Part shown: positions 1 through 61,498 of the stretch, piece by piece
Numbering within the stretch: the stretch's first letter is position 1
How the letters are laid out: each line of letters starts with the position of its first letter
Assembly (NCBI GenBank): GCA_964360565.1
Contig: CAYHXI010000001.1
Coordinates: 1-61,498, forward strand
Length of the DNA stretch: 61,498 nt
Direction of reading: 5' to 3'
DNA from: an uncultured Methanosarcinales archaeon
GTDB taxonomy: Archaea > Nanobdellota > Nanobdellia > Woesearchaeales > ARS49
The notes under the pieces: model-generated
Database searches by the model: none
What the model saw: the letters and a program-made list of their open reading frames with translations, nothing else
Told to the model about the DNA's origin: nothing
Made by a program: the position numbers and the translations under genes

Positions 1-10
1 ACGGGGGGTT

Positions 11-65
11 GTCCCTTACGGGGACGTAGCGCCTACTGATTATGCTCAAGGATTTTGAAGGCGCT
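11..65. other. two GC-rich hairpins at the truncated left edge
   Basis: GTCCC-ttacg-GGGAC (11-25), and AGCGCCT (28-34) pairing with AGGCGCT (59-65). GC-rich relative to the surrounding sequence. Cut by the window edge. Confidence 0.3.
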
Positions 66-139
66 AAACACGTACATTCTTTCGAATATTTTATAAACCA
101 ACACTACACAAGAAGCAACTAATTAATGGGGGGATAAAA

Positions 140-559
140 ATGACAGAAGCAAACAACAGTTATGAATTAAAAGGAAGAGGATTTGAAAGTGTGAGAGAGT
201 TATGTGCAGATTTAAGGAATAAACTGAATGCAGAAGGATTTAATTTAATTCCTGGTGAGAATTGCACTAATATGGATGGAGTTCCGTTAACAGATGGCAA
301 AGCAGTCGGTTTAGTTTATTTATTAAGTGCAGATGATAAAAATAATGGAGTGGAAATATCAGTAGTATCTGATAAGTCTGCAGTACTTGAAGGTGAATCT
401 TTCTTTGACTATAGATTCTCAAAAGCAACAGTTAGACCATTCGGAGAAGTTGATGATGAAAGATTGAAAAACGGATTAGTTGAAGTGCTTTACGAACAGA
501 TGAGAAGAAATTATTTTAGCAGAAGAGTCGATGCTCTTGTTGCTGGAAAGGAGGATTAA
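140..559 (+). CDS. hypothetical protein, 139 aa, no family recognised
   Basis: Track ORF. G-run at 128-133 acts as a Shine-Dalgarno-like site 6 nt before the ATG. TTTATAAA box at 90-97. Stop lies 2 nt before the next ATG. Confidence 0.6.
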   Translation: MTEANNSYELKGRGFESVRELCADLRNKLNAEGFNLIPGENCTNMDGVPLTDGKAVGLVYLLSADDKNNGVEISVVSDKSAVLEGESFFDYRFSKATVRPFGEVDDERLKNGLVEVLYEQMRRNYFSRRVDALVAGKED

Positions 560-561
560 AA

Positions 562-1011
562 ATGACAGAACAAAAACTTAGTTTGGATGAAATGATTGAT
601 TTGGCGAAAGCGTTTGATAAGAATGGAAAGTGGAGGTTTGGAAAGACTAGAAATCCACAATTCTTTGAGGTTTTAGAAACTGAAAAATTAGATGAGGTAT
701 ATATGAAATTTTCACGTGATTGTAATACTTCGCTCAGATATTCCATCTATTTATCAATCAATGGAAGAGATTCTGAGGACGAGATCATAGTTGAAAATTA
801 TTTCGTTGACAGAGGTATTGTAAAGAATCGTAGGCCTAGTGAAGAATATTTGAAAATATCTGAACTTTATTCCATAGTTAAACTGGGCGCTTACGCTTCT
901 CAATCAGAAAGACAAAGACAAATAGATGCTGAAGCGAGTTACAGACATATTTTAATTTCACAAAGAAAAACTGACGCAATAGAAATAGCAAAAAAATTAA
1001 TTGAGAAATAA
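562..1011 (+). CDS. hypothetical protein, 149 aa, no family recognised
   Basis: Track ORF tightly coupled to 140-559; followed by T6 and T7 tracts. Confidence 0.6.
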   Translation: MTEQKLSLDEMIDLAKAFDKNGKWRFGKTRNPQFFEVLETEKLDEVYMKFSRDCNTSLRYSIYLSINGRDSEDEIIVENYFVDRGIVKNRRPSEEYLKISELYSIVKLGAYASQSERQRQIDAEASYRHILISQRKTDAIEIAKKLIEK

Positions 1012-1012
1012 C

Positions 1013-1030
1013 TTTTTTAATTATTTTTTT
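1013..1030 (+). terminator. oligo-T tracts (T6 at 1013-1018, T7 at 1024-1030), archaeal-type terminator candidate
   Basis: Two T-runs immediately after the stop at 1009-1011. Confidence 0.4.
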
Positions 1031-1056
1031 CAGTTCAAGTCCTGCGGACATTTAGA

Positions 1057-1096
1057 TTAAATTTGTGAGTTCGCAAGCTCACTCAGCAAATTTAAT
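1057..1096. repeat. hairpin repeat H1
   Basis: AAATTTG (1059-1065) pairs with CAAATTT (1087-1093), plus an inner stem. Contains GTGAGTTCGCAA (1065-1076) and TTCGCAAGCTCA (1070-1081), each found exactly elsewhere in the window. Confidence 0.7.
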
Positions 1097-1132
1097 AAAC
1101 TATTAAAAATTGACTTCTATTTTACTTTTGTG

Positions 1133-1324
1133 TTATTTTAACAAAGCTAATCCTGTTTTATATTCTTCTATAGTTTCGCTGGATTGTATTCCTGCTTTTA
1201 TTGCTTCTTGCATCATTTCATTAACAGTTACTCCTATTTTTTCAGCTGCTTTATCAATTGAGCACTTTCCTTCTCGGTATAGTTCTAAGTATTTTTTAAT
1301 AAGTTTCACATTCATAACAGTCAT
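1133..1324 (-). CDS. small helix-turn-helix protein, UPF0175-like (antitoxin-type fold)
   Basis: Motif LYREGKCSIDKAAEKIGVTVNEMM fits the UPF0175 pattern. The track ORF (to 1402) reads through hairpin repeat 1367-1399, so the start was moved to the ATG at 1324, 21 nt from TATA-like box 1346-1353. ATG at 1315 is also possible. Confidence 0.5.
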   Translation of the reverse strand: MTVMNVKLIKKYLELYREGKCSIDKAAEKIGVTVNEMMQEAIKAGIQSSETIEEYKTGLALLK

Positions 1325-1366
1325 AAAAAACATTAAGTATAAGTAATATAAAATATTTTCTGTTAT

Positions 1367-1399
1367 AATTTTTGCTGAGTTTACGAACTCGCAAAAATT
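1367..1399. repeat. hairpin repeat H2, immediately after the cobO stop
   Basis: AATTTTTGC-T-GAGTT tacg AACTC-GCAAAAATT gives 14 bp with one bulge. Read on the minus strand it starts with a T5 run, so it may also serve as the cobO terminator. Confidence 0.7.
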
Positions 1400-2010
1400 C
1401 AATACTCAATCCCTCTCCTTGCCAATATTCCTCTATCGTAAGGGTGCTTTATTCTTCTTACTTCGCTAACGTAATCTGCAACTTCCATTAATTCTTTTGG
1501 AGCGTCACGACCGGTAAATAATAGTTCAACATGCTGAGGTTTTTCTTTAATTAAATCCAGCGCAGCTTGAATGGGAATCAAACCTTTTTTTAAAGAGCAA
1601 TTTATCTCATCCAAAATAACAACATCATGTTCACCTTTTTTAATTATGTTAAACGCATGCTCTAAAGCTCTTCTTGCCGGCTCTGCTTCTTCATTATCTG
1701 AAGGAAAATGATAATATTTGCCTCCTCCTTTTGGACCAACTGGTTTTATTTCTACTTTATTTCCTCCTTCATACTCAAACATTTTCAGCTGTTTATCTTC
1801 CAAAGCATCTTTGCCGAACTGCACAATAGTCATGCTCGGAAGATATTTTTTAACAGCAAAAAGTTCACCAGTGTCCCCGCTCTTAAGAAACTGAATCATG
1901 TAAACCTTGAATCCCTGACCTATTGCTCTCAGTGCAAGTCCTAATGAAGAAGTAGTTTTTCCTCTACCATCTCCAGTAATGACGTGAACTAAGCCGTTTC
2001 TAGATTCCAT
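1399..2010 (-). CDS. cobO: cob(I)alamin/cob(I)yrinic acid a,c-diamide adenosyltransferase, CobA/CobO/BtuR type
   Basis: P-loop GDGRGKTTSSLGLALRA, then ILDEINCSLKKGLI and C-terminal HPYDRGILARRGIEY, all typical of the CobA-type family. Confidence 0.85.
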   Translation of the reverse strand: MESRNGLVHVITGDGRGKTTSSLGLALRAIGQGFKVYMIQFLKSGDTGELFAVKKYLPSMTIVQFGKDALEDKQLKMFEYEGGNKVEIKPVGPKGGGKYYHFPSDNEEAEPARRALEHAFNIIKKGEHDVVILDEINCSLKKGLIPIQAALDLIKEKPQHVELLFTGRDAPKELMEVADYVSEVRRIKHPYDRGILARRGIEY

Positions 2011-2132
2011 GAGTAGTATGTAGTCAGTGGTCTGTAGTCTTTGATTAATGGTTGGTGGCCTGTATTCAGTAGTGTAGATTTATTATCCACCAACAAATGA
2101 CTACTCACTACTTTCTACCGACCACTAACTAC
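2011..2132. repeat. GT/AC-word palindromic element, copy E1 (fills the nrdJ-cobO spacer)
   Basis: Outer stem 2020-2037 pairs with 2115-2132 (16 of 18 bp); inner stem 2050-2058 pairs with 2087-2095. Shares the 11-mer CTACCGACCAC (2115-2125) and the 14-mer TGACTACTCACTAC (2098-2111) with the other copies. Confidence 0.75.
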
Positions 2133-4333
2133 GCTAAGCTGCAAACTGAAAATCCACAGCTAGGACAGGTTGCGCATCCTTCGCTGAAAAAGATTTTACT
2201 GTTGCACTCGGGACAAAGGTCATCAGACTCTTGTTTTACAACAGATGGTTGTTGCACTTGCAAAGAAGGCTCGTTCTTTAATTTCTTTTTCTCTTCCAAA
2301 TTAATATTGAGCACTTGAACATCTTTGCTTCCATCTCTGTAAATAGTCACTCCTTTGCAGCCGAGTTTGTAAGCCAGCAAATAAACTTCTTCAACATCTT
2401 TTGTTGTTGCCCAATTAGGGAAGTTTACTGTTTTGCTAACCGCATTATCTGTAAATTCTTGGAATGCTGCCTGCATTCTGCAGTGCCAGTACGGAGAGAT
2501 GTCGTAAGATATTCTGAAAACATTTTTGACATCATCTGGAATCTCACCGAGGTCTTGAATTGTTCCTTTGTTAGCTATTTTTTTCATCAATTCTTCAGAG
2601 TAAAATCCTCTTTCTTTAGCTACTCTTTCAAAATATTCATTGATGTAAACTAATTCTTTTCCATCCATGACTACTTTTGTAAAGCAAAGCGCAAACAAAG
2701 GTTCTATTCCTGAACTGCAATCTGCTATCATACTAATAGTTCCAGTTGGAGCAATAGTTGTTCTCGTGCAATTTCTTATCGGAGTGCCTCCTTTGTATAT
2801 ACTTATGTCAAAGTTTGGGAATGGTCCTCTTACTTTTGCCAGCTCCATAGATGCTTTGTCTGCTTCAGTAGATACGAACAACATTAAATCTCTTGCAAGA
2901 TTTACTCCTTCTTCGCTGTCGTATTTTACTTTCATCTGGAATAAAAGATCTGCAAAGCCCATGATTCCTAAACCTATTCTTCTGTTAACTTTGCACATAT
3001 AATCTATCTGAGGCAAAGGATATTTGTTCATATCAATTACATTGTCTAAAAAGTGTATTGATGTGTGAACCATGCCTCTTAACTTTTCCCAGTTTACTTT
3101 GCCAGCATCATAAATTTTAGAAAGATTTATACTTCCAAGATTGCAAGCTTCGTAAGGAAGCAAAGGTTGCTCTCCGCAAGGATTTGTGCTTTCTATTTGT
3201 CCAAGAGTTGGAGTTGGGTTAGCTCTTGAATTATTTATTCTATCTATAAAAACAACTCCAGGGTCTCCAGTTTTCCAAGCCATTACAACAATTAAGTCGA
3301 ATACTTGTCTTGCACTTAATCTTTTCATAGCCACTCCAGTTTTAGGATGAACTAAATCATAGTCTTCTCCTTTTTCTAGAGCTTCCATGAATTTTTCTGT
3401 TATTGCTACAGAGATGTTGAAATTAAGAAGAGTTTTGTTATCTTCTTTCATAGTTATAAATTCTAAAATATCTGGATGGTCAACTCTTAGGATTCCCATA
3501 TTTGCTCCTCTTCGTTTACCTCCTTGCTTTACTACTTCGGTTGCGGCGTCAAAGACTTTCATGAAGCTTATAGGTCCTGAAGCAACTCCTTTAGTGCTTT
3601 TGACAATATCATTCTTAGGCCTCAATCTTGAGAAGCTGAATCCTGTTCCTCCACCGCTCTTGTGAATTATTGCAGTGTGTTTTACAGAATCAAATATTTC
3701 TTCCATACTGTCTCCAACTGGAAGAACAAAACATGCAGACAATTGCTGAAGCTCGTTTCCTGCATTCATTATTGTGGGAGTGTTGGGCAAGAATTCAAAG
3801 TTGCTTAAAATATCATAAAATTCTTTTTCAGTTCTTTGAACATCTTGACTGTATCTTGAATCTGCTTGAGAAAGATTATGCGCGATTCTAGTCATCATTT
3901 CCTCAGGACTTTCTATTATACTGCCAGACATATCTTTTTTCAAATATCTTTCTCTAAGAACTGTTAAAGAGTTCATAGATACTTTTAATGCAGTTGTTTT
4001 GCCGTCTAAAAGTGCAGACTTAGAATCTCTTAATTCTCTTCTTTTTTCTCTGTATAAAATGAATGTTTTTGCTGTTTTTGCGTGGCCGTTTTCCATTAAA
4101 ACTTTTTCTACCACATCTTGAACTTGTTCGACTGAAGGAACTTCATTAGGTTTAACATTTTTTTCTAACATCAATACAACTTTTCCAGCTAATTCTTCTG
4201 CTTTGATTCTATCTGAGCCGCCCACTGACTGGGCTGCTTTAAAGATTACTTCAGTTATTTTATCTTTCTGAAATGGAACAATATTTCCATCTCTTTTTTT
4301 TATTTGCGTTATTGTTGTTAATTCTTGAGTCAT
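2129..4333 (-). CDS. nrdJ: class II (adenosylcobalamin-dependent) ribonucleotide reductase
   Basis: N-terminal ATP-cone (IKKRDGNIVPFQKDKI). Catalytic core motifs LSACFVLPV, STNPCGEQPLLPYEACNLGS, APTGTIS. C-terminal CxxC...CxxC zinc ribbon. GGAGG 13 nt upstream of the ATG. Confidence 0.95.
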   Translation of the reverse strand: MTQELTTITQIKKRDGNIVPFQKDKITEVIFKAAQSVGGSDRIKAEELAGKVVLMLEKNVKPNEVPSVEQVQDVVEKVLMENGHAKTAKTFILYREKRRELRDSKSALLDGKTTALKVSMNSLTVLRERYLKKDMSGSIIESPEEMMTRIAHNLSQADSRYSQDVQRTEKEFYDILSNFEFLPNTPTIMNAGNELQQLSACFVLPVGDSMEEIFDSVKHTAIIHKSGGGTGFSFSRLRPKNDIVKSTKGVASGPISFMKVFDAATEVVKQGGKRRGANMGILRVDHPDILEFITMKEDNKTLLNFNISVAITEKFMEALEKGEDYDLVHPKTGVAMKRLSARQVFDLIVVMAWKTGDPGVVFIDRINNSRANPTPTLGQIESTNPCGEQPLLPYEACNLGSINLSKIYDAGKVNWEKLRGMVHTSIHFLDNVIDMNKYPLPQIDYMCKVNRRIGLGIMGFADLLFQMKVKYDSEEGVNLARDLMLFVSTEADKASMELAKVRGPFPNFDISIYKGGTPIRNCTRTTIAPTGTISMIADCSSGIEPLFALCFTKVVMDGKELVYINEYFERVAKERGFYSEELMKKIANKGTIQDLGEIPDDVKNVFRISYDISPYWHCRMQAAFQEFTDNAVSKTVNFPNWATTKDVEEVYLLAYKLGCKGVTIYRDGSKDVQVLNINLEEKKKLKNEPSLQVQQPSVVKQESDDLCPECNSKIFFSEGCATCPSCGFSVCSLA

Positions 4334-4353
4334 TTTCTTTAGGCCTCCTCTTT

Positions 4354-4431
4354 TTAGTCTGTGGTCAATAGTCTAGGGTCTGTAGCTTTTTGTAAATCTC
4401 TACTGACTACCGACCACTTACTATTAACTAC
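4354..4431. repeat. GT/AC-word palindromic element, copy E2 (nrdR-nrdJ junction, inside the nrdR reading frame)
   Basis: TAGTCTGTGGTC (4355-4366) pairs imperfectly with GACCACTTACTA (4412-4423). Contains CTACCGACCAC at 4407-4417. Confidence 0.7.
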
Positions 4432-4896
4432 TTTTTTCGGTTGCTGCAAGCTTTTAATCTCTGCAGTGAATTGTGAAACATCCTTGAATCTTCTGTAAAC
4501 TGAAGCGAATCTAATGTATGCAACTTCATCTATTTCTTTCAAGAAACGCATAACCATTTCTCCAATTAATTTACTTTTAACTTCAGATTGATCTAATCTT
4601 AGCAAAGAAGATTCTATTTTGTCAACTATTTCATCTATTTTTTCTCTTTTAACTGGACGTTTTTCGCAAGCTCTAATTAATCCTTTGAGAAGTTTTTCTC
4701 TTGAGAATTGTTCGATTCTTCCATCTTTTTTAATTACTGAAAGTCCGCTCATTTCAACTCTTTCGTAAGTTGTAAATCTTTTAGAGCAGTCCTCACACTC
4801 TCTTCGTCTTCTTATAGATTCAGAATTTGGAGTCAGCCTGCTGTCAAGCACTCTTGTTTCTTCATTTAAGCAAAATGGACATTTCAGTTTATTCAC
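4354..4896 (-). CDS. nrdR: transcriptional repressor NrdR (zinc ribbon + ATP-cone) with an unusual ~30-aa C-terminal tail
   Basis: KCPFCLNEETRVLDSRLTPNSESIRRRRECEDCSKRFTTYE zinc ribbon followed by ATP-cone VIKKDGRIEQFSREKL. The last ~30 codons are encoded by repeat element 4354-4431. Confidence 0.9.
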   Translation of the reverse strand: MNKLKCPFCLNEETRVLDSRLTPNSESIRRRRECEDCSKRFTTYERVEMSGLSVIKKDGRIEQFSREKLLKGLIRACEKRPVKREKIDEIVDKIESSLLRLDQSEVKSKLIGEMVMRFLKEIDEVAYIRFASVYRRFKDVSQFTAEIKSLQQPKKVVNSKWSVVSRDLQKATDPRLLTTD

Positions 4897-4930
4897 CTTT
4901 TTTATTTTTACAGTTGTTTTTCCAGAGTAA

Positions 4931-4957
4931 AGAAAATTACTGAACTAGTAATTTTCT
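4931..4957. promoter_or_regulatory. perfect 11-bp palindrome in the nrdR upstream or leader region
   Basis: AGAAAATTACT gaact AGTAATTTTCT, 35-60 nt upstream of the nrdR start codon. Confidence 0.4.
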
Positions 4958-5018
4958 AACTCCAAAAAGTCTTTAGCCTTTTCCGAGTAACAACAAACAG
5001 TGTTTTACCGTCGTAAAA

Positions 5019-5034
5019 CCACAATATGTTGTGT
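5019..5034. promoter_or_regulatory. candidate NrdR box
   Basis: CCACAATATGTTGTGT matches 14 of 16 positions of the published NrdR-box consensus acaCwAtATaTwGtgt as I recall it. It lies upstream of nrdR. Confidence 0.5.
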
Positions 5035-5051
5035 TTTATCATTGAACTAAG

Positions 5052-5067
5052 ACACTAGATAAGAATT
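5052..5067. promoter_or_regulatory. weak second NrdR half-box
   Basis: In ACACTAGATAAGAATT only the left half matches. Centre-to-centre distance to box 1 is 33 bp, against the ~31-32 expected. Confidence 0.25.
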
Positions 5068-5073
5068 TCCATG

Positions 5074-5085
5074 TTTATAAATATA
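5074..5085 (-). promoter_or_regulatory. TATA-like box possibly driving nrdR-nrdJ-cobO
   Basis: TTTATAAATATA. On the minus strand the predicted start site (~5050) would fall on the candidate NrdR boxes. Confidence 0.3.
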
Positions 5086-5128
5086 TTGTAATGGAAAAAT
5101 ATATTATATAAAAGATATAGAATTATGG

Positions 5129-5167
5129 CATATTTCCTGAATTCGCAAGCTCATTCAAGGAAATATG
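5129..5167. repeat. hairpin repeat H3
   Basis: CATATTTCCTGAA pairs with TTCAAGGAAATATG (13 bp, one bulge). The loop is the exact 12-mer TTCGCAAGCTCA (5142-5153) shared with H1. Confidence 0.7.
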
Positions 5168-5220
5168 AAAAGTTTATAAATAACTTCGTTTTGAAACTAA
5201 TAAATTAGGAGGTGTTGTGT

Positions 5221-5814
5221 ATGTTTGAAACAATACAAAAAAAATTTGAAAGTTTAGACAGTGTCTTTAACCAAAAAGCATATGACTCTGCCATAGATTC
5301 TGATAAAATTAGTGGGTTTGATCCCAATTCAGATAAACTTGATGAAAAATTAAAGAATTCGTGGCTAACTAGCATTCCTTTTGCGAAATTAACTGGCAAA
5401 GAAACTAAGTATGTTCTTCTTGAAGTAACTTTAGAAAGCGATGGCAAAAAATATTCTCAAAAACTTCTTCGTGGCTTTGAACAAGCAATAGATTCACATC
5501 CACTCATCGCTGAGTATTTTTTGAAAGAAGTAAAGTCCAAATTAGATGGTCTTTTAGAGCTTCCTCAAAGATGGCCAGAATCTGGCGAAGGAATTTATAA
5601 AAATCCAATTCCACAAATTGTAGTGGAAAAAGAAGGAGTGAAATTAACTATCTCCGTTTTAGGCGGTGCAAAGTACGATTTAAAAGATAAACGCATAAAT
5701 CGAAGAGGTCATAGCCAAGCATTTGGAGCGATACATTCTGAGTATAACAACGAAGTGAATGATATGCTGAAAATGCTGGTGAAGAGAGAAGAGTTTAGCG
5801 GGTTTGAAGTTTAA
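5221..5814 (+). CDS. hypothetical protein (~197 aa)
   Basis: Track ORF opens at GTG 5212, but AGGAGG at 5207-5212 sits 8 nt before ATG 5221, so 5221 is preferred. TTTATAAA box at 5173-5180. Confidence 0.6.
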   Translation: MFETIQKKFESLDSVFNQKAYDSAIDSDKISGFDPNSDKLDEKLKNSWLTSIPFAKLTGKETKYVLLEVTLESDGKKYSQKLLRGFEQAIDSHPLIAEYFLKEVKSKLDGLLELPQRWPESGEGIYKNPIPQIVVEKEGVKLTISVLGGAKYDLKDKRINRRGHSQAFGAIHSEYNNEVNDMLKMLVKREEFSGFEV

Positions 5815-6062
5815 TCATAAATATTCTTTCTGTGCCCTACTTTTACTATCAGTACTTGCAGAATATTTTGATTTATTTCTAAAATAACTCTATAATCTCC
5901 TACTCTTAGTCTGAAGAAAGGACTTCCAACAAGTTTTTTAACATATCTGTGAGGGTTTATTCTTAACTGTCCGACTTTGTTGTATATTTGTTTAGCTATA
6001 TTTTTATCAAATTTTTTTATAGAATCTAATGCAGAATCAGCCCAGATTAATGTAAATTCCAT
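5811..6062 (-). CDS. type II toxin, RelE/ParE superfamily
   Basis: 83 aa. Pattern FRLRVGDYRVI...VGHRKNIY is typical of RelE/ParE. 1-nt overlap with the upstream small ORF. Confidence 0.75.
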   Translation of the reverse strand: MEFTLIWADSALDSIKKFDKNIAKQIYNKVGQLRINPHRYVKKLVGSPFFRLRVGDYRVILEINQNILQVLIVKVGHRKNIYD

Positions 6063-6286
6063 TATAATCCCAGCACTGTTTTTGCTTGTTCGTGAGTTTT
6101 AAACTTGCCTTTTCTTATTTCTAATCTTGCATTTTCAATTTCTTTTTTTGTTTCTTCACTAAGTTCTCGGTTATTTTCCACTAATGTTTCTATCAGATCG
6201 TTATACGTTTCTCTCTGAAAAATCTTCATTCCATCCAAGATTTTTTTCAAGGCATAAGTTATTTGTATTGTCGTTGTCTCACTCAT
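6062..6286 (-). CDS. putative antitoxin partner of the RelE/ParE-like toxin
   Basis: 74 aa, directly upstream of and overlapping the toxin. TATA-like box 6308-6315 lies 21 nt from the start. Confidence 0.55.
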   Translation of the reverse strand: MSETTTIQITYALKKILDGMKIFQRETYNDLIETLVENNRELSEETKKEIENARLEIRKGKFKTHEQAKTVLGL

Positions 6287-6360
6287 AATATCAAGAATAA
6301 GTAGAAGTATTTAAATTCTTCTATAATGTACTATAGCACAGTATATTGAGATATAGTTGG

Positions 6361-7146
6361 TCAATCGATTAATTTATTTAATTGTTCGAGTCTTTTGCCA
6401 GATATACTGCGAGAAATATTAATATTAGGCAATTCTGCGTCATTTTCTCCAAGATTATATCTGAACATTTTCCAAGGCATATTATCTCCTAAGTCAATAT
6501 CGTAATTTATTGAAAAAGAATCTCTCCATAATGTTACATTTGCAGTTATTTTAACTCCATCTGAGAAAAAGTATGTTTTTTCTTTAGTAGTACTCACAGT
6601 AAATTTGAACAGGTATCTCACTATTGGAACATCAAATAAAGGTTCATATGTTCTGCTAAGTTCTGTTCCATTCTCTGATACATCATTCATTATTCTTTTC
6701 TCTATATTTCTATAAAAGATATTCATTTTAGCTTGTTCTACTATTTCTTCAATGTCTTGTGAAAAAGGTAATTCTGTTGGTTTATCTTTATTATAAACCC
6801 TACATCCTATGATTTTATAATTGCCAAATCTTTCAGGAGTTAAGTCTTCAACATATGTGCCACAATCATTCTTACTAAAAAATTTATGATTTTTTCCGAC
6901 AGCATGATTTTCAGGTATTGTAAAAACTACAAACTTTCTTCCATTAGATAAAAAGTATACTTTTTTATAACTAGCATATTCTGGACCAATATTTTTGACA
7001 GAATATGATTCAAAAGTATCTTTAATAATTACATCTACCGACTCATTCATAAACTCATTTTGTTCTTCTTTTGATTTAATAAATAATGGAACTGATGCTA
7101 ATACAATTGATGCCAATCCAAGTCCGATTTTAGTTTTTAATTTCAT
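6361..7146 (-). CDS. membrane-anchored or secreted protein, unknown family (paralog B)
   Basis: N-terminal hydrophobic anchor MKLKTKIGLGLASIVLASVPLF. Alignable with 7155-7964 through shared blocks TIPEN, YVED, EQAK, IFYR, KFTV, TKEK and identical C-terminus KRLEQLNKLID. Confidence 0.7.
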   Translation of the reverse strand: MKLKTKIGLGLASIVLASVPLFIKSKEEQNEFMNESVDVIIKDTFESYSVKNIGPEYASYKKVYFLSNGRKFVVFTIPENHAVGKNHKFFSKNDCGTYVEDLTPERFGNYKIIGCRVYNKDKPTELPFSQDIEEIVEQAKMNIFYRNIEKRIMNDVSENGTELSRTYEPLFDVPIVRYLFKFTVSTTKEKTYFFSDGVKITANVTLWRDSFSINYDIDLGDNMPWKMFRYNLGENDAELPNINISRSISGKRLEQLNKLID

Positions 7147-7154
7147 TTTATTCT

Positions 7155-7964
7155 TTAATCGATTAACTTATTTAATTGTTCTAGTCTTTTGGGAGAGATT
7201 ACACTTTCTCCACCCACAAAAGCTTTTTCTTCCGGTTGGGGTTTCATCGCACCATATCTGAATAATACTAATTCAGTATTATTTCCTTTATCTATGAAGT
7301 AGCCAATATTTTTGCAATGTCTTGAAGTATTTCCATAGCATTTTGATGCTTTAGCTTTAATTTTGGTTCCATCATCAAGAATGTATGCCTTTTCTTTAGT
7401 AATTGCCACAGTAAATTTTAATAAATCCTTTAATATAATAACATCCCATATTGGTTCAGAAATCGATGAGACTTCAGTTCCTGTGCTGAAAACATCATCA
7501 ATTATTTTATTTTCTATTTTTCTATAAAATATATCTATTTTAGCTTGTTCTGCAATAGCTTCAATATCTTTTGATGATGCCAATTTATTTTCGCTATCTG
7601 GCTGATAAATTCTTAATCCTGCGATGGTATAATCTTCAAGAATTTGTGGTGTTTCATCTTCCACATATCTTCCGCAATTAATCCACTCAGAAGAATTTTG
7701 TGTTTTTTTTAAATTTTCAGGTATTGTATAGACTCCAAAATCTCTTCCATTTGGCAAAAAATATATTTTTAATAATTCTTTTTTATTATTTAGAAAAGGT
7801 TTTGTTGGAAGTAAACCCTTTCCAGTCGCATCAAAATTATACTCATACACATCTCTTCCAATAATATCTATTGGCTCGTTTTGTTCTTTTTCTTTAGCAA
7901 AGAAAGGAAGCGAAGCAACTACAACAGAAGCTAGTCCGAGTCCGATTTTTGTTCTTAGTTTCAT
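7155..7964 (-). CDS. membrane-anchored or secreted protein, unknown family (paralog A)
   Basis: N-terminal anchor MKLRTKIGLGLASVVVASLPFF. Paralog of 6361-7146. Start overlaps the protease stop by 4 nt. Confidence 0.7.
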   Translation of the reverse strand: MKLRTKIGLGLASVVVASLPFFAKEKEQNEPIDIIGRDVYEYNFDATGKGLLPTKPFLNNKKELLKIYFLPNGRDFGVYTIPENLKKTQNSSEWINCGRYVEDETPQILEDYTIAGLRIYQPDSENKLASSKDIEAIAEQAKIDIFYRKIENKIIDDVFSTGTEVSSISEPIWDVIILKDLLKFTVAITKEKAYILDDGTKIKAKASKCYGNTSRHCKNIGYFIDKGNNTELVLFRYGAMKPQPEEKAFVGGESVISPKRLEQLNKLID

Positions 7965-8911
7965 CCCACAAATCCCTTAACTACATCTGATGCTATAGAA
8001 AATCCAACTCCTTCAAAGCCAGAAACTTTCATCGTATTAATTCCAATTATTTTTCCAGCTTTATTTATGAGTGGTCCGCCGCTGTTTCCTGGATTAATTG
8101 GAACGTCAACCTGCAAATAATTTATTCCATTAATGTTTCTTAGCGCGCTTACTATTCCTTCAGTAACTGTAAAATCAAGCCCTCCAGGACTGCCTAGCGC
8201 AACTGCTTTTTCTCCAACTCTAATATTAGAAACATCTTCAAAAGAGAATTCATTAAAAGTTCCGCTGATTTTTATTAGCGCTAAATCTTTTGTAGAATCT
8301 GTTTTAACAACTTGAGCAGAAAAAGTTTTGCCGTCAAAAGTTTTTACTATTATACTTCCTGCTCCATCAACGACATGATTATTTGTTACTATAACTCCAT
8401 CTGATTTAACAATCGCTCCGCTGCCGATTTTTCCACCTGCATTTATGCTAACAACAGAATTAATTACGTTGCTTATTGTATTGCTGAAGTCCGCTCCAAT
8501 ATCCAGATTTGCAAGGTCTTTTTTAAGATTAGCGCTGGTTACCTGAACTTGATTAAGTTGAGTGGTTAATTGAGATAATTGCTGTTTATTATCCTGCTTT
8601 ACAGATTCAATATTACTCTGAATATTTTGAACATTTCTGTTAATCTCTGTTTTAAGTTCAGTACTTGTGCTTTTAAGTTCTTGGTCAACTTGTTTAAGAC
8701 TTTCCTGAGCGGCAGAAAGTTTTTTATCTTGCTCTCCTAACTTATTTATTTGCTCAGATTTAAAATTCTCTAATTCAGAATTAAGCTGGCTGATTCTACC
8801 AGTATAATCGTTAACAAGCTGTCCTGTAACGCTTTGCTGATATTCATATCCTGTAATTGACATTCCTATAACTAATACTAATGTCAGTGAAAATAAGATT
8901 ACGTCTCGCAT
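7961..8911 (-). CDS. membrane-anchored trypsin-like serine protease (HtrA/DegP S1C-like, no PDZ seen) with coiled-coil linker
   Basis: N-terminal TM segment and a Q/E/K/L-rich coiled-coil region. Catalytic triad contexts TNNHVV (His), DLALIKI (Asp), GNSGGPLIN (Ser). TATA-like box 8934-8941. Confidence 0.8.
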   Translation of the reverse strand: MRDVILFSLTLVLVIGMSITGYEYQQSVTGQLVNDYTGRISQLNSELENFKSEQINKLGEQDKKLSAAQESLKQVDQELKSTSTELKTEINRNVQNIQSNIESVKQDNKQQLSQLTTQLNQVQVTSANLKKDLANLDIGADFSNTISNVINSVVSINAGGKIGSGAIVKSDGVIVTNNHVVDGAGSIIVKTFDGKTFSAQVVKTDSTKDLALIKISGTFNEFSFEDVSNIRVGEKAVALGSPGGLDFTVTEGIVSALRNINGINYLQVDVPINPGNSGGPLINKAGKIIGINTMKVSGFEGVGFSIASDVVKGFVG

Positions 8912-9095
8912 AGGATGGTTTATCTTCTGGAGGTTTTTAAATGTTTTTCCGGTTTAGCCGAAAATTTTCTTGAAAAACGCCATTTATTCAACTGATTTTT
9001 CGGTCAGAACCGAAAGGTTTCCGGTTTTTTCGCAAATCTTTCGGAATTTTTACCATAACACATTTTAATGGTAAATTCGAAAAATTTATTTTGTA

Positions 9096-9305
9096 ATGCG
9101 CATAATCTACACATACCATGCTAAGAAAAGAATGAAACAAAGGGGATTGAATTCGTTACATGTTGAATATATATTAAATCATCCAGATTATGTTAAAAAC
9201 TCTATTGACAACACAAAGGAGGCAACAGGTTCGATTGAAAACAGATCGATTAAAGTTGTATTTGTTGTGATAGAAAATTATATAAACATCATTACAGTAA
9301 TATAA
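9096..9305 (+). CDS. DUF4258-like small protein (toxin-like)
   Basis: 69 aa; opening YTYHAKKRMKQRGL matches my recollection of the DUF4258 family. Paired with the downstream ORF, 4 nt apart. Confidence 0.55.
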   Translation: MRIIYTYHAKKRMKQRGLNSLHVEYILNHPDYVKNSIDNTKEATGSIENRSIKVVFVVIENYINIITVI

Positions 9306-9309
9306 GACC

Positions 9310-9513
9310 ATGAAGCTAGAATACGATAAATCGGCAGATGCAGCATATATCTATTTGCAATTCCCAATAAAAGAAGGAGAAGTAAAGAAAACAGTTGAAT
9401 TTAAGCATAACATAATTCTTGATTTTAATGCTAAAAACAAACTTTTAGGGGTTGAGATTCTTAATGCAAGTAAAATGTTAACCAAAGAAAGTCTTTTGAA
9501 AAATGTTGGTTAG
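9310..9513 (+). CDS. DUF2283-like small protein (antitoxin-like)
   Basis: 67 aa; YDKSADAAYIYL ... LLGVEILNAS pattern as I recall for DUF2283. Confidence 0.55.
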   Translation: MKLEYDKSADAAYIYLQFPIKEGEVKKTVEFKHNIILDFNAKNKLLGVEILNASKMLTKESLLKNVG

Positions 9514-9519
9514 ATGAAT

Positions 9520-10530
9520 TTATATCAAAAATTGATTAAAGTAATAATATACTGTAGCAATCGCTAGCAGAACTTCGCAGAAATGAATTAAGTAAACAAC
9601 TTTTCTTTCACCTGCTCTGCCTGTGGTTTTTCTCCAGAAGGAAACAGCAACATGAGTTAAACTATACCAATGCTTGTATCGGTTGACCAAACCTTTGCCA
9701 GGGATGTTGTTTGCAAAGCTTTCTTTTTGGAACAATCCTCTTAATTTTAAAAAGAACTCGACATAATAAGGAATAAACAATATCAATGCAAATTTTTCTA
9801 CGTTTCCGTAAATCGCAATTATTGCAATTGCCGCTCCAATAGGATAAGTTAAAGTGTCTCCTGGAAATACTCTTGCGGGATATTTGTTGAACAAATAAAA
9901 CGCGATGAGTGATGCAAGAAATACAGCTGCTATAAGAGCGGCCATAGCAGAGCCACTCAAATAAGAAATCAATCCAAGAGTTCCAATTATTATTATTCCC
10001 ATTCCTGCCTCTAAGCCGTTGAAACCAGCAATCATATTAAACGCGTTGGATGCTCCAACCATTCCTCCAGGAATAACTATCAGAGGATATAGTATTCCTA
10101 AATCAACCGCTCCAAAAAAAGGAAATGACATTATTTTTTGTCCTGCATTTACGGCCATTATTGGAAGGGCAATAAGTAGAGAGCCTATCGTCTTTTGATA
10201 CTGCCTCAAACCGATCTTCCATCCTAAAATGTCGTCGACTAATCCGATTACTAAAGCAACAAGTAGGCTAGATGATGCCGCCATGACTAAAAAGATATCT
10301 TTAACATTCTTGTAAACAAAAACATGAATTGCAATATAAATTAATATTCCTATAACTGAAGAAAAAATAACAACTAATCCTCCAAGTTCTGCAACAGGCC
10401 TTTCATCGAGTTTATGAACATCTTTTCCTACAAGATTGTGCTGTCGTGCACGCTTAATCCAGTAAGGAAGTATAAGCAGTGTTAAAAAGAAAGACAATAA
10501 AACAACAGATAAAACGTATGCTGATGGCAT
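9520..10530 (-). CDS. MraY/WecA/AglH-family polyprenyl-phosphate GlcNAc-1-phosphate transferase
   Basis: Polytopic membrane protein with VDDILG and NAFNMIAGFNGLEAG motifs. Confidence 0.8.
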   Translation of the reverse strand: MPSAYVLSVVLLSFFLTLLILPYWIKRARQHNLVGKDVHKLDERPVAELGGLVVIFSSVIGILIYIAIHVFVYKNVKDIFLVMAASSSLLVALVIGLVDDILGWKIGLRQYQKTIGSLLIALPIMAVNAGQKIMSFPFFGAVDLGILYPLIVIPGGMVGASNAFNMIAGFNGLEAGMGIIIIGTLGLISYLSGSAMAALIAAVFLASLIAFYLFNKYPARVFPGDTLTYPIGAAIAIIAIYGNVEKFALILFIPYYVEFFLKLRGLFQKESFANNIPGKGLVNRYKHWYSLTHVAVSFWRKTTGRAGERKVVYLIHFCEVLLAIATVYYYFNQFLI

Positions 10531-10538
10531 TTAATTCT

Positions 10539-12272
10539 TTAGTCTCCCGCGTTTACTTCACTATCCCACTTATCTCTAGGATTGTCTTCTCGAGCAATTA
10601 AAAACTTATCCATAACTAAATAATCTATTCCAGTACCCATCATGCATTTGTAAGCATTTTGAGGAGTACAAACAATAGGTTCTCCTCGAATGTTGAACGA
10701 AGTATTTATCAAAATAGGAACTCCGCTTAATTTTTCAAAAGCTTTTATCACTCCATAATATCTTGAATTTTGTTCTTTTGTTATCGTCTGTAGTCTTCCT
10801 GAGCCGTCGACATGAGTTACTGAAGGAATAATCTTTCTTTTATTTTCTTTAATCGGATAAACAAAAAGCATAAATTCTTCTTCATCTTTATCAATGTCAA
10901 ACCATTCGTGAACATCTTCTGCAGTTATAACTGGAGCAAATGGCCTGAAGTGTTCTCGATGTTTGACTTTCAAATTTAGTATTTCTTTCATGTTAGGATT
11001 GCTTGCATTCGATAGGATGCTTCTAGAACCAAGCGCTCTAGGACCCCATTCCATTCTTCCTTGAAACCATCCAATAACTTTGTCTTCATAAATTAATTTT
11101 GCAGTTGTGCCAACCAGTTCTTCATCGTTTTTGAATTCTGAATAAACAATTTTGTTGTCATCAAGAAATTTCTTTATTTCTTCAGTTTTGTAACCTGGCC
11201 CTAAGTAAGCATTCTTCATAACGTAATGTCTCTTAAAATCAAATATAGAATGATAAACATAAGATGCACATCCTATGCTTGTTCCAGAATCGCTTGCCGC
11301 AGGTTGAATAAAAATATTTTTGAAAGGAGTGTTTTTTGTTATTTTTCCATTAGCCACACTATTTAATGCAACTCCTCCAGCCATGCAAAGATTATCTGAG
11401 CCAGTTAACTTGTGCAGATAGTTCAGCATGGCAAATACTGCTTCTTCTGTTACTTTCTGAAGCGAAGCAGCCATATCTTTATGCTTCTGCTCAACAGTGT
11501 CGTTTTTTCCACGAGAAGGTCCGAATTCTGAAATAAATTTTTTGCTAGGCATAGTAAGTTTATAATGATACTCAAAATAACTCATATCCAAAGCATAGCT
11601 TCCATCAGGTTTTATATCAATTACTTTTCGCAATTTTTCATAATAAATTGGTTTTCCATACGGAGCTAAACCCATAACTTTGTACTCTGAATTATTCACG
11701 CTAAATCCTAAATAAGCAGTAACTGTACTGTACAAAAGTCCTATTGAGTGAGGAAAATGAATTTCTTTCAAAATTTTGACTTCGTTGCCTTTTCCAATTC
11801 CTAAAGTTGTTGACGCCCATTCTCCAACTCCATCAATAGTACAAATTGCAGATTCTTTAAATGGAGAGACTAAAAAAGAGCTCGCCGCATGAGCTAAATG
11901 ATGCTCTATAAAAAATATTTTCTTTTTGAAACCTAATTTCTTTTTGATGATTTGAGGAATTCTTAATTTTTCAGTCAACCAGGAAGGCATGGCTTTAATG
12001 AATTGAGCATATGAAAAAGGAAATTTTTCTAAATGCTGAGACATCAAGCGGTCGAATTTAAGAATAGGCTTTTCATAAAAACCAATCTGGTCAATATTTT
12101 CTATTGTGATTTTCTCATGCTGTAAACAAAAATTTATTGAGTTAATTGGAAAACTAATATCGTGTTTTTTTCTAGTAAATCTTTCTTCTTCTGCAGCTGC
12201 AACAACAACTCCGTCTTTAATCAGAGCTGCCGCAGAGTCGTGGTAAAAACATGAAATTCCTAGTACGTACAT
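10539..12272 (-). CDS. carbamoyltransferase, NodU/CmcH family
   Basis: N-terminus YVLGISCFYHDSAAALIKDG...EERFTRKKHD and C-terminal HVDGSGRLQT...NTSFNIRGEPIV. GGAGG 13 nt upstream. Confidence 0.9.
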   Translation of the reverse strand: MYVLGISCFYHDSAAALIKDGVVVAAAEEERFTRKKHDISFPINSINFCLQHEKITIENIDQIGFYEKPILKFDRLMSQHLEKFPFSYAQFIKAMPSWLTEKLRIPQIIKKKLGFKKKIFFIEHHLAHAASSFLVSPFKESAICTIDGVGEWASTTLGIGKGNEVKILKEIHFPHSIGLLYSTVTAYLGFSVNNSEYKVMGLAPYGKPIYYEKLRKVIDIKPDGSYALDMSYFEYHYKLTMPSKKFISEFGPSRGKNDTVEQKHKDMAASLQKVTEEAVFAMLNYLHKLTGSDNLCMAGGVALNSVANGKITKNTPFKNIFIQPAASDSGTSIGCASYVYHSIFDFKRHYVMKNAYLGPGYKTEEIKKFLDDNKIVYSEFKNDEELVGTTAKLIYEDKVIGWFQGRMEWGPRALGSRSILSNASNPNMKEILNLKVKHREHFRPFAPVITAEDVHEWFDIDKDEEEFMLFVYPIKENKRKIIPSVTHVDGSGRLQTITKEQNSRYYGVIKAFEKLSGVPILINTSFNIRGEPIVCTPQNAYKCMMGTGIDYLVMDKFLIAREDNPRDKWDSEVNAGD

Positions 12273-12296
12273 TTTGAATTAATCCCTCCTGTTATT

Positions 12297-12551
12297 TTAA
12301 AATTGTCTGAAATAACTTTCTTTTGAATTGTTTTGTGTTTTGTCTATCCAGTATGAATTCACGTTCTCCTTTTCCAGCTTTAAAAACTTTTTTCCCACTA
12401 ATTTTGCTGAAACTGATGTAAACCCAACTCCAATAAAATAAACAATTGAGAGAAGGACAGTATTAACTACTAAATTAACTTTGTCAGTAAAAGGTTTAAT
12501 GAATTCTGAAAATCGTTCAAAACCTCCCTTAATACTCCTCCAAATACTCAT
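12297..12551 (-). CDS. small membrane protein commonly seen beside carbamoyltransferases (SxtJ-like, tentative)
   Basis: 84 aa with one central hydrophobic segment (VLLSIVYFIGVGF). TATA-like box 12574-12581 lies 22 nt from the start. The family name is from memory only. Confidence 0.4.
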   Translation of the reverse strand: MSIWRSIKGGFERFSEFIKPFTDKVNLVVNTVLLSIVYFIGVGFTSVSAKLVGKKFLKLEKENVNSYWIDKTQNNSKESYFRQF

Positions 12552-12583
12552 AAGAATTGTTTTGATGATGTGGTTTTTAAAGA

Positions 12584-13708
12584 TTATGCTTCATACATTG
12601 ATTGGTATGCTCTGAGAGTCTTTTCTGCAGTTGCAAGAGTTGTAAATTCTTTCGCTCTCAATCTTCCTTTTTTAATTAAATTTTGTCTCATTTTATCATT
12701 TGCCAATAAATTTTTTATTGCTTGAATTAATTCTTCTTGGTCATTTGGATCTATTAACATTGCTGATTCTCCTGCTATTTCTTTAGTACTTGATAAATTT
12801 GAAGTAATTACAGGACAGCCTGATGCCATTGCTTCAATAACAGGTAAGCCAAAGCCTTCATAAAAGCTAGGATAAACAAATACTTCTGAGTTAGCATATA
12901 AACTTGGAAGGTCTTCATCTGGAACAAATCCTAATAGTTTTACTTGCTCTGAAATTCCTTCTTTTTTTATTAATGAAAATATTTCATCGTACATCCAACC
13001 TAATTTTCCACAGATGACTAAATCTAAATCTTCTCTTGGTAGTTTTGCAAATGCACTGATGAGAGTTGCAATGTTTTTTCTCGGTTCGATTGTTCCGACA
13101 AATAGAAGATATTTTTTGTTAATGTTATATTTGCTTAGAATTCTTTTAGTTTCTTTTTCATTTCTTTTCTCAAAAAAAATATCTTCAACTCCCAAATGAA
13201 CTGTTTGAATTTCGTCTGGCTTTACTTTTAATATTTTGATAATATCCTGCTTCGTGTTTTCAGAATCTGCAAATATTAAATCTGCTCTTTTTGCAGCATG
13301 TTTTATCATCATTGGAAAATAAATTCTTTTTAAGAAAGTGTGATGCTCAGGATAGTTAAAGAATGTCATATCATGGATGGTTACTGCTTGTTTGCAGGTT
13401 TTGATAAATGGCAGGGTAAATCCTGGCGAATGCAGTAAATCTATTTTTTTTGTGACACAATACAGAGGTAGGATGAATTGTTCCCAAAGAACTCTCATAA
13501 ACTTAATTTTAGAATAATTACTCAGCTTTATTATTTTAAAATTAGAATTAGTTATGTTAGCAAACCATTCAAAATTGTCTTCGTTTACGAATATAAAATA
13601 TTTATTTTTATCATCAATTTTAGCCAAGTCATTGACTAAATTAGAAACATATCTTCCAATTCCTGCTTTTAGTTTACTTGGACCTAGAGTGTTTATGGCG
13701 ATCTGCAT
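12584..13708 (-). CDS. GT4-family (GT-B fold) glycosyltransferase
   Basis: C-terminal signature EGFGLPVIEAMASGCPVITS. Confidence 0.85.
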   Translation of the reverse strand: MQIAINTLGPSKLKAGIGRYVSNLVNDLAKIDDKNKYFIFVNEDNFEWFANITNSNFKIIKLSNYSKIKFMRVLWEQFILPLYCVTKKIDLLHSPGFTLPFIKTCKQAVTIHDMTFFNYPEHHTFLKRIYFPMMIKHAAKRADLIFADSENTKQDIIKILKVKPDEIQTVHLGVEDIFFEKRNEKETKRILSKYNINKKYLLFVGTIEPRKNIATLISAFAKLPREDLDLVICGKLGWMYDEIFSLIKKEGISEQVKLLGFVPDEDLPSLYANSEVFVYPSFYEGFGLPVIEAMASGCPVITSNLSSTKEIAGESAMLIDPNDQEELIQAIKNLLANDKMRQNLIKKGRLRAKEFTTLATAEKTLRAYQSMYEA

Positions 13709-13714
13709 TTAATA

Positions 13715-14080
13715 TTATTTTTGTGCAATGGTACTTAAATCTAACGGAGAATCCTGTACATATTTAAGATTTAGTTTAAGTGCTATTTCTGCTTTCTGAA
13801 GCTCTAAACCAAGATAAGCTGCATGTTGAAGAGAGGAAACTAGTTCTTCGCGAAGGATAGTATTGTACAGTTCTTCTGCATTTTTACCAACAATTTCCAC
13901 TCTCAGAACATTATCATTTGTGCAAAAACCTGCGCTTATTTCTTGAGTTTCTCTGTTGATTTTTATCAAAAAGTAGCCAGAAGGGTCTTGCTTCCATTCT
14001 TTATAGGTGTTGTAGCTGGCTTGAATTTTTTGGACTTTGGCTACTTTGATGTTATTCCAGCGGCCTTTTATATAACTCAT
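13715..14080 (-). CDS. DUF4346-like protein
   Basis: PSGYFLIKI ... HAAYLGLELQKAEIAL ... YVQDSPL pattern. Start moved to ATG 14080, 23 nt from TATA-like box 14104-14112; the track ORF extends to 14146. Confidence 0.5.
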   Translation of the reverse strand: MSYIKGRWNNIKVAKVQKIQASYNTYKEWKQDPSGYFLIKINRETQEISAGFCTNDNVLRVEIVGKNAEELYNTILREELVSSLQHAAYLGLELQKAEIALKLNLKYVQDSPLDLSTIAQK

Positions 14081-14171
14081 AAAATAATAATTAAAGAATA
14101 AAGTATTTAAAATGTATGCTATATTAGAAAAGGACAAAAGTAACACATAAAATAGTTTGTCCTTTTCAATT

Positions 14172-14214
14172 TAGTTGAGGCCGAATAATGATGCGTTATT
14201 TATGTCCTCAACTA
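14172..14214. repeat. 9-bp hairpin with 25-nt loop in the AT-rich gap
   Basis: TAGTTGAGG (14172-14180) pairs with CCTCAACTA (14206-14214). Confidence 0.55.
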
Positions 14215-14467
14215 TATGTACAAAACTTATTTTGTTTTATTTGATATTAAAATTTTTGAGTTTGAGAAAATATTTTTTTTTTTAATTTCTTTACAATATA
14301 TCCAATTGTAAAAATGTGAATTCATGTGCCTCGTTTTTAAAAATAAAGAAAATTTATTTAATTTATTTTTTCTTAAAATTAAATTTATGCTGCTGCTAAT
14401 TCTTGAGATTAAATTATTAATGTGGCTGGATTCAAACCATGAGAGAATTTTTTTATTTATTTCCATA

Positions 14468-14923
14468 TTATTCTATGTTGTTTACGTTACCATTTATTGT
14501 TATCTTTTCAGTATTTATAGATAATAAAAAATTGATTTTAACAAATTCATTATTAAGATATAAATTTTCATTTATTTTTTTCATATTTGCAGATATTTTT
14601 AAAAATGTTATATTAGTATATTCAGTAATTTCACGTGATTTATTTGTTATTATCAGCGAAGTATTATCTGAAAAAGTGTAGTTAAATCCTGTTTTTAAAA
14701 TATTTTCTAATATTTCGTTTGTTTCTGATAATTGCAAAGTTATGATTCTATTTATAAAACTGAAATCATTCTTTGGATGTTCTGGTTCTGGAATATTTGG
14801 CCACTGTTTTTGTATTATGTATCTATAGCTGGTGAATGCTAGAAGAACTAATAAAATTAAAACAAATAAATCAAATAAATTAATTAATCCTAAAATCTTT
14901 CCATTTTCATTGATAATTTCCAT
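14468..14923 (-). CDS. DUF4330-like single-pass membrane protein
   Basis: N-terminus ENGKILGLINLFDLFVLILLVLL, as I recall for DUF4330. Confidence 0.5.
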   Translation of the reverse strand: MEIINENGKILGLINLFDLFVLILLVLLAFTSYRYIIQKQWPNIPEPEHPKNDFSFINRIITLQLSETNEILENILKTGFNYTFSDNTSLIITNKSREITEYTNITFLKISANMKKINENLYLNNEFVKINFLLSINTEKITINGNVNNIE

Positions 14924-14924
14924 T

Positions 14925-15056
14925 TTATTTAACCATATCGTTGTATGCTTTTAAAGTTTTTCTTGCTATGCTCTAACAATTAAAATCTTTCGCTTTTTTA
15001 AATCCTTTTTCAATCAGTCACTTTTTTAATGTTTTATTCTTATTTATTAATTTATG
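14925..15056 (-). pseudogene. relic 3-prime end of a GT4-type glycosyltransferase gene with two in-frame stops
   Basis: Minus-strand translation reads HKLINKNKTLKK*LIEKGFKKAKDFNC*SIARKTLKAYNDMVK*. This resembles the C-termini of the intact GT4 genes here (compare NLIKKGRLRAKEF...AEKTLRAYQSMYEA at 12584-13708). Internal stops at 15018-15020 and 14973-14975. Confidence 0.45.
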
Positions 15057-15110
15057 TGTGATGATATATTTATTAAATAGTATATTTTAAAGCTTCAAAA
15101 GATTGAAGTT

Positions 15111-16475
15111 TCAGCCTAAATGAAATATTTTTAATAAATAATGTACTGCAATCCAAGGAGTTTTTCCCATCGCTAAAGCTGAAAAAAGTGCGGCTTGAAC
15201 ATTTACGAATGCGCTTAAATAAATTAACAAATTGAAAGCGTTTTTTGCCAGAAGATTTTTTGTACTATTGTACCAGAACTGAAGAGGAATTATTAAAGTG
15301 AATATTATCGGGAGAATATATCTGTTCGAGTAGCTCCCACCTTCCCAACTAAACGAAGCCATTAATAAATAAAACGGCAGAGTGATTCCTAAAATCAAAA
15401 ATAGTTCTTTTTTGTGTGCTTTAAAGAATCCTTTAAATCCAAATATGCAGAATATTAAAATGGGGGAAAAGAACAAAAGTCCATAACTTGGTGAGAATAA
15501 AATGCCAAATAATCCTTCTAGGGTGTTAACAATAGCATCAGTTCTTCCAGTTTCAAAAATATTTCCAAAAAGAGTATAATTGTATGCCATTTGAGCAAAT
15601 ATAAATAAACAATAACCTGAGCTGAATTTTAATAAACTGGATATTTTTCTTTTTTTATAAAATAGGATGTAGGCTGCAAAAGGCACTGAAAATATTAAAA
15701 AAGGATATTTAATTACGAACATGAGTCCACCAATAAAACCAGCAAGAAGTGTGTTTTTTCTTACTACAACAAAATAAAACATCATGGTTAGAAGTGCAGT
15801 TGCATATGGCTCAGTATAAATTGTTTTAGAATAAAACCAGAGAGGAGTTGCAAAAGCATATAAAAACGTGAAAAAGAGGCTTCTTTTTTTGTTTTCAGAA
15901 AAGTGCAGTAAAGTTTTGTAGAAAAAAGACAATCCTAAAACACTCAACAACATGGTTGTTAATATTATTGTGAATTCAACGTACTGAGTGTTTCTTAAAG
16001 GAAATAAGAATAATCCAAACAGAACTGGAAGCCCTGGAGGAATAGTTGTTATAAATGACATGTTCTTTTCATTTAATTTAATGAACTCGAGGAATTCTGG
16101 TTTAATGCGTGTGGTTAAAGGATCTCTTATCTGTCTATCTAAAATGGTCTTATTAAGCACATAACGATTTCTTCTTTCATTTAAAGCGCCATTAAGATTA
16201 TTTCTGAAATTAACGCCTCCCTCTAAAGATTGATTTATTGCGACAGAATCATAATTGTTTTTTACATCGAAATCAAAGTCTTTCATAAAACTGTTAATTG
16301 CAATTAGATAGTGAGGTTCGTCCCCTGTTAACGCTCTCGGTAAATGTAAACCGACAGAGTCTATTCTCAGTTCCGAATTGAAATTAAATTGTATAAGTGA
16401 AGATAAAAAATAAATTATGAAAATTAAAGCAAAAACTTTTCTCTCAGTATTGAAAAAATTGTTATTCATTGTCAT
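15111..16475 (-). CDS. polytopic membrane protein, putative GT-C-fold glycosyltransferase
   Basis: Many hydrophobic segments; acidic GDEPHY motif in the first loop after TM1. Confidence 0.55.
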   Translation of the reverse strand: MTMNNNFFNTERKVFALIFIIYFLSSLIQFNFNSELRIDSVGLHLPRALTGDEPHYLIAINSFMKDFDFDVKNNYDSVAINQSLEGGVNFRNNLNGALNERRNRYVLNKTILDRQIRDPLTTRIKPEFLEFIKLNEKNMSFITTIPPGLPVLFGLFLFPLRNTQYVEFTIILTTMLLSVLGLSFFYKTLLHFSENKKRSLFFTFLYAFATPLWFYSKTIYTEPYATALLTMMFYFVVVRKNTLLAGFIGGLMFVIKYPFLIFSVPFAAYILFYKKRKISSLLKFSSGYCLFIFAQMAYNYTLFGNIFETGRTDAIVNTLEGLFGILFSPSYGLLFFSPILIFCIFGFKGFFKAHKKELFLILGITLPFYLLMASFSWEGGSYSNRYILPIIFTLIIPLQFWYNSTKNLLAKNAFNLLIYLSAFVNVQAALFSALAMGKTPWIAVHYLLKIFHLG

Positions 16476-16747
16476 TCTACCACTGCAGTTAAATTATTCT
16501 CAATCAAATAATCACTCAATACATTGACGCACTTTCTAGAATAATTGAGCTGTTTGCAAATAAGAGATATTCCACAATCATTGATGCAATTACAGTCTTT
16601 TCCAAAAATTATGCTGAATGGTTTTGCACAATTATTATTAAACGCAACATCTTTTTTAAGAGATGAAACTGAAACTAAAAAAATAATTGAAAGTATAAAC
16701 AAAGCTAAAATACTAAAATTCAAAACTGTGCTAAATTCAAATTCCAT
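16472..16747 (-). CDS. small membrane-anchored cysteine-rich protein
   Basis: 91 aa with an N-terminal TM segment, then 6 Cys within ~40 residues (CAKPF..CNCINDCGISLIC..KC). 4-nt overlap with the downstream GT-C-like gene. Confidence 0.5.
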   Translation of the reverse strand: MEFEFSTVLNFSILALFILSIIFLVSVSSLKKDVAFNNNCAKPFSIIFGKDCNCINDCGISLICKQLNYSRKCVNVLSDYLIENNLTAVVE

Positions 16748-16847
16748 AGCTTAAACCCCTTGTAATCAAACTTTGTATGATTTTGTTTTGTATATTTTTA
16801 TTTTGAACCATTAAGTATATAAATGCTACTACTGTAGAAAAATTAAT

Positions 16848-17561
16848 ATGCTATCTATAATAATTCCAGTTTACAATGAGGAGCGTACTATTTTTGAGCT
16901 TTTAAATAAGGTGGAAAGTGTAGACTTGGCTGATATTAAAAAGCAAATAATTGTCGTAGATGATGGAAGTAAAGATAAAACATTTGAAGAGATACAACTA
17001 TTTTCACAACAAGCTAGAAAAAAATACAGTGAATTAATAATTTTAAAACACGAACAGAATCAAGGAAAAGGAAGTGCAATTAGAACTGGGTTGGAAAAAG
17101 TAACTGGAGAAATCGTGTTAATACAAGATGCAGATTTAGAATTAGACCCGAATGAATATTATTCTTTGATAGCACCAATCTTAAATAATTCTGCAGAGGT
17201 AGTGTACGGTTCAAGAATATTGAAAAAAGAGAATAGAACACGAGAAGGTGTTTCTCCATGGTTTTATGCAGGGGGAACTATGTTGACTCGATTTGCTAAC
17301 TTATTGTATGGGATAAATATCACTGACGAAGCAACATGCTATAAAGTTTTCAAAACGAATGTGATTAAATCTCTCGATTTAAAGTGCAAAAGATTCGAGT
17401 TCTGCCCTGAAGTTACTGCTAAATTAGCAAGAAGAAATATAAAAATACATGAAGTGCCAATAAGTTATTATCCGAGAAGCACTAAAGAAGGGAAAAAAGT
17501 TAGATTCAGAGATGGATTGATTGCTGCATGGACTTTAATAAAATATAAACTGATTGATTAA
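16848..17561 (+). CDS. GT2 glycosyltransferase, dolichyl/polyprenyl-phosphate sugar synthase-like
   Basis: SIIIPVYNE, VVDDGSKD, LIQDADLE and EVPISY motifs. Close paralog of 58435-59142. TATATAAA box at 16816-16823 lies 24 nt before the ATG. Confidence 0.85.
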   Translation: MLSIIIPVYNEERTIFELLNKVESVDLADIKKQIIVVDDGSKDKTFEEIQLFSQQARKKYSELIILKHEQNQGKGSAIRTGLEKVTGEIVLIQDADLELDPNEYYSLIAPILNNSAEVVYGSRILKKENRTREGVSPWFYAGGTMLTRFANLLYGINITDEATCYKVFKTNVIKSLDLKCKRFEFCPEVTAKLARRNIKIHEVPISYYPRSTKEGKKVRFRDGLIAAWTLIKYKLID

Positions 17562-18915
17562 TATGAATTTGAAAAAGATATTGTTGGCATTTTTAATTGT
17601 TCTAATTCCAATAACTGGAGAATTAAAGATTAACCTGGGTGTTAGAATTGATTTTGTGCTGGCGTTACTTGGTGCGGTGTTATTTCTGTTTTTGTTTGTG
17701 AAAAAATTAATTCGTGGAGAAAAATTATTCGAAGCTAATTATGATTATTTGTTATTTATTTTTTTAGTGGTTGCAACATTTTCTTCTATAATGTCATATT
17801 ATTTAAAACCAGAAATAATTCTTCACGAAACTTGGCTTAACTTTCCATTTTTTAGAAGTCTATCTAGACTTGCTTTGCTTTTTTCTTTCTTTTTCTTTTT
17901 TTTGTTCTTGAAAGAGTTAATAAAAGAAAAAAAAGAATATTTGTTTGCATTAAAAACTCATTTCACAGTATCTACAATAGTTTGCATATTAGGTTTAATC
18001 AGCTGGATTCTAGCATACATATATTCCATTTTCAATTTTTCAATAAGCAATTCAATACTGGAGAATTTTATTTTAATAGATCATTCTGTTTATACTGTGA
18101 GAATAACCTCTATTATGGCTGAACCTTTGATTTTAGGTTTGTATCTTATGACTTCTTGGCCAATACTAATTTCTTTATTAAATTCAAAGACTGAAGAATT
18201 TGATAAGAAACAATTAAAATTCATGATTCTAATTCAAACATTTACTCTGATTCTTACTTTTTCAAGAAGTGCATGGTTAGCAATATTGATTATTTCTTTA
18301 ATTGTATTATTTAGGGCTATTAAAAAAATAAATGTAAACCTTTTGAAGATTGGATTGATATTTACTCTATTTTTTCTACTACTAGCAAGCCCAATAATAA
18401 AAACACATGTATTTGATTCTTTTGACTACTCAACAGATAAATCATGGTCAACTAAAGCTAGACTCTATACAATTAAATATGCTTTAGAAGCGTTTAGACA
18501 GCATCCAATCTTCGGAATAGGTTATGAGAATTATCCTTTCTACGCTTCTAAAAAATATCATCCTTGGATAACTGGAAAAGAAACATATGTAGATTTTCCT
18601 GAAGTTAATAATTATCCTATTAGATTACTGGCTGAATTTGGAATTGTTGGATTTTTGATAGTTTTTTCAATCTACTTGACAATAATGCGTCTGTTGATAA
18701 GGGTGGTTAAATTTTCAAAAGACAATTTAATCAGTTCAATCTCTTTAGGTATTTTATTAGGATATCTTGGTTTATCCATACAATCTCTTTTTTATTCAAC
18801 AATAACTTATGCATTTATTTGGTTTTTTGCAGCTTTAATATTTGGTTTGTTCGATTTGACAAGTTTTAAAAACTCTGAGGGGGTCAGTGTTAAGAATGGA
18901 GAATCAACAAAGTGA
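17554..18915 (+). CDS. O-antigen ligase/polymerase-like (Wzy_C/RfaL-type) polytopic membrane protein
   Basis: Polytopic; FSRSAWLAILIISL segment followed by a large loop, as in the O-antigen ligase domain. Confidence 0.6.
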   Translation: MINMNLKKILLAFLIVLIPITGELKINLGVRIDFVLALLGAVLFLFLFVKKLIRGEKLFEANYDYLLFIFLVVATFSSIMSYYLKPEIILHETWLNFPFFRSLSRLALLFSFFFFFLFLKELIKEKKEYLFALKTHFTVSTIVCILGLISWILAYIYSIFNFSISNSILENFILIDHSVYTVRITSIMAEPLILGLYLMTSWPILISLLNSKTEEFDKKQLKFMILIQTFTLILTFSRSAWLAILIISLIVLFRAIKKINVNLLKIGLIFTLFFLLLASPIIKTHVFDSFDYSTDKSWSTKARLYTIKYALEAFRQHPIFGIGYENYPFYASKKYHPWITGKETYVDFPEVNNYPIRLLAEFGIVGFLIVFSIYLTIMRLLIRVVKFSKDNLISSISLGILLGYLGLSIQSLFYSTITYAFIWFFAALIFGLFDLTSFKNSEGVSVKNGESTK

Positions 18916-19066
18916 AAAATCGTTATGGCTTATTTTGGTGATTTTTTCAACAGTATTGTTTTTAGGTATTTTATTATTCAAAGGTTCAGTTCAAGCACTC
19001 ACGAGTTTAGAGTTCATAACAATATTTTTTGTTTTAATGCTATCTTTGAAAACACTATGCGAATGA
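18896..19066 (+). CDS. unlisted 56-aa two-TM membrane peptide
   Basis: My own translation gives MENQQSEKSLWLILVIFSTVLFLGILLFKGSVQALTSLEFITIFFVLMLSLKTLCE. Its TGA overlaps the next ATG (ATGA at 19063-19066). It looks more protein-like than the same region read in the track frame. Confidence 0.35.
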   Translation: MENQQSEKSLWLILVIFSTVLFLGILLFKGSVQALTSLEFITIFFVLMLSLKTLCE

Positions 19067-19389
19067 AATTAATCAATGTGATAAATTATTTTTTAGTTGT
19101 ATTGATTGCTGTAGATTTTATATTTTCAACATTTTTTTTATTATCAATCACTCCCAAATTTAAATACGCTGCATTATTGCTGTGTTATTGCCTACTTTTG
19201 TTCTTGATTTTCAGAGAGAAAAATAGAAATTCTGCGGGATTGCTGTGTTTTTCAGTCAAATATTTATTGATAATCTGGGCGCAGATGTATGGTGCGCAGG
19301 TATTAACTCAAAGTATAACTCCATTGTTGAAATCTGTGAGTGCAATAATAATGTTTATGTTTATTTTTAAAATGAGGATTGGCAAATGA
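19063..19389 (+). CDS. small polytopic membrane protein (108 aa)
   Basis: Track ORF 18925-19389 trimmed to the ATG at 19063, because the upstream part is low-complexity and another frame codes better there. Confidence 0.45.
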   Translation: MKLINVINYFLVVLIAVDFIFSTFFLLSITPKFKYAALLLCYCLLLFLIFREKNRNSAGLLCFSVKYLLIIWAQMYGAQVLTQSITPLLKSVSAIIMFMFIFKMRIGK

Positions 19390-20282
19390 AACAGAATCTA
19401 ATTTTATTGGTCATTTACTTGATGCTTTCAATAGGATTTGTTCAGATTCAAAATAATAATGAATACTTAGTGGGATATCATAAAAATGTAATAGAAAACA
19501 CTAAAGAGCAGTATGGGTCGAGAGTTTTGATTCCATTTGTTTTTGAATATGCAGAAAAACTATCTCAAAAAGTTTATCCTTTGGGTAGAGAAATGGTCAT
19601 TATCTTTTTATATAAAACTAGCTTTGCCATTCTGACTGCAATTACAATTTTGTTGTTTCAGCAGTATCTTCAGAATTGGTTTACAAAAGAAACTGCAATA
19701 ATTGCAAGCTTGATTCTCTTAGCGTCATTTCCTTTTGCGTTTTATAATGGCGGAGGAGTTGATTCTGTACTTAATCTTGCAGTTTTTGTAATTTGTGCAG
19801 ATGCTATTGTGAAAAAAAGATTTTGGATGTTATACTGGATAATTCCCTTTGCAGCACTAAATAGAGAAACGGTCTTGTTTATTCCATTTATGTATTTTCT
19901 TTCAGAATATTCTTTTGATAACAAATTCAAGATATTTAGAAATACTGTATTGCTTGGTTTTTTGGCAGTTATTCCTCAGCTGTTGATAAAATTGGTGAGA
20001 GGTCTTCTGACAAAAACAACATATTCTGATAGATTTGTATGGAATTTTGCATGTCACCAATGCTATGTTTCTATCTTTTTACTCTTTAACATTTTTTGGA
20101 TATTTGCATTCTGGAATTGGGCCAATAAACCGCATACAATAAAAAGATGGCTGATTTTAGTTCCCTTTTTTATTTTAGCCCATTATCATTTTGGATTTGT
20201 TCACGAACTTAGAATGTTTCTGCCACTTGCAGTGATAATTATTCCTTCTGCGGTGTTTGAAATGCAGAAAGCATTGAGTTAG
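19386..20282 (+). CDS. polytopic membrane protein, unknown (possible polymerase-type)
   Basis: 298 aa with multiple TM segments; ATGA overlap with the upstream ORF. Confidence 0.55.
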   Translation: MKQNLILLVIYLMLSIGFVQIQNNNEYLVGYHKNVIENTKEQYGSRVLIPFVFEYAEKLSQKVYPLGREMVIIFLYKTSFAILTAITILLFQQYLQNWFTKETAIIASLILLASFPFAFYNGGGVDSVLNLAVFVICADAIVKKRFWMLYWIIPFAALNRETVLFIPFMYFLSEYSFDNKFKIFRNTVLLGFLAVIPQLLIKLVRGLLTKTTYSDRFVWNFACHQCYVSIFLLFNIFWIFAFWNWANKPHTIKRWLILVPFFILAHYHFGFVHELRMFLPLAVIIIPSAVFEMQKALS

Positions 20283-20317
20283 GATCTTTTATGGATGCAA
20301 TGAATTCGTTTTCTTTC

Positions 20318-21991
20318 TCAAGTTGGTATATTTACTAAGCAAAAATAACACTCTACTTTTAAATCATTTATGTTTGAGTATGTACTGTCGAATAAGTTAT
20401 CGTACTCGTCTACAGAAATATTTTGAACAGTTTGATTAGATTTTTTTGAGTATATGATTAATTTTATTACTTTGTTCTGTGTGATTTGTAGTGTTCTGTT
20501 GAAGCTTTTTTCAATATCTTTGAATGCACTAACATCTTGTTCTCTAATTACAACTAAATCTAAATTATCTTTTACTGTGTCAAAGAATTTTTTCTTTTGT
20601 TCATTTGTGCCGCTGTTAATGCTGTAAAATGAGATTCCATCATCAACTGGGTTTTTTCCAAAGTAGTATTTTGCTACTGGAGTTCCTATTGTGGTGAAAA
20701 TCTTGGTTGAATTATCTGTGTTTCTTCTAATCCAATATCCTGCACTCTTTATACCCCAATTATCTTTAACGTAGTCGCCATAGAAATAATCATTGCCAAA
20801 TACGCCTTTGTCATAATATATTGGGGCTAATGGTTTAAATGAGTTTAATTCATAGGTAGTGTAGACTGTGTGATTTAGCGTTGACAAAAAGAGTATTGCG
20901 ATTATTGCATATTTTATGAATTTAAAACGAATTCTCAATAACATGTCTGCAGTTAATATTATTAATGGAATTATTCCTGGAAGAAGATATGCTCTACTGT
21001 TAGTTCCTGAAGATATTACAAAAAACCAAGGAAGAATATATGAACAGAACCAAATTGTGAGAAATAGTCGATTTTTCTCCTTCTTTGAGAATATTGTTTG
21101 AAAAATTGAGAAAATAAACAGCAAAAAAAGGATAATTCCAACAGAGTATATTAGATAAAGAACTATTTCGCTGTGAAATCCAATTATTTTCGATTTTGCA
21201 AAGTTGTGCGCGATTATGCCTCCATCAATTTTACCTTTTATAAAATAAAAATAGAGAAAAGGAAGTAAAGCAGGTAAATATGTTATCAGAACTAATGAGA
21301 TAAATTTTAAATTTATTTTTGAAAAGAATCTTTTGATATTTTCTGAAGCAAAAAAAGAATTGGCGTGCTTATCATACTCATACCAATAAATTAAAAACAA
21401 AATAACTGGAAAAATAGATATGAATTGATTATCTGAAGATAAATAAATACCTAAGGATATTGGTGCCAAATATTTATATTTTTCATATTTAAGGTATTTT
21501 ATGAATAAAAATATGAAAAGTATCAGAAAAAATGTTGAAGTATTGGCAGCATTGTAAATAGTTCTTGACAAAGATACTGCAAGAGGAGTTATAGAAAATA
21601 TCAGCGAGGAAAGTATTGCAACACGATGATTGAATAGTTCTTTAGTTAGCAAATATATCAAAACACAAGTTAATATTCCGATAATTATTTGTGGAAAAAT
21701 TATCACAAACTCAGTGATTGGAACGTGAAATATGCTTGCAATAAAAATGGATAGTGCTGTTACCAGTAGTCTAACATATCCCCAGCCAAAACTTAAAAAT
21801 CTCAAAGCGGTTGTTTCTATTGAATGAGGGGATGCCTCGATATTGAATACATCTAGTGAAGCTAGTGCAACATAAGCATCATCTCCGCTTATAAATCCAG
21901 TTTCAGGATTAAATCTATAAATTCTCACAAATAAAGAAAGTAAAATTAGTATACCTATGAACAATCTTCTTGAATTAATTGAAGAAATCAT
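20318..21991 (-). CDS. GT-C-fold membrane glycosyltransferase (ArnT/PMT-like)
   Basis: 557 aa; acidic loop ISGDDAYVALASLD after TM1, more than 10 TM segments and a C-terminal soluble domain. Confidence 0.6.
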   Translation of the reverse strand: MISSINSRRLFIGILILLSLFVRIYRFNPETGFISGDDAYVALASLDVFNIEASPHSIETTALRFLSFGWGYVRLLVTALSIFIASIFHVPITEFVIIFPQIIIGILTCVLIYLLTKELFNHRVAILSSLIFSITPLAVSLSRTIYNAANTSTFFLILFIFLFIKYLKYEKYKYLAPISLGIYLSSDNQFISIFPVILFLIYWYEYDKHANSFFASENIKRFFSKINLKFISLVLITYLPALLPFLYFYFIKGKIDGGIIAHNFAKSKIIGFHSEIVLYLIYSVGIILFLLFIFSIFQTIFSKKEKNRLFLTIWFCSYILPWFFVISSGTNSRAYLLPGIIPLIILTADMLLRIRFKFIKYAIIAILFLSTLNHTVYTTYELNSFKPLAPIYYDKGVFGNDYFYGDYVKDNWGIKSAGYWIRRNTDNSTKIFTTIGTPVAKYYFGKNPVDDGISFYSINSGTNEQKKKFFDTVKDNLDLVVIREQDVSAFKDIEKSFNRTLQITQNKVIKLIIYSKKSNQTVQNISVDEYDNLFDSTYSNINDLKVECYFCLVNIPT

Positions 21992-22008
21992 CTGAAGTTC
22001 GTTGGAAT

Positions 22009-22761
22009 TTATTGAATTCCTCCTTTTGTTTCGAAAAATAATTTTATGAGATAAGTTCCCATGGAATAGCTATCTTTTAGTACTTTAACTGTGCTTTTTC
22101 TTCCAGCCACAAAATTTACTTTCGCAGGAATTTCTTTTATTTTGAAGCCTTGCAGATGTGATTTTATCAATATTTCGGTATCCCAAGACCAACCTTTGCT
22201 TTGTATGTTGGGTAACACTTTATCAATTATTTCTCGGTTAAAACACTTAAATCCGCACTGGTAATCTTTAATATTTATTTCTTTAAATAAAATACTCGCC
22301 AGATAAGAATAGCTTCTGCTTAAAAAACGTCTGGTTTTAGAATATGCAACTTCGGATTCCTTTAAATGTTTGGAGCCTATTACTATGTCGTAGCCTTCAG
22401 AAATGTATTTTTTCATTTCATTAAATAAGGTTATATCTATCGCCAGGTCTGCATCTATATATGCAATAATGTCTCCGTTAGCAGATTTGAACGCTTCTGT
22501 CAAAGCATTTCCTCTGCCCTTGTTAACTGAACTGGTGATTATTTGTATGTTTCTGTATTTTTCTTCATTCTTCTCTTTAAGTTGTTTAACAATTTCCAAA
22601 GAATTATCTTTGGAACCGTCATCAGAAAATATAATCTCAAAATTTTCTCCAAGACTTAAAAAATAATCATGGACTTGATTTATGGTATTTTCAATTATTT
22701 TTGCTTCATTAAATGCAGGGATAACTATAGAATATTCGACTCTGTTTGCCAGATTTATCAT
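22009..22761 (-). CDS. GT2 glycosyltransferase, polyprenyl-phosphate sugar synthase-like
   Basis: SIVIPAFNE, FSDDGSKD and YIDADLA motifs. TTTATAAA box at 22785-22792 lies 23 nt from the start. Confidence 0.8.
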   Translation of the reverse strand: MINLANRVEYSIVIPAFNEAKIIENTINQVHDYFLSLGENFEIIFSDDGSKDNSLEIVKQLKEKNEEKYRNIQIITSSVNKGRGNALTEAFKSANGDIIAYIDADLAIDITLFNEMKKYISEGYDIVIGSKHLKESEVAYSKTRRFLSRSYSYLASILFKEINIKDYQCGFKCFNREIIDKVLPNIQSKGWSWDTEILIKSHLQGFKIKEIPAKVNFVAGRKSTVKVLKDSYSMGTYLIKLFFETKGGIQ

Positions 22762-22826
22762 ATTCTCGCTGAAGAAGGCGTAAATTTATAAATATTGGGA
22801 ATTTTTATGTGATAATCAACAAATAG

Positions 22827-23726
22827 TTACTTTTTGTTCGTTATACTGAATTCAAGTGCCTTTTCTAATTTTGTTTGTTTTATTTTAAAGACAGTATTTA
22901 GTTTTTCAATATTATAAACCCTTGACTTATTCATGTTCTTTAATTGCACAATAATAGTCTCATCAATTAGTTTAATGAGGTTTAAAACATTTAAAAATAA
23001 TAATACTGGTGCTAGCCATATGTGTATGATTGATTTTTTTTGATTTTTTACACTTATACAAATTTTCAGAAATGCATTCATAGAGATGGCTTTATTCCCT
23101 GCCAGATCAAAAGTTCCAATGATATTATTTTGTATGGCTTTATCTAGGTATTTACATACATCTTTTACAAATATGGGTTGTAGTAAGTATTTACCACTGC
23201 CAGGTATTATTAGGATAGGCAGAGTATTAATCATACTATTAATTTTTTCTAGGAATCTCTCATTATTTTTTCCAAAAATAACCGTACATCGAAATATCGT
23301 GTGCGCATATATGGTTCTTACAAATTTCTCTGCATTAATTTTACTTTTGCCATAAAAATTATCATAAGAACAATAAACGTTATCTGTACTCATAAATATG
23401 ATTTTTGGAATATTCAGTAGTTTTGCGAGATAAACCGTGTTTCTTGTTGTTTGAATATTAGTGTGTAGACACAAATTATTTATTTTTGTATCTGCCGCCA
23501 AATGCAAAATGCAATCTATTTTTTCATTTAATTCTTCTGCTAATCTTTTAATAGATTCAATGGAGTCTATATCTGTGCGTATTATTCGAAAGTTTTTCAA
23601 TTTTAATAATTTAGGCTCTATTTTAGATGTCTTTCTAACTAGTAATATAAAATTATATTTATTTGAATACATATCTACGAAACACCTGCCAACGAAACCT
23701 GTGGCGCCTGTTACGATAATTCTCAT
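22827..23726 (-). CDS. NAD(P)-dependent epimerase/dehydratase-family SDR
   Basis: N-terminal Rossmann motif VTGATGFVG and a YxxxK context (FYGKSK). 4-nt overlap with the upstream radical SAM gene. Confidence 0.8.
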   Translation of the reverse strand: MRIIVTGATGFVGRCFVDMYSNKYNFILLVRKTSKIEPKLLKLKNFRIIRTDIDSIESIKRLAEELNEKIDCILHLAADTKINNLCLHTNIQTTRNTVYLAKLLNIPKIIFMSTDNVYCSYDNFYGKSKINAEKFVRTIYAHTIFRCTVIFGKNNERFLEKINSMINTLPILIIPGSGKYLLQPIFVKDVCKYLDKAIQNNIIGTFDLAGNKAISMNAFLKICISVKNQKKSIIHIWLAPVLLFLNVLNLIKLIDETIIVQLKNMNKSRVYNIEKLNTVFKIKQTKLEKALEFSITNKK

Positions 23727-25180
23727 GTTATTTTTTTTAATATTAATTTAAGAAAGTCGAGGAGTTGTCCTCTTTTAAATGCTCTTATAATATATTTTGG
23801 AGATAAATAGAACTTATTAAACGCTTCAGTCACTACTTTTTCTAAATATTCCTGAGTTAATTCATCTGAAATTTGCATTGTGGCAGTGTAGCCTCCAAAT
23901 TGATTATAATTCTCTGATTTTAACCATCCTTTCTCTTTAGCCATGTCGTGTAATTTTGTGCCAGGATATGGAGTTGCTATTTTGTATTCGACTTGACTGG
24001 GAAATAAGTCTCTGCTAAATTCAATAGTTTCTTTTATAGTTTCTCCGTTTGAACCAGGCAAACCTATTATGAAGAAGCAACTAGTTCTTATGCCTGAAAT
24101 TTCACAATAATTCACAATTCTCTTAAGATGATTTAAATCTATTGGCTTTCTATTAATTTGATTCAGAATGTCTTTGTGTATGTCTTCTACCCCGAAGTTT
24201 ATCGCGTGACAACCTGCTTTAGATAAAATATCAATCAATCCTTCAGTCAATAGTTCTGGCCTTGTTTCAATTACAAATTCTATTTTGAGTTGATTTTTAA
24301 TTATCAGATTGCATAATTCTTCTACCCTTTTTTGATTTAAAGAAAAAAGAGGGTCTCTAAAAACAAAACCTTTCACACTATATTTATCAACATCATATTT
24401 TAATTCATTAAATACATTTTCAGCACTTCGTGCACGCCATTTTAATCCTTGATTTTTAGTATACGGACAATATCCGCAATCGTAAGGACAACCTCTGGAA
24501 GATAGTATGCTTACAATTGGTTTAACATTTAACATGGGATAATATGAATATTTTTCGTAGGGAAATAAATCCCATTTAGGAAATGAAACTTTTTCTAGTT
24601 CATCTGCTTCAAGATGACTATTTAAATGATTTATTTTTATCTGGCCTGTATTTTGGTAAACTATTGCATCTATTTTGTCTAAGGGTTCTCCATTACATAT
24701 ACTCACTATGTTTCTTTCTACTTCACCTATTATGCCAATGTCAAAAAACGGCAACAGTTCTTTAGGTCGTTCAGTTATCATATCTCCTACACTTATAATC
24801 AGGCAATCGTTCAAATTATCCTTTATTTTTTTAGCAACCACATCTCTTTCGTATAAAAGACAACTTGAAGAAACTGCCATTATAATTAAATTTGGTTGAA
24901 ATTTATTTATTTCAGAAAGTGTAGCTTGAAGATCAATATTTTCATTTAGACTATCTATAACTTTAATATCAAATAATCCCGTTTTGTATAATATTGTGGC
25001 GCAATTAACTAGTTGTAAAACAGGCAATCTTACTGATGTGTTTTTAGCTTTTCTAATAATTTTCGTTAAAAACTTTTTGCCGAACGTATTATGAACGCCC
25101 ATGCCCCCCATGAGATCACGATTTATATAATCTGCATCAGGACTTGGAGGATTTAATATAATTATCTTTTTTTTATTCAT
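23723..25180 (-). CDS. B12-binding-domain radical SAM enzyme (class B)
   Basis: N-terminal Rossmann-like B12 domain (IIILNPPSP...), CxxxCxxC cluster motif SSRGCPYDCGYCPY, and ETRPELL and ATPYPGTK blocks. Confidence 0.85.
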   Translation of the reverse strand: MNKKKIIILNPPSPDADYINRDLMGGMGVHNTFGKKFLTKIIRKAKNTSVRLPVLQLVNCATILYKTGLFDIKVIDSLNENIDLQATLSEINKFQPNLIIMAVSSSCLLYERDVVAKKIKDNLNDCLIISVGDMITERPKELLPFFDIGIIGEVERNIVSICNGEPLDKIDAIVYQNTGQIKINHLNSHLEADELEKVSFPKWDLFPYEKYSYYPMLNVKPIVSILSSRGCPYDCGYCPYTKNQGLKWRARSAENVFNELKYDVDKYSVKGFVFRDPLFSLNQKRVEELCNLIIKNQLKIEFVIETRPELLTEGLIDILSKAGCHAINFGVEDIHKDILNQINRKPIDLNHLKRIVNYCEISGIRTSCFFIIGLPGSNGETIKETIEFSRDLFPSQVEYKIATPYPGTKLHDMAKEKGWLKSENYNQFGGYTATMQISDELTQEYLEKVVTEAFNKFYLSPKYIIRAFKRGQLLDFLKLILKKIT

Positions 25181-25186
25181 CTGGTT

Positions 25187-26740
25187 CTACGGGTGTGCGT
25201 GATTTTTAAAACTATTGTTAACTCGGTATATTGTTGTATTGTCTTTTTTATATACTTGTGTGATTAATTCTCGTTTCTCTTTAAGTGCGGGCGTAAGGAA
25301 AAGCTCACTGAATGAATTTACAGAGTCTTCTATTATCCAAGTAACGTTATAATTTATTATTGCTTTATGAACTTCAGTTGTGTTGTAAGTTAATGGAACT
25401 CCTATGCTCTTCAAGTTAGAATATAAATAATTTCCTTCAGGATATACTGTCATTACAATTTCATTTTTCTGAGCATTATTTTTAAGCCATAATACCACAT
25501 CAAGGTAAGATTTAGTATTATTATTGTTGGAGTTATTTTGCATTTTGACAAATTCGATAACTCCGAATGATGAGCTAATTAGACCTATACATAGCATAGA
25601 AATTATCATGATTTTTCCAATTCTCTTTCCAAATGATGCCGATAATCCAATAAAAATAAAATTGTAGAGTAATGGTAGCAATACAATCATGTAACGATCT
25701 GCTACTTCAAAATTCATTAGCATAAATATGTATGCTAAACAATAGGCAGCACCGTTAAAAACTTTTTCTTTTAAACTTTGTATTATTCCAATTAGAACTA
25801 ATAGAAAAATCAACAAGGATATTATTTTTTTCAAGAAGCTCAATCCAATGAAGTTAAAAACATTATTTAACACTTCATGATATTGGTAAAAAAATAAAGT
25901 GGGTACTGTGGACATTAATCTGAATGTATTTACTTTATATCTTTGTATTAATTTGTTTAAGCTAATAGAATTATCTATGTTTAATGTTTCTCCGTAAATA
26001 AAATATTCTTTATATGTGTGAATTAAACCCATATGATTGGGAAATTGATTCTTTGTTACGTTAGTTTGGGTGTAAATTGTAGGAATTATGTTGATGCTGA
26101 GAAATATAACCATAATTATGATAAGATTTAAGTTTGATTTGATAAATTTTTTTTTCTCTCTCGCATAACAAATGAGAAATAATAAAAATAATTCTGCTAA
26201 AAGAGTTATTCCTATGGACCTTGTTAGCGTGGCGAAAGAGAGAATCACTCCTGAAACTATGCTAACGTTTCTATTTGTTTTTGCATACTTAATTAATGCT
26301 ATGAACAAAATAGAAAAAAACATATATGGAATATCAGATAGTGGGCTGGTTGAGAGAGAAAGAAAGTAATAATTTAATGCTATATTTATCACAGTTAGAG
26401 TACGGATGTATACATTCCAGTCTTTTAAAAAAAACCAAGTTACTAAGAGTGTTAAACTACCAAAAAAAAGAACTAAAAGCCTGATAGCAATATGTTCAAA
26501 TTCAGGTACTATTAATAACACGATTGCCCATAGATAAGAAAAAAAAGGCGGATAAAAGATGTGTGGAGGATTATTTGGCAAGTATATATCAGTGGGAACT
26601 CCAAATTTGATAATTCCTCTAGCAACAGAAGCATAAACTCCACTGTCTGCTAGGAACACGTTTTGTTCATTCATCAAATTATATCCTAAGTAAATAAAAG
26701 AAAATACTAATACTGTGCTAAGAACAATACGACCAATCAT
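25187..26740 (-). CDS. GT-C-like polytopic membrane glycosyltransferase
   Basis: 517 aa with many TM segments and a C-terminal soluble domain. TTTATAAA box at 26763-26770 lies 22 nt from the start. Confidence 0.55.
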   Translation of the reverse strand: MIGRIVLSTVLVFSFIYLGYNLMNEQNVFLADSGVYASVARGIIKFGVPTDIYLPNNPPHIFYPPFFSYLWAIVLLIVPEFEHIAIRLLVLFFGSLTLLVTWFFLKDWNVYIRTLTVINIALNYYFLSLSTSPLSDIPYMFFSILFIALIKYAKTNRNVSIVSGVILSFATLTRSIGITLLAELFLLFLICYAREKKKFIKSNLNLIIIMVIFLSINIIPTIYTQTNVTKNQFPNHMGLIHTYKEYFIYGETLNIDNSISLNKLIQRYKVNTFRLMSTVPTLFFYQYHEVLNNVFNFIGLSFLKKIISLLIFLLVLIGIIQSLKEKVFNGAAYCLAYIFMLMNFEVADRYMIVLLPLLYNFIFIGLSASFGKRIGKIMIISMLCIGLISSSFGVIEFVKMQNNSNNNNTKSYLDVVLWLKNNAQKNEIVMTVYPEGNYLYSNLKSIGVPLTYNTTEVHKAIINYNVTWIIEDSVNSFSELFLTPALKEKRELITQVYKKDNTTIYRVNNSFKNHAHP

Positions 26741-26775
26741 CGTTTAATGTTTCAGCACAGGATTTATAAAATTTT

Positions 26776-28251
26776 CTAATTGCCTCTCAAATTGTGGTAC
26801 TTTCTCACTATTTTGTTTTTGATGATTTCTATTGCTTCGCGACATTCAAAAAAAGATTGTTTATCGAATAAGAAAGTAAAAGTGCATAATGAGATCGATG
26901 CTATGAACAATAAACAGAATAAATTAAATATGTTTATGTTACCGAATATGAGGTTCTTTAACAAAAGAAGAATAATTATGGTCATGCACGTTATTTTAAC
27001 TGTTGAAAAGAGAGTGCTAAAATATTCTTGCATACTTATTGATAGACTTTTTTTCACATATAGTGCAAAAATAATCGCAGAAGTTAATCTTGCAGATAAA
27101 ACTGCCAATAACACTCCATAAATGCCAAATAGATTTAATCCTGGGATAATGATTGCAATTAATATTAAAAATTCCAATAAAAATATTTTTTTTGTCACTT
27201 TTGGTTTTGATTTACTGAGAACTAGACAACTAGATATAATGCAAAAAGATCTCAATATTGCATATATTAGTAATATTCTTATAAGAAATATAATTGGCGC
27301 CCATTTTTGGGATAAAATTGTTCCAATGAGAGTGTCTGTCAGTGCTATTCCAATACCTGTGAGAGGTAATAATATCAAAAAATTCAAGTGTATTGTTTTT
27401 AGAAACATCATTTTTAGTTCTAAATTGTCTTTGGCTTTTGAGAATATTGGAAACATTGTTCCTGCTATTGAATGAGATATGGAAATGATTGGAATTGAAG
27501 CTAAAGAAAATGCCATGGTGTAAAATCCTAATTGTTCAACTCCTAAGAATTTCGCAACAAAAAGATTATCTACATACAAGATACTTATGCTAAACATGTT
27601 CCCTGCTGCGGTTTCTTTAACAAATATTAAAATGGATTTAAAAATTTTCCAGTCAAAAGTCAATGCAGGCATCCATCGAGTTGAGATTATAAAAGATGCT
27701 AAAAGCACTATGGATTGAATCAATTGCGCCAATAACAAACTCCAAACTCCAAAATCTAATTTAGCTAACGTGATTGCAAGTAAAGCAAAAATAACATTTG
27801 AGAAAATTTCACAAAAAGCTTTCTTTTTGAACAGAAGATTTTTTTGCATATATACTAAATATATTATTGTCGTTGCATAAATAATAAAACTGATTGAATA
27901 AATCTTCAGCAGTGAAGCGAGTTCTGGTTGATTTAAAAAAAAAGATATTTTATCTGCTCCCAAAAAAGAAGATATTGTTAGAACGACTGAAGAGATTAAA
28001 AAAACTACAGATATATTTCCTAAGGCTTTTTCTGAGTCTTGTTTTCTCTGAATTATTTCCTCTCCCCAGCCTAAGTTAAAAAATATGTTTATTATGTTGG
28101 TTATACTGAGTACTGCTGCCATAAGACCAAAGTATTGAGGTAATAATAATCTTGCCAAAATTAACTTAGTCAGTATTTGAATTATTTGGCTAAATGTGTT
28201 ACTTGTACTAGAATATACTATTCCCATCATTGCTATTTCTTTTAAGTTCAT
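26776..28251 (-). CDS. Wzx-like (MOP superfamily) oligo/polysaccharide flippase
   Basis: 491 aa, about 12-14 TM segments, typical polysaccharide-biosynthesis-protein architecture. Confidence 0.7.
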   Translation of the reverse strand: MNLKEIAMMGIVYSSTSNTFSQIIQILTKLILARLLLPQYFGLMAAVLSITNIINIFFNLGWGEEIIQRKQDSEKALGNISVVFLISSVVLTISSFLGADKISFFLNQPELASLLKIYSISFIIYATTIIYLVYMQKNLLFKKKAFCEIFSNVIFALLAITLAKLDFGVWSLLLAQLIQSIVLLASFIISTRWMPALTFDWKIFKSILIFVKETAAGNMFSISILYVDNLFVAKFLGVEQLGFYTMAFSLASIPIISISHSIAGTMFPIFSKAKDNLELKMMFLKTIHLNFLILLPLTGIGIALTDTLIGTILSQKWAPIIFLIRILLIYAILRSFCIISSCLVLSKSKPKVTKKIFLLEFLILIAIIIPGLNLFGIYGVLLAVLSARLTSAIIFALYVKKSLSISMQEYFSTLFSTVKITCMTIIILLLLKNLIFGNINIFNLFCLLFIASISLCTFTFLFDKQSFFECREAIEIIKNKIVRKYHNLRGN

Positions 28252-28400
28252 TTTTTAACTCCCACTAATAACAATTTCTCACTGTATTTTGGAAAGATAA
28301 TATCTTCTTTTTTTTTATTTTTTTGCCAGTTCAAATTGCCAGTAATACTTTGCGTATTGAAATCTACTTTGATACCAGTGATAAGGTCCAGAATACTTGT

Positions 28401-29534
28401 TTATTTTTTCCATTTTGAGTATATATTGATGAAATCTTTTACTGCTCTTTCTGGATTGAATATTTGAATATTATTTAATACATCTTTTATGTTTATTCTT
28501 TCTTTGTGATGAATGGCTTTGACTATTCTTTCTGCCAGTTCTTCAGCAGTATTAAAAACTTGCTCACTTTTAACAAATTCTTTGATTCCACCATTGTTGT
28601 TTACAAATACTTTGCATCCTGCACATAATGCTTCTTGAACACTCAAAGCAGATGGTTCCGGCCACAATGGAGATGCGACAAAGATGTTTGCCTTTTTGTA
28701 TTCATGCATTGTTTCTTTGTGTGTTTTTGGACCGAGAAAAATAACTTTTTTTGTCAAATCAAATATTTTTATCAAATCATCTATTCTTTTCTTATCTGAA
28801 TCGTTTTTATTTTGGTTACTTCCAACAATTTTCAACTTTATTTCTGGCAATGTTTTAGTCACTATATTTACTGTGTTTATCAGTAAATCTATTCCCTTGT
28901 AACGAGCCAGTGAACCAACAAATAAAATTGTTTGTTTTTCTCTTACGTTTCCCTTTTGCTCTAATTCACTCACATCAATCCAAGGGAGGATTTTCATCCA
29001 TTTATTATTGAGAATTGAATTTTTCTCATATTGTTTGATAACGAATTCACTTGGCGCGATTCCAATATCACATTTATTTAAATGATGTTTATTTCTCAAC
29101 GAATTAATGTATGAAATTAAACCTATGCAGCATGAACATTTTAATAAATTAGGTCCTTTACATGGTTTTTTGTCTTTGAATAATTTATTTCTTCTTCCGC
29201 AAAAGCCCCAATAATCGTGAGCGCTAAAGATTATTGGCTTATTTAATTTCTTTGCAGCCATAATCGGTCTAACCGATATAGCCACAAGATTATGAACTTG
29301 AACGATATCAATGTGGTTTCTTGTTATTATATGTTTAGTTATCTTTCCAGAATTCTTAGTATTACATTTATGTATTGTTAATCCATCTGAATTGGGAGAA
29401 TTTGCACTATCGTGCTCAAGTAGATGTATTTTTTCAAAATATCTTTTTCTTAATAATTCTTCTATTAAGAGCTTTATTCTAACTTCCGCACCCCCTCCAA
29501 TAATTCCAGAATCGTTTACGACTAGAAGGTTCAT
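28401..29534 (-). CDS. GT4-family glycosyltransferase
   Basis: GT-B layout; N-terminal GGAEV and C-terminal PEPSALSVQEALCAGCKVFV signature. TATA-like box 29558-29565. Confidence 0.8.
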   Translation of the reverse strand: MNLLVVNDSGIIGGGAEVRIKLLIEELLRKRYFEKIHLLEHDSANSPNSDGLTIHKCNTKNSGKITKHIITRNHIDIVQVHNLVAISVRPIMAAKKLNKPIIFSAHDYWGFCGRRNKLFKDKKPCKGPNLLKCSCCIGLISYINSLRNKHHLNKCDIGIAPSEFVIKQYEKNSILNNKWMKILPWIDVSELEQKGNVREKQTILFVGSLARYKGIDLLINTVNIVTKTLPEIKLKIVGSNQNKNDSDKKRIDDLIKIFDLTKKVIFLGPKTHKETMHEYKKANIFVASPLWPEPSALSVQEALCAGCKVFVNNNGGIKEFVKSEQVFNTAEELAERIVKAIHHKERINIKDVLNNIQIFNPERAVKDFINIYSKWKK

Positions 29535-29576
29535 TTTTTAAATATACTGTGTGCCCCTTTAAAAACCTTGGTGCGC

Positions 29577-31310
29577 TCAGCAAGAAAATATTTGTATTTC
29601 TCCATGTTCATAATTCACTTCTTTTGTCAGATTGCAATTTTGTTTTATCATATTTATTTTTTCTTTATTTACAGGATTCATATCTATAACATATTTTTGT
29701 GGATAATTCAGTAGAATTACAGTTCCGCCATATTTCTTTATTGCCTTTTCTATTTCAGAAATATCTGAATCTAAATCATAATATCCATTTTCATCAGAAC
29801 CTAGCTCTTTGGCATAATTTTTTTCGCGCTCATCAATCACGTTTATGTTAAGAAGCGCTTTTCCAGAATATTTGCTCACATAAAAAGGAATGTCTTCATT
29901 CCAACTATATGTGGGTAATTTTATGTAATTATCTTTTGCATAATTTTCAACCACATTAATGAGTTGTCTGTGAGTATTATCTAAAACTGTGGAAAATAAT
30001 AAAAAAGAATTGAATGAAACTGAAAACAATAAAAAAAGAAGAAAGAATATTTTTTTTTGTTTCACTAAAAAAGAAACGAAAAACAATGCAGATAATATCA
30101 AATAAAATAGCATTATTTTTTGATTTAAAGCTATTATTGGCCCTGAGGCACTTAAATAATACCAGAATGTATCGCTGCTAAGATTTAATAGTGCTGAAAT
30201 ATATCCTATTGTAATGCTAATTGCGCTTACTGATAAAACTGAAGTCAAACTAATATTTACCTCTTTTATTGTTTTAGATGCCACAACTAAAATAGGTATG
30301 AAAATAATTGAGTAATATCTTGCGTAATCTGCAGCCGATTGATGTGGGAGTAAAACAAACAATACAATTAAAAGAAATAGCCAAGGCAACATCCATTTTT
30401 CATTTGAGCTAATGAATTCTTTTAATAACTTGAGGAAATTCAACTGATTCCCTGTTTTAATTTTTATGGCTGAGAACAAGTTGATAATATATAAAATAAG
30501 CGTTCCTACAAATAGTGGTGTTAAAACAACAAAAAGATTGATATAAATTATCGGATTAAATTTTGAGAGAGAAATAAACGAAGGAGACGAATGAAATAGT
30601 ATTTCTTGAGCTGAGTAAATGAATGCTCTGCCTTGAATGTAATAATTTGTTAGCGCCCAAGCAGAGAAAACAAATAAGGAAGTTAGAATAGTCTTGATGA
30701 GCATAACAATGGTTTTTCGAAAATCTTTGCAATAAAAGTAAAACCAGAATGAGAGTGGTAATATAAAAATTAAGAATCTGAACTTGGTCATGACTCCTGC
30801 TGCAAAAAGAAGATAAACTAAAAATTCATTTATTTTAGTTGATTTAGAATTCTTTGGAGTATTAGTGAGATTTAATAGCAGATAAAGTATGCTTAGAATA
30901 AAAAAAACCATTACTGAACCATCGCTATCAACTAAAAAACTCATAAATGCAGGGATAAATGTGATTGAAAATAATACTGTGAAAATTCGATTTATTTTTT
31001 TGTCATTATATATTTTATTCACTATTGCTAATGCTAAGAAAAATATTGTGATGTTAAATATTAATGGGACGAGTCTTAAAGAAAAAGTAGAAATACCTAA
31101 AAAATAGGTACTCATTAAAAAAAATAAAGTGGTTAGTGGAGGATGAGGAATTACTATGAGATTGTTTCCCAGCGAATCATAGTATTTTGCTGAAATACCA
31201 ATGAGTGCACTGTCATCATAAAGAGGAATGAATAAATAGCTTATTCTGAAAATAAGCCCAATTGCTATTAAAGTAAACAAAAGAAGATTAACTGATGTTA
31301 TTTTTTTCAT
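29577..31310 (-). CDS. GT-C-fold membrane glycosyltransferase (ArnT/PMT-like)
   Basis: 577 aa; LYDDSALIG acidic loop after TM1, more than 10 TM segments and a C-terminal soluble domain. Confidence 0.6.
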   Translation of the reverse strand: MKKITSVNLLLFTLIAIGLIFRISYLFIPLYDDSALIGISAKYYDSLGNNLIVIPHPPLTTLFFLMSTYFLGISTFSLRLVPLIFNITIFFLALAIVNKIYNDKKINRIFTVLFSITFIPAFMSFLVDSDGSVMVFFILSILYLLLNLTNTPKNSKSTKINEFLVYLLFAAGVMTKFRFLIFILPLSFWFYFYCKDFRKTIVMLIKTILTSLFVFSAWALTNYYIQGRAFIYSAQEILFHSSPSFISLSKFNPIIYINLFVVLTPLFVGTLILYIINLFSAIKIKTGNQLNFLKLLKEFISSNEKWMLPWLFLLIVLFVLLPHQSAADYARYYSIIFIPILVVASKTIKEVNISLTSVLSVSAISITIGYISALLNLSSDTFWYYLSASGPIIALNQKIMLFYLILSALFFVSFLVKQKKIFFLLFLLFSVSFNSFLLFSTVLDNTHRQLINVVENYAKDNYIKLPTYSWNEDIPFYVSKYSGKALLNINVIDEREKNYAKELGSDENGYYDLDSDISEIEKAIKKYGGTVILLNYPQKYVIDMNPVNKEKINMIKQNCNLTKEVNYEHGEIQIFSC

Positions 31311-31337
31311 TTTAGATGTTGTAAATTAACAAAAATG

Positions 31338-31345
31338 TTTATAAA
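31338..31345. promoter_or_regulatory. single palindromic TATA box (TTTATAAA) between divergent genes
   Basis: 27 nt from the minus-strand start at 31310 and 23 nt from the plus-strand ATG at 31369. Confidence 0.5.
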
Positions 31346-31368
31346 CGTTATGATTTGACGGTCTGTGG

Positions 31369-32094
31369 ATGAAATTATCAATTATAATACCTGCATATAA
31401 TGAAGAAAGAAGTATAAAAAGAATTATACAAAATACTCACAAAATCTTATTGGATTTCTTTGACAAACCAGAAGAGTTTGAAATAGTTGTGATGAACGAT
31501 GGTTCAAAAGATAATACTTTGACGTATTGTGAAGAGTCACAAAAAGAAATAAAAAATCTCAGCATATTTTCTAATCCTATCAATTTTGGAAAGACTTTGA
31601 ATCTCATCAGAGGTTTTGATATTGCCAAAGGAGATTATGTTGGATTTATAGATGCAGATTATCAGTATGATCCTATAGATATTCCTAAATTGTTTGAAAA
31701 AACAAAAGAAGGATACGACATAGTTTGTGGTAATAGAAGTTTGAGAAAAGATTCAATATACCGGAAATTTCTTAGCTTTGGCTTTAATTCATTCAACAGA
31801 TATTTTTTTGGAATTAAAGTTCATGACGTAAATTGTGGACTTAAAATAATAAAGAAAACTTCTTTGCCAAAAATACAAATAAAATACTTGAGAGCAAAAT
31901 GGTTCATAGATACTGAGTTTTTAGTTAGAGCATACGAAAAAAAACTCAAAATAACTGAGCTTCCAATAAATCATTATGATAGACTTGAAGGAGTTTCTAA
32001 AGTCAGTGGTGTTAAACTCGCATTAGAGACTGTATTTTATGGAGTTATGCTTAAGACAGAGCTATTAATTCAAAGAATAAAGAATATATTCTAA
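31369..32094 (+). CDS. GT2 glycosyltransferase, polyprenyl-phosphate sugar synthase-like
   Basis: SIIIPAYNE, MNDGSKD and FIDADYQ motifs. TTTATAAA box at 31338-31345 lies 23 nt before the ATG. Confidence 0.8.
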   Translation: MKLSIIIPAYNEERSIKRIIQNTHKILLDFFDKPEEFEIVVMNDGSKDNTLTYCEESQKEIKNLSIFSNPINFGKTLNLIRGFDIAKGDYVGFIDADYQYDPIDIPKLFEKTKEGYDIVCGNRSLRKDSIYRKFLSFGFNSFNRYFFGIKVHDVNCGLKIIKKTSLPKIQIKYLRAKWFIDTEFLVRAYEKKLKITELPINHYDRLEGVSKVSGVKLALETVFYGVMLKTELLIQRIKNIF

Positions 32095-32099
32095 AAAAA

Positions 32100-32972
32100 A
32101 TGAAAAAAATCTTAGTAACTGGAGGCACGGGCTTCATAGGTGAAAAAGTTGTTGAATTACTTTCTAAAAATAATCTAGTTTTCGTGCTAACCAGAAATCA
32201 TGATTTTAAAGATAGTAAAAATGTCAAATATATTTATGGCGACATTTGCAACGAACAAAAAATCAAAGAAATAGTAATTGGAAAAGACATCATAATTCAC
32301 ATGAGCGGGTCAATAAAAGGTTCTGATGAAGAAATATTCAAAACAAACATAGTTGGAACTGAGAATTTAATTAATGCTTGTAAAAATATAAACATTGAGA
32401 ATTTTGTTTTTATTAGCAGCGATGCTGTTTTTCAGAAGCACAGAAGTGGGTATTCTGAGAGTAAAGTTAAAGGAGAAGAAATAATCAAAAAAATAAAAAA
32501 TCATTGTATTTTAAGACCTGCCATTGTCTATGGTGAAGGAGATAAGATAAATCTTGGTAAAATAATTAACTTTGTTAAAAAATGGCCAGTCATAATTATT
32601 CCTGGTAATGGAAATAATAAAATGCAGCCAATATGTGTGGAGGATGTTGCAAAATATATTTCTATTGCTGCAACATCAAACATTCAAGGAGTTTATACTC
32701 TCGCTGGCTCAGATATTTTGACTTTCAATACTTTTATGGATGAAGCATGTTTAGTGTTGAATAAAAAATTACTAAAAATACATCTTCCTTTATTTTTCAT
32801 AATTCCTTTTGTTTGGCTTGTTGAAAAACTATTCCCTAATTTAGGCGTGAGTATTTCTCAAGTAAAAAATTTGAATTCTGATAGAGTTTATGACATTTCC
32901 GAAACAATAAAAACATTCAAACATGAGCCAATAAAAATAAAAGAAGGATTAAAGAGAACCATAGTACATTAA
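32100..32972 (+). CDS. NAD(P)-dependent epimerase/dehydratase-family SDR
   Basis: VTGGTGFIG Rossmann motif and YSESK. Alignable by eye with 22827-23726. Confidence 0.8.
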   Translation: MKKILVTGGTGFIGEKVVELLSKNNLVFVLTRNHDFKDSKNVKYIYGDICNEQKIKEIVIGKDIIIHMSGSIKGSDEEIFKTNIVGTENLINACKNINIENFVFISSDAVFQKHRSGYSESKVKGEEIIKKIKNHCILRPAIVYGEGDKINLGKIINFVKKWPVIIIPGNGNNKMQPICVEDVAKYISIAATSNIQGVYTLAGSDILTFNTFMDEACLVLNKKLLKIHLPLFFIIPFVWLVEKLFPNLGVSISQVKNLNSDRVYDISETIKTFKHEPIKIKEGLKRTIVH

Positions 32973-34444
32973 AGTTTGGTGTTTTGTCTTTTCTCTCTCG
33001 CAATTTCGAATCCGAACTTTGCCAAAATTTTTGCTTTTGAAAACCAGTTGCCTTTTCTAATCTCTCTGAAAAAGTAAGATGGTCGATAATAAAAGTTTTT
33101 GAATGCGAGAGAGCTTTGTTCTTCAAGATATTTTGGAGTTAATTCGTCATTTATTTGCATAACTGAATAATATCCTCCCAATTTATCATAATTTTCTTCA
33201 ATTATCCATTTGTTTTCTAAAGCGCTTTTGTACATTTTCGTTCCAGGATAAGGAGTTGCTACTTTGTATTCTGCATGACTAGGATTTAATTTCAAACTAA
33301 AATCAATAGTCTTTTTCAGAGTTTCTCTAGTCGAGCCTGGAAGACCCAATATAAAGAAGCAGGTTGTTCTTATACCTATTTTTTCTAAATAATTAACTGT
33401 CTTTTTTATAATGTCAGTATTTATAGGTATTCTAACGTTTTTCAGCACTTCCACATTCACATCTTCAATTCCCATATTTATAGCGGAACATCCCGCGAGT
33501 TTAAGTTTATCCATTAATTCTTCATCCAATAATTCAGGTCTAGTTTCTAATGCAAAATCAAGTTTAATTCCTCGCGCAATCATCAAATCACATATTTTCA
33601 TCGTTCTTTGTTTGTCTAGTGTAAACAGTGGGTCTCTGAAAAAAACACCTTTAAAGCCATATTTCTCATAATCTAAAGCCAGTTCTTCTACAACATTTTC
33701 CGGCGAACGCGCTCTCCATTTCAATCCTTGATTCTCAGTGTAAGAACAATAATGACAACCATAAGGACACCCTCTTGTTGAAATCAATGTTGCAACAGGT
33801 TCTTTTAGAATCAGTGGATAATATCTGTATTTTTTATAAGGAAACAAATCCCATTTTGGAAAAGGTAGCGCATCTAAATCTGTTCCAATTAAAAAAGGAG
33901 TATTTGAATTTGTAACTAATTTTCCTTCTTTAACATAAGATATTCCTGCAATATCTTTTAAGTCTTTATTTCTGCATATCTCTAAGAGACATTTCTCCAC
34001 CTCTCCACTTATGCAAATATCAAAAGGAGGTGAAATCAAATGAGGCATATACGGTAATGTTTCTCCAACAGTTATTATCTTACAATTTGGAACTATTTTC
34101 TTAATTCCTGCAGCAACAACATCTTTCTCAAACAAAATTCCTGAAGAAGAAACGGGCATCACTAAAAAATCAGGGTTGAAAAGAGATATTTCTTTAAATG
34201 TGACTGCAAGATTTTTTCCTTCATTCATAGAATCTATTACTTTTACTTCATGCTCTTGACTAGCAATTGTTGCAGCATAAACCAATTGAGTCACTGGAAT
34301 CCTTATAAACTTACTTTTAAAATCACTCAAAAGTTTTGCAAAAAGATCTTTACCAAAATTAATTCTCTGTCCCATACCTCCCATCTGATCCCTATTCAAA
34401 TAATTATTATCAGAAGCGGGTGGATTTAGCACTAAAACTCTCAT
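32969..34444 (-). CDS. B12-binding-domain radical SAM enzyme (class B), paralog of 23723-25180
   Basis: STRGCPYGCHYCSY cluster motif. Shared blocks FPKWDLFPY, NQGLKWRARS, ETRPELL and ATPYPGTK. TATA-like box 34468-34475. Confidence 0.85.
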   Translation of the reverse strand: MRVLVLNPPASDNNYLNRDQMGGMGQRINFGKDLFAKLLSDFKSKFIRIPVTQLVYAATIASQEHEVKVIDSMNEGKNLAVTFKEISLFNPDFLVMPVSSSGILFEKDVVAAGIKKIVPNCKIITVGETLPYMPHLISPPFDICISGEVEKCLLEICRNKDLKDIAGISYVKEGKLVTNSNTPFLIGTDLDALPFPKWDLFPYKKYRYYPLILKEPVATLISTRGCPYGCHYCSYTENQGLKWRARSPENVVEELALDYEKYGFKGVFFRDPLFTLDKQRTMKICDLMIARGIKLDFALETRPELLDEELMDKLKLAGCSAINMGIEDVNVEVLKNVRIPINTDIIKKTVNYLEKIGIRTTCFFILGLPGSTRETLKKTIDFSLKLNPSHAEYKVATPYPGTKMYKSALENKWIIEENYDKLGGYYSVMQINDELTPKYLEEQSSLAFKNFYYRPSYFFREIRKGNWFSKAKILAKFGFEIAREKRQNTKL

Positions 34445-34511
34445 TCAAATCTATCTTTTAAGTAAGATATTTAAATCTTGTTAAAATATTGTTTTGATTA
34501 AGAATGATTTT

Positions 34512-35618
34512 TCATTTTAATAAATTCTTAGATTCTCGAATAACCTCTTCTTCTGTTATGTAATTTATGCAATTGTCATTATATTCTCGACATAATTCTC
34601 TGCTCGCAAAGATTTTATTTAAATTATATTCTCTACATTTTCCACGACAAACTGTGTCTTTTTGAAGAGATATTTGATTTTCATTAATCGGTCCCCAGAA
34701 ATTTAATATTGTTGGTCCATAAATTATTACTGCTGGAGTTTTTGTTGCAGATGAAATGTGGACTGTTGAAGTATCTATTGTTATTAACAAGTCACTTTCA
34801 GAAATTAAGGCAGCTAATTTGTTAAATGTATCTGGAACAATAATTTCTGATTTATTCTTCATTTTGCCAACTATATTTTTAACGTAATCTATTCCTTCTT
34901 CAGGAGAAATAAATAAAACCACATTATTTTTACAGAGTTCTTCTGCAATACTCACCCATTTATCTGTCTGCCACAAATGATTCTTATTTTCTGAATATGT
35001 GTGAATAAGAATAACTTTCCTCCTTTTTTCATTCAGTCTGATTATTTCTTTGGCCCACAGTTCATCTTTTTTAGAGAAAAAAACTTCAGGTCTTTTATTT
35101 TTAATATATTTAACAAATGGTTTTATTATCTCTAAATAATTATCAATCATGTGATTTGAAGGATAATTGATTTCTAAACTCGGCAAAAAACCTCTGAAAC
35201 CGCCTCTTTTAAAGTAAAGTCGGTATTTACTTCCCACTAAAAATGAAAAAAACCATCGTCTAAAATTGCTCAGCGTTATTTGTAAATCAAAACACACTTC
35301 AATATGCAGATTATTTATTTCTTGCACTAAATTAAAATAATCAGGAAGTCTTCCAGAATACAGTATCAATTTATCAACATACTTACATTCTTTTAAAACT
35401 TCATAACCTTTTGAAGAGACAACTACAAAAATATTACAAGTAGAAAAAGTACTTTTTAACTCTCTCAACATGGAAGTCATCATTATTGTATCTCCATAAC
35501 CTTGAGGATTTATCACCAGGATATTTTTCTCAGAGAGATCTATGTTTTTCAGTCTATTTTTTTTAATGAAAAAATAGAAATCGTTCACCGCCCCTATTAC
35601 TAATATTTTTAATTTCAT
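34512..35618 (-). CDS. GT9-family (heptosyltransferase-like) glycosyltransferase
   Basis: GYGDTIMMTSMLRELK near the N-terminus and IDTSTVHISSATKTPAVIIYGPT near the C-terminus. Confidence 0.75.
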   Translation of the reverse strand: MKLKILVIGAVNDFYFFIKKNRLKNIDLSEKNILVINPQGYGDTIMMTSMLRELKSTFSTCNIFVVVSSKGYEVLKECKYVDKLILYSGRLPDYFNLVQEINNLHIEVCFDLQITLSNFRRWFFSFLVGSKYRLYFKRGGFRGFLPSLEINYPSNHMIDNYLEIIKPFVKYIKNKRPEVFFSKKDELWAKEIIRLNEKRRKVILIHTYSENKNHLWQTDKWVSIAEELCKNNVVLFISPEEGIDYVKNIVGKMKNKSEIIVPDTFNKLAALISESDLLITIDTSTVHISSATKTPAVIIYGPTILNFWGPINENQISLQKDTVCRGKCREYNLNKIFASRELCREYNDNCINYITEEEVIRESKNLLK

Positions 35619-36421
35619 TTTCGTAAACTAGATTTTTTTGCCACAACATATAAATAATTGCAAACATTATTTCTTATTAACTGTAAATATGGTGCTAGTT
35701 TATAAGTAATTTTCAAAAAATGATTTTCAATGGATGGCGGGGCGAGGTTTATAACAGTCGGACGAATAAAAATATCTGAAAAACCATTATTTTTTAAGCA
35801 CACGACATAATCTTTTTTCTTCTTAATGTATAAATCAGGATGACAACGATTATAAATAGTTCCATCATTTTTAACTAATCCGCGAATTTTTGCAATATAT
35901 TGGTACAACTCAGAAGTCACACCTTCCAAAAAATCTAGCCGTAACAACCTTAAATATGTTTTAAACCACCTAACATACCATAAAGGTTCATTAAAAAGGA
36001 GATACCCTTCCTTCTTAAGTAAATAAAAACATGTTTTTATTAGATTGTTAAAAGAAGCAGAATCCAAATAAACTAAAACACCGTTGGACATGATGACATC
36101 AAAAGAGTTTATTTTAAAAGGTAGTTTATTTATATCTGCTTGGACACATAATACCTCATATTTTTCTTTTGCTATTTTTAGAAAAGGAAAAGACAAATCT
36201 GCATTTATCAAAAAACAAGAATTATTAATGTATCTGCTAAAATAACCCGCCCCCCCTCCCAACTCAAGAATTTTTTTATTTTTAATATATTTTTTCCAGT
36301 CTGGAACAACACAATTTTGGTTTATGAATTCTCTTTTAAACTGTTTATTTGCATCTTCAATGTATTTTAAATATTCCTCTTCATAATATTTTTTTACGTC
36401 CATTGATTGTTTATGATTCAT
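35615..36421 (-). CDS. class I SAM-dependent methyltransferase
   Basis: ILELGGGAGYF motif I and DVIMSNGVLVYL. Confidence 0.75.
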   Translation of the reverse strand: MNHKQSMDVKKYYEEEYLKYIEDANKQFKREFINQNCVVPDWKKYIKNKKILELGGGAGYFSRYINNSCFLINADLSFPFLKIAKEKYEVLCVQADINKLPFKINSFDVIMSNGVLVYLDSASFNNLIKTCFYLLKKEGYLLFNEPLWYVRWFKTYLRLLRLDFLEGVTSELYQYIAKIRGLVKNDGTIYNRCHPDLYIKKKKDYVVCLKNNGFSDIFIRPTVINLAPPSIENHFLKITYKLAPYLQLIRNNVCNYLYVVAKKSSLRK

Positions 36422-36440
36422 TAGTTGAAAAACTCATAGA

Positions 36441-36453
36441 TTTATATATAAAT
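36441..36453. promoter_or_regulatory. overlapping back-to-back TATA cores between divergent genes
   Basis: In TTTATATATAAAT, the core TTTATATA (36441-36448) lies 22 nt before ATG 36471. The complementary core (36445-36452) lies 23 nt from the start at 36421. Confidence 0.5.
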
Positions 36454-36470
36454 ATATGCTTTGTAGCAAA

Positions 36471-37568
36471 ATGAACTTATCTATCTTGGTGCGGAACGAT
36501 AATAGTATAACTGGAGTCTCAAGATGTGAAACTGAACTTGTTAAGAGAATTAAGAATAAATTTAAAGTAAATGTATTCACATCAAAATTTTATCCTCTGC
36601 CACACAGAGTAATAAGATATTTTAATTTTATTTTTAAACTAATGCTGCCAAGAAAAATCAGAAAAGATAAATCCAGAATCCTACACCTTCTCGATCAACA
36701 GTTAGCAATCATTTTGAACTTTTTATTTTTAAAAGAAACTGTAATTGTAACAGTTTATGATATGTACTCGTTTAGTTATGAATATAAAAGAACTTATGAT
36801 TTTGTTAAGAGAATTCAATATTTCTTAGTTAATTTAGGTTTAAGGAAAGTAGACTATTTTATAGCCATATCTGAGGTGGTGAAAAAACAAATAATACATC
36901 ATCTTAATGTTCCTGAAGATAGAATATCTCTGATGCGTTTAGGAATTGATCATCAAAAGTTCAAAAGAATATCTGTAAATAAAAGAGAATTTCTTAAAAA
37001 ATATGATATTCCAACTGATAAAAAGATAGTCTTATATGTTGGTGCCGAAAAACCACAAAAGAATTTTGAAGCGCTCATTAGAGCATTCTATGAAATTAAA
37101 AAAGAGTGTAATGATTCGATACTTATTAAAATAGGTTCTGCTCAAGATAATGTGATGAGAGATTTTCATATTGGCTTGATAAAAAAATTAAACTTAGGAC
37201 AAGATATATTTTTTACCGGATTTGTTCAAGAGTACGATTTGCCTGCATTTTATAATATTGCTGATGTTTTCGTTATGCCTTCAATAGATGAAGCTGGCTT
37301 TGATTTGCCTGTTGTCGAAGCCATGGCATGCGGTTGTCCGATAATATTCTGTGATGAATCACTAAATGAGACTGTTGGAAATGCAGGAATTCTTGTTGAA
37401 AATAGTCCTGAAAAAATAGCCGATGCAATTTTTAGAGTAACAAACGACAAAAAATTAAAAGCAGAGTTAGAAAAGAAAAGTTTTAAACAGTCTAAATTGT
37501 TCAATTGGGATGATTCCGCACGACAACTTTTTAAAATATATGAACAAATAGAAAAAAACATCAATTAA
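36471..37568 (+). CDS. GT4-family glycosyltransferase
   Basis: C-terminal EAGFDLPVVEAMACGCPIIF. Start set to ATG 36471, 22 nt from the TATA core at 36441-36448; the track start 36456 would leave no room for a promoter. Confidence 0.8.
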   Translation: MNLSILVRNDNSITGVSRCETELVKRIKNKFKVNVFTSKFYPLPHRVIRYFNFIFKLMLPRKIRKDKSRILHLLDQQLAIILNFLFLKETVIVTVYDMYSFSYEYKRTYDFVKRIQYFLVNLGLRKVDYFIAISEVVKKQIIHHLNVPEDRISLMRLGIDHQKFKRISVNKREFLKKYDIPTDKKIVLYVGAEKPQKNFEALIRAFYEIKKECNDSILIKIGSAQDNVMRDFHIGLIKKLNLGQDIFFTGFVQEYDLPAFYNIADVFVMPSIDEAGFDLPVVEAMACGCPIIFCDESLNETVGNAGILVENSPEKIADAIFRVTNDKKLKAELEKKSFKQSKLFNWDDSARQLFKIYEQIEKNIN

Positions 37569-38284
37569 TTTTTAACTCCAACATACAATCCTTTCTCTTT
37601 CACAAGTCCATTTTTAACAAATGTTGTTTTAAGTCCAACAGTTCTCATAAGTTTTAAAGTTTTGTCTACGTTGAACAGTCCTAAAGTGTGTTTATCAACC
37701 AGATATTTTACTGGTTTGTTTTTTTCAGCCAACAAATAATGCATATCTATTAAAGAATTATTTCCAAATATTTTAGAATCTCTTAGCCTTACAATATCTA
37801 CCTCATTCCCTCGGTAGATTGTTGAATGAAATCCAGTTTTGTATGTTTTTTTATTGAACCAAGGTTCTATTATTATCACGCCTCCTTTTTTAAGGTGTTC
37901 AGAAAATTTTTTTATTGTTTTTCTTAAATTCTCATATGTTTTAACATAACCTATTGACGCGAATAAACACAATATCACATCAAATTTTTTATTGAGTTTC
38001 ATATTTATCATATTTGCCTGTACAAAATCTATGCCTTTAATGTTCTTCTTTGCAACTTTAAGAACGCCTCTATTAATATCTACTCCTGTGCAGGAAAAAC
38101 CTTTTTTAAAATATTTCAAATATCTTCCTGTTCCACAAGCAACTTCCAAAAGTTCTTTTCCAGATGATTTTTTATATTTTGAAATTAGTTTTTTAATTTT
38201 ATTTGCTTCTTGCTTATAGTTTTTTGAAGAATAAATTAAGTCATAATGTTTTCCAAAATTCTTGAAAAGTAATTGATCTGCCAC
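37565..38284 (-). CDS. TylM1/DesVI-like sugar N,N-dimethyltransferase (SAM-dependent)
   Basis: Collinear with my recollection of TylM1: YDLIY...LLEVACGTGRYL...DVILCLFASIGY...GGVIIIEPWF...MHYLL. GTG start; TATA-like box 38305-38313. Confidence 0.65.
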   Translation of the reverse strand: MADQLLFKNFGKHYDLIYSSKNYKQEANKIKKLISKYKKSSGKELLEVACGTGRYLKYFKKGFSCTGVDINRGVLKVAKKNIKGIDFVQANMINMKLNKKFDVILCLFASIGYVKTYENLRKTIKKFSEHLKKGGVIIIEPWFNKKTYKTGFHSTIYRGNEVDIVRLRDSKIFGNNSLIDMHYLLAEKNKPVKYLVDKHTLGLFNVDKTLKLMRTVGLKTTFVKNGLVKEKGLYVGVKN

Positions 38285-38315
38285 GAATATTGTATACTCT
38301 AGAATTATATAAATC

Positions 38316-38363
38316 TTGCTGAACTTTTGCAGTTCATATATGAAATAGTCAAAAGTTCAGCAA
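38316..38363. repeat. perfect 14-bp hairpin H5 with palindromic loop
   Basis: TTGCTGAACTTTTG (38316-38329) pairs with CAAAAGTTCAGCAA (38350-38363). The loop contains the palindrome TTCATATATGAA. Confidence 0.75.
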
Positions 38364-38422
38364 ACTATCCTTTTGCGTCAATAAGCCAACACTGGAAACA
38401 CAAAAGTCTAGTCTTGCTAAAA

Positions 38423-38430
38423 TTTATAAA
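38423..38430 (+). promoter_or_regulatory. TATA box for gmd
   Basis: TTTATAAA 36 nt upstream of ATG 38467. Confidence 0.45.
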
Positions 38431-38466
38431 GATGTGTGAAGAAATAACAGATTAGAGGCAATATAG

Positions 38467-39459
38467 ATGACTAAACGCGCACTTATAACAGGAATAACTG
38501 GACAAGATGGATCATATTTGGCCGAACTTTTGCTTTCTAAAGGTTATGAAGTTTATGGAATTGTAAGACGAAGCAGCACACTTAATAGAAAAAATATCGA
38601 TCATTTGCAGAATGAAAGTTCTGTCATGAATTCAAGATTTAAGTTATTATATGGAGATCTTACTGATGCAAATTCAATATCCAAAATTTTGCATGATGTG
38701 AAACCTGATGAAGTTTATAATTTAGGTGCGCAAAGTCATGTTAGAGTTAGTTTTGATGTGCCAGTTTATACTGCGGATACTATCGCATTAGGCACTCTGA
38801 GGCTTCTTGAAGCGATTAGACAGGAAAATACAAAAATAAAGTTTTATCAGGCTTCGAGCAGCGAGATGTATGGTAAAGTGCTCGAAATACCCCAAAAAGA
38901 GAACACTCCTTTTAATCCTAGAAGTCCTTATGCTTGTGCAAAGGTATTTGCGCATCAAATTACTAAATTATATAGAGATTCTTATAATATGTTTGCATGC
39001 GGTGGAATATTATTTAATCATGAATCTCCTAGAAGAGGAGACACTTTTGTTACAAAAAAAATTGTTAAAGCAGTTGTGCAAATAAAGCTAGGAAAACAAA
39101 AAGAGCTGTACTTGGGAAACCTAGAATCAAAAAGAGACTGGGGTTATGCTCCTGAATATGTTGAAGCAATGTGGCGTATACTTCAGCAGGAAAAACCAGA
39201 TGATTTCGTTATTGCAACTGGAGAAACACACACAGTTAAAGAATTTATCGAAGAAGCATTTAACTATGTTAATCTCAACTGGAAAGATTACGTTAAAATA
39301 GATGCTAAGTATTATCGTGCATCTGAAGTGGATTTTTTACAAGGAGACTATGCTAAAGCTAAAGAAAAACTTGGTTGGGAGCCTAAAGTGAAGTTTAAGC
39401 AGTTAGTTAAGTTGATGATTGATGCAGAGTTTGAAGAAGAAAAAAGAGCACGAATGTGA
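38467..39459 (+). CDS. gmd: GDP-mannose 4,6-dehydratase
   Basis: [42 protein letters not shown] and [10 protein letters not shown]. Confidence 0.95.
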
Positions 39460-39464
39460 TTAAT

Positions 39465-39504
39465 AGTGAACGACACAAATAATAGGACACTAGTGTCGTT
39501 CACT
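39465..39504. repeat. perfect 12-bp hairpin T1 downstream of gmd
   Basis: AGTGAACGACAC (39465-39476) pairs with GTGTCGTTCACT (39493-39504); 16-nt loop. Confidence 0.75.
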
Positions 39505-39506
39505 AA

Positions 39507-39554
39507 ATAGTTGGCGACTCAAAAGAGTGTTCAATAACTTTCTTCGCCAACTAT
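39507..39554. repeat. perfect 11-bp hairpin T2
   Basis: ATAGTTGGCGA (39507-39517) pairs with TCGCCAACTAT (39544-39554); 26-nt loop. Confidence 0.75.
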
Positions 39555-39607
39555 AAATACAAATTAATTAGCTATTTCTGCAAATAATATTTTAGGTACT
39601 TTCAGAG

Positions 39608-39812
39608 TACGTGGAAAGCTCAGTCTTTATAATATCAAGAAATTTTTCCGCCATGCAAGATTAGTTATTTGCTGATTCGCTGGTTTTATTCGTTTCCATC
39701 TCCCTCGGACCCGAAGGGAGATGGAAACGATTATCAACAAAAAAAGGGAAAAACAAACAGCGTGGCGGAAAAATTTACCAAAGTGAAATACTTCTCTTAG
39801 CTTTCCACGTAT
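39608..39812. ncRNA. triple-nested inverted repeat: candidate structured RNA, bidirectional terminator or MITE-like element
   Basis: IR-A: TACGTGGAAAGCT 39608-39620 pairs with 39800-39812 (13 bp, perfect). IR-B: AAATTTTTCCGCCATGC 39640-39656 pairs with 39760-39776 (17 bp with one T/G pair). IR-C: CGTTTCCATCTCCCT 39691-39705 pairs with AGGGAGATGGAAACG 39715-39729 (15 bp, perfect). Confidence 0.35.
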
Positions 39813-40933
39813 CTTTCAGAAACTTCTGGTTTTTTTTGTATTTTTCTAAGTATTGATGCGATATATTTTAATTGATCATCAGTTAATTTCGGACTTGAAG
39901 GTAAATAAAGACCTTCTTTTTCAAGCATTTCACTGACTGGAAATTTATCCTGTTGAGAAATGAATTTTTTCAAAGGAGGTTGTTTATGCATTCCTGTGAA
40001 AAAGAATCGCGAATCAATTCCATTTTCAAATAATTGTTTTTTTACTTCATCTCTTTCAACACCGAATTCTTTTTTTATTAATATTCCATACATCCAGTAA
40101 ACATTGCGTACATCTTTACTTTCAAACGGTGTTCGAATCCCAGGAATGTCTTTAAGTAATTCATTATATTTGTATGATATTTCTCTTTTTCGACGTATTA
40201 TTTCTTCTATTTTCTCTAATTGAGCGAGTCCTATGGCTGCTTGCAAATTAGTAAAAGGATACTTAAAACCTATCTCTTCATGAACATACCTTCTTTCTTT
40301 ATCAAAACAAAAGTTAGCCAACCAACGCGCTCTTTCTGCTAACTTTTCATTATCTGTGATGACTATTCCGCCTTCACCTGTTGTAACGATTTTGTTAGAA
40401 TAGAAACTGAATGCGCTCATATGTCCGAAGCTACCGACCTTTTTTCCTTTGTATAATGCTCCGTGAGCTTCTGCTGCATCTTCTATAATATACAAATTAT
40501 GTTTTTTAGCAATTCTTTGTATTTTATCCATATCGCAGGGATGACCATAAATGTGTACTGGCATAATTGCTTTAGTTCGTTCAGTAATTTTTTCTTCTAT
40601 TTTCTCAGGATCTATATTAAACGTCTGAGGTTCAGCATCAACAAATACTGGCTTTGCACCTGTGTAAATTACGCTTAAAGGGCAGGCCATCATAGTAAAA
40701 TTAGGAATTATTACTTCATCACCCTCTTTAATTCCTAGTGTTGAGACTGCTAGGTGTAACGCTGCAGTTCCACTAGGTACACAGATGCCATATTTAACAC
40801 CGCAATAAGAAGCAAATTCTTTTTCAAAAAGCTTGTTGTATTTGCCTCCTGAAGAAATCCAATTTAAATCTAAGCAATCATTCACATATTTCTTTTCGTT
40901 TCCATTTAGAGGAGGTTCATATACTGGAATCAT
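39797..40933 (-). CDS. DegT/DnrJ/EryC1/StrS-family PLP-dependent sugar aminotransferase
   Basis: Family layout with SFYSNKIVTTGEGG, which holds the PLP lysine context. Confidence 0.9.
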   Translation of the reverse strand: MIPVYEPPLNGNEKKYVNDCLDLNWISSGGKYNKLFEKEFASYCGVKYGICVPSGTAALHLAVSTLGIKEGDEVIIPNFTMMACPLSVIYTGAKPVFVDAEPQTFNIDPEKIEEKITERTKAIMPVHIYGHPCDMDKIQRIAKKHNLYIIEDAAEAHGALYKGKKVGSFGHMSAFSFYSNKIVTTGEGGIVITDNEKLAERARWLANFCFDKERRYVHEEIGFKYPFTNLQAAIGLAQLEKIEEIIRRKREISYKYNELLKDIPGIRTPFESKDVRNVYWMYGILIKKEFGVERDEVKKQLFENGIDSRFFFTGMHKQPPLKKFISQQDKFPVSEMLEKEGLYLPSSPKLTDDQLKYIASILRKIQKKPEVSERYVES

Positions 40934-40937
40934 GCCA

Positions 40938-41312
40938 TCATACTCTCACAGTATCATTTTCATAACCATTATTACTCCTTGATTCGGAGTTCATGTCTAA
41001 AAATACAGTGTCTTCCAAGAATTCCATTCTATGAGCTACACCTGCAGGAATAAACACCAAGTCTCCACTTGAAAGAATGTTTTCTGTTAATTTTTTTGGC
41101 TCTTTAATTTGCCAAGTAATTAGTTTTACTTTTCCAGATATTATATAATTGTACTGTGTTTGTTTAATGTGATAATGATTTCCTCTAACAGTTCCTTTTT
41201 TGGAATTTATTATTCCAGTGTGCAATATTGCAACATCATCAAGTATGTCTGATATTGCTCCTCGTTCATCACTGAAAGCAGGAGTTACTTTTTTTATTTT
41301 AATTTGTGTCAT
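40938..41312 (-). CDS. WxcM/FdtA-like cupin (NDP-4-keto-6-deoxyhexose 3,4-ketoisomerase-like)
   Basis: Small cupin with SDERGAISDI and VRGNHYH. Start set to ATG 41312, with GGAGG (41318-41322 on the complement) 5 nt upstream. Confidence 0.65.
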   Translation of the reverse strand: MTQIKIKKVTPAFSDERGAISDILDDVAILHTGIINSKKGTVRGNHYHIKQTQYNYIISGKVKLITWQIKEPKKLTENILSSGDLVFIPAGVAHRMEFLEDTVFLDMNSESRSNNGYENDTVRV

Positions 41313-41332
41313 ATTGGCCTCCAAATGCACTG

Positions 41333-42595
41333 TTAAACTATTTTTGGTTCAGGTATTGGTATAATAAATTTTCCTCCTTGTTTAACATATTCTTGATTAT
41401 TTTTTATAATTTCATCAGCAAAATTCCATGCCAGTAGTAGTGCATAATCTGGTTTGTCTTTCAACAATCGATTGTCTGAAACAACAGGGATGTGCATTCC
41501 AGGAGAATATGTTCCTATTTTAAGGTTAGATTTTTCTGTTAAGTAATCTAAATATTGAGTTCCTATTTTACAATAATTTAATAATGTGTTTCCTTTTGCA
41601 GGAGCGCTAACTCCCACTATTTTTTTCCCTTGTTTTTTTAAATCAACTAAAAGAGATATTAAATCATGTCTGTGCTGACTGACTTTTTTTGAAAAATTTC
41701 TTAAAGACTCTAAATTGTAAATTCCTGTTTCTTGTTCAAGAGTTAGTAATTTGTTAACATTATCTGAAACTTGGTAAACTCCTTTTCTGCCAACAAATAC
41801 TCTTATAGAACCACCGTGAATTGTTACACGTTCAACATCGAATAGTTCCATTTCGTGTTTGTTGAAAAATTTAACTAACGGTTTTATAGATAAATACCCT
41901 AGATGTTCATGATATATTGTATCGTATTCTAGATGATTAAACAGGTCTACAAAGTATGGTGCTTCAAACACAAATACTCCTCGCTCAGATAATTGCATAT
42001 CTATGGCTTTCATGAAATCATTGAGATTACCTATGTGAGCAAACACATTTGTTGCAGTAATTATATCTGCTTTACCTTTGCTTTTAACTATTTGAGGTAC
42101 AACTTCACATCCGAAAAATTCAGGAATTGTTTCTATTCCATTAGCATTGGCTATTTCTGCAATATTTTTTGCAGGATCAACTCCCAGAACTCGCATACCT
42201 TGAATTTTAAATCCTGATAACAAAACTCCAACATTACTTCCTATATCTATGACAAACGAACTCTTAGGCAAATTAAATTTTTTACATACCTCCTCTGCCA
42301 TTTTATAAAAGTGTTCTTTTCCTCGCTTTGTTATGTTTGCTTCGTAGGGATAATTTATTTGGTATAAAATAACTGGAGAAACAACATGTCTGAGCTGTAT
42401 AAATCCACACTCATCGCACAGCAGTACTTTAAGTGGATAGTGTGCTTCACCAGTATGTAGTTCTTCTTCTTTTAAAAATCTGTCTGAAGGAGGTGAGTGT
42501 TCAAGATCCAAAAAGTCAGTGAGCTTTTGACTATCACACATTCTACAATGTAGAATTGTTTGTATTTCCCCGTTTTTATTACTAACTATAGTCAT
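41333..42595 (-). CDS. NDP-hexose C-methyltransferase-like (TylC3/NovU type) with N-terminal zinc ribbon
   Basis: CRMCDS...CDECGFIQL zinc ribbon, SAM motif VIDIGSNVG, and a C-terminal C-methyltransferase-type domain. Confidence 0.7.
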   Translation of the reverse strand: MTIVSNKNGEIQTILHCRMCDSQKLTDFLDLEHSPPSDRFLKEEELHTGEAHYPLKVLLCDECGFIQLRHVVSPVILYQINYPYEANITKRGKEHFYKMAEEVCKKFNLPKSSFVIDIGSNVGVLLSGFKIQGMRVLGVDPAKNIAEIANANGIETIPEFFGCEVVPQIVKSKGKADIITATNVFAHIGNLNDFMKAIDMQLSERGVFVFEAPYFVDLFNHLEYDTIYHEHLGYLSIKPLVKFFNKHEMELFDVERVTIHGGSIRVFVGRKGVYQVSDNVNKLLTLEQETGIYNLESLRNFSKKVSQHRHDLISLLVDLKKQGKKIVGVSAPAKGNTLLNYCKIGTQYLDYLTEKSNLKIGTYSPGMHIPVVSDNRLLKDKPDYALLLAWNFADEIIKNNQEYVKQGGKFIIPIPEPKIV

Positions 42596-42678
42596 TCTTT
42601 GATATTTTGAAAACTGGACGATTTATAAAGCTTACGAACATGAAAAACATAACTGTTTAAAGAACCAAATGGATTTCG

Positions 42679-43650
42679 ATGATGATGAATGAACTGAATA
42701 AACTATTAGTTATCCGCATAGATCAATTAGGGGATGTTCTGCTTACTTTTGCAGTAATAAATAAAATTAAAAAGAAAAACGATGCACTTAAAATAGATAT
42801 TTTAGTTAAAGAAGAATTTAGAGAATTTTTAATCTCTAAAAAATTTTTTAACAAAGTGATTGGATTTCAAAACACTTTTTTTGGCAAAATCATTTGCTTG
42901 ATAAGATTGTCTTTTTTGAAGTATGACTTAACAGTTGACTGTGTAACAAGAAGTGATTTCTTTTCTTCTCTTTGTTTGTTATTTTCAAATGCAAATAAGA
43001 AAAGAGGATTTGCAGTTGGATTGAGAAAGTATTTAATCAATGATGTTGTTAAACCTCCAACAGAACTTTTACACGAGACTGAATTCGTGAAAAAATTAAT
43101 TTATGATTATGAAATTGAAACTGTTGATGTGTATGCTGAACGAGAACTAAAAAGAACTGAGTTAATTATTGCAATTAGTCCTTTTGCAAGTCATTTTGTG
43201 AAAGAGTGGCCTTTAGAGAAATGGGACAAATTTATTGAAAAATTAAAATTGATAAAAAATTGTGAAGTGCATATTTTTGGTTTAAAGAAGCACCAGAAAT
43301 TACTTGAAAAATTATCTGCAGATGGAGTGGTTATTCATTACAATTTAAGTTTAACAGCCTTCTATAATATTCTAAAAAAAACCTCATTGCACATAACTGT
43401 TAACAATGGTGCAATGCATCTGGCTGCTATTGCGGGAGTGCCTCAGATAATTCTTAATGGACCTTCAAGTTTAACACGTTGGAAACCTCTTCAAAAGAAT
43501 CCAACTGTGCTTTCTTCTAATCTAGATTGCACCCAAAGCGAAGAAAAGTTCGGTTCTTTTGAGCGTTGTGTTGAAAATAATGGTGATTGTATGAATGCAA
43601 TAACTGTTGAAGATGTTTTAAAGGCAGTTAAAAAGAAAATTAAAGCTTAA
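42679..43650 (+). CDS. GT9-family (heptosyltransferase-like) glycosyltransferase
   Basis: IDQLGDVLLTFAVI and NNGAMHLAAIAGVPQIILNGPS. Confidence 0.7.
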   Translation: MMMNELNKLLVIRIDQLGDVLLTFAVINKIKKKNDALKIDILVKEEFREFLISKKFFNKVIGFQNTFFGKIICLIRLSFLKYDLTVDCVTRSDFFSSLCLLFSNANKKRGFAVGLRKYLINDVVKPPTELLHETEFVKKLIYDYEIETVDVYAERELKRTELIIAISPFASHFVKEWPLEKWDKFIEKLKLIKNCEVHIFGLKKHQKLLEKLSADGVVIHYNLSLTAFYNILKKTSLHITVNNGAMHLAAIAGVPQIILNGPSSLTRWKPLQKNPTVLSSNLDCTQSEEKFGSFERCVENNGDCMNAITVEDVLKAVKKKIKA

Positions 43651-43675
43651 CAATCAAGCATTGTTTATTTGATAC

Positions 43676-44356
43676 TTAAATAATACTTTCAGGTTTATCT
43701 TTGAAAAATTCGTCTATTGCGGTTTTAACTCCTTTTGCAGTAGGGTAATCATGCGATAAAATAAATCCGCCTCGATTCATTTTTGAATAGATGAAATTAA
43801 GGGAATTTACTGTACTTTCGTGTGTGTCAACATCTAAATTGACAAAACAAAATCTTTTATCAGTCATGTTTTCAGCATCCTTGGGAAAATAACCTTTGTA
43901 AACTGAAACATTGACTTCTTTAGAGAATAATTCTTTAACTGCACTATAATCTGAATTAAAATCGCCATTTACAAATGTGTTGTCGCTTTCTTTGTCAACT
44001 TCTTTTGCGTCTTTTAGTCCTTCAAATGTATCAAATAAATACAAACTCTTAGCTCCTTTGACAGCGCATATTAATTTTGCGCTACCTCCTTTGTAAACAC
44101 CAATCTCCAACATATCTCCAGCTACTTTTGTTGAAGATTTCGCTAAAGAGAATAAAACAAATGCTTGGTGTGCAGACATTAACAGTTCTGTTTCTTTTTG
44201 AACTTGTTTAAAGATATTGAAGAAATCCGAATCAAATTGAACTATTTCTTTATTCTTTCGATTAAGATATCCTAGAGTTATGCGTTTAATGAATGATTTT
44301 GGTAAGGAAAATATTTTGTTTTCTAATACTCTGTAAAAAAGTTCTTTGAGTTTCAT
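43676..44356 (-). CDS. TylF/MycF-like (macrocin O-methyltransferase family) methyltransferase
   Basis: GDMLEIGVYKGGSAKLI, LYLFDTFEGL and VNLDVDTHEST. Confidence 0.65.
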   Translation of the reverse strand: MKLKELFYRVLENKIFSLPKSFIKRITLGYLNRKNKEIVQFDSDFFNIFKQVQKETELLMSAHQAFVLFSLAKSSTKVAGDMLEIGVYKGGSAKLICAVKGAKSLYLFDTFEGLKDAKEVDKESDNTFVNGDFNSDYSAVKELFSKEVNVSVYKGYFPKDAENMTDKRFCFVNLDVDTHESTVNSLNFIYSKMNRGGFILSHDYPTAKGVKTAIDEFFKDKPESII

Positions 44357-44358
44357 TA

Positions 44359-46401
44359 TTATTTCTCCATTAAGTTTTTGTAAACCTTCAAAGTCTCTTC
44401 AGCAGTATTCTTCCAACTGAACTTCTTTGCTTGCTCAAATCCTTTATTTATTAATTCTTCTCTCAATCTTTTATCTGTGAGAATTTTTTCCATTGCATTT
44501 TTTATTTCTTCGATTGATAAGGGATTTACCAATAATGTGGCATCTCCTGCAACTTCAGGCATAGAGGATGTATTTGCAGTGACAACTGGACATCCGCAAG
44601 CCATTGCTTCTAAAATTGGCAGTCCAAAGCCTTCGTAAAGTGACGCTAAAACGAATAAATCTGCAAGATTATATAAATAAGGCAAGTCTTCTTCATCAAT
44701 GTAGTCTGTGAAAATAATTTTATCTTGAAGATCGAGTTGCTTTATCTTTTCAAATATTGGACTGTAAAGCCAGCCTTTCTTTCCAACTATGACAAATTTA
44801 TGTGGAAAATTATTTTTCTTCAGATGGTGAAACGCTTCAATTGTTCTTTCCAAATTTTTTCTAGGCGAAAGTACACCAGTGAAAAGCAAGAATTTTTCTG
44901 GAAGAGCATACTTAGTTCTAATAGTATTCAATTTGGCAACATTTGTTATTCTTTTGTATTTTTCACCTACGCCTAAGTAAATTACTTTAATTTTCTCGTC
45001 CAATATATTGAAATACTGCATTATGTCTTTTTTTGTCGATTCTGAATCTGCGATTATTATGTCTGCATTGTTGACTGACTTTTTAAGAAAAAATTTAAAA
45101 TATAATTTATTTTCCATTGTAAAGCTTTCAGGATACTTAAAAAAAGATAAGTCATGAATTGTTATTGTGTATTTGCATTTTTTACTAAATGGCGCTAAAA
45201 AAGATGGACCGTGAAAAACATCTACATTGTTGTACTGTATTTCCTTTGCAAGCCAGAATTGCTCCCAGAATATTCTCATAAATCTTATTTTGGTTGGAAT
45301 TGAAGTTATGTAGTTTACAAAATTGTACTTTTTTTCAAGAGCGATTAGTGGCTCATGGTTGTTGAAGAATAAAACATACTTGTTCTTTTCATCTATTAAA
45401 GAGAGGTTTTTAACTAATTCTAGCGTGTATCTTTCTATTCCACTCATACTTCTTTGTAAATATCTGGCATTGATTCCTATTGTAGAATAATACGGCACAA
45501 ATTCAAAATTATGGTCTGATTGGTTGGGAAAATTTCTGCTAACTAACGCCTTGAGAAATCTTTTAACTATTGTGTTTTCTCTGCGTATCAAATTCAAAGT
45601 GATGAATGCTGGGCTGTAAAAAAACATATATGTGTGGAACAAAATTCTTTCAAAAAATGGTAAATTTCTATTGACAAATCTCAAACGATTTTTTGTAAAC
45701 AAATAAACAGATAATGGACTTTTATATCCTCCTGTGGAAGAAGAAACTTTGTGCCAAACTTTTGCTTTGTGAGAATAAAATATTTTTTTGCCTTGCTTTT
45801 GAATTTTATAGCAGAACTCAACGTCTTCACAATATGCAAAATAATAGGGGTCGAAAATATCTGAAGAAATATATTTCAAATTAATGAACATGGCGCATCC
45901 AGAAGCAAAAGATATTTCTCCATCAGAGTCATATTGCTTATTGTCTTCTTCTCCATATCCTATTGGAACACTCTTCGACTGCCAAGTTTTCAAAATAAAT
46001 CCTGCTGATTCTAAATTGTTTTTATTATGATAATTATATATTTTTGGGCTTACAATGGCAATATCTTCTCTTGAATTTGCAGTACTTACTAATTCTTTGA
46101 GAAAATTTGTATCTACAGTTGTATCGTTGTTTAATAGAAGAACATATTTTGAACCATTTTTTATTGCGGCTCTGACACCAATGTTGTTTCCCTCTGCAAA
46201 TCCATAATTTTTTGGATTTTTTATAAATATAACTTCAGGAAATAATTTAAGAAGATACTCTGCAGAATCATCACTGCTACCATTATCAACAACTATAAGT
46301 TCATAATTGTCATAATCAACATTTTTTATAGAGTTCAAACACTCTTCAGTATCTTTCTTTCCATTCCAGTTAAGGATTATTATGCTTATTTTTGGGGTCA
46401 T
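44359..46401 (-). CDS. bifunctional GT2 (N-terminal) + GT4 (C-terminal) glycosyltransferase fusion
   Basis: N-terminus ISIIILNWNG..VVDNGSSD..LLNNDT; C-terminus EGFGLPILEAMACGCPVVTA. Confidence 0.85.
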   Translation of the reverse strand: MTPKISIIILNWNGKKDTEECLNSIKNVDYDNYELIVVDNGSSDDSAEYLLKLFPEVIFIKNPKNYGFAEGNNIGVRAAIKNGSKYVLLLNNDTTVDTNFLKELVSTANSREDIAIVSPKIYNYHNKNNLESAGFILKTWQSKSVPIGYGEEDNKQYDSDGEISFASGCAMFINLKYISSDIFDPYYFAYCEDVEFCYKIQKQGKKIFYSHKAKVWHKVSSSTGGYKSPLSVYLFTKNRLRFVNRNLPFFERILFHTYMFFYSPAFITLNLIRRENTIVKRFLKALVSRNFPNQSDHNFEFVPYYSTIGINARYLQRSMSGIERYTLELVKNLSLIDEKNKYVLFFNNHEPLIALEKKYNFVNYITSIPTKIRFMRIFWEQFWLAKEIQYNNVDVFHGPSFLAPFSKKCKYTITIHDLSFFKYPESFTMENKLYFKFFLKKSVNNADIIIADSESTKKDIMQYFNILDEKIKVIYLGVGEKYKRITNVAKLNTIRTKYALPEKFLLFTGVLSPRKNLERTIEAFHHLKKNNFPHKFVIVGKKGWLYSPIFEKIKQLDLQDKIIFTDYIDEEDLPYLYNLADLFVLASLYEGFGLPILEAMACGCPVVTANTSSMPEVAGDATLLVNPLSIEEIKNAMEKILTDKRLREELINKGFEQAKKFSWKNTAEETLKVYKNLMEK

Positions 46402-46404
46402 AGT

Positions 46405-47382
46405 TTATTTTTGAAGGATGTATTTGTTCATCATTTTGTCTATGAGAAATTTAGGAATTATTTTTTCTAAATTTTTTATGTAATTTATATCGAAACCTCT
46501 GTGAAATCCTAACCAGCAATTGTTGCAGGTGGAGTTGTACTTCTTTTGCAATGAAACGGTATTTTCTGAACTCCATATTTTATCAAATTCTTTTTCATTT
46601 ATGTTTCCTAGAATTATGTTTTCATGCTGACATAATGGAACGTCTCCAGTTGGTAGTATTATTACTCTGGTAAATATGCTCATACAAGGCATTTTTATTT
46701 CTTTATTCAACCAACCATTATAATTTTTTAGATAAGTGCTTTTATGATTATCTAAAAAGTTTATTTTTTGCAGTGGTTGTTTTGTTTCCATTAAAGGCAT
46801 ATCACTGTAAATATTTTCGTATCCGAACTCCAAATTATTATCTTCACATAGTTTATTAACGTGATTAAAATCATCTTCAGTGTTCCATGGCGTGAACGTG
46901 TATGCTATTCTTATTTTTGTTATGTCTTTTAATTCTAAAATAATTCTCATAATGTTATCATATTTATCAACTCCTCTTATGTTTTTGTAAGTTTCTTTGT
47001 TTCCTTCTATACTTAGTTGCAATTTGGGTATTTTAAATTCCTTCACTGCACCTATAACTAAATCAGTCATTATTCCGTTAGTTAGAAGTACATAATTTTT
47101 CCCCTTCATTAGAGAAAGTATTTCTCTCCATCGAGGATGCATAAAAAACTCTCCTCCTTCCAATCCTATGCTCGCTGATTTTAATAAGTATTTTGAATTT
47201 AGTGCGTTTTTTATTGTTTCTATACTCAAATCATATTTTGGTTTTGCTTCCCAAATGTAGCAATGTTTGCATAATGAATTGCACCTATTAGTTACATAAA
47301 TCATTAAATTAGATATTTTTCTGCTTTTTATTAGATAGCTGTACATTAATATTCGTTTAATTGCATTTATTTGTTCTTTCAT
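46405..47382 (-). CDS. radical SAM enzyme with C-terminal SPASM/twitch-like Cys-rich domain
   Basis: CNSLCKHCY cluster motif and C-terminal CMS...PLCQH...CNNCW cysteines. Confidence 0.75.
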   Translation of the reverse strand: MKEQINAIKRILMYSYLIKSRKISNLMIYVTNRCNSLCKHCYIWEAKPKYDLSIETIKNALNSKYLLKSASIGLEGGEFFMHPRWREILSLMKGKNYVLLTNGIMTDLVIGAVKEFKIPKLQLSIEGNKETYKNIRGVDKYDNIMRIILELKDITKIRIAYTFTPWNTEDDFNHVNKLCEDNNLEFGYENIYSDMPLMETKQPLQKINFLDNHKSTYLKNYNGWLNKEIKMPCMSIFTRVIILPTGDVPLCQHENIILGNINEKEFDKIWSSENTVSLQKKYNSTCNNCWLGFHRGFDINYIKNLEKIIPKFLIDKMMNKYILQK

Positions 47383-48401
47383 GAGCTTACTTTATTTCCT
47401 GCAAATTTGCAAATTCTTTCTATTATTTCTATGGTTCTTATAGAGTCTTTAAGAGAATTGTGAGGAGTTTTGTTATTTTCTATAGACTCGATAAAATGTT
47501 TTAACTCGGGAACGTATCCATTAGTATATACTGTATTATTTTCCAGACTTGGAACTACTGGATTTAATTCCCACACGGATTTGTTTCTGAGAGTTAATTT
47601 AGACATATTTTCAGCAATTGCTGAATTTAATTCACCAATTACTTCTATTTTTTCAGTGTCTTTGCATTTTTTTCTTGATGATGATATAAATAATTTCCCA
47701 GTAACATTATTTTTGAAGTTTAAAGTCAAAGTTATTGAATGAGGAGAACTATTTTTTGTTTCATAATTTATGCTTACTATCTGTCCCATCAAATATTGTG
47801 CTAAGTCAATGTGGTGTATTCCTAGTTCATACAACATCTCCTCAATGGAAGAATGTCGTCCAACATAAAATTCAGATTTATATGAAGTTATTTTTCCCAA
47901 TTCTCCATTTACTATAACTTCTTTTAGTTTAGTATAAATTGTACTAAATCTTTTTTGGTAACCTACCATTACTTCTTTTTTCTTTAGTTTAGCCAGCTCA
48001 ACAATATCATTCAATTCTTTAACTGTTGAAACTGGAGGTTTTTCCACAAAAACGTGTAAATTATTATTTATTGCTCTAGTTATTATTTTAGGATGTAATT
48101 TTCGATTCACACAAATAACCACTCCATCTAATTTTTCTTCTTTCATCATTTTTTCATAATCTAAATAATGCCTTTCTGCGCCAAAACGTTCTGAAGTATT
48201 TATTGCACTGTAATAATGTTTTGCGCATACAGAAACTAGATTCGCGTCAGTATATGTTAATGCAGGGTAAAGATTTATTGTCGCGTGTTTTCCACAACCA
48301 ATGAACCCTATTCTCATTTTTCTCTTCTTATAAATTATCATATTTTTTAATTGATTTTTTAAGATTCTTCCAAAATTCAAAATGTTATTCATAGATTTCA
48401 T
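47379..48401 (-). CDS. Gfo/Idh/MocA-family NAD(P) oxidoreductase
   Basis: MRIGFIGCGKHA Rossmann motif and EKPP. TTTATAAA box at 48424-48431, 22 nt from ATG 48401, supports the long start; internal ATG 48317 is an alternative. Confidence 0.75.
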   Translation of the reverse strand: MKSMNNILNFGRILKNQLKNMIIYKKRKMRIGFIGCGKHATINLYPALTYTDANLVSVCAKHYYSAINTSERFGAERHYLDYEKMMKEEKLDGVVICVNRKLHPKIITRAINNNLHVFVEKPPVSTVKELNDIVELAKLKKKEVMVGYQKRFSTIYTKLKEVIVNGELGKITSYKSEFYVGRHSSIEEMLYELGIHHIDLAQYLMGQIVSINYETKNSSPHSITLTLNFKNNVTGKLFISSSRKKCKDTEKIEVIGELNSAIAENMSKLTLRNKSVWELNPVVPSLENNTVYTNGYVPELKHFIESIENNKTPHNSLKDSIRTIEIIERICKFAGNKVSS

Positions 48402-48497
48402 TGTTCTTGAAGAGTATTATTCGTTTATAAACATTCACTCCACAAATTATCGAATTAGTATATTTTATAAACTATCCTGATACATCGAGGAATTAGA

Positions 48498-49757
48498 ATG
48501 GTTTTAATATTTTTTATAAATCCCTCTGATGTTTTTTTGGAAAAAAAAGGAGACAGACCTCCTTTAGGATTGATGTACTTGAGTAGTTATATTAAACAAT
48601 TTAACTATACTGCTAAAATATGGGATTTGAATCACGATTCTCAGCAAGAATTAGAAAAAAACATTATTTCTGAAAACCCCGAGTTTTTATGCTTCAGCAT
48701 AGCAGTAACTAGCTATAGATGGTCTGTAGATTTTATTAAAAAAATAAGAAAATCAGGTTATTCTGGAAAAATTATTGGAGGCGGAAATCACATAACTAAC
48801 ATAGCTAATGATTCAGAACCTCAACAATATTTTGATTTTTTAGTTATTGGTGATGGTGAACTCGCTTTAAAAGATATTTTAGAAAATAAAGCAACAAATA
48901 AAATTATTAGAAGTCCTGATATCGAAGATATAAATTTGTTGCCATTTCCAGATTATGCTGGGATAGATATGGACAGATATACGATGACTGTTGAGGGCAA
49001 AAAAGGAGCTCAACTGGTTTCTAGCAGAGGGTGCGTTTTTTCATGTGTTTATTGCGGTTCTGCAAAAATCAAGAAAGTTAGGCAAAGAAGTCCTAAAAAT
49101 GTACTTGAGGAAATGAACTTGTTGTATGATAAATATCAAATTAGAGGATTCTATTTTGGGGATGATATTTTTACTCTTAATTTTAAAAGAACGATTGAAT
49201 TATGTCAACTGATTAAGGAAAATTTAGCAGGAGTTGTTTTTAGAGTGACAACTAGATCAGATTTATTAAATTATGAGGTTTGCAAAGCTTTGAAAGATGC
49301 GGGATGTTCAATTGTTTGTATTGGTTTTGAAAGCGGAAATAACACAATTCTTAAAAATATAAATAAGGGAGAGACTATTGAGCGTCAACGTAAGGGTGTT
49401 GAATTATGTCATAACCTTGGACTAAAGGTTAAAGGGTTTTTTATCATTGGTTTACCTGGCGAAACACGTCAAACTGCTATGGAAACAATACAATTTGCCA
49501 AAAGTTTGAATCTTGCTTATGCGGATTGTTATCCGATAACTCCATATCCTGGAACTCCTTTGTGGGATAACCCTGAAAAATATGGTTTAGAAATAATTAA
49601 ACCTATTGATGGCAATTGGGACGAATATTATCAAGTAGGCATTAAAGGAGCGAAACACGAGATAAAATTAAAGCACAACAATTTGTCGCAAGAAGAGATA
49701 ATAGAATTTGTTGAATTATTTAATAAAGAAGTATGCAGAAAAGGATTAACATACTGA
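48498..49757 (+). CDS. B12-binding-domain radical SAM enzyme (class B)
   Basis: SSRGCVFSCVYCGS cluster motif and an N-terminal Rossmann-like domain. TTTATAAA box at 48464-48471. Confidence 0.8.
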   Translation: MVLIFFINPSDVFLEKKGDRPPLGLMYLSSYIKQFNYTAKIWDLNHDSQQELEKNIISENPEFLCFSIAVTSYRWSVDFIKKIRKSGYSGKIIGGGNHITNIANDSEPQQYFDFLVIGDGELALKDILENKATNKIIRSPDIEDINLLPFPDYAGIDMDRYTMTVEGKKGAQLVSSRGCVFSCVYCGSAKIKKVRQRSPKNVLEEMNLLYDKYQIRGFYFGDDIFTLNFKRTIELCQLIKENLAGVVFRVTTRSDLLNYEVCKALKDAGCSIVCIGFESGNNTILKNINKGETIERQRKGVELCHNLGLKVKGFFIIGLPGETRQTAMETIQFAKSLNLAYADCYPITPYPGTPLWDNPEKYGLEIIKPIDGNWDEYYQVGIKGAKHEIKLKHNNLSQEEIIEFVELFNKEVCRKGLTY

Positions 49758-49776
49758 TTTTTGGAGAAAATAAAGA

Positions 49777-51285
49777 ATGAGCAAGAAGAAAATACTTTTA
49801 TTCAGCCCGAAACCAACAAAGAATCAGTACTATAAATACGCTCCTTTATCTCTTTTAGCAATATCTTCTTTATTATCTGAAGAATATGAAATTAAAATAA
49901 TTGTCGCTCGTCCAGGAATAGATTACGTGGCTCAAATTATTGAAGAGGCAAAAGATTCATTTGCAGTTGGTATAACAGTTCTGACAGGATATCCTATTAA
50001 GGAAGCATTGGACGTTTCAAGAAAGATAAAAAAGATACGTTCAGACATTCCAATAATCTGGGGAGGCAGACACCCAACTATAGCGCCTAGGCAGACTATA
50101 TCTGACTGTGCGGTAGATTTTGTAATTGTTGGGCAAGGAGAGCGTTCTTTTTCCGAGTTAGTTAAACAAATAGAAACAGCAAAAGAATTCGAAGAAATTT
50201 CCGGTTTAGTTTGGAAGAAAAATGGGGAAATAATTTTTAACAAAGAGAGAGCATTTGAAAATATTAATAATTTTCCTTCACTGAATTACTCTTTGCTGGG
50301 AAATGTTGATAAATATATTCAAACGTCTGAATTGGGTAATAGAACAATAAATTATATATCTAGTATTGGCTGTCCTTACAAATGCAAATTTTGTTCTGAG
50401 CCTAAAACTTGTTATTGCAGATGGAGCGGACTGACTGCAGAAAGAGTAGTATCTGAAATAACTCAGTTAGTTAAAGATTATAGAGTTGATGGTGTAATAT
50501 TTAATGATAGTAATTTTTTTGTTGATAAAAATAGAGTTAAGAAAATTGCAGAAGGATTCATAAATAATAAATTAAATATTCGTTGGGGAGAAGTAAATGG
50601 TAGAGTTGATACTTTATTAAACTTGGATGATGATTTGTGGCAATTAATTGCTAAAAGTGGCTGTCATAGAATATTAATTGGAGCTGAATCCGGCTGGCAA
50701 AACGCGCTGGATTTAATCGACAAAAGGATAACTCCTGAACAAATCTTAAAAGTCACTGAGATTTGTAATCACCATAATATTTGTTTGATTTTTTCTTTAA
50801 TGATTGGACTGCCATTCTCAGATTTGAAAAATATGGCTAAAAATACTTTTATAGAGATGGAATTTACACAGACGTGTAAATTAATAGATGATGTACTGAG
50901 AATTTCCTTAATTAAACATCATTTTTTGCTTTTTGTTTATACTCCGTATCCAGGCTCAGTTTTCTATGAAGATAGTATTAAATTAGGATTTAAACCTCCA
51001 ACGAATTTGGAAGAATGGGCAGAATTTGAATTAAACAAACTGTATATTCCTTGGGTGCCTAAGAAGTATAATTTTATTTCAGGCCAACTTACAGAATACA
51101 TTTTTCCTTTATTGTCTCAGATTTATAAATCGAGATTGAATTCATTCAAACATTTCAAATATCTTGCAATTGTTGCCTATTCTTTTTTTCAAAATCTTGC
51201 TGTGTTACGTTGGAAATTAAAATTCTTTCATCTGTCTATTGATTATTTTTTATTTAGAAAATTAATTTTTATGAGAAATAAATAA
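49777..51285 (+). CDS. B12-binding-domain radical SAM enzyme (class B)
   Basis: SSIGCPYKCKFCSE cluster motif and an N-terminal Rossmann-like domain (ILLFSPKP...). Confidence 0.8.
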   Translation: MSKKKILLFSPKPTKNQYYKYAPLSLLAISSLLSEEYEIKIIVARPGIDYVAQIIEEAKDSFAVGITVLTGYPIKEALDVSRKIKKIRSDIPIIWGGRHPTIAPRQTISDCAVDFVIVGQGERSFSELVKQIETAKEFEEISGLVWKKNGEIIFNKERAFENINNFPSLNYSLLGNVDKYIQTSELGNRTINYISSIGCPYKCKFCSEPKTCYCRWSGLTAERVVSEITQLVKDYRVDGVIFNDSNFFVDKNRVKKIAEGFINNKLNIRWGEVNGRVDTLLNLDDDLWQLIAKSGCHRILIGAESGWQNALDLIDKRITPEQILKVTEICNHHNICLIFSLMIGLPFSDLKNMAKNTFIEMEFTQTCKLIDDVLRISLIKHHFLLFVYTPYPGSVFYEDSIKLGFKPPTNLEEWAEFELNKLYIPWVPKKYNFISGQLTEYIFPLLSQIYKSRLNSFKHFKYLAIVAYSFFQNLAVLRWKLKFFHLSIDYFLFRKLIFMRNK

Positions 51286-51311
51286 GTACTCTGATGAATG
51301 ACTCAATAGAA

Positions 51312-51971
51312 TCATTCTAACTTTTTAACGCAAAATAATTGATACGCATACTGAGGTTTATTTCTAACAAATAACTGAGTCAAATCTGAAATCATCAACC
51401 ATAATAGTCTCGGTTTAAACTTAATTTGAGATTTAAGCGTCCTGAGATTGATTAGACCATTCATTCCTGAAACAAAATATCCTAATTTTTTAAATTCATT
51501 AACTGTCCAGCCACTTTTATGTTCTTGATATTTGTTAACATACCCATCCTGAGCAACAAAACTGTGTGCGCCCTGAGAAATAAACCCATTTGGAGTAAAT
51601 ATTATTACTTTTTTCTTTGCGATTTTTTCCATTTTGCGAATAAGCTCTAATCCGCCGTTTTTATCTAAGTGCTCTATTAGGTCTAATGCTACAACACAAT
51701 CGAATTGTTTTGGTTGAAAATATTTATCGATTTGCATTACATTTGCGCAATAATATTTATCATGTATTTTGCTAGTTTTACTCTTTAATAGAGCTGGTTT
51801 GAAAATGTCTATGCCAACTTTGTAAACGTTTTCAGTTATTAGTTTGAGGGGAGATGATTTTCCACAACCAACATCTAAAATACTTCGCACATTTCTTAAT
51901 TCTTTCAATAATTGCTCTTCATATCCTGGCAAAATTTTTTTATACTCTTTTTTCATTGCTTCTTTTATCAT
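51312..51971 (-). CDS. class I SAM-dependent methyltransferase
   Basis: ILDVGCGKSS motif I and VVALDLIEHL. The track ORF opens at TTG 52004; the first ATG at 51971 is chosen, and 51956 is also possible. Confidence 0.7.
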   Translation of the reverse strand: MIKEAMKKEYKKILPGYEEQLLKELRNVRSILDVGCGKSSPLKLITENVYKVGIDIFKPALLKSKTSKIHDKYYCANVMQIDKYFQPKQFDCVVALDLIEHLDKNGGLELIRKMEKIAKKKVIIFTPNGFISQGAHSFVAQDGYVNKYQEHKSGWTVNEFKKLGYFVSGMNGLINLRTLKSQIKFKPRLLWLMISDLTQLFVRNKPQYAYQLFCVKKLE

Positions 51972-52749
51972 TTTGTAATTTCCACAGTTTAGCTCGTTCA
52001 ACAAATAAGTAAAAAGTCACTAAAACACTCAGAACTAAGCCATAAATGCCGTCTTTATAGTTTTTTCGAAATATGAAATAATGTGGAAGAAACAAGGCAG
52101 GTTCTATAAACAAATAATAAAAATTAATTCGTCCGATATTTTTTGCCAGCAAGCCAGATTTTTGTCCGTCGTTAGATAAATTTGCAGACCAAGTAGTATA
52201 CAGATTCATTTTTCTGATAAATGTTTCGATGTCTGGATAACCATAATGATAAATTGGACTGTGTATTCTGCCAATTTTGCCTTGCACATCTAGAGGAGTG
52301 TGGGAGTCTAAACTGCTGTAAACTCCTTTGTTTTTTTTGAATAGTCTAATTATTTTAGTTTTTGTCCACAAAGGCCCAACAAATTCTTTACCAAAAAAGA
52401 ATGGTTTAAAATTGAAATAAAACGAATCATATTGATTTTCTTTTATTTTTCTTAAAATTTCCTGCTTGCAGGAGTCGGTTAACACTTCATCTGCATCAAC
52501 AGATAAAATCCATTCGCCCGAGGCTTTAGTGAATCCGAAATTTTTATTGTGGAGTGAGGCATCATATTTCCCTCCATTTCTAATGTAAAATTTACTTGTG
52601 TATTTTTTAGCTATTTCTGCAGTCTTATCTGTGCTTTCATTATCAATAAATATTATTTCATCAACCCATTTTATACTTTCGAGACAGTTCTTTATTTTAT
52701 CTTCTTCATTTTTAGCTACTATTACTGCAGATATTGTTATTTTTTTCAT
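51940..52749 (-). CDS. GT2-family glycosyltransferase
   Basis: ISAVIVAKNEE, IDNESTD and SVDADE motifs. Confidence 0.8.
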   Translation of the reverse strand: MKKITISAVIVAKNEEDKIKNCLESIKWVDEIIFIDNESTDKTAEIAKKYTSKFYIRNGGKYDASLHNKNFGFTKASGEWILSVDADEVLTDSCKQEILRKIKENQYDSFYFNFKPFFFGKEFVGPLWTKTKIIRLFKKNKGVYSSLDSHTPLDVQGKIGRIHSPIYHYGYPDIETFIRKMNLYTTWSANLSNDGQKSGLLAKNIGRINFYYLFIEPALFLPHYFIFRKNYKDGIYGLVLSVLVTFYLFVERAKLWKLQNDKRSNEKRV

Positions 52750-52752
52750 TTT

Positions 52753-54033
52753 TCACTTGAATACACAAGATATGTTTTTTATATCTTTCGTATTTACTGA
52801 GAGCGAATAAGTTGTGTTTAATTTTCTTTTGATGAACAGCATATATGCCAAGATAGTTAGTGAATATAGAACTGAGTGAATTATTCCTATTCCTTCTATT
52901 CCATTATTTGGAACAATCAAGTAGGAAAGAAATATTGTCATTACAAGTAACAAAATATTGTTTAGTAATATGATTCTTAGTTTATTTATTGCTATGAGAA
53001 TCGTGCTAGAATATGTTCCGAACGCCAATATCGCTCCTAAAGTCACAAATAAAAACAAGTATTTTTGAGCCCCGACATACTCTGCAAAAAATATTGGGAT
53101 AAATCCATCTAGCAAAAAATATAACGCTGCGCTTAGAAATAGAAGAGAATAAACTGCGAGTTTTAAATAGGCATCAGACAGTTTCTGAAATTTCACGAAA
53201 TCTTTTTTAAAGTAATATTCTGAAAAATACGGTAGCAAAACTTTATCTAAAGCCAGCGGAAATATTGAAAGGACAAATATGGTTATCTTAGATAAAAAAT
53301 AATAGTATCCTAACTCTTCGGGAGGTCTGTAGTTGGTTAAAAAATATATGAATACGAACACTATTGATTGGGCCAATATGGGTATTATTGTCGATTTTTT
53401 GGCAAAAGATAAAAATTTTCCATCTGAGTACTCGGGACAAATTATGTTGAAATCAACATGTTTGATTAATGCCGAAGATACTGCGAGAGAGAGGAGTGTT
53501 GCAATTAACAAACTGTATAGTGGAGAATAAATATTGTAGCCAAGCCAAAAGAAGAAAAGCACCATTAAAAAATTCGAAGTGTATAATATGGTTTCGACTA
53601 TCACAAAATAGTTTACTTTTTTTAATCCTAAAAAAGTTCCTTTAAATACTTCATAAATTGAGGTGATAAAGAATAATGCTGCAAGTAATTTGATGTATTG
53701 AGATATTTGTTGCGAGAAAACATACGAGATAAAATCTGAGAAAATGTAAATTAATATACTGAGTGCAATTCCAGATAGTATGGCCCACTTTAAACCTTTA
53801 AGATATATTGATTTTGAATTTCTCTCTGAAATAAATTTTGTAACTGTGTTAGAAATCGCTTGAGGAAATATCGTGAAAAAAAACAACACACTTAAAGCAA
53901 GACTTAAAGAACCAAAATCCTTCGGACTCAAAAACTTTGCAATAACAAAAAAAGTGAATAAATTAATCAATTTAGATAAATGAAACCAGGTTCCTAACAA
54001 ACCTATGTCTTTGATGATTTTTATTTTTTCCAT
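52753..54033 (-). CDS. Wzx-like (MOP superfamily) flippase
   Basis: 426 aa, about 12 TM segments. Confidence 0.65.
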   Translation of the reverse strand: MEKIKIIKDIGLLGTWFHLSKLINLFTFFVIAKFLSPKDFGSLSLALSVLFFFTIFPQAISNTVTKFISERNSKSIYLKGLKWAILSGIALSILIYIFSDFISYVFSQQISQYIKLLAALFFITSIYEVFKGTFLGLKKVNYFVIVETILYTSNFLMVLFFFWLGYNIYSPLYSLLIATLLSLAVSSALIKHVDFNIICPEYSDGKFLSFAKKSTIIPILAQSIVFVFIYFLTNYRPPEELGYYYFLSKITIFVLSIFPLALDKVLLPYFSEYYFKKDFVKFQKLSDAYLKLAVYSLLFLSAALYFLLDGFIPIFFAEYVGAQKYLFLFVTLGAILAFGTYSSTILIAINKLRIILLNNILLLVMTIFLSYLIVPNNGIEGIGIIHSVLYSLTILAYMLFIKRKLNTTYSLSVNTKDIKNISCVFK

Positions 54034-54041
54034 CTGATTTT

Positions 54042-56378
54042 CTACCTCTGAGTTCTATCTCCTGTTTCTATCTCAATCCAGTCTATTTCTGGAACTATGT
54101 TTTTGCCAAAAAATTTAACTTCTTGGTTTATTCCAATTATTTCAATAGGATTAGTTAATAATCTATTGTCAATTTCTATGCTACTTTCGCTAAATTGAAG
54201 CTTATCTGAGATTTGAGATATTTCTTTTGTGAAATTACCTATTTTAATTTCTATTTTTAGCGGTTGCCAAAATGTTAAATGTTTTATGTGAATAGTTGAT
54301 GTGTCAGTTGATATGTTAGTTGATATGTTTCCAGGATATGAATTATTGATTTTCAGTTTAATTTGCTGATTTAATGGCAATTTAACTGTTTTTATTCCAA
54401 TTGTTTTGCCATAAGTATAGTCTTGGACTGAGTTTTTGGCATCATTGGTATCAATAAAATCTTCTGCTTCTAAATGAACGACTTGTTTATTATTTGTTTT
54501 TTCAGTATTCAGTATCTTTGCACCGTCTTTTCTGTATAGGATATCAAATTTGTTAAGCAACTCTTTGTCGTAGTTTAAATTTTTGTTTGAATTGAGTGAT
54601 GCTGTTGAAGGCAGGTAAATTAATGAAATGTTATTTTCATCAACGATTTCTTTAATTTTATTTGGAGATTGATATTCATATAATTCAAAAGATTCGCGCA
54701 CCAATTTATTGACTGATTCTAGTTTAGTTAAGTCATGATAACTTTCTTCATAAAATAATACTTGGGAAGGTTTTTCAGTGTAAACTGGGGCGAGATATCC
54801 TGCGAAGTTATCCATATTCATTATTTTTCCTGAAAAATTATTTTGTTTCAAATACTCTAATGCTGCGAAATCTCCGGAATTAACTGCAGTATTTCTTGAC
54901 GATAATCCTGCAATTAAAGAACCGGAACCTCCACGATATATGTTCTGTAAGTTGAATGTTTCATAGTCTAAGAAAACAAATAAAGAAAAAACAAATAATA
55001 CTAGAAAAAATATGTTTGCTTGTTTTATCCTGGTTGATAAATAATAAATTCCCATTCCTGACAATAAGACTATTGGGATGGTCAATCCAGTCCACATTAT
55101 TATATTTAATGGGTAAATGTGAAGCAATGGCTTGACTAAATAATGTATGAATTGATGATTTTGAATGTACAAAAACCCAGTAAAAAAAAACAAAGCTAAT
55201 TTAATTGTTTTATCTATCTTAATGAAATATAGTGTTATAATTCCAAATAGAGACAGTATTAAAGAGATATTTCCTACAAATAAAGAAATATAGCTAATAT
55301 CTTTAGCTCTTGATTCTCCATTTATTTTGTCAATCCACATTTGTTCGGTCCAAAAATCGGTTACTTTATGACTATTGCTCAACGCGTAGTATAAATATGG
55401 TGATGCAACAAGGAATATTATGAAGAATACTGCAGAAAAATCAAGAAAAGTTTTCTTTTTAGCAATAACCGCAAATCTAGAGATAAACAAAGCCAACATA
55501 AACCATGAAAATACAATAAATATATCTGCATGACTTAGCAATATTCCTCCTGAGAAAAATCCTGCGAACAACAACTGACTTTTATTATTTGTTTCTAAAT
55601 ATTTAAAAAAGAAAATAATAAATAATAGAAAAAAGTTCGTAGCTAATAAAAATGAATAAGTAGAGCCTCCGATAACTGCATTTTTTAATGTTGCAATAAT
55701 CATTGCTGCAAGTAAAAAACTGAGAGCCATGTTTTTATTTTGAAAGTTAATCACTCCTATCAAATAGAACAATCCATAAATAAAGAATGCAACTAAAGGA
55801 AAAATAAACATCATTAATTTATTTATGTTAACATTAATTAAATTAGAGAAAAAAACAGTTAAACTCGGAACTAATGGAGGATAATAGTTTTCAATGTTGT
55901 AAAACGGCAGAACAAATTCTCCTGTTTGCTTAATTCCTAGAGCAAAAATATCATAATCTCTTGTAAAACCATAATCGATTAGTAACGGTGGTATTAAGTA
56001 GTACAGAAATAAAAAAGAGAACACTGCATAAGTAATCACAGAATAAAAATCGATTTTTCTGGAATCTGCGTTTATTTTTTTTTTAGAAAGTGTTTTTTTT
56101 AAATGTACTATGATTGTGTGTGTGTTAAATGCCAATAAAAATACAGTGAAAAGAGAAAATGGAATTTTTAACAGGATTGAGAAATAGTATAATATACTCA
56201 ACGCAGATAAACCACAACTAATAGAGAATAAAAAACTGAATCTTTCAGTATTTATCAAGCATTTATTTTTGATATAATTTCCGAGAGGATATGCAAAAAT
56301 AATCAGATAAAAATAAAACAAAAATAAACTAACTATATTCTGAGAAGAAATATTTATTATTGAATTAATAAAGCCCAT
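54042..56378 (-). CDS. large polytopic membrane protein with ~280-aa C-terminal extracytoplasmic domain (GT-C-like; not recognisably AglB/STT3)
   Basis: 778 aa. The N-terminal ~480 aa are multi-TM. No WWDYG motif seen. Confidence 0.5.
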   Translation of the reverse strand: MGFINSIINISSQNIVSLFLFYFYLIIFAYPLGNYIKNKCLINTERFSFLFSISCGLSALSILYYFSILLKIPFSLFTVFLLAFNTHTIIVHLKKTLSKKKINADSRKIDFYSVITYAVFSFLFLYYLIPPLLIDYGFTRDYDIFALGIKQTGEFVLPFYNIENYYPPLVPSLTVFFSNLINVNINKLMMFIFPLVAFFIYGLFYLIGVINFQNKNMALSFLLAAMIIATLKNAVIGGSTYSFLLATNFFLLFIIFFFKYLETNNKSQLLFAGFFSGGILLSHADIFIVFSWFMLALFISRFAVIAKKKTFLDFSAVFFIIFLVASPYLYYALSNSHKVTDFWTEQMWIDKINGESRAKDISYISLFVGNISLILSLFGIITLYFIKIDKTIKLALFFFTGFLYIQNHQFIHYLVKPLLHIYPLNIIMWTGLTIPIVLLSGMGIYYLSTRIKQANIFFLVLFVFSLFVFLDYETFNLQNIYRGGSGSLIAGLSSRNTAVNSGDFAALEYLKQNNFSGKIMNMDNFAGYLAPVYTEKPSQVLFYEESYHDLTKLESVNKLVRESFELYEYQSPNKIKEIVDENNISLIYLPSTASLNSNKNLNYDKELLNKFDILYRKDGAKILNTEKTNNKQVVHLEAEDFIDTNDAKNSVQDYTYGKTIGIKTVKLPLNQQIKLKINNSYPGNISTNISTDTSTIHIKHLTFWQPLKIEIKIGNFTKEISQISDKLQFSESSIEIDNRLLTNPIEIIGINQEVKFFGKNIVPEIDWIEIETGDRTQR

Positions 56379-56382
56379 AAAA

Positions 56383-58308
56383 TCACATCTCCACCCTAAC
56401 TACATCTCTATCTATTTTGCCAATGGCGTAATCGATTTTGTCAGATAGATTTCTGTCTTTTGTCGCTCGTTTTATCTGTTTCATTATATCTATCATTCTT
56501 CTGAAAAATCTTATTATGTCTCCTTCTTCATAATTGCAGAGCTCTAAAAGCTCTTCGAAGCTTCCTTCGCTCGTCCAATGTAGCACAGTTCTTATCATTC
56601 TAAGAAGACTAGTTCTATTTATTTTTTTTGCAACGTATTGGTTGCATTCTAATTTTTTTATTAATTGCTCATATGTTTGTTTTGCTTTTCTAGTGCTGAA
56701 ATAGTCTGAACCTTTCGGTTCGTAAACTATAGATGCAACTACAACAAGCAATTCATCTACGCTGAAACTTTTGTATAATTCTGTACTGAAAATTTCTGAC
56801 ACTAATATTTCTTCATAATATATGTGCAAGCTAAATTTTCCTTTATTAGTTAAAGTTAAATCATCAGTTATGTATCCTAGCTTTTGCAGAGTATCTACTC
56901 TATTGTGAAATGTTGACATTATTCTTACGCTCGGACTTTCTTTCTTTTTTAAGAAATAATCAAAATTGCTTTTCAGAATTATTTCTCTTTCCTCAGGAGT
57001 GTGAGAATTGATTAGGTGAAGCACAGTATTGTAAATCAACCTGAATTGAGAGATTATTGGTTCTATATCTTTTGCAGTGAAGTGCTCCACTTTTTCAAAA
57101 TTAGTATAGTGCCTGTCAACAATGGCAAAAACATAGCCTATTTCATCAATTCCTCGTCTTCCTGCTCTTCCAGCCAGCTGAAAATATTCTTTTGAATTAA
57201 GATATCTAAAACTAAAGCCGTCGAATTTTTCCAACCCTCCAAAACAAACACTTTTTGCAGGCATATTTATTCCAACTGCAAAGGTTTCTGTTGCATACAA
57301 AACTTTGATTAATCCCTTGGCAAACAAATCTTCAACAATATCTTTCAATATTGGAAGAAGTCCTGCATGATGATATGCAATTCCTCTCGGAAGCACTTCT
57401 CTAATTCTTCTTACGGACTCGAGATTTCTAAGCTCTTCAGGAACTCGACTTCTAATGAAGCTAATAATTTCCGATTTTTGTTCTGGCGAAGTAAAATCAA
57501 ATCTTTGTGCAAGTTCTCTCGCATGAATTTCGCAGTTTTTCCTGCTGAAATAAAAAAATATTGCCGGAAGTTTGTCTTTTATTTCTCTTATTAAATCAAG
57601 ATGTATTTTAGGATCCAACCCTTGCGACCTTTCATGGTCTCTTCCTCTGCCTCTTCTTACTCGGAATATGGATTCTTCAGGAATCTTCATATTCTCTTTA
57701 AGCTCAGCTAATGTTGCTATTCCAAGCATTTTATCATATACAAAGTGCTGAAGTGGAACTGCCCTTTTTTCGTACTTTACAACATCCACTGTGTGTTTTT
57801 TTATCGAAGCAATCCAGTTTGCGAATTCTTCTGCATTCGGAATTGTTGCAGATAAGCAAATAAATCTAATGTGTTCAGGAGCAAAAATTAATGATTCTTC
57901 CCACACAGTTCCTCTTTCAATATCGCTCAAAAAATGAATTTCGTCAAAAACAACGTATGTAACTTCATCTATTTGAGGGTCTTTTGCAAGAAGCATATTT
58001 CTAAAAATTTCAGTAGTCATTATAAGCAAAGGCGCCCTGTCATTTATTACAACATCTCCAGTTAGCATTCCAACCATTTCTGCTCCAAAAGCTGCCTTAA
58101 AATCCTTATACTTCTGATTAGAGAGTGCCTTTATTGGAGCGGTGTAAATTATTTTTTTATCCAAAGGAAGATATTTTGTTATAACATAGTCTGCAATAAG
58201 AGTTTTTCCAGTTCCAGTTGCTGCGCTAACTATGACTGAATGATTCTTTTCTATAGAATTGATAGCATCTATTTGAAATTGGTCTAGTGTAAAATTCTTG
58301 AATTGCAT
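56383..58308 (-). CDS. Ski2-like DExH-box helicase
   Basis: Motif I AATGTGKT, motif II DEIH, motif III SAT, motif VI QLAGRAGRRG, plus a C-terminal helical domain. Confidence 0.85.
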   Translation of the reverse strand: MQFKNFTLDQFQIDAINSIEKNHSVIVSAATGTGKTLIADYVITKYLPLDKKIIYTAPIKALSNQKYKDFKAAFGAEMVGMLTGDVVINDRAPLLIMTTEIFRNMLLAKDPQIDEVTYVVFDEIHFLSDIERGTVWEESLIFAPEHIRFICLSATIPNAEEFANWIASIKKHTVDVVKYEKRAVPLQHFVYDKMLGIATLAELKENMKIPEESIFRVRRGRGRDHERSQGLDPKIHLDLIREIKDKLPAIFFYFSRKNCEIHARELAQRFDFTSPEQKSEIISFIRSRVPEELRNLESVRRIREVLPRGIAYHHAGLLPILKDIVEDLFAKGLIKVLYATETFAVGINMPAKSVCFGGLEKFDGFSFRYLNSKEYFQLAGRAGRRGIDEIGYVFAIVDRHYTNFEKVEHFTAKDIEPIISQFRLIYNTVLHLINSHTPEEREIILKSNFDYFLKKKESPSVRIMSTFHNRVDTLQKLGYITDDLTLTNKGKFSLHIYYEEILVSEIFSTELYKSFSVDELLVVVASIVYEPKGSDYFSTRKAKQTYEQLIKKLECNQYVAKKINRTSLLRMIRTVLHWTSEGSFEELLELCNYEEGDIIRFFRRMIDIMKQIKRATKDRNLSDKIDYAIGKIDRDVVRVEM

Positions 58309-58309
58309 A

Positions 58310-58355
58310 TTATTTCCGAACTCACTTCGCTGCGCTCAGTTCATTCAGGAAATAA
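58310..58355. repeat. hairpin H4a abutting the helicase start codon
   Basis: TTATTTCC (58310-58317) pairs with GGAAATAA (58348-58355); inner GAACT pairs with AGTTC. Confidence 0.6.
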
Positions 58356-58388
58356 TAGTGTGGAAAAGCTTTTAAAACTTACCATCAT

Positions 58389-58432
58389 TAATTTTGCTGA
58401 ACGAACACTCAAAGTGTGAGTTCGCAAAATTA
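58389..58432. repeat. hairpin repeat H4b, ending 2 nt before the GT2 ATG
   Basis: TAATTTTGC (58389-58397) pairs with GCAAAATTA (58424-58432). Contains GTGAGTTCGCAA (58416-58427), identical to H1. Confidence 0.7.
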
Positions 58433-58434
58433 AA

Positions 58435-59142
58435 ATGAAACTATCAATAATTATTCCAGTCTACAACGAAGCAAACACTATAAAAGAGGTTCTTGATAGA
58501 GTTAATAATGTTGATTTATCAAGTTTAGGACTTAAAAAAGAAATCGTTGTAGTTGATGATGGAAGCAAAGATGGAACTCAAAATGTTCTGCTGGCGAACG
58601 CCCACGCTTATGCCAAGCTGATAATTCATGAAGTCAACAAAGGAAAAGGAAGCGCAATAAGAACAGGAATTGCGAATTCAACTGGAGACATAATCTTAAT
58701 TCAAGATGCAGATTTAGAATACAATCCTGACGAATACATTACAGTATTAACTCCAATCATTCACAAAAAAGCAGAAGTAGTATACGGCTCAAGATTTTTA
58801 TCACAGCCGCATTCAAGCAAACAAAAATGGGCAATACCCTCTCATTATTTAGGAAACAAATTTTTATCTATGTTAACTTCTCTTCTTTATTTCGAACCGA
58901 TAAGCGACATGGAAACATGCTACAAAGCATTCAAAAAAGAAGCACTTAATGGAATAACTCTTAAAGCAGAGCGTTTTGAATTCGAACCTGAAATTACTGC
59001 AAAAATACTTAAGAAAGGAATAAGAATTCTTGAAGTTCCAATCTCATACAAATCACGAGATTACAAAGAAGGCAAAAAGATTAAATGGAGTGATGGATTA
59101 ATTGCAGTGTGGACGTTGATTAAGTATAGGTTTGTGAATTAG
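58435..59142 (+). CDS. GT2 glycosyltransferase, dolichyl/polyprenyl-phosphate sugar synthase-like
   Basis: Paralog of 16848-17561. Shared blocks SIIIPVYNE, VVDDGSKD, GKGSAIRTG, LIQDADLE, AEVVYGSR, RFEF and EVPISY. Confidence 0.85.
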   Translation: MKLSIIIPVYNEANTIKEVLDRVNNVDLSSLGLKKEIVVVDDGSKDGTQNVLLANAHAYAKLIIHEVNKGKGSAIRTGIANSTGDIILIQDADLEYNPDEYITVLTPIIHKKAEVVYGSRFLSQPHSSKQKWAIPSHYLGNKFLSMLTSLLYFEPISDMETCYKAFKKEALNGITLKAERFEFEPEITAKILKKGIRILEVPISYKSRDYKEGKKIKWSDGLIAVWTLIKYRFVN

Positions 59143-59243
59143 TTAGTGGTTAGTAGCGGGTGGTCGGTAGTCTGTTGATAACTATTTACTGCTTACCACA
59201 GACTACTTCCAACTAACTACTGACTACTCACTACCAGCTACAT
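59140..59243. repeat. GT/AC-word palindromic element, copy E3
   Basis: GTAGTCTGT (59167-59175) pairs with ACAGACTAC (59198-59206). Contains GTGGTCGGTAG (59160-59170, reverse complement of the shared 11-mer) and TGACTACTCACTAC (59221-59234). Confidence 0.75.
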
Positions 59244-59278
59244 ACTAATTTAAAAACATCCCTCTCCAATTCTCACAT

Positions 59279-60310
59279 ATGAACTTTCAAAATCTAAAAA
59301 ACGTCGAAGGCCCTCAATTTTATCTAGATTTAGCGTTCCATAGAGCAAGCCGGCAAACTTCTGAATTAAGAGGAAAACTTAAAGGAGGCGGGGCATCATC
59401 ACTGCAGAAAGCAAGAACATTCGAATTTGAAAGAGTTAATATTGTTTATATGACTTTAAGAGAATCTTTTAGAGAAATATTGAAAGGATTCCCTCGTCTT
59501 GAAAGCTTAGACCCTTTTTATCTAGAGCTCGTTAAATGTACAATTGATTATGACCAAGTAAAACTTTCTTTAGGAGGAGTGACTTGGTTTATACAACAGT
59601 TAGATAAAATTTATATCGAGTCTAAAATAAAAATAAAGAGCTGTAAAGATATTGGCACAATAAGCAGATATAGAATAGAGTTCTACGGCAGAATTTCTTC
59701 TTTCGTAAAACAAATAAAAGACCGTTTAGAATATTTGGAAGTTGCTAGAAAAAAAATGAAAGAGTTTCCTCCTGTAAAAACATCTATTCCAACAATTGTT
59801 ATTGCAGGATTTCCAAATGTTGGAAAAACAACTTTGCTGAGAGCATTAACCGGCTCTGAACCGAAAATCGCAGATTATCCTTTCACCACTCAAAAACTAA
59901 TGATTGGATATAATATAGACAAAACTTTGCAGTTCATAGATACTCCAGGTCTTCTAGATAGGCCTTTGCAGAAGAGAAATAAAATAGAATTACAAGCAAT
60001 ACTTGCATTAAAATATTTGGCCAAAGTAATATTTTTCGTATTCGACCCGACTGAAACATGCGGATATACTTGGGAAGAGCAGAAAAATCTTCTTTCAGAT
60101 ATTCAGAAAAATTTTGATGCTGAAATACAAATAGTATTCAACAAAACTGACATCGCTGAAAAAGAAATTGTTGAGAAAAGAAAGAAAGAATTCGACAATG
60201 TGGTTGTAATAAGTGCTGAAAAAAATACGGGAACTGATGAATTAAATAAAATTGTAGAAAAATTCATAGAAATTGAAGTAAAAGAAAAAGAAATGGATGA
60301 AGTGGAATAA
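59279..60310 (+). CDS. NOG1-family GTPase (archaeal/eukaryotic type)
   Basis: NOG1-like N-terminal domain, then G1 GFPNVGKTT, G3 DTPG and G4 NKTD. TATA-like box 59248-59256 lies 22 nt before the ATG. Confidence 0.85.
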   Translation: MNFQNLKNVEGPQFYLDLAFHRASRQTSELRGKLKGGGASSLQKARTFEFERVNIVYMTLRESFREILKGFPRLESLDPFYLELVKCTIDYDQVKLSLGGVTWFIQQLDKIYIESKIKIKSCKDIGTISRYRIEFYGRISSFVKQIKDRLEYLEVARKKMKEFPPVKTSIPTIVIAGFPNVGKTTLLRALTGSEPKIADYPFTTQKLMIGYNIDKTLQFIDTPGLLDRPLQKRNKIELQAILALKYLAKVIFFVFDPTETCGYTWEEQKNLLSDIQKNFDAEIQIVFNKTDIAEKEIVEKRKKEFDNVVVISAEKNTGTDELNKIVEKFIEIEVKEKEMDEVE

Positions 60311-61350
60311 TGCTAAGCATAGTTGCAAACACTGGACGAGAAGTATCTGGAATACAAAATTACTCTGATTTTTTGATTAAAGAATTAGATAAAAGAAAAA
60401 TTAAGCATTCTTTGATAAATCCTTCTGAAGAGAATAAGTTGTTGAAAAAAGTAATTTCATTGTTAGGTTTCAACAGCGAAAAAATATTGAGCGATTTCCC
60501 AATCTTTTTGAAAATTCCTAAAATAGGCACAACTCATTTCACGAGCCAACAACAAGCAATTGCGCTTTTATTCTCCAAACAGACAAAATCAATCGTAACA
60601 GTTCATGATATTATTCCTTTAGCTACAAACATGTATGCCTCGTTCTTTGAAAAAATATTGTACTATTTATCTTACAAAGGATTAAAAAAAGCAGATTGTA
60701 TCATTGCAGATTCACAGAGCACTAAAAATGATTTAATTCATTATTTGAAAATCGAAAGCAAAAAGATAACAATAGTTCCTCTAGGAGTTAACCTTGAAAT
60801 TTATAAAACATCAAAAGCAAATAGGGAGAAAAACACAGTTTTGTACGTCGGAAGTGAAATGCCACGCAAAAATCTAAAAATTCTTTTTGAAGCGATTGCA
60901 ATAGTAAAAAAGAAAATTCCAGATATCAAATTAATTAAAGTTGGAGTTTCTCAGTGGAAGAACGCCCGCGAAGAATTAATACTTCTTGCTTCCAAATTAG
61001 GAATTTCAAATAATGTTGTTTTCAAAGACCACTCAGATAATCTGGCAGAAGAATACAACAAATGCACAATTTTTGTTTTTCCTTCACTTTACGAAGGATT
61101 TGGACTTCCTTTGCTTGAAGCGATGGCCTGCGGATGCGCAATTGTATGTAGTGATAGAACTTCACTTCCAGAAATTGCGGGAGATACTGTGAAATATTTT
61201 GAACCAGAGGATAAAAATGAACTTGCTGTTGAAATTTATGCTCTACTAAAAAACGAACTTCTTAGAAAAGAACTTAGTTTGAAAGCCCACAAAAGAGCGC
61301 AGGAATTCAGCTGGGCTAAAACTGCAGAGAGAACAATTAGAGTTTACTAA
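60310..61350 (+). CDS. GT4-family glycosyltransferase
   Basis: EGFGLPLLEAMACGCAIVCS. The start overlaps the NOG1 stop (TAATG). Confidence 0.85.
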   Translation: MLSIVANTGREVSGIQNYSDFLIKELDKRKIKHSLINPSEENKLLKKVISLLGFNSEKILSDFPIFLKIPKIGTTHFTSQQQAIALLFSKQTKSIVTVHDIIPLATNMYASFFEKILYYLSYKGLKKADCIIADSQSTKNDLIHYLKIESKKITIVPLGVNLEIYKTSKANREKNTVLYVGSEMPRKNLKILFEAIAIVKKKIPDIKLIKVGVSQWKNAREELILLASKLGISNNVVFKDHSDNLAEEYNKCTIFVFPSLYEGFGLPLLEAMACGCAIVCSDRTSLPEIAGDTVKYFEPEDKNELAVEIYALLKNELLRKELSLKAHKRAQEFSWAKTAERTIRVY

Positions 61351-61385
61351 TTAAACACTTAGATACTGAAGAATAGAATAATATG

Positions 61386-61469
61386 TCAAGAACCACCAGT
61401 CAAAGACTGGTGGCATGTGAGAGGCAATCTGCCTCGAACTTCAACACCGAACAACTAGTGGTTCTTGAG
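61386..61469 (+). ncRNA. GC-rich nested stem-loop element, candidate small structured RNA of unknown class
   Basis: Outer stem TCAAGAACCAC (61386-61396) pairs with GTGGTTCTTGA (61459-61469). Inner hairpins are CCACCAGTC-aaa-GACTGGTGG (61393-61413, competing with the outer stem for CCAC) and GAGGCA-atc-TGCCTC (61421-61435). Confidence 0.3.
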
Positions 61470-61498
61470 CAATTAGCGAATTCCACCTAATTGGTTTA

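Follow-up and report, generated by a model that had tools for sequence, protein, structure and literature searches.

The heptamer repeats of Xanthomonas (GGGAATC) and of Nostoc PCC 7120 (GGGGA(C/T)T) described by Rehm et al. (2015) are dispersed through the genome and over-represented in non-coding DNA (PMC4692102). Their G-rich strand is found in the sense orientation within 50 bp of a stop codon or overlapping it, and in the antisense orientation just upstream of ORFs; sets of about four units are preferred, and 70-75 'convergent' pairs per genome give rise to inverted repeats (PMC4692102). The units are free of stop codons and form near-perfect SSRs with GGG tracts, for which a G-quadruplex (G4) has been proposed, and transcripts started or stopped at the repeats more often than at control sites (PMC4692102). 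These repeats are lineage-specific, differ between close species and have an unknown function (PMC4692102).

Another heptamer, the TAACTGA direct repeat of marine Beggiatoaceae, cyanobacteria and Bacteroidetes, occurs in 2-6 copies per set and in about 170 intergenic sets (MacGregor 2015, PMC4679880). It has stop codons in the unit, a strong orientation bias with respect to the neighbouring gene, a patchy distribution and no known function (PMC4679880). As summarised in the same paper, the cyanobacterial STRR and LSSR (Mrazek et al. 2007, via PMC4679880) are heptanucleotide, tandem, mostly intergenic and sporadic, as well as long and nearly perfect, and the work on LSSR holds that slippage favours 7-nt units. 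In the outline accounts used here, the hairpin elements of organelles (e.g. of sponge mitochondria, PMC2800124) and the palindromic elements of Rickettsia invade the spacers of compact genomes, and sometimes gene ends, with a fast turnover.

The repeats presented here come from the Woesearchaeota MAG of a groundwater archaeon (1.46 Mb, 32.9% GC, 156 scaffolds), with a coding share of about 89%; the closest named relative of its NrdJ protein belongs to a groundwater Candidatus Woesearchaeota MAG. Three elements of the window, that is, of the whole 61,498-nt stretch of DNA that was analysed, were studied: E1 between nrdJ and cobO, E2 at the nrdR-nrdJ junction and E3 between a GT2 glycosyltransferase gene and a NOG1-type GTPase gene. 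They belong to a family of degenerate heptamer arrays that is localised at gene boundaries, lineage-restricted and fast in its turnover, with at least 83 loci in all. This family is the archaeal counterpart of the unexplained bacterial gene-end heptamer repeats rather than a regulator dedicated to the nrd operon, and what is new in it is a variant without G4 potential.

The positions, shared exact words and hairpins that a sequence-only reading had assigned to E1, E2 and E3 were all reproduced, far above chance in shuffling and folding. The 11-mer CTACCGACCAC was found at 2115-2125(+), 4407-4417(+) and 59160-59170(-), and the 14-mer TGACTACTCACTAC at 2098-2111 and 59221-59234; these three and two matches, respectively, compared with 0 for either word in 100 dinucleotide-preserving shuffles. 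On folding, the elements gave long imperfect hairpins (-24 to -43.5 kcal/mol, z = -2.0 to -5.1) that are rich in GT in the 5' half and in AC in the 3' half. A dispersed repeat family with more copies genome-wide had also been proposed, together with a search for the words in the whole genome, and this was borne out, as the 11-mer occurred 11 times in the genome against about 0.2 expected and the family was found at 83 loci on 56 of the 156 contigs. The small vocabulary of GT and AC words from which the elements had been said to be built is real, and was refined to one degenerate heptamer with a strict 7-nt periodicity.

Arms were detected by scoring GACYAC at fixed spacing, with at least three units and at least 15 of 18 matches. 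This gave 111 arms at period 7 and 0-1 at periods 5, 6, 8, 9 and 10. The unit of 7 nt consists of the core ACYAC and two free bases, and reads GTRGT on the opposite strand (D-G-T-R-G-T-Y). The profile of the AC strand, obtained from 498 units, was N(G.48/A.26)-A.90-C.97-Y(T.57/C.40)-A.98-C.85-H, with variable positions 1, 4 and 7, a core conservation of 90-98% and free variation at positions 1 and 7. Three units were present in 18 arms, four in 39, five in 44 and six to eight in 10, the mode being 4-5. Of the 83 loci in the census, 23 were composite and 60 had a single arm (GT in 32, AC in 28); interiors were unrelated, and sizes went from 55 to 233 nt. Most loci overlapped ORFs by only 0-18 nt, and only about 3% of the genes carried an array. 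A strict pattern, (GACYACN)x3, had 61 matches in the host genome and 0 for the reversed control. No enrichment at contig ends was seen by eye, with 4 of 83 loci lying within 300 nt of a contig end as compared with about 6% of the genome.

Inside the arrays, the similarity of adjacent units at the variable positions was slightly lower than that of random pairs (0.346 versus 0.382), and identical neighbouring units were not in excess (9 versus 12 expected). Recent slippage of perfect repeats was rejected because neighbouring units were no more alike than random pairs. The edges of the arrays were sharp on the gene side and slightly softer on the centre side. Not one of the 111 arms had four GGG runs, so a canonical G4 is excluded for the archaeal arrays.

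The genes around E1 and E2 are all on the minus strand, and their identities were confirmed with NCBIfam: nrdR (GTG start 4896, stop 4354-4356), nrdJ (4333-2129) and cobO/cobA (2010-1399). E1 (2011-2128) spans the entire 118-nt nrdJ-cobO spacer; that it fills this spacer, overlaps the nrdJ stop and lies near the cobO ATG without an SD sequence, all read beforehand from the DNA, was corroborated by the coordinates. Its gene-proximal arm (2099..2132, minus strand) reads GTAGTTAGTGGTCGGTAG... on the mRNA strand, with five GTRGTYN units, and the TAG stop codon of nrdJ (2129-2131, minus strand) is contained in the outermost unit (AACTAC), giving an overlap of +4 between the arm and the ORF end. The centre (2047..2098, minus strand) is composed of an inner hairpin (TTGGTGG...CCACCAA) and an AT-rich loop, and it is missing from the orthologous element of a 90% relative (L051). 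The distal arm (2013..2046, minus strand) is AC-sense on the mRNA strand (...GACTACAGACCACTGACTACATACTAC), and the cobO ATG (2008-2010), which has no SD sequence, lies 2 nt past it.

All three elements had been regarded as intergenic and their positions were correct, but E2 is not strictly intergenic, because the nrdR frame passes through it. The GT-sense arm of E2 (4398..4431, minus strand) is read in frame as the C-terminal tail of NrdR (VVNSKWSVVS...), and the AC-sense arm (4354..4380, minus strand) ends in GACTAA, whose TAA (4354-4356) closes the nrdR frame. The final 26 or so codons of nrdR, together with the TAA stop, are thus E2 sequence, and the NrdR model TIGR00244 stops at residue 150 of the 180-aa ORF. 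The SD sequence GAGGAGG and the ATG (4331-4333) of nrdJ are found 20 nt downstream of the AC-sense arm. E2 was unchanged in a 99% identical contig from the Hainich aquifer.

At E3, which was read on the plus strand, the stop codon TAG of the GT2 glycosyltransferase gene (59140-59142) is part of a degenerate unit, TTAGTT, placed directly before the GT arm (59143..59179). The detected part of this arm (59146-59179) begins 3 nt past the stop. It pairs (-43.5 kcal/mol) with the AC arms (59187..59241, plus strand), which consist of a weak inner arm (59187-59206) and an outer one (59215-59241). The TATA-like box TAATTTAAAAACATCC (59246..59261, plus strand) of the NOG1-type GTPase gene (ATG 59279) is the right limit of the element, and it is kept in relatives both with and without E3.

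Of the pairs of neighbouring arms, 22 had the order GT->AC and one had AC->GT, the former being the order that produces hairpins. At either end of a spacer, the strand rich in G and T invariably leads 5'->3' away from the flanking gene and into the spacer. An mRNA therefore has GURGUY behind a gene, from the stop codon onwards, and ACYAC ahead of a gene or tRNA, as far as the SD sequence, start codon or promoter. In GT sense, 51 of the 111 arms began between -10 and +20 nt from the end of a same-sense gene. The overlaps between arm and ORF peaked at 4, 11 and 18 nt (19, 4 and 5 cases), which places the end of the ORF at the TAG in the first, second or third unit, and a further 14 arms began 0-1 nt from the gene's own stop. 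Of 51 lone arms, 34 abutted a 3' end in GT sense, against 6.3 expected for random orientation and uniform position within the spacer (p = 2e-19), and the abutment to the stop codon held even with 90-430 nt of slack on the other side of the spacer. Lone arms outnumbered hairpins, were biased toward gene 3' ends and mostly had no cryptic partner.

The AC-sense arms ended in three kinds of position: 1-3 nt ahead of an ATG or of the 5' end of a tRNA (cobO, one further gene, tRNA-Leu, tRNA-Cys and tRNA-Thr), 8-21 nt ahead of an SD sequence and ATG (about ten genes, including nrdJ), or 37-70 nt ahead of a TATA-like box. Degenerate ACNAC heptamers were also found in about 12 of 29 tRNAs, downstream of the TATA box and ahead of the mature 5' end. 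Among the 10 neighbouring proteins examined no gene class was enriched; the neighbours are ordinary, unrelated housekeeping genes, and they include DHFR, dCTP deaminase, APRT, an aaRS, SPOUT, NMD3, a GT2 and tRNAs.

The two strands of the arrays differ in their coding signals. Per 100 nt, the GT-sense arrays had 10.5 stop codons and 9.1 start codons, with SD-like words present and with stops in at least two frames in 96 of the 111 arms, whereas the AC-sense arrays had 4.1 stops, 0.3 starts and no SD-like words. Being stop-rich in several frames, a GT-sense array can abut or replace a stop codon without lengthening the protein, and an AC-sense array is harmless in a 5' leader because it has virtually no start codons or SD-like words. 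A filter on translation signals accounts in this way for the orientation, but not for the exact abutment to the stop codon in spacers with 90-430 nt of slack. As a separate observation, GGUGGUC could pair with a 16S 3' end (SD/anti-SD mimicry), but this fits a minority of the units only, and the MAG yielded no rRNA signature motifs.

The comparison with relatives showed a fast turnover of the elements. The nrdJ-cobO junction measured 2 nt in L042 (NrdJ 67% identical) and 25 nt, without the element, in L052 (CobO 71%). Two relatives with a 90% identical CobO had longer junctions: an 83-nt hairpin of the E1-E3 family in L051, made of other units but with the last unit as in E1 (CATACTACTC-ATG), and 192 nt in L050, with outer arms of a variant heptamer (GTGTTAG... 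/ ...CTAACAC CTAATAC) and two inner palindromes. At the E3 site there was an 18-nt spacer in L061 (71%), a spacer of 57 nt with the promoter kept and no heptamer hairpin in L059 (92%), and a hairpin of about 120 nt with different units in L060 (85%). The relatives L001 and L043 (NrdJ 71-77% identical) were uninformative, as they belong to a GC-richer lineage with different synteny. Orthologous elements thus differed in length and units at 85-90% protein identity, and the 99% relative was identical. These junctions indicate that the elements were inserted into formerly tight junctions and have been gained, lost and rewritten among close relatives, while the flanking coding sequence and the promoter stayed conserved. 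A putative role of the E1 hairpin is to keep nrdJ and cobO translationally coupled: it would bring the nrdJ stop and the cobO start back side by side, and we propose that the 118-nt insertion into a formerly coupled junction of 2-25 nt was tolerated because of this re-joining.

The strict pattern (GACYACN)x3 had 0 matches in 40 relatives and was present in only 2 of 400 genomes of the phylum. A relaxed pattern, (ACYACNN)x4, had 128 matches in the host genome, with 0-1 in the controls. Among 300 other genomes of the order it gave 19, 7, 4, 3 and 2 matches in five genomes, which belong to five other families, and single matches in four more, so that 10 of 301 genomes (host included) had any match and six had more than one. 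In the second-richest genome, that of another family with about 50% GC (G149), the arrays are (GTRGTTN)n and again start, in GT sense, at a stop codon or overlapping one. Since the same rule recurs in this genome, as well as in bacteria with stop-free units (PMC4692102), the translation-signal filter cannot be the whole cause of the polarity.

A structured RNA module of the nrd operon had been offered as one reading of the hairpins, and the results argued against it. There was no Rfam match in the whole window at the gathering threshold, and nothing at E <= 0.1 at seven loci of G149. Arms were no closer to their own partners than to non-partners (identity 0.70 versus 0.75), and the duplex energy per nt was -0.97 for own partners versus -1.08 with the arms of other hairpins; as partner arms were no more complementary than non-partners, there was no arm covariation. 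The sense strand had no folding advantage in co-directional spacers (sense minus antisense, mean -0.3 kcal/mol, n = 9), and the neighbouring genes are unrelated. The hairpin is a by-product of two independently evolving arms that face each other, and not a selected helix. Membership in a family of operon-specific regulatory RNAs was rejected, as neither a known family nor a covarying helix was found and the loci did not correspond to a single gene family or pathway.

The reading that we prefer, with a probability of roughly one half, takes the arrays to be repeat DNA that is non-autonomous and is retained only at sites and in orientations that allow expression. Such DNA would arise in or invade spacers, and would be lost unless both its site and its orientation left expression undisturbed. 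The arrays would be co-transcribed with their neighbours, and any effects on the mRNA, such as the stem between the nrdJ stop and the cobO start or stem-loops at 3' ends, would be incidental. There is evidence against passive repeat DNA as well. Mere harmlessness does not explain the abutment to stop codons in slack-rich spacers, and a conserved core together with unlike neighbouring units is not as in the neutral decay of slipped repeats, and would fit selection on a periodic motif.

A serious, though less probable, rival reading is that the arrays are a dedicated polar boundary signal, in which a trans-acting, probably oligomeric factor would recognise the periodic GURGU motif, either in the nascent RNA or in the non-template strand. 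The motif would mark where a unit of transcription or translation ends, acting by termination, by insulation or by protection of the 3' end, the AC arms would be the signal for polymerases entering from the other side, and hairpins would be two signals back to back. This reading is favoured by arrays that begin exactly at stop codons even in long spacers and by a conserved core whose spacer bases are free and which has no signature of slippage. The positional rule shared by G149, despite its different GC, and by the bacterial heptamer families (PMC4692102), the transcripts that start or stop at the bacterial repeats more than at controls (PMC4692102) and the retention of arrays in a genome that is about 89% coding are consistent with it too. 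However, about 97% of the genomes of the order are without arrays, the array was lost or absent at the E3 site in the closest relative found there (L059) with the promoter kept, no gene class was enriched, the share of genes that carry an array is only about 3%, and no candidate factor was found, as neither Y1_Tnp nor RVT_1 tracked the arrays.

Mobility was evaluated on several counts. REPs are single palindromes of about 35 nt with a family consensus that flank a cognate RAYT, and REP heads begin GTAG or GTGG. The sequence-only reading had spoken of a REP/MITE-like family, and this did not stand, because there was no shared full-length consensus, the sole RAYT-like gene had another palindrome and the Y1 transposase did not track the arrays. 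A BLAST search of E1-E3 for a family-wide consensus gave only word matches of 14-36 nt, and the copies differed in length and unit order. The single RAYT-like gene (PF01797; C8:12551-13255) is flanked by AAAGACAGTCTTwAATAAGACTGTCTTT, and no heptamer arms were present on C8. Among 18 genomes, Y1_Tnp occurred in 4 of the 6 with arrays and in 5 of the 12 without; a RAYT link was rejected on the basis of the different flanking palindrome and the missing co-occurrence. RVT_1 occurred in 4 of 6 array-bearing genomes versus 1 of 12 array-free ones and was missing from G149; a link to reverse transcriptases was judged unrelated, as they are absent from G149 and the enzyme of the host (G000) has DGR-type motifs. 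A MITE, for which a conserved interior and a similar copy size were looked for, was rejected, since the interiors were unrelated, the sizes went from 55 to 233 nt and 60 of 83 loci were single arms. No target-site duplication was visible at E1 or E3, and there was no clean empty site, L059 carrying other sequence there. In integrons, attC sites have the core order R''(RYYYAAC)...R'(GTTRRRY) behind cassette ORFs, in contiguous cassette arrays with IntI. An integron attC was rejected because the order of the arms, GT then AC, is the opposite of that of attC and the loci are scattered among housekeeping genes.

A true mobile element of the MITE or REPIN kind, in which the GT arrays would be terminal inverted repeats, the transposase would be encoded elsewhere and lone arms would be leftovers of deletions, is quite unlikely. 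The inverted-arm architecture of constant polarity, the insertion into a formerly 2-25-nt junction, the differences in presence and absence among relatives and the start of the units with GTAG or GTGG, as in REP heads, would agree with it. Nevertheless, no two copies had a common full-length consensus or length, the arms within one element were no more alike than those of different elements, and the lone arms were more numerous than the hairpins and biased to 3' ends, in addition to the lack of a visible target-site duplication at E1 or E3, the other palindrome around the sole RAYT-like gene and the occurrence of Y1_Tnp given above.

Scars of healed DNA breaks are very improbable as an origin of the arrays, and we know of no precedent in prokaryotes for such healing. 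According to this proposal, when a double-strand break occurs in a spacer, its 3' ends would be extended with degenerate G/T heptads by a templated or slipping polymerase, in a telomere-like manner, and then joined; joined ends would give head-to-head GT/AC arms and a one-sided extension would give lone arms. One mechanism would then cover the GT->AC order, the independence of the arms and the fidelity of the motif without identity of neighbouring units, as well as the sharp gene-side and softer centre-side edges and the ORFs that end in an array. On the other hand, no candidate enzyme was found, the reverse transcriptases looking DGR-type and being absent from G149, and a bias of lone arms to 3' rather than 5' gene ends would not be predicted.

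Finally, a riboswitch- or attenuator-like cis-regulatory RNA specific to nrdR-nrdJ-cobO, which the two folding copies that bracket nrdJ might suggest, is effectively refuted by the genome-wide census, with 80 further loci beside unrelated genes and tRNAs, and is also opposed by the missing Rfam match and covariation and by the nrdJ-cobO junctions of 2-25 nt without the element in relatives with 67-71% identical proteins.

The positional rule is common to a groundwater DPANN archaeon and to the bacterial heptamer repeats. As the archaeal units follow the same rule without canonical G4 capacity, the G4 explanation for the bacterial repeats is weakened, and a more general cause is indicated, which the two groups would have in common: a filter on expression signals or, alternatively, a boundary function. 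A wider and unlikely version of the latter is a cross-domain, G4-independent boundary signal, in which a periodic motif of the GURGU type would be read, in nascent RNA or the non-template strand, by a conserved component of the machinery of transcription or RNA decay. If this were true, the signal would stop or insulate polymerases that leave a gene from either side, independently of oligo-T, and the archaeal family would be the clearest evidence that periodicity and polarity are selected, and not G4 folding or slippage. For annotation, the arrays matter because they provide stop codons and short C-terminal tails (about 26 codons in NrdR) and fill operon junctions; for evolution, they are a visible, fast-changing component of otherwise streamlined genomes.

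Among the known systems, the bacterial heptamers of Xanthomonas, Nostoc and Beggiatoaceae and the cyanobacterial STRR are the nearest in kind to the archaeal family. The hairpin elements of organelles and Rickettsia differ from the archaeal family in that the latter consists of periodic heptamers with polarity, and no such feature is described for the former in the outline accounts used here. Like REP/BIME and REPIN sequences, the archaeal elements are extragenic imperfect palindromes in operon spacers and at 3' ends, which may act as stem-loops at the 3' end of an mRNA; unlike REP and REPIN sequences, their arms are arrays without a full-length consensus, and no cognate RAYT is flanked by them. 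They share with STRR and LSSR the heptanucleotide unit, the tandem arrangement, the mostly intergenic location and the sporadic occurrence, but the archaeal arrays are short and degenerate, do not have identical neighbouring units in excess and keep a strict polarity with respect to gene ends. The TAACTGA repeats are similarly heptameric, oriented to the gene, patchy and made of units with stop codons, whereas the archaeal arrays are located mainly at stop codons and are commonly found as inverted pairs.

The heptamers of Xanthomonas and Nostoc differ from the archaeal arrays in several respects: the latter keep only a 5-nt core, their neighbouring units are unlike and no arm has four GGG runs, so that neither near-perfect SSR identity nor G4-capable G-tracts were found, and their GT strand carries stop and start codons, unlike GGGAATC of Xanthomonas. 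In other features of the gene-boundary heptamer class the two agree. Both have tandem units of 7 nt that are dispersed, mostly in non-coding DNA, and restricted to certain lineages, with a preference for about four units, abutment to stop codons, convergent pairs that form inverted repeats, and a polarity by which the sense strand is the G-rich one at the stop codon and the antisense strand is the G-rich one just upstream of ORFs.

The divergent spacer of 126 nt between the helicase gene and the GT2 glycosyltransferase gene (window 58309-58434) contained two hairpins, the first formed by ATTATTTCC...GGAAATAAT and the second, a member of the TTCGCAA-word family, by TTTTGCTGAACGAAC...GTGAGTTCGCAAAA. 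Both were missing from the orthologous spacers of two relatives, L059 (92% identity) and L061 (71%), which measured 55-58 nt. Because these spacers were shorter and lacked both hairpins, the TTCGCAA-word family, judged from this comparison of sequences, looks inserted too, like the heptamer elements.

Repeat-element sequence was also found in the 3'-end of nrdR (window 4354-4445), where it made up the stop codon and the last ~26 codons (VVNSKWSVVSRDLQKATDPRLLTTD) of the gene. The NrdR family model TIGR00244 covered residues 4-150 of the 180-residue ORF, leaving 30 residues beyond the end of the model, and an identical tail was present in the Hainich contig L044 (99% identical).

Elsewhere in the genome assembly (G000), degenerate AC-type heptamers occupied the stretch from the TATA box to the mature tRNA 5'-end in ~12 of the 29 tRNA genes, and these included an ACGAC variant (AACGACT AACGATT AACGACG). 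A conserved module of ~50 nt, TTTGTCGTGGGATTGAAGCAAAGCGAAAATCCCACTTGACTGCTTTTGATCAA, which holds the hairpin GTGGGATT...AATCCCAC, was located 0-30 nt downstream of at least nine tRNA genes (contigs C3, C6, C13, C29, C57, C59, C89, C106 and C151).

In G149, a Woesearchaeales genome of another family, a conserved repeat of ~110 nt, reading ...GCAGTGCACGAAGCCAGAC...CCCGAAAGGGG...CACAGCCTGCTA, lay directly behind or shortly downstream of the heptamer array at five of nine loci (L028 and L030-L033); its reverse-complement word AGCAGGCTGACTCTTCGTG also occurred in L028, L030 and L034-L036. An Rfam search at E <= 0.1 with seven loci of G149 gave no match.

In G000, two genes for reverse transcriptases carried motifs of the DGR type (NLTSQFFANIYLNELD and YVDDF); one was broken into two ORFs (C153:27-1972) and the other was partial (C130:136-645), both on short contigs. 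Many scaffolds of this assembly contained 100-N gaps. A simple pattern search of the whole assembly gave no 16S or 23S signature motifs, so rRNA genes are probably missing from this MAG.

Finally, a gene for a Y1 transposase (PF01797) of ~235 aa was found outside the window on contig C8 of G000 (within 12200-13400), with the palindrome AAAGACAGTCTTwAATAAGACTGTCTTT on both flanks. Similar palindromes, AAAGACAT...ATGTCTTT, were contained in the nrdJ-cobO spacer of the relative L050. The arrangement of the transposase gene between its palindromes corresponds to the classic RAYT/REP layout, here in a DPANN archaeon.

Follow-up and report, generated by a model that had tools for sequence, protein, structure and literature searches.

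The locus examined here raises the question of whether two sets of genes, each encoding a GT-C glycosyltransferase, a GT2 glycosyltransferase, an SDR and a radical SAM enzyme (rSAM), form a functional module, and what that module makes. The genes lie in a groundwater contig of Nanoarchaeota (DPANN), and the window is the whole analysed stretch of 61,498 nucleotides. In the initial annotation the sets were described as a duplicated four-gene cassette in which a lipid-linked sugar might be chemically remodelled before transfer.

Gene content and layout

As seen in Table 1, all eight genes are present, with coordinates and strands exactly as first annotated. The description as two four-gene cassettes is too simple for the layout, which includes a shared array, a third GT-C and a flippase. 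Eight minus-strand genes run from GT-C B, the first gene (31310), to GT-C A, the last (20318), with gaps of 42, 149, 35, 6, -4, 65 and 17 nt; the third GT-C is located 6 nt upstream of rSAM A. GT-C B is divergent from GT2 B across a gap of 58 nt. In each copy, SDR and rSAM share a 4-nt overlap, and in the B copy the two genes are convergent. The MOP/Wzx-type flippase is a candidate transporter of a lipid-linked donor or glycan.

The surrounding glycan supercluster spans at least 44 kb, is rich in NDP-sugar enzymes and includes two bona fide B12-rSAMs and one NDP-hexose C-methyltransferase. In total, at least 5 GT2-domain genes and 5 rSAM genes are found in the window, which also encodes a corrinoid adenosyltransferase (CobA/BtuR) and an AdoCbl-dependent RNR.

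Table 1. Genes of the two modules and neighbouring genes discussed in the text
Feature	Coordinates	Strand	Evidence
GT2 C, third DPM1/AglJ-like GT2	16848..17561	+	
GT-C A, PMT_2-type polytopic glycosyltransferase, 557 aa	20318..21991	-	PMT_2 2.8e-13
GT2 A, DPM1/ArnC/GtrB-like polyprenyl-phosphate sugar synthase catalytic domain, 250 aa	22009..22761	-	Glycos_transf_2 2.3e-32
SDR A, extended SDR, NADP(H) signature	22827..23726	-	Pfam Epimerase/3Beta_HSD
rSAM A, AprD4/HpnJ-like radical SAM enzyme, N-terminal Rossmann-like domain, 485 aa	23723..25180	-	Radical_SAM 7.9e-24
Third GT-C, 517 aa, ~9 TM + C-terminal domain	25187..26740	-	relatives match PMT_2
MOP/Wzx-type flippase, 11 TM	26776..28251	-	Polysacc_synt_3 3.2e-58
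GT4 glycosyltransferase, context gene within array	28401..29534	-	Glycos_transf_1 7.1e-26
GT-C B, putative fast-evolving PMT_2-type GT-C, 577 aa, ~12 TM	29577..31310	-	transitive homology
GT2 B, polyprenyl-phosphate sugar synthase-like GT2, 241 aa	31369..32094	+	Glycos_transf_2 6.4e-33
SDR B, NADP(H)-type extended SDR	32100..32972	+	Pfam Epimerase/3Beta_HSD
rSAM B, rSAM A paralog, 491 aa	32969..34444	-	Pfam Radical_SAM
GT9, co-directional with rSAM B	34512-35618	-	
Methyltransferase, co-directional with rSAM B	35615-36421	-	
More distant related rSAM with B12-binding domain	48498..49757	+	PF02310 49.9 bits (cutoff 32.1)

Age and conservation of the modules

The two rSAMs were said to align end to end, and they do so with 48% identity over 478 aa (E 6e-170), all four motifs quoted at the time being present. 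The SDRs (31% identity, E 4e-42) and the GT2s (31%, E 9e-33) also pair. In a window-wide comparison the partners of all three pairs match each other best in both directions: GT2 A and GT2 B score 107 bits against 76 bits to GT2 C, and the SDRs are each other's sole SDR match within the window. The claimed pairing does not extend to GT-C A and GT-C B, which do not align with one another (BLASTP E 0.1). No DNA-level repeat was found between the copies, so "duplicated" can only mean ancient paralogy. Each rSAM groups with its own orthologs from other DPANN genomes, which are closer to it than the other copy is; the copies are thus not sisters. Judged from these comparisons, they are old paralogous modules, and a recent duplication is rejected.

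Conservation of the gene set was examined around close rSAM orthologs, defined by at least 480 bits and by flanks of 3 kb or more on each side. An SDR, a GT2 and a large TM protein occur near 6 of 7 such loci, compared to 1 of 42 control loci, which represent generic, distant B12-rSAM paralogs taken without matching for glycan-cluster context. The same set appears in the Pfam-annotated neighbourhoods of loci L001, L003, L006 and L007. B-type loci keep the order GT2-SDR-rSAM, with GT2 B orthologs at 254-264 bits (L091, L095-L097) and SDR B orthologs at 150-256 bits, and wherever flanking sequence is available, A- and B-type loci all have a PMT_2 gene directly next to the rSAM. The association persists in other assemblies, in relatives down to 33-39% identity. 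The four-family set is therefore conserved across DPANN and some other lineages. No prior description of a GT-C/GT2/SDR/rSAM module was found in the literature, in agreement with the earlier remark that none was known. In one related clade, the rSAM-SDR pair sits in glycan clusters where a neighbouring GT-C and a strong DPM1-like GT2 are both missing, implying that the pair may not require a lipid-linked substrate.

Protein families of the modules

Both rSAMs carry the canonical CxxxCxxC motif of Radical_SAM proteins. Their best PDB sequence match is AprD4 (6FD2, E 9e-35, 23% identity). AprD4 is also the best full-length fold match of the AF2 model of rSAM A (pLDDT 94.5), with TM 0.79-0.85 compared to 0.56-0.70 for cobalamin-dependent enzymes; since HpnJ and Cds have no solved structure, this comparison cannot discriminate among AprD4-, HpnJ- and Cds-type chemistries. 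Of the core residues that are invariant in the family, nearly all also occur in AprD4. On the AprD4 equivalog model NF033070 the two proteins reach 154 and 148 bits (cutoff 500), and their best NCBIfam match is HpnJ, with 193 and 196 bits over residues 65-468 (cutoff 577.6). They have a family-specific N-terminal motif, NPPSPD..Y.NRDLMGGMG, and form their own clade rather than falling inside one of known, unrelated function. They constitute a distinct, unnamed family.

The assignment of both enzymes to the B12-binding class B could not be upheld, as hmmscan calls PF02310 in neither and the best sequence and fold match, AprD4, does not bind cobalamin (PMC12931638). B12 binding by rSAM A and rSAM B is unproven; PF02310 is on record for many homologs and, together with the corrinoid adenosyltransferase and the AdoCbl-dependent RNR, this makes a cobalamin-dependent reaction feasible. 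The more distant rSAM of the window is 30-32% identical to rSAM A and B. It is probably the counterpart of the "second rSAM" present in L001, L003, L006, L007 and L096, and its membership in the module is uncertain.

The NADP(H) signature (Arg ending beta2) and the S..YxxxK motif of both SDRs are found in all 23 rSAM-adjacent SDRs with the N-terminus present. A hydrophobic segment lies at residues ~233-251 of SDR A and ~224-242 of SDR B. Such a 19-mer is enriched in module SDRs compared to other SDRs (p = 6e-6); it is present in SDRs of GT2/GT-C-linked modules and absent from those of the unlinked clade. The nearest solved relatives include NDUFA9 and NSDHL, which are membrane- and lipid-facing.

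The best NCBIfam matches of the GT2s are PgfS, ArnC, AglJ and PpgS, with PgfS at the top for GT2 A and GT2 B. Among solved structures, the seven closest relatives are all ArnC, GtrB or DPMS enzymes (for GT2 B: ArnC 7e-23, GtrB 5e-18, DPMS 8e-16), although the TM hairpin of ArnC and GtrB is lacking. By sequence, the GT2s are nearest to polyprenyl-phosphate sugar synthases, as the proposed GT2 plus GT-C logic supposed. In other genomes, A-type modules have a GT2 abutting SDR-rSAM; among the window's genes, GT2 C matches that GT2 most closely (178-221 bits).

GT-C A matches PMT_2 with 50.8 bits (cutoff 26.1), and hydropathy indicates ~10 TM and a C-terminal soluble domain; a GDD motif follows TM1. 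GT-C B gave no Pfam or NCBIfam match and zero homologs in a word-based search of 5.8e9 proteins, and its AF2 single-sequence model reached pLDDT 46. Its nearest relative (L092:507-2207, 185 bits) matches PMT_2 with 65.7 bits (cutoff 26.1), and its positional analogs in L091, L093, L096 and L098 match PMT_2, two of them just below cutoff. GT-C B carries YDD and HPPL motifs and is, through transitive evidence only, a putative PMT_2-type GT-C. The third GT-C, overlooked in the initial annotation, has no Pfam match itself. It has 686 relatives, with a PMT_2 match in 33 of 40, and its family profile matches yeast Pmt1 (6P25, E 2e-4).

Proposed pathway and competing readings

Gene presence, families, paralogy and conserved linkage are observed. 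Starting from these, it is tentatively proposed that both copies, as ancient paralogs, are modules of a single conserved DPANN extracytoplasmic glycosylation system of the GtrB/GT-C type, in which a lipid-linked sugar is deoxygenated by rSAM and SDR before GT-C transfer. By homology, the short DPM1/ArnC/GtrB-like GT2 would use a nucleotide sugar to load dolichyl (polyprenyl) phosphate with a hexose. The rSAM, like its closest sequence and fold relative AprD4, may then dehydrate the lipid-linked sugar, and the coupled, membrane-associated NADP(H)-type SDR would, by analogy with AprD3, reduce the ketone to give dolichyl-phosphate deoxyhexose. The MOP-family flippase of the same array could carry this donor outward, where the three PMT_2-type GT-Cs may pass the modified sugar on to surface glycans, proteins or lipids. 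AprD4 itself dehydrates sugar 1,2-diols and depends on the NADPH reductase AprD3 (PMC5461906). By this analogy, deoxygenation is the most likely chemistry, because the SDR partner is obligatory and NADP(H)-type. It was not among the chemistries first listed; GenK-type methylation and calditol-type ring contraction, which were, are possible and less favoured. Remodelling of a lipid-linked sugar before transfer is not in itself novel, since DprE1/E2 do so before GT-C transfer and the SDR ORF13 has been proposed to act likewise in three-component systems (PMC11127046).

With the same GT2/GT-C architecture, the rSAM could catalyse cobalamin-dependent C-methylation (GenK, MoeK5), or oxidise a carbinol that the SDR reduces from the opposite face, as an anaerobic DprE1/DprE2-like epimerisation. 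The record of PF02310 for most homologs, the corrinoid use implied by the window and the clustering of HpnJ, Fom3 and MoeK5 in published similarity networks (PMC9204698) argue for such chemistry; DprE1/E2 set the precedent of a lipid-linked sugar being oxidised and reduced, and a ketone-reducing SDR fits epimerisation. It is nevertheless somewhat unlikely, as neither rSAM has an hmmscan B12 domain, no cobalamin enzyme is as close in fold as cobalamin-free AprD4, and B12-rSAMs and a C-methyltransferase are already in the cluster. Methylation also leaves the obligatory SDR unexplained, and epimerisation can be accomplished by a simple SDR without a partner, as suggested for ORF13. Ring contraction of the HpnJ/Cds type would have the GT2 glycosylate a membrane lipid and the rSAM shrink the hexose ring, leaving a cyclopentyl ether head group like calditol or a cyclitol and thereby remodelling scavenged host lipids in the DPANN cell. 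HpnJ is the best NCBIfam match, and HpnJ and Cds use GT-made lipid-linked hexoses (PMC13459092). However, this match reaches a third of the cutoff score, and HpnJ also tops the window's other, unrelated B12-rSAMs, so the match is generic. The proposed mechanism is redox-neutral, making an SDR unnecessary; a carbocyclic product without an anomeric leaving group should, on chemical grounds, be unusable as a GT-C donor; and it is polyprenyl-phosphate sugar synthases, rather than HpnI, that the GT2s resemble. This reading is improbable.

Rather unlikely, too, is that the rSAM and SDR act on a soluble nucleotide sugar or other non-lipid glycoside, as DesII does on a TDP-sugar, with the GT2 and GT-C as ordinary neighbours in a large glycan cluster. 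The NDP-sugar enzymes of the supercluster, the clade without linked GT-C or GT2 and the unmatched glycan context of the control loci favour it; the inheritance of each rSAM subtype together with its own GT2 and SDR orthologs in a fixed order, the abutting PMT_2 gene and the hydrophobic segment that SDRs of linked modules have and those of the unlinked clade lack argue against it. Moreover, the nearest characterised rSAMs (AprD4, HpnJ, Cds) act on glycosides, not NDP-sugars. Chance juxtaposition in a gene-dense glycan locus, without any functional module, might be expected from the very large size of the GT2, SDR and rSAM families and the number of GT2-domain and rSAM genes in the window. The comparative data largely refute it, through the excess over control loci, the conserved gene order, the 4-nt overlap in both copies and the recurrence in distant relatives, and it is very improbable indeed.

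Comparison with known systems

The Pgf locus of Streptococcus mutans unites a GT2 (PgfS), an SDR-family epimerase (PgfE) and two large membrane proteins (PgfM1/PgfM2), and resembles the modules in this make-up as well as through PgfS. It differs in having no radical SAM enzyme and in PgfE, a GalE-type NDP-sugar epimerase, where the SDRs here bear an NADP(H)-reductase signature. In the HpnI/HpnK/HpnJ pathway (hopanoid cyclitol ether) and in that of Cds, an rSAM of the same broad clade works on a GT-attached lipid hexose, and for HpnJ a ring contraction has been proposed. Neither pathway includes SDR or GT-C partners, and the locus here has no hopanoid genes or calditol context.

In three-component systems (GtrA/GtrB/GtrC, ArnC/ArnT, PPPRS/MATE/GT136 with auxiliary epimerases, DprE1/E2 with GT-C arabinosyltransferases), the enzyme making the lipid-phosphate sugar is likewise encoded together with a flippase and a GT-C, and some of these systems tailor the lipid-linked sugar before transfer (PMC11127046). 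No radical SAM enzyme was found in those described, the word "radical" being absent from PMC11127046 and the wider literature giving the same result. The present modules differ further by GT2s without a TM hairpin, a MOP/Wzx-type flippase, several GT-Cs per module and a DPANN archaeon as host.

AprD4/AprD3 perform C3' deoxygenation in the synthesis of apramycin, an actinomycete aminoglycoside, whereas the setting here is archaeal surface-glycan synthesis with GT2 and GT-C. The rSAMs are distant from AprD4 in identity, fall far below the NF033070 cutoff and have their own N-terminal motif. They nonetheless have the motifs CxxxCxxC, FRDP, ETR, GxE and TPYPGT in common with AprD4, whose substrate is the sugar ring of a glycoside, and its obligatory NAD(P)H reductase is mirrored by the translationally coupled NADP(H)-type SDR of the modules.

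Gene layout and the surrounding glycan cluster

As listed in the table, modules A and B each encode a GT-C (a putative one in B), a GT2, an SDR and a radical SAM (rSAM) protein. The eight open reading frames have the coordinates and strands of the initial annotation, and Pfam searches return the families it named: PMT_2 for GT-C A (2.8e-13) and, in each module, Glycos_transf_2 for the GT2 (~1e-32), Epimerase/3Beta_HSD for the SDR and Radical_SAM for the rSAM. Its pairing of the rSAMs also holds, with 48% identity over 478 residues (E 6e-170) and all 4 of the quoted motifs found, as does that of the SDRs (31% identity, E 4e-42) and of the GT2s (31% identity, E 9e-33). The claimed pairing of GT-C A with GT-C B was not borne out, since direct BLASTP gave E 0.1 and no similarity; because of this pair and the B12-binding domain discussed below, the original observation is confirmed only in part. 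Within the window, GT2 A scores 107 bits against GT2 B and 76 bits against a third DPM1-like GT2 (GT2 C), and neither SDR A nor SDR B matches any other SDR.

Features discussed, with coordinates in the window or in the named locus of another genome
Feature	Coordinates	Strand	Remark
CobA/BtuR corrinoid adenosyltransferase	1399-2010		
ATP-cone ribonucleotide reductase	2129-4333		
NrdR-like repressor	4354-4896		
PterinBD-DUF4346 protein	13715-14146	-	4.8e-24; between GT4 gene and DUF4330 protein
Pfam-less membrane protein	15111-16475	-	454 aa
GT2 C	16848-17561		Adjoins Wzy_C protein, 5 kb from module A
Pfam-less membrane protein	18925-19389	+	154 aa, ~3 TM
Pfam-less membrane protein	19386-20282	+	298 aa, ~7 TM
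GT-C A	20318-21991	-	
GT2 A	22009-22761	-	
SDR A	22827-23726	-	
rSAM A	23723-25180	-	
Third GT-C	25187-26740	-	517 aa
GT-C B (putative)	29577-31310	-	
GT2 B	31369-32094		
SDR B	32100-32972		
rSAM B	32969-34444		
GT9	34512-35618		
GT9	42679-43650		
rSAM-SPASM	46405-47382		Overlaps next gene
GFO/IDH/MocA oxidoreductase	47379-48401		
B12-binding rSAM	48498-49757		PF02310 above threshold
B12-binding rSAM	49777-51285		PF02310 above threshold
Pfam-less membrane protein	54042-56378	-	778 aa, ~12 TM
Second rSAM, L001	12148-13530		
Second rSAM, L003	14974-16410		
Second rSAM, L006	3473-4804		
Second rSAM, L007	3634-5025		
Second rSAM, L096	3925-5343		

A minus-strand array of 8 genes runs from 31310 to 20318 in the order GT-C B, GT4, MOP/Wzx-type flippase, the 517-aa membrane protein, rSAM A, SDR A, GT2 A and GT-C A, with intergenic gaps of 42, 149, 35, 6, -4, 65 and 17 nt. 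GT2 B and SDR B diverge from this array across a 58-nt gap, and rSAM B, which runs in the same direction as a GT9 and a methyltransferase gene, converges on SDR B; the rSAM and SDR genes overlap by 4 nt in both copies. GT2, the MOP flippase (Polysacc_synt_3, 3.2e-58) and the GT-Cs are thus part of one co-directional array. The lipid-phosphate-sugar synthase, candidate flippase and GT-C of a three-component glycosylation system are encoded together here.

The source genome belongs to the Nanoarchaeota (DPANN), an identical fragment exists in a Hainich groundwater metagenome, and the publicly annotated product names are generic ("radical SAM protein", "NAD(P)-dependent oxidoreductase", "hypothetical protein"). 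The module sits in a glycan supercluster (~9.5-54 kb) that also includes a WecA/AglH-type initiating transferase, a carbamoyltransferase, several GT4, GT2 and GT9 genes, a Wzy_C protein, two MOP flippases, a GDP-mannose dehydratase, a DegT aminotransferase and an NDP-hexose C-methyltransferase. With the three additional rSAM genes at 46405-51285, the cluster holds five. Four membrane proteins that Pfam does not assign to a family and the PterinBD-DUF4346 protein are located in it as well. The oxidoreductase overlapping the rSAM-SPASM gene has UDP-GlcNAc 3-dehydrogenase as its best NCBIfam match, below cutoff, and rSAM-SPASM genes of ~345 aa recur near the module in two loci fetched from other genomes (L001 and L006). 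Two genes on this archaeal contig belong to GT9, the heptosyltransferase family, whose best-known role is in making the LPS core of bacteria. The tRNA and Rfam scans of the window returned no matches. Although DPANN archaea have minimal genomes, much of this contig is devoted to surface glycans, five rSAM genes lying in a single cluster, and cell-surface chemistry is probably central to the host attachment of DPANN episymbionts.

Glycosyltransferases of the modules

GT-C A matches PF13231 with 50.8 bits against a gathering score of 26.1, and it has a polytopic N-terminal domain with a GDD motif after TM1. GT-C B has no Pfam or NCBIfam matches, a word-based homolog search returned only the protein itself, its single-sequence AF2 model was unusable (pLDDT 46), and hhalign against the profile of the 517-aa family gave 27.7% probability. 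An HPPL motif is present, and a YDD motif follows the first of its ~12 TM segments. The closest relative in the fetched loci, L092:507-2207 (185 bits), matches PMT_2 with 65.7 bits against the cutoff of 26.1, and the membrane proteins abutting B-type rSAMs in L091, L093, L096 and L098 also match PMT_2, two of them slightly below cutoff. Transitive homology alone supports taking GT-C B as a putative PMT_2-type GT-C.

The 517-aa protein has no direct Pfam match itself. Because 33 of 40 sampled members among its 686 relatives match PMT_2 (best 3.5e-14), and the family profile reaches yeast Pmt1 6P25 (E 2.3e-4), it is a third GT-C, located 6 nt upstream of rSAM A. Local phmmer with the membrane proteins gave almost no matches, and homologs were gathered with iterative profiles; since TM proteins are prone to drift in such profiles, the early rounds were inspected and the members confirmed by Pfam. 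The 454-aa Pfam-less membrane protein, which matches the LA_3751/LA_3752 putative glycosyltransferase family weakly, joined the GT-C profile only at the fourth iteration.

The seven best PDB relatives of GT2 B are ArnC (7e-23), GtrB (5e-18) and P. furiosus DPMS (8e-16). The best NCBIfam matches of the GT2s are PgfS, ArnC, AglJ, PpgS and dolichyl-phosphate hexose transferase, all below equivalog cutoffs; all of these, like GtrB and DPMS, are lipid-phosphate sugar synthases. GtrB, ArnC and P. furiosus DPMS have a C-terminal TM anchor (a hairpin in ArnC and GtrB), whereas GT2 A, B and C, with 241-250 aa against 322-374 aa in the TM-anchored relatives, showed no TM segment. Human DPM1 likewise is not known to have a TM helix. 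Additionally, the GT2 abutting SDR-rSAM in A-type modules elsewhere (L001, L003, L007, L093, L103) is closest to GT2 C (178-237 bits) and less like GT2 A.

Paralogy and conservation

The duplication proposed initially is ancient rather than recent. rSAM B shares only 48% identity with rSAM A, while many proteins encoded in other genomes reach 50-59%. A neighbour-joining tree places rSAM A with A-type orthologs (L001, L003, L008, L088-L090, L094, L099) and rSAM B with B-type orthologs (L091, L093, L095-L098, L100). No DNA-level repeat links the two copies, and on this ground, together with the closer orthologs of each copy elsewhere, a recent tandem duplication was rejected. Because B-type loci have GT2 and SDR genes specifically orthologous to GT2 B (254-264 bits) and to SDR B (150-256 bits), in the fixed order GT2-SDR-rSAM, the A and B sets are ancient paralogous modules that were each inherited as a unit.

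Among homologs at 33-59% identity, the Pfam-annotated neighbourhoods repeatedly contain GT2, SDR, rSAM and PMT_2 genes, often with more than one rSAM. Linkage was scanned in 147 fetched loci, with window proteins as queries and a TM filter. An SDR, a GT2 and a large TM protein accompany 6 of 7 close orthologs (>= 480 bits, >= 3 kb of flank on both sides), compared with 1 of 42 distant B12-rSAM paralogs (< 200 bits), the control loci not being matched for glycan clusters; these remote paralogs (24-33% identity) came from the contig scan and were not counted as orthologs. The conservation of the four-family set was thus confirmed, and the subtype-specific co-inheritance in fixed order stands independent of the unmatched control set. 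Mid-range rSAM relatives (200-260 bits) have a directly adjacent SDR in 12 of 41 cases and a directly adjacent DPM1-like GT2 in 7 of 41. Since one clade keeps the rSAM-SDR pair in glycan clusters with no GT-C nearby, this pair is the invariant core, and the complete four-family module is found typically in DPANN and a few further lineages.

Bacterial genomes (L015, Omnitrophota; L011 and L012, Gemmatimonadota; L014, Deltaproteobacteria) also contain rSAM relatives at 28-33% identity, some with a neighbouring SDR of the same type (129 bits in L015), and in the archaeal L063 GT2, rSAM, SDR and PMT_2 genes are all present. The module or its core pair seems to occur on both sides of the divide between archaea and bacteria. 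Moreover, in many genomes the module comes with a second, more distant B12-domain rSAM (150-200 bits against rSAM A/B), frequently immediately beside a GT2 or PMT_2 gene, which points to a further radical tailoring step or to another type of module.

Proposed radical chemistry and comparison with known systems

Both rSAMs match PF04055 (85 and 94 bits) with invariant CxxxCxxC cysteines (C231/C235/C238), and a family-specific N-terminal motif is common to them. Their NCBIfam scores (rSAM A/B) are 192.9/196.0 bits for HpnJ (TIGR03471, cutoff 577.6), 154.2/148.0 for AprD4 (NF033070, equivalog cutoff 500, covering residues ~190-450) and 133/145 for BchE (cutoff 481). Equivalog status was rejected for all three, every score being far under its cutoff. 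Among solved structures, AprD4 (6FD2, E 9e-35) is the closest in sequence. The AF2 model (pLDDT 94.5, pTM 0.93) has a predicted N-terminal Rossmann-like domain, an rSAM barrel and a C-terminal extension, and it superposes on 6FD2 over its whole length (Foldseek rank 1, E 3e-31, TM 0.79-0.85, ~490 columns), compared with TM 0.56-0.70 for the cobalamin-dependent rSAMs MgmA, TsrM, CysS, OxsB and TokK. AprD4 has the same Rossmann-like domain and lies within the B12-rSAM similarity network, yet binds no cobalamin (PMC12931638). It is a sugar 1,2-diol dehydratase whose C3' deoxygenation is completed only with the NADPH reductase AprD3 (PMC5461906; PMC7941887).

The B12-binding label of rSAM A and rSAM B was not upheld: hmmscan gave no PF02310 match at E <= 0.01, unlike for the two B12-binding rSAMs further along the cluster, and the fold is nearer to cobalamin-free AprD4. 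PF02310 is precomputed for many rSAM homologs. Cobalamin chemistry is feasible in the source organism, since genes for a corrinoid adenosyltransferase and an AdoCbl-dependent ribonucleotide reductase lie in the window. Because the CobA/BtuR gene adjoins a reductase with a close relative named adenosylcobalamin-dependent by NCBI, this reduced-genome DPANN archaeon uses and adenosylates corrinoids.

The SDR shares a trait of AprD4 systems, in which an NAD(P)H-type reductase partner is encoded beside the rSAM; here the partner is an SDR with a 4-nt overlap, conserved adjacency and an NADP(H) signature. In all 23 rSAM-adjacent SDRs with the N-terminus present, GxxGxxG and S..YxxxK are conserved, as is an Arg ending beta2. 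This Arg marks NADP(H) use, whereas GalE-type epimerases have Asp at that position and retain NAD. A hydrophobic 19-mer lies near residues 225-250 in SDRs of GT2/GT-C-linked modules; it reaches KD >= 1.6 in 8 of 22 of them versus 1 of 27 other SDRs from the same loci (p = 6e-6), and is absent from the short SDRs of the GT-C-less clade. Among the closest SDRs of known structure are NDUFA9 and NSDHL, which face the membrane or lipids.

Gene content, families, paralogy and linkage are what the analysis shows. By analogy, our best guess for the chemistry is an AprD4/AprD3-like deoxygenation of a lipid-linked sugar. In the proposed mechanism, GT2 would load a hexose onto dolichyl phosphate, the AprD4-like rSAM would dehydrate a sugar radical to a keto-deoxy sugar, the membrane-associated NADPH SDR would reduce it, the MOP flippase would export the lipid-linked donor, and the PMT_2 GT-Cs would pass the deoxy sugar to surface acceptors; all five steps together are credited with somewhat less than an even chance. 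Held equally tentatively is a joint reading: an AprD4-type dehydratase and NADPH reductase acting on dolichyl-phosphate hexose would be the first rSAM system on a polyprenyl-phosphate-linked sugar, performing deoxygenation or other radical remodelling. It may supply the GT-Cs with a membrane-made non-Leloir donor that bypasses nucleotide-sugar tailoring and yields unusual surface sugars, by a route that is conserved and has multiplied among DPANN archaea and also occurs in some ultra-small bacteria.

The same architecture could carry out other radical chemistry, either cobalamin-dependent C-methylation or a DprE1/E2-like epimerisation by oxidation and reduction. This is somewhat unlikely, as the fold is nearer to cobalamin-free AprD4 and methylation leaves the SDR unexplained. 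Action of rSAM and SDR on a soluble NDP-sugar is unlikely, given the subtype-specific co-inheritance, the direct adjacency of GT-C genes and the hydrophobic SDR segment. An HpnJ/Cds-type ring contraction on a membrane lipid would agree with the top NCBIfam score, but HpnJ also tops the window's other B12-rSAMs and is thus a generic match; the mechanism proposed for ring contraction requires no SDR, and its carbocyclic product would be unable to act as a GT-C donor. No hopanoid genes (shc, hpnH, hpnI, hpnK) were found in the 61.5-kb window or related loci, and we regard ring contraction as very unlikely. Chance juxtaposition is scarcely credible against the linkage contrast between close orthologs and controls and the conserved gene order.

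Full-text literature searches yielded nothing relevant on an rSAM within lipid-phosphate-sugar/GT-C glycosylation or in DPANN/Woesearchaeota, in agreement with the original remark that no such module was known. The module is real, conserved and undescribed, and the first interpretation is supported in part, its B12 label and its duplication requiring correction. If the deoxygenation reading is true, a conserved, unannotated rSAM family (~90 clusters at > 40% identity) and its SDR partner gain a testable function, and AprD4, hitherto an isolated aminoglycoside enzyme, gains a large family in primary metabolism. The N-terminal NRD[LQ]MGGM with an adjacent NADP-type SDR could serve as a clear bioinformatic marker when uncultured microbes are searched for unusual deoxy or branched sugars. 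Extracytoplasmic glycosylation by a lipid-phosphate-sugar synthase, a flippase and a GT-C is well known, and so is tailoring of the lipid-linked donor, which DprE1/E2 have been shown to perform and the SDR ORF13 is proposed to perform (PMC11127046, a paper that makes no mention of radical enzymes). The GtrB/GT-C and DprE paradigm of donor tailoring would, if the reading is true, be extended to radical chemistry. The AprD4/AprD3 pair is already known; the part for which no description was found is the rSAM inside a three-component glycosylation system.

Follow-up and report, generated by a model that had tools for sequence, protein, structure and literature searches.

A probable GDP-based route to a branched, methylated amino-6-deoxyhexose in a surface-glycan gene island of a DPANN-type archaeon

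Genes of the island

The window analysed here, that is, the whole stretch of 61,498 nt, is the forward strand of contig CAYHXI010000001.1 (assembly GCA_964360565.1; 156 contigs, 89.6% complete). The host is a small DPANN-type archaeon, and the genes under study sit inside a large surface-glycan gene island. The archaeal context is supported by NOG1 and Ski2/DSHCT helicase genes within the window, by an archaeal GlmU-type nucleotidyltransferase on contig C54 of the genome, and by the Woesearchaeota being the nearest relatives of the C-methyltransferase described below. A check of the open reading frames returned, for all six genes named in the initial annotation, exactly the coordinates assigned there.

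Three minus-strand genes, encoding a C-methyltransferase, a cupin and an aminotransferase, lie only 2 and 4 bp apart, so the operon proposed at 39797-42595 can be taken as real. The first (41333..42595) specifies an NDP-hexose C-methyltransferase of the TylC3/MtmC/TcaB9 family, bearing PF08421 and PF08484 and matching MtmC (4RV9; 337 bits), KijD1 (268 bits) and TcaB9 (242 bits), its best counterparts in the PDB, over their full length, in keeping with the TylC3/NovU-like enzyme originally named. Its four-Cys zinc site (C17, C20, C60 and C63), SAM motif, N183/H187 and Y228-x-E230-H231 are invariant across the family and aligned with those of MtmC and KijD1; judged by this alignment, the catalytic motifs are intact. 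The second gene (40938..41330, minus strand) encodes a small NDP-hexulose cupin of 130 aa with the FdtA/QdtA fold, marginally recognized by the Pfam FdtA model (24.4 bits against a cutoff of 23). The top Foldseek matches of its AlphaFold (AF2) model (pLDDT 93.8) are QdtA, FdtD, FdtA and HCAN_0198 (TM 0.73-0.79), with RmlC, EvaD and ChmJ close behind, and a profile search of the PDB returns QdtA (5e-7) and FdtA (1.4e-5), compared to only 23 bits against the RmlC-type model TIGR01221. Its HxH motif (RGNHYH) and size fit 3,4-ketoisomerases better than RmlC-type epimerases, and residues D21, R23, R49, H52, H100, R118, Y123, E124, D126 and R129 are invariant.

The third gene of the operon (39797..40933, minus strand) encodes a PLP-dependent DegT sugar aminotransferase (PF01041, 411 bits), the family originally assigned, that most resembles GDP-perosamine synthases. 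It matches the Caulobacter enzyme (3BN1/3DR4) with 337 bits and 46% identity over 361 columns, compared to 247 bits for the dTDP-specific QdtB, and retains the PLP lysine (FSFYSNK aligned with FSFFGNK). Among the NCBIfam models it scores best against the LegC family (354 bits, versus 287 bits for PseC), and LegC is GDP-sugar-specific in Campylobacter. On sequence similarity, the aminotransferase is probably a perosamine-type C4 enzyme and not a C3 enzyme of the mycaminose/desosamine type; the C4 assignment stays provisional, given that C3-specific mycosamine enzymes also belong to the Per-like group.

Convergent to this operon, in a transcription unit of its own, lies gmd (38467..39459, plus strand), whose identification is upheld by a match to TIGR01472 of 508.7 bits (cutoff 415) and to PF16363 of 473 bits. 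Neither an NTP-transferase gene nor RmlB was found within the window, in agreement with the earlier reading that RmlA and RmlB are missing from it and that its only NDP-sugar 4,6-dehydratase is the GDP-mannose-specific one. Two SDR genes occupy the same island (22827-23726 and 32100-32972), through which the product of Gmd could also feed other GDP-6-deoxyhexose routes. Neither a phosphomannomutase (PF02878) nor an unambiguous mannose-1-phosphate guanylyltransferase was found in the assembly, the sole candidate for the latter being a partly masked HddC-like nucleotidyltransferase on contig C12; the supply of GDP-mannose is thus a weak point of a GDP-based route. Divergent from gmd is the gene of a DesVI/TylM1-like amino-sugar N-methyltransferase (37565..38284, minus strand). 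The proposed N,N-dimethyltransferase assignment is sustained by a full-length match to DesVI (3BXO; E 1e-36; residues 13-237 aligned with 11-237 of 239), along with TylM1 (98 bits) and CalS10 (65 bits), the last of which acts on a 4-amino sugar; Pfam and NCBIfam, where generic methyltransferase models alone were matched, are unable to confirm it.

Glycosyltransferase genes surround these enzymes. A GT4 gene (36456..37568, plus strand; PF00534, 102 bits, and PF13439) adjoins the N-methyltransferase gene, and GT4 also recurs beside bacterial modules (cluster 5). A heptosyltransferase-like GT9 gene (42679..43650, plus strand; PF01075, 63 bits) lies between two operons, and a second GT9 occurs in the island at 34512-35618. 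A GT2-GT4 fusion (44359..46401, minus strand), with PF00535 at residues 6-144 and PF13439/PF00534 at residues 320-655, is a candidate transferase for the glycan of the island. Starting 2 bp past the stop of this fusion, and last in its operon, is the gene of a TylF/NovP-family O-methyltransferase (43676..44356, minus strand), which has distant PDB matches to NovP (35 bits) and MycF (25 bits). Its family holds (PF05711, 69 bits against a cutoff of 23); the suggestion that it tailors the sugar is weak, since it follows the fusion in a transcription unit separate from the three-gene operon.

The module, its linkage and the nucleotide scaffold

The C-methyltransferase, cupin and aminotransferase, joined or not by the N-methyltransferase, make up a conserved, mobile module whose patchy distribution spans DPANN archaea, CPR bacteria and numerous further bacteria. 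The cupin adjoins the C-methyltransferase in 32 of 79 loci and is fused to it in several (L014, L023, P0040, P0056, P0090, P0102 and P0114). The aminotransferase is absent from 12 of the 32 cupin-bearing loci, three of which (L020, L032 and L033) carry an adh_short reductase instead, and six aminotransferase loci are without the cupin; where both are present, aminotransferase homologues lie 48-435 bp from the C-methyltransferase or cupin in 14 of 20 loci. A TylM1-like methyltransferase is found 0.8-3.4 kb from the C-methyltransferase in eight loci, every one of which has the aminotransferase, a pattern that supports N-methylation of an amino sugar. The occurrence of the cupin favours it as a dedicated partner of the C-methyltransferase and not of the aminotransferase. 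Its co-occurrence and occasional fusion with the former make an epimerase-like role preferable to that of a 3,4-ketoisomerase. The initial description of an FdtA/WxcM-like 3,4-ketoisomerase was thus right as to fold, by both model and profile, and less likely as to role.

In an IQ-TREE phylogeny of 79 C-methyltransferases, that of the window falls within a 22-member clade (support 100/98), and the RmlB-linked and CDP-linked enzymes mostly belong to other clades. A true Gmd lies within 6 kb in eight loci of this clade, and no locus of the clade has an RmlB or a CDP-glucose dehydratase. Each of the 14 clade genomes lacking an adjacent Gmd has one at another site (over the cutoff in 12 and near it in two), compared to 5 of 14 control genomes. 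In L023, L032, L033 and L034 the distance between the C-methyltransferase and a Gmd orthologue (47-64% identity) is 3-265 bp, and in the last three the two genes directly abut, with gaps of 3-12 bp.

The genome-wide search that the initial annotation had called for yielded no RmlA, RmlB or RmlC over cutoff in the 89.6% complete assembly, and the same holds for a Woesearchaeota genome (G052) that carries both the module and Gmd. A GDP scaffold for the pathway, as first suggested, is supported by these sequence comparisons, since the only 4,6-dehydratase linked to the clade is Gmd, with dTDP- and CDP-linked relatives mostly elsewhere, and since the closest characterized relative of the aminotransferase is GDP-perosamine synthase. 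That such a scaffold would be unusual was an overstatement: GDP-perosamine and GDP-mycosamine are established GDP-linked amino sugars, GDP-virenose has been proposed, GDP-based amino and C-methyl sugars thus have precedents, and uncultured microbes carry the gene set widely, with more than 7,900 homologues of the C-methyltransferase at E<=1e-30. To our knowledge, biochemical demonstrations of the chemistry of C-methylated, N-methylated amino-6-deoxy sugars are still confined to the dTDP-sugars of antibiotic producers.

Predicted pathway and competing readings

It is reasonably likely that the region encodes a GDP-based route to a branched, methylated amino-6-deoxyhexose for an archaeal surface glycan. 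Gmd, secure in its family assignment, would supply GDP-4-keto-6-deoxy-D-mannose. The TylC3/MtmC-type, SAM-dependent C-methyltransferase would, by homology, place a methyl group alpha to the 4-keto function, with C3 as the likeliest position; members of the same family can also methylate C5, as NovU does. The cupin, in the weakest step, would re-set the stereochemistry beside the ketone, and the parallel with TylC3-TylK and EvaC-EvaD makes epimerisation at C5 or C3/C5 the likeliest reaction. The perosamine-synthase-like aminotransferase would then aminate C4 and the DesVI/TylM1-like enzyme would mono- or di-methylate the new amine, giving a GDP-4-(methyl/dimethyl)amino-4,6-dideoxy-3-C-methyl-hexose that resembles sibirosamine or kansosamine. 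A neighbouring glycosyltransferase would transfer this sugar, after which the TylF-like enzyme may O-methylate it. All enzyme families behind the originally predicted 6-deoxy, amino, N-methylated, C-branched and/or O-methylated hexose are present, with O-methylation as its loosely tied part.

On the same GDP scaffold, the cupin may instead be a true GDP-4-keto-6-deoxymannose 3,4-ketoisomerase, followed by C3 amination to a mycosamine-type sugar, C-methylation at C5 (as by NovU) or alpha to the 3-keto group, and dimethylation of the 3-amine as in desosamine or mycaminose. The best sugar-enzyme matches of the cupin (QdtA, FdtD, FdtA and HCAN_0198) are indeed of the same size (~135 aa), its conserved R-G-N-H-x-H-K resembles the catalytic His pair of FdtA/QdtA, and DesVI and TylM1 act on 3-amino sugars. 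The GDP 3,4-isomerisation of mycosamine biosynthesis, moreover, is described as presumably spontaneous and has no assigned enzyme (PMC4700089). This order of events, the mycaminose/desosamine logic implied at the outset, is nevertheless unlikely compared to C3-methylation followed by C4 transamination, because methylation at C3, usual for the family, would strip the C3 proton required by an isomerase, the aminotransferase is nearest to a C4 enzyme, and the cupin varies and fuses with the C-methyltransferase and is found without an aminotransferase in 12 of 32 loci. Ketoisomerases known to us are obligately paired with a 3-aminotransferase.

Much less probable is an operon that acts on a dTDP- or other non-GDP sugar like its actinomycete relatives, with gmd as a mere island neighbour and the necessary dehydratase and nucleotidyltransferase in the missing ~10% of a genome in 156 contigs, or unrecognized. 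The solved relatives of the C-methyltransferase, ketoisomerase and N-methyltransferase all use dTDP-sugars, RmlB is present in 13 of 14 module-bearing bacterial genomes, and potential components exist in the GlmU-type nucleotidyltransferase on C54, an RmlD-family reductase over cutoff on C90 (239 versus 224 bits) and an ambiguous SDR on C81 (206 bits to RmlB). However, the RmlD-like gene is an orphan amid unrelated genes, the SDR lies within a PseB/NeuB-type nonulosonic-acid cluster, and the lack of any RmlA, RmlB or RmlC over cutoff, the C-methyltransferase clade never linked to RmlB while other clades are, the Per/LegC-like aminotransferase and genome G052, with the module and Gmd but no RmlB, all count against it. 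Least probable is that Gmd and the operon are separate, the former serving with the island SDRs a rhamnose-, fucose- or 6-deoxytalose-type sugar and the latter modifying a UDP-4-keto-6-deoxy-HexNAc from the PseB-like 4,6-dehydratase of contig C81 (315 bits, short of the 408-bit cutoff). The convergent gmd is not co-transcribed with the operon, two SDR genes are at hand and the aminotransferase retains likeness to PseC, but Gmd directly abuts the C-methyltransferase in related loci, PseB-type genes do not recur next to the module, and two further DegT aminotransferases in the genome (C39 and C98) could serve the nonulosonic-acid pathway.

Comparison with known sugar pathways

The GDP-based route favoured here starts with the same enzyme as the GDP-perosamine pathway (Gmd and Per/RfbE) of Caulobacter, Vibrio cholerae O1 and E. 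coli O157, whose PLP aminotransferase, 46% identical to the archaeal one, likewise takes a GDP-4-keto-6-deoxy sugar as its substrate. The archaeal operon adds a C-methyltransferase and a cupin ahead of the aminotransferase, and a DesVI-like N-methyltransferase takes the place of the usual N-acyltransferase, so a C-branched, N-methylated product is predicted. The GDP-mycosamine pathway of polyene producers (the Gmd NysDIII/AmphDIII and the aminotransferase NysDII/AmphDII) likewise has a GDP scaffold, Gmd and a Per-like aminotransferase in common, but mycosamine is a 3-amino, unbranched sugar and the archaeal set adds the cupin and C-methyltransferase. In the GDP-virenose route proposed in silico for Coxiella burnetii (Gmd, a TylCIII-like C-methyltransferase and an epimerase/reductase; PMC3539893, PMC3204966), a GDP-mannose-derived 4-keto sugar is similarly C3-methylated by a TylC3 homologue. 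Loci such as L033 and L034, with Gmd, C-methyltransferase and cupin but without the aminotransferase, fit this logic; the Coxiella route ends in reduction, whereas for the archaeon the prediction is transamination of the 4-keto group and N-methylation.

The C-methyltransferase itself is homologous over its full length, with zinc site and Y-x-E-H retained, to those of the actinomycete dTDP pathways (TylC3-TylK-TylC2 for mycarose, EvaC-EvaD-EvaE for epivancosamine, MtmC and KijD1/TcaB9), in which a cupin likewise follows C-methylation and precedes processing of the 4-keto group. The archaeal system would differ in its GDP scaffold, and differs in having a 130-aa FdtA-fold cupin in place of an RmlC-type epimerase of ~200 aa and a DPANN surface-glycan island in place of a secondary-metabolite cluster. 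With the dTDP-4-keto-6-deoxyglucose 3,4-ketoisomerases FdtA, QdtA and Tyl1a, the cupin has a similar length, the HxH motif and an N-terminal D-x-R-G in common, but the sequence likeness is weak (17-24% identity, with the marginal Pfam score), its coupling or fusion is to a C-methyltransferase instead of a 3-aminotransferase, and the invariant residues R118, Y123, E124, D126 and R129 near the C-terminus are specific to its own family. The N-methyltransferase, similar over its full length to DesVI and TylM1, would act on a GDP-4-amino sugar, whereas the characterized substrates of those enzymes are dTDP-3-amino sugars.

The C-methyltransferase operon and its enzymes

The open reading frames named in the initial annotation correspond exactly, in their coordinates, to those present in the window. 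Genes for a sugar C-methyltransferase (41333-42595), a small cupin (40938-41330) and a DegT-family aminotransferase (39797-40933) are transcribed in that order from the minus strand with spacings of 2 and 4 bp, and thus form a real operon, as had been claimed. The nearby Gmd (38467-39459, plus strand), the 4,6-dehydratase for GDP-mannose, matches the TIGR01472 equivalog model at 508.7 bits (cutoff 415), compared with a whole-protein profile score of only 125 bits against the RmlB model (cutoff 365).

The C-methyltransferase bears the N-terminal PF08421 zinc domain (73 bits), the class I SAM domain PF13489 and the C-terminal Methyltransf_14 domain PF08484 (192 bits), and aligns over its full length with the solved enzymes MtmC (337 bits), followed by KijD1 and TcaB9. 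The four Cys residues of the zinc site (Cys17, Cys20, Cys60 and Cys63) and the SAM motif are invariant across the family, as are Tyr228-x-Glu230-His231 together with Asn183 and His187, which are aligned to catalytic motifs in both MtmC and KijD1.

The aminotransferase (PF01041, 411 bits) finds its closest solved relative in the GDP-perosamine synthase (Per) of Caulobacter, with 46% identity over 361 columns and 337 bits, the dTDP-3-keto enzyme QdtB being far behind (247 bits). The PLP-binding Lys is retained, with SNK aligned to the GNK of Per, and is not the His of ColD-type dehydratases. It is probably a Per-like C4 aminotransferase, although Per-like enzymes also include the C3-specific mycosamine synthases. 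Our literature search on the residues by which Per recognizes GDP gave nothing usable. Among NCBIfam models, that of the LegC family scores highest (354 bits, short of its cutoff of 420). A role as the PseC or LegC of the nonulosonic acid cluster on contig C81 was considered and set aside: the genome contains two other DegT genes, and this one is syntenic with the C-methyltransferase and cupin in 20 of the loci compared.

The methyltransferase encoded at 37565-38284 (minus strand) hits nothing more specific than general class I methyltransferase models in Pfam and NCBIfam, which had cast doubt on its identity as an N,N-dimethyltransferase. A search of the PDB overturned this doubt, with DesVI matched end to end at 130 bits (E = 1e-36), then TylM1 (98 bits) and CalS10 (65 bits), the next unrelated methyltransferase scoring 59 bits; the original assignment therefore stands. 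The TylF-like O-methyltransferase (43676-44356, minus strand) was likewise placed in the correct family (PF05711, 69 bits against a gathering threshold of 23), with NovP and MycF as weak PDB matches. Its proposed tie to the same sugar is weak, however, because the gene closes a separate operon, in which it follows genes for a GT2-GT4 fusion, a SPASM radical-SAM enzyme and a Gfo/Idh/MocA oxidoreductase.

The cupin is 130 aa long. Its match to PF05523 (FdtA) only narrowly exceeds the cutoff (24.4 against 23 bits), and a profile search recovers QdtA at 5e-7, yet the metal-cupin motifs of OxdC score higher. The structure is predicted confidently (pLDDT 93.8), and the best Foldseek matches to this small single-domain fold are the 3,4-ketoisomerases QdtA, FdtD, HCAN_0198 and FdtA (TM 0.73-0.79), with the epimerases RmlC, EvaD and ChmJ ranked just slightly below. 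RmlC-type 3,5-epimerases are larger (~180-200 aa) and bear a His/Lys/Tyr/Asp set, and the cupin scores 20.8-23 bits against their profile (TIGR01221), far under the cutoff of 155.75; the fold is nevertheless close. A plain FdtA assignment was set aside, as the profile evidence is marginal and the fold search fails to separate ketoisomerase from epimerase. The classic metal-ligand positions of cupins are conserved, with His52, His54, Gln/His59 and His100 aligned to the Mn ligands His95, His97, Glu101 and His140 of OxdC, position 59 being Gln or His throughout the family, and the C-terminal residues Arg118, Tyr123, Glu124, Asp126 and Arg129 are invariant. To our knowledge, a metal requirement has not been reported for the known FdtA and QdtA ketoisomerases.

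Distribution of the module and the nucleotide-sugar supply

Homologues of the C-methyltransferase number more than 7,900 at E ≤ 1e-30, the named ones being from DPANN archaea, and several proteins of ~545 aa among them are fusions to a cupin. The gene neighbourhoods of 79 homologues, all from named genomes, were compared, and the gene module is widespread. A cupin adjoins the C-methyltransferase in 32 of the 79 loci; 20 of these also have a Per-like aminotransferase, and the other 12 lack it. Of those 12, L020, L032 and L033 have an adh_short reductase in its place. Six further loci have the aminotransferase but no cupin. A TylM1-like methyltransferase is found in eight loci, each of which also encodes the aminotransferase, one being that of the cultured Rhizobium redzepovicii 18T. 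In the fusion proteins (~545-640 aa; P0040, P0056, P0090, P0102, P0114, L014:5821-7551 and L023:9980-11893), the C-methyltransferase is N-terminal and the small cupin C-terminal; these natural fusions are "Rosetta-stone" evidence for two enzymes that would act consecutively.

The maximum-likelihood tree of the C-methyltransferases places that of the window within a 22-row clade (support 100/98), in which a true Gmd lies within 6 kb in eight loci and an RmlB or CDP-type dehydratase in none. Among the clade genomes with no adjacent Gmd, all 14 encode one elsewhere (12 over the cutoff and two near it), compared with five of 14 controls. Enzymes linked to RmlB or CDP-type dehydratases fall mostly in other clades, and the SDRs neighbouring distant, cupin-less C-methyltransferases are genuine 4,6-dehydratases of dTDP-glucose or CDP-glucose. 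This phylogeny of gene neighbours points to a GDP-linked substrate for the putative C-methyltransferase. A Woesearchaeota genome carrying the module has Gmd and lacks RmlB, as does the genome of the window. The presence of RmlB in module-bearing bacteria is non-discriminating because 13 of 14 such genomes encode it.

The initial annotation, which had suggested a GDP scaffold, called for RmlA and RmlB to be sought throughout the genome. In the assembly (1.46 Mb, 156 contigs, 89.6% complete), none of RmlA, RmlB or RmlC exceeds its cutoff, the best scores being 105 against 361, 206 against 365 and 23 against 156 bits, respectively. With the linkage to Gmd in the clade and the Gmd counts across genomes, this absence makes the GDP scaffold well supported by several indirect lines. 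The sole Rml enzyme to pass is an orphan RmlD-family reductase (C90:4493-5323; TIGR01214, 239 bits against 224), and the idea that it marks a hidden dTDP-rhamnose operon was rejected because its neighbours are unrelated.

The best RmlB-like SDR of the genome resides in what looks like a pseudaminic/legionaminic-type nonulosonic acid cluster (C81:1707-6487), comprised of a PseB-like dehydratase, two SDRs, a NeuB-like synthase and a probable cytidylyltransferase, with no aminotransferase visible on this short contig. Three NTP-transferases are encoded: an archaeal GlmU-type enzyme (contig C54), a small enzyme (C78) and an HddC/ManC-like enzyme (C12), the best candidate for a GDP-sugar pyrophosphorylase, which is not fully readable owing to a stretch of 100 masked nucleotides over its N-terminal part (C12:5707-5934). 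A PGM/PMM-family phosphohexomutase (PF02878), present in all 14 control genomes, was not found in the 89.6%-complete assembly; the hexose-1-phosphates for nucleotide sugars, GDP-mannose included, may depend on a gene on a missing contig or on a host.

The module probably moves between lineages. A C-methyltransferase homologue is found in just five of 40 relatives of the same family or order, at 40-43% identity, so the module is patchy and probably laterally exchanged; the enzyme of the window is 59-70% identical to proteins from other lineages, CPR bacteria and Proteobacteria among them.

Proposed pathway and its alternatives

The most parsimonious order of steps would begin with Gmd, followed by methylation of C3 by the C-methyltransferase, epimerization next to the 4-ketone by the cupin, transamination of C4 by the Per-like enzyme and methylation of the resulting amine by the N-methyltransferase. 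The predicted product is GDP-4-(di)methylamino-4,6-dideoxy-3-C-methyl-hexose. The route implied by the initial annotation, in which the cupin acts as a 3,4-ketoisomerase and amination follows at C3, seems rather unlikely to us. The cupin has the size, fold and HxH motif of a ketoisomerase and C3-specific enzymes are known among the Per-like aminotransferases, so this route stays a live rival, and the 3,4-isomerization of mycosamine biosynthesis on GDP still lacks an assigned enzyme (PMC4700089). The pairing with a 3-aminotransferase expected of FdtA and QdtA is not seen; instead, the cupin accompanies or is fused to the C-methyltransferase, and the aminotransferase is Per-like.

A bolder reading, which we offer only tentatively, is that the cupin founds a new GDP-sugar family that, with the aminotransferase and N-methyltransferase, would yield a GDP-linked N,N-dimethylamino, C-methyl-branched 6-deoxyhexose; we know of no such sugar nucleotide. 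It may be the GDP-4-keto-6-deoxymannose 3,4-ketoisomerase that has long been missing, the corresponding reaction in mycosamine biosynthesis being still described as presumably spontaneous (PMC4700089); or it may be an obligate, sometimes fused and possibly metal-dependent epimerase partner of GDP-specific C-methyltransferases. If true, DPANN archaea and CPR bacteria would carry this sugar on their surfaces.

The glycan island and comparison with known systems

The module is housed in an island of glycan genes that spans ~45 kb (from roughly 9.5 to 54 kb in the window), and the NOG1 and Ski2/DSHCT helicase genes also present in the window confirm the archaeal host that had been proposed. The island encodes Wzx-like flippases, a Wzy_C protein, a PMT_2 (GT-C) protein, several radical-SAM enzymes and many GT2, GT4 and GT9 enzymes. 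An AglH-like initiating transferase (PF00953; annotated as GT4 family; 9520-10530) adjoins a NodU/CmcH-type carbamoyltransferase (10539-12272), which suggests that one of the island's sugars is O-carbamoylated. Two GT9 genes are LPS-heptosyltransferase-like (34512-35618 and 42679-43650), and elsewhere in the genome are an ADP-glyceromanno-heptose-6-epimerase-like SDR (C123:1-881; 249 bits against 275) and the HddC-like NTP-transferase (C12:5224-5934), a combination that hints that a DPANN archaeon makes a glycan with heptose.

C-methyl-branched and N,N-dimethylamino deoxysugars are the textbook dTDP chemistry of antibiotic producers, and if the module runs on GDP-mannose, such chemistry reaches beyond dTDP to another nucleotide scaffold. 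Glycoengineering would gain its first C-methyltransferase, cupin and N-methyltransferase specific for GDP, and it would mean that ultra-small archaea and CPR bacteria swap such modules in diversifying their surface glycans. Literature searches found no characterized GDP-dependent sugar C-methyltransferase, partner cupin of one, or GDP-sugar N,N-dimethyltransferase, and gave nothing usable on GDP-perosamine with a C-methyltransferase or on 4,6-dideoxy-3-C-methyl sugars. The R. redzepovicii 18T locus (NZ_JAILYH010000007.1:81830-103047) encodes the C-methyltransferase, cupin, Per-like aminotransferase and TylM1-like N-methyltransferase along with a GT4, with Gmd elsewhere in the genome; because this cultured organism has the same four-gene set, the prediction is directly testable, and the strain offers a tractable system for the predicted sugar. 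GDP-based amino sugars are themselves established in perosamine and mycosamine, and for the virenose of Coxiella a route on GDP that uses a TylCIII-like C-methyltransferase has been proposed (PMC3539893; PMC3204966). The proposed order of C-methyltransferase and then cupin parallels the logic of TylC3-TylK and EvaC-EvaD in the dTDP pathways.
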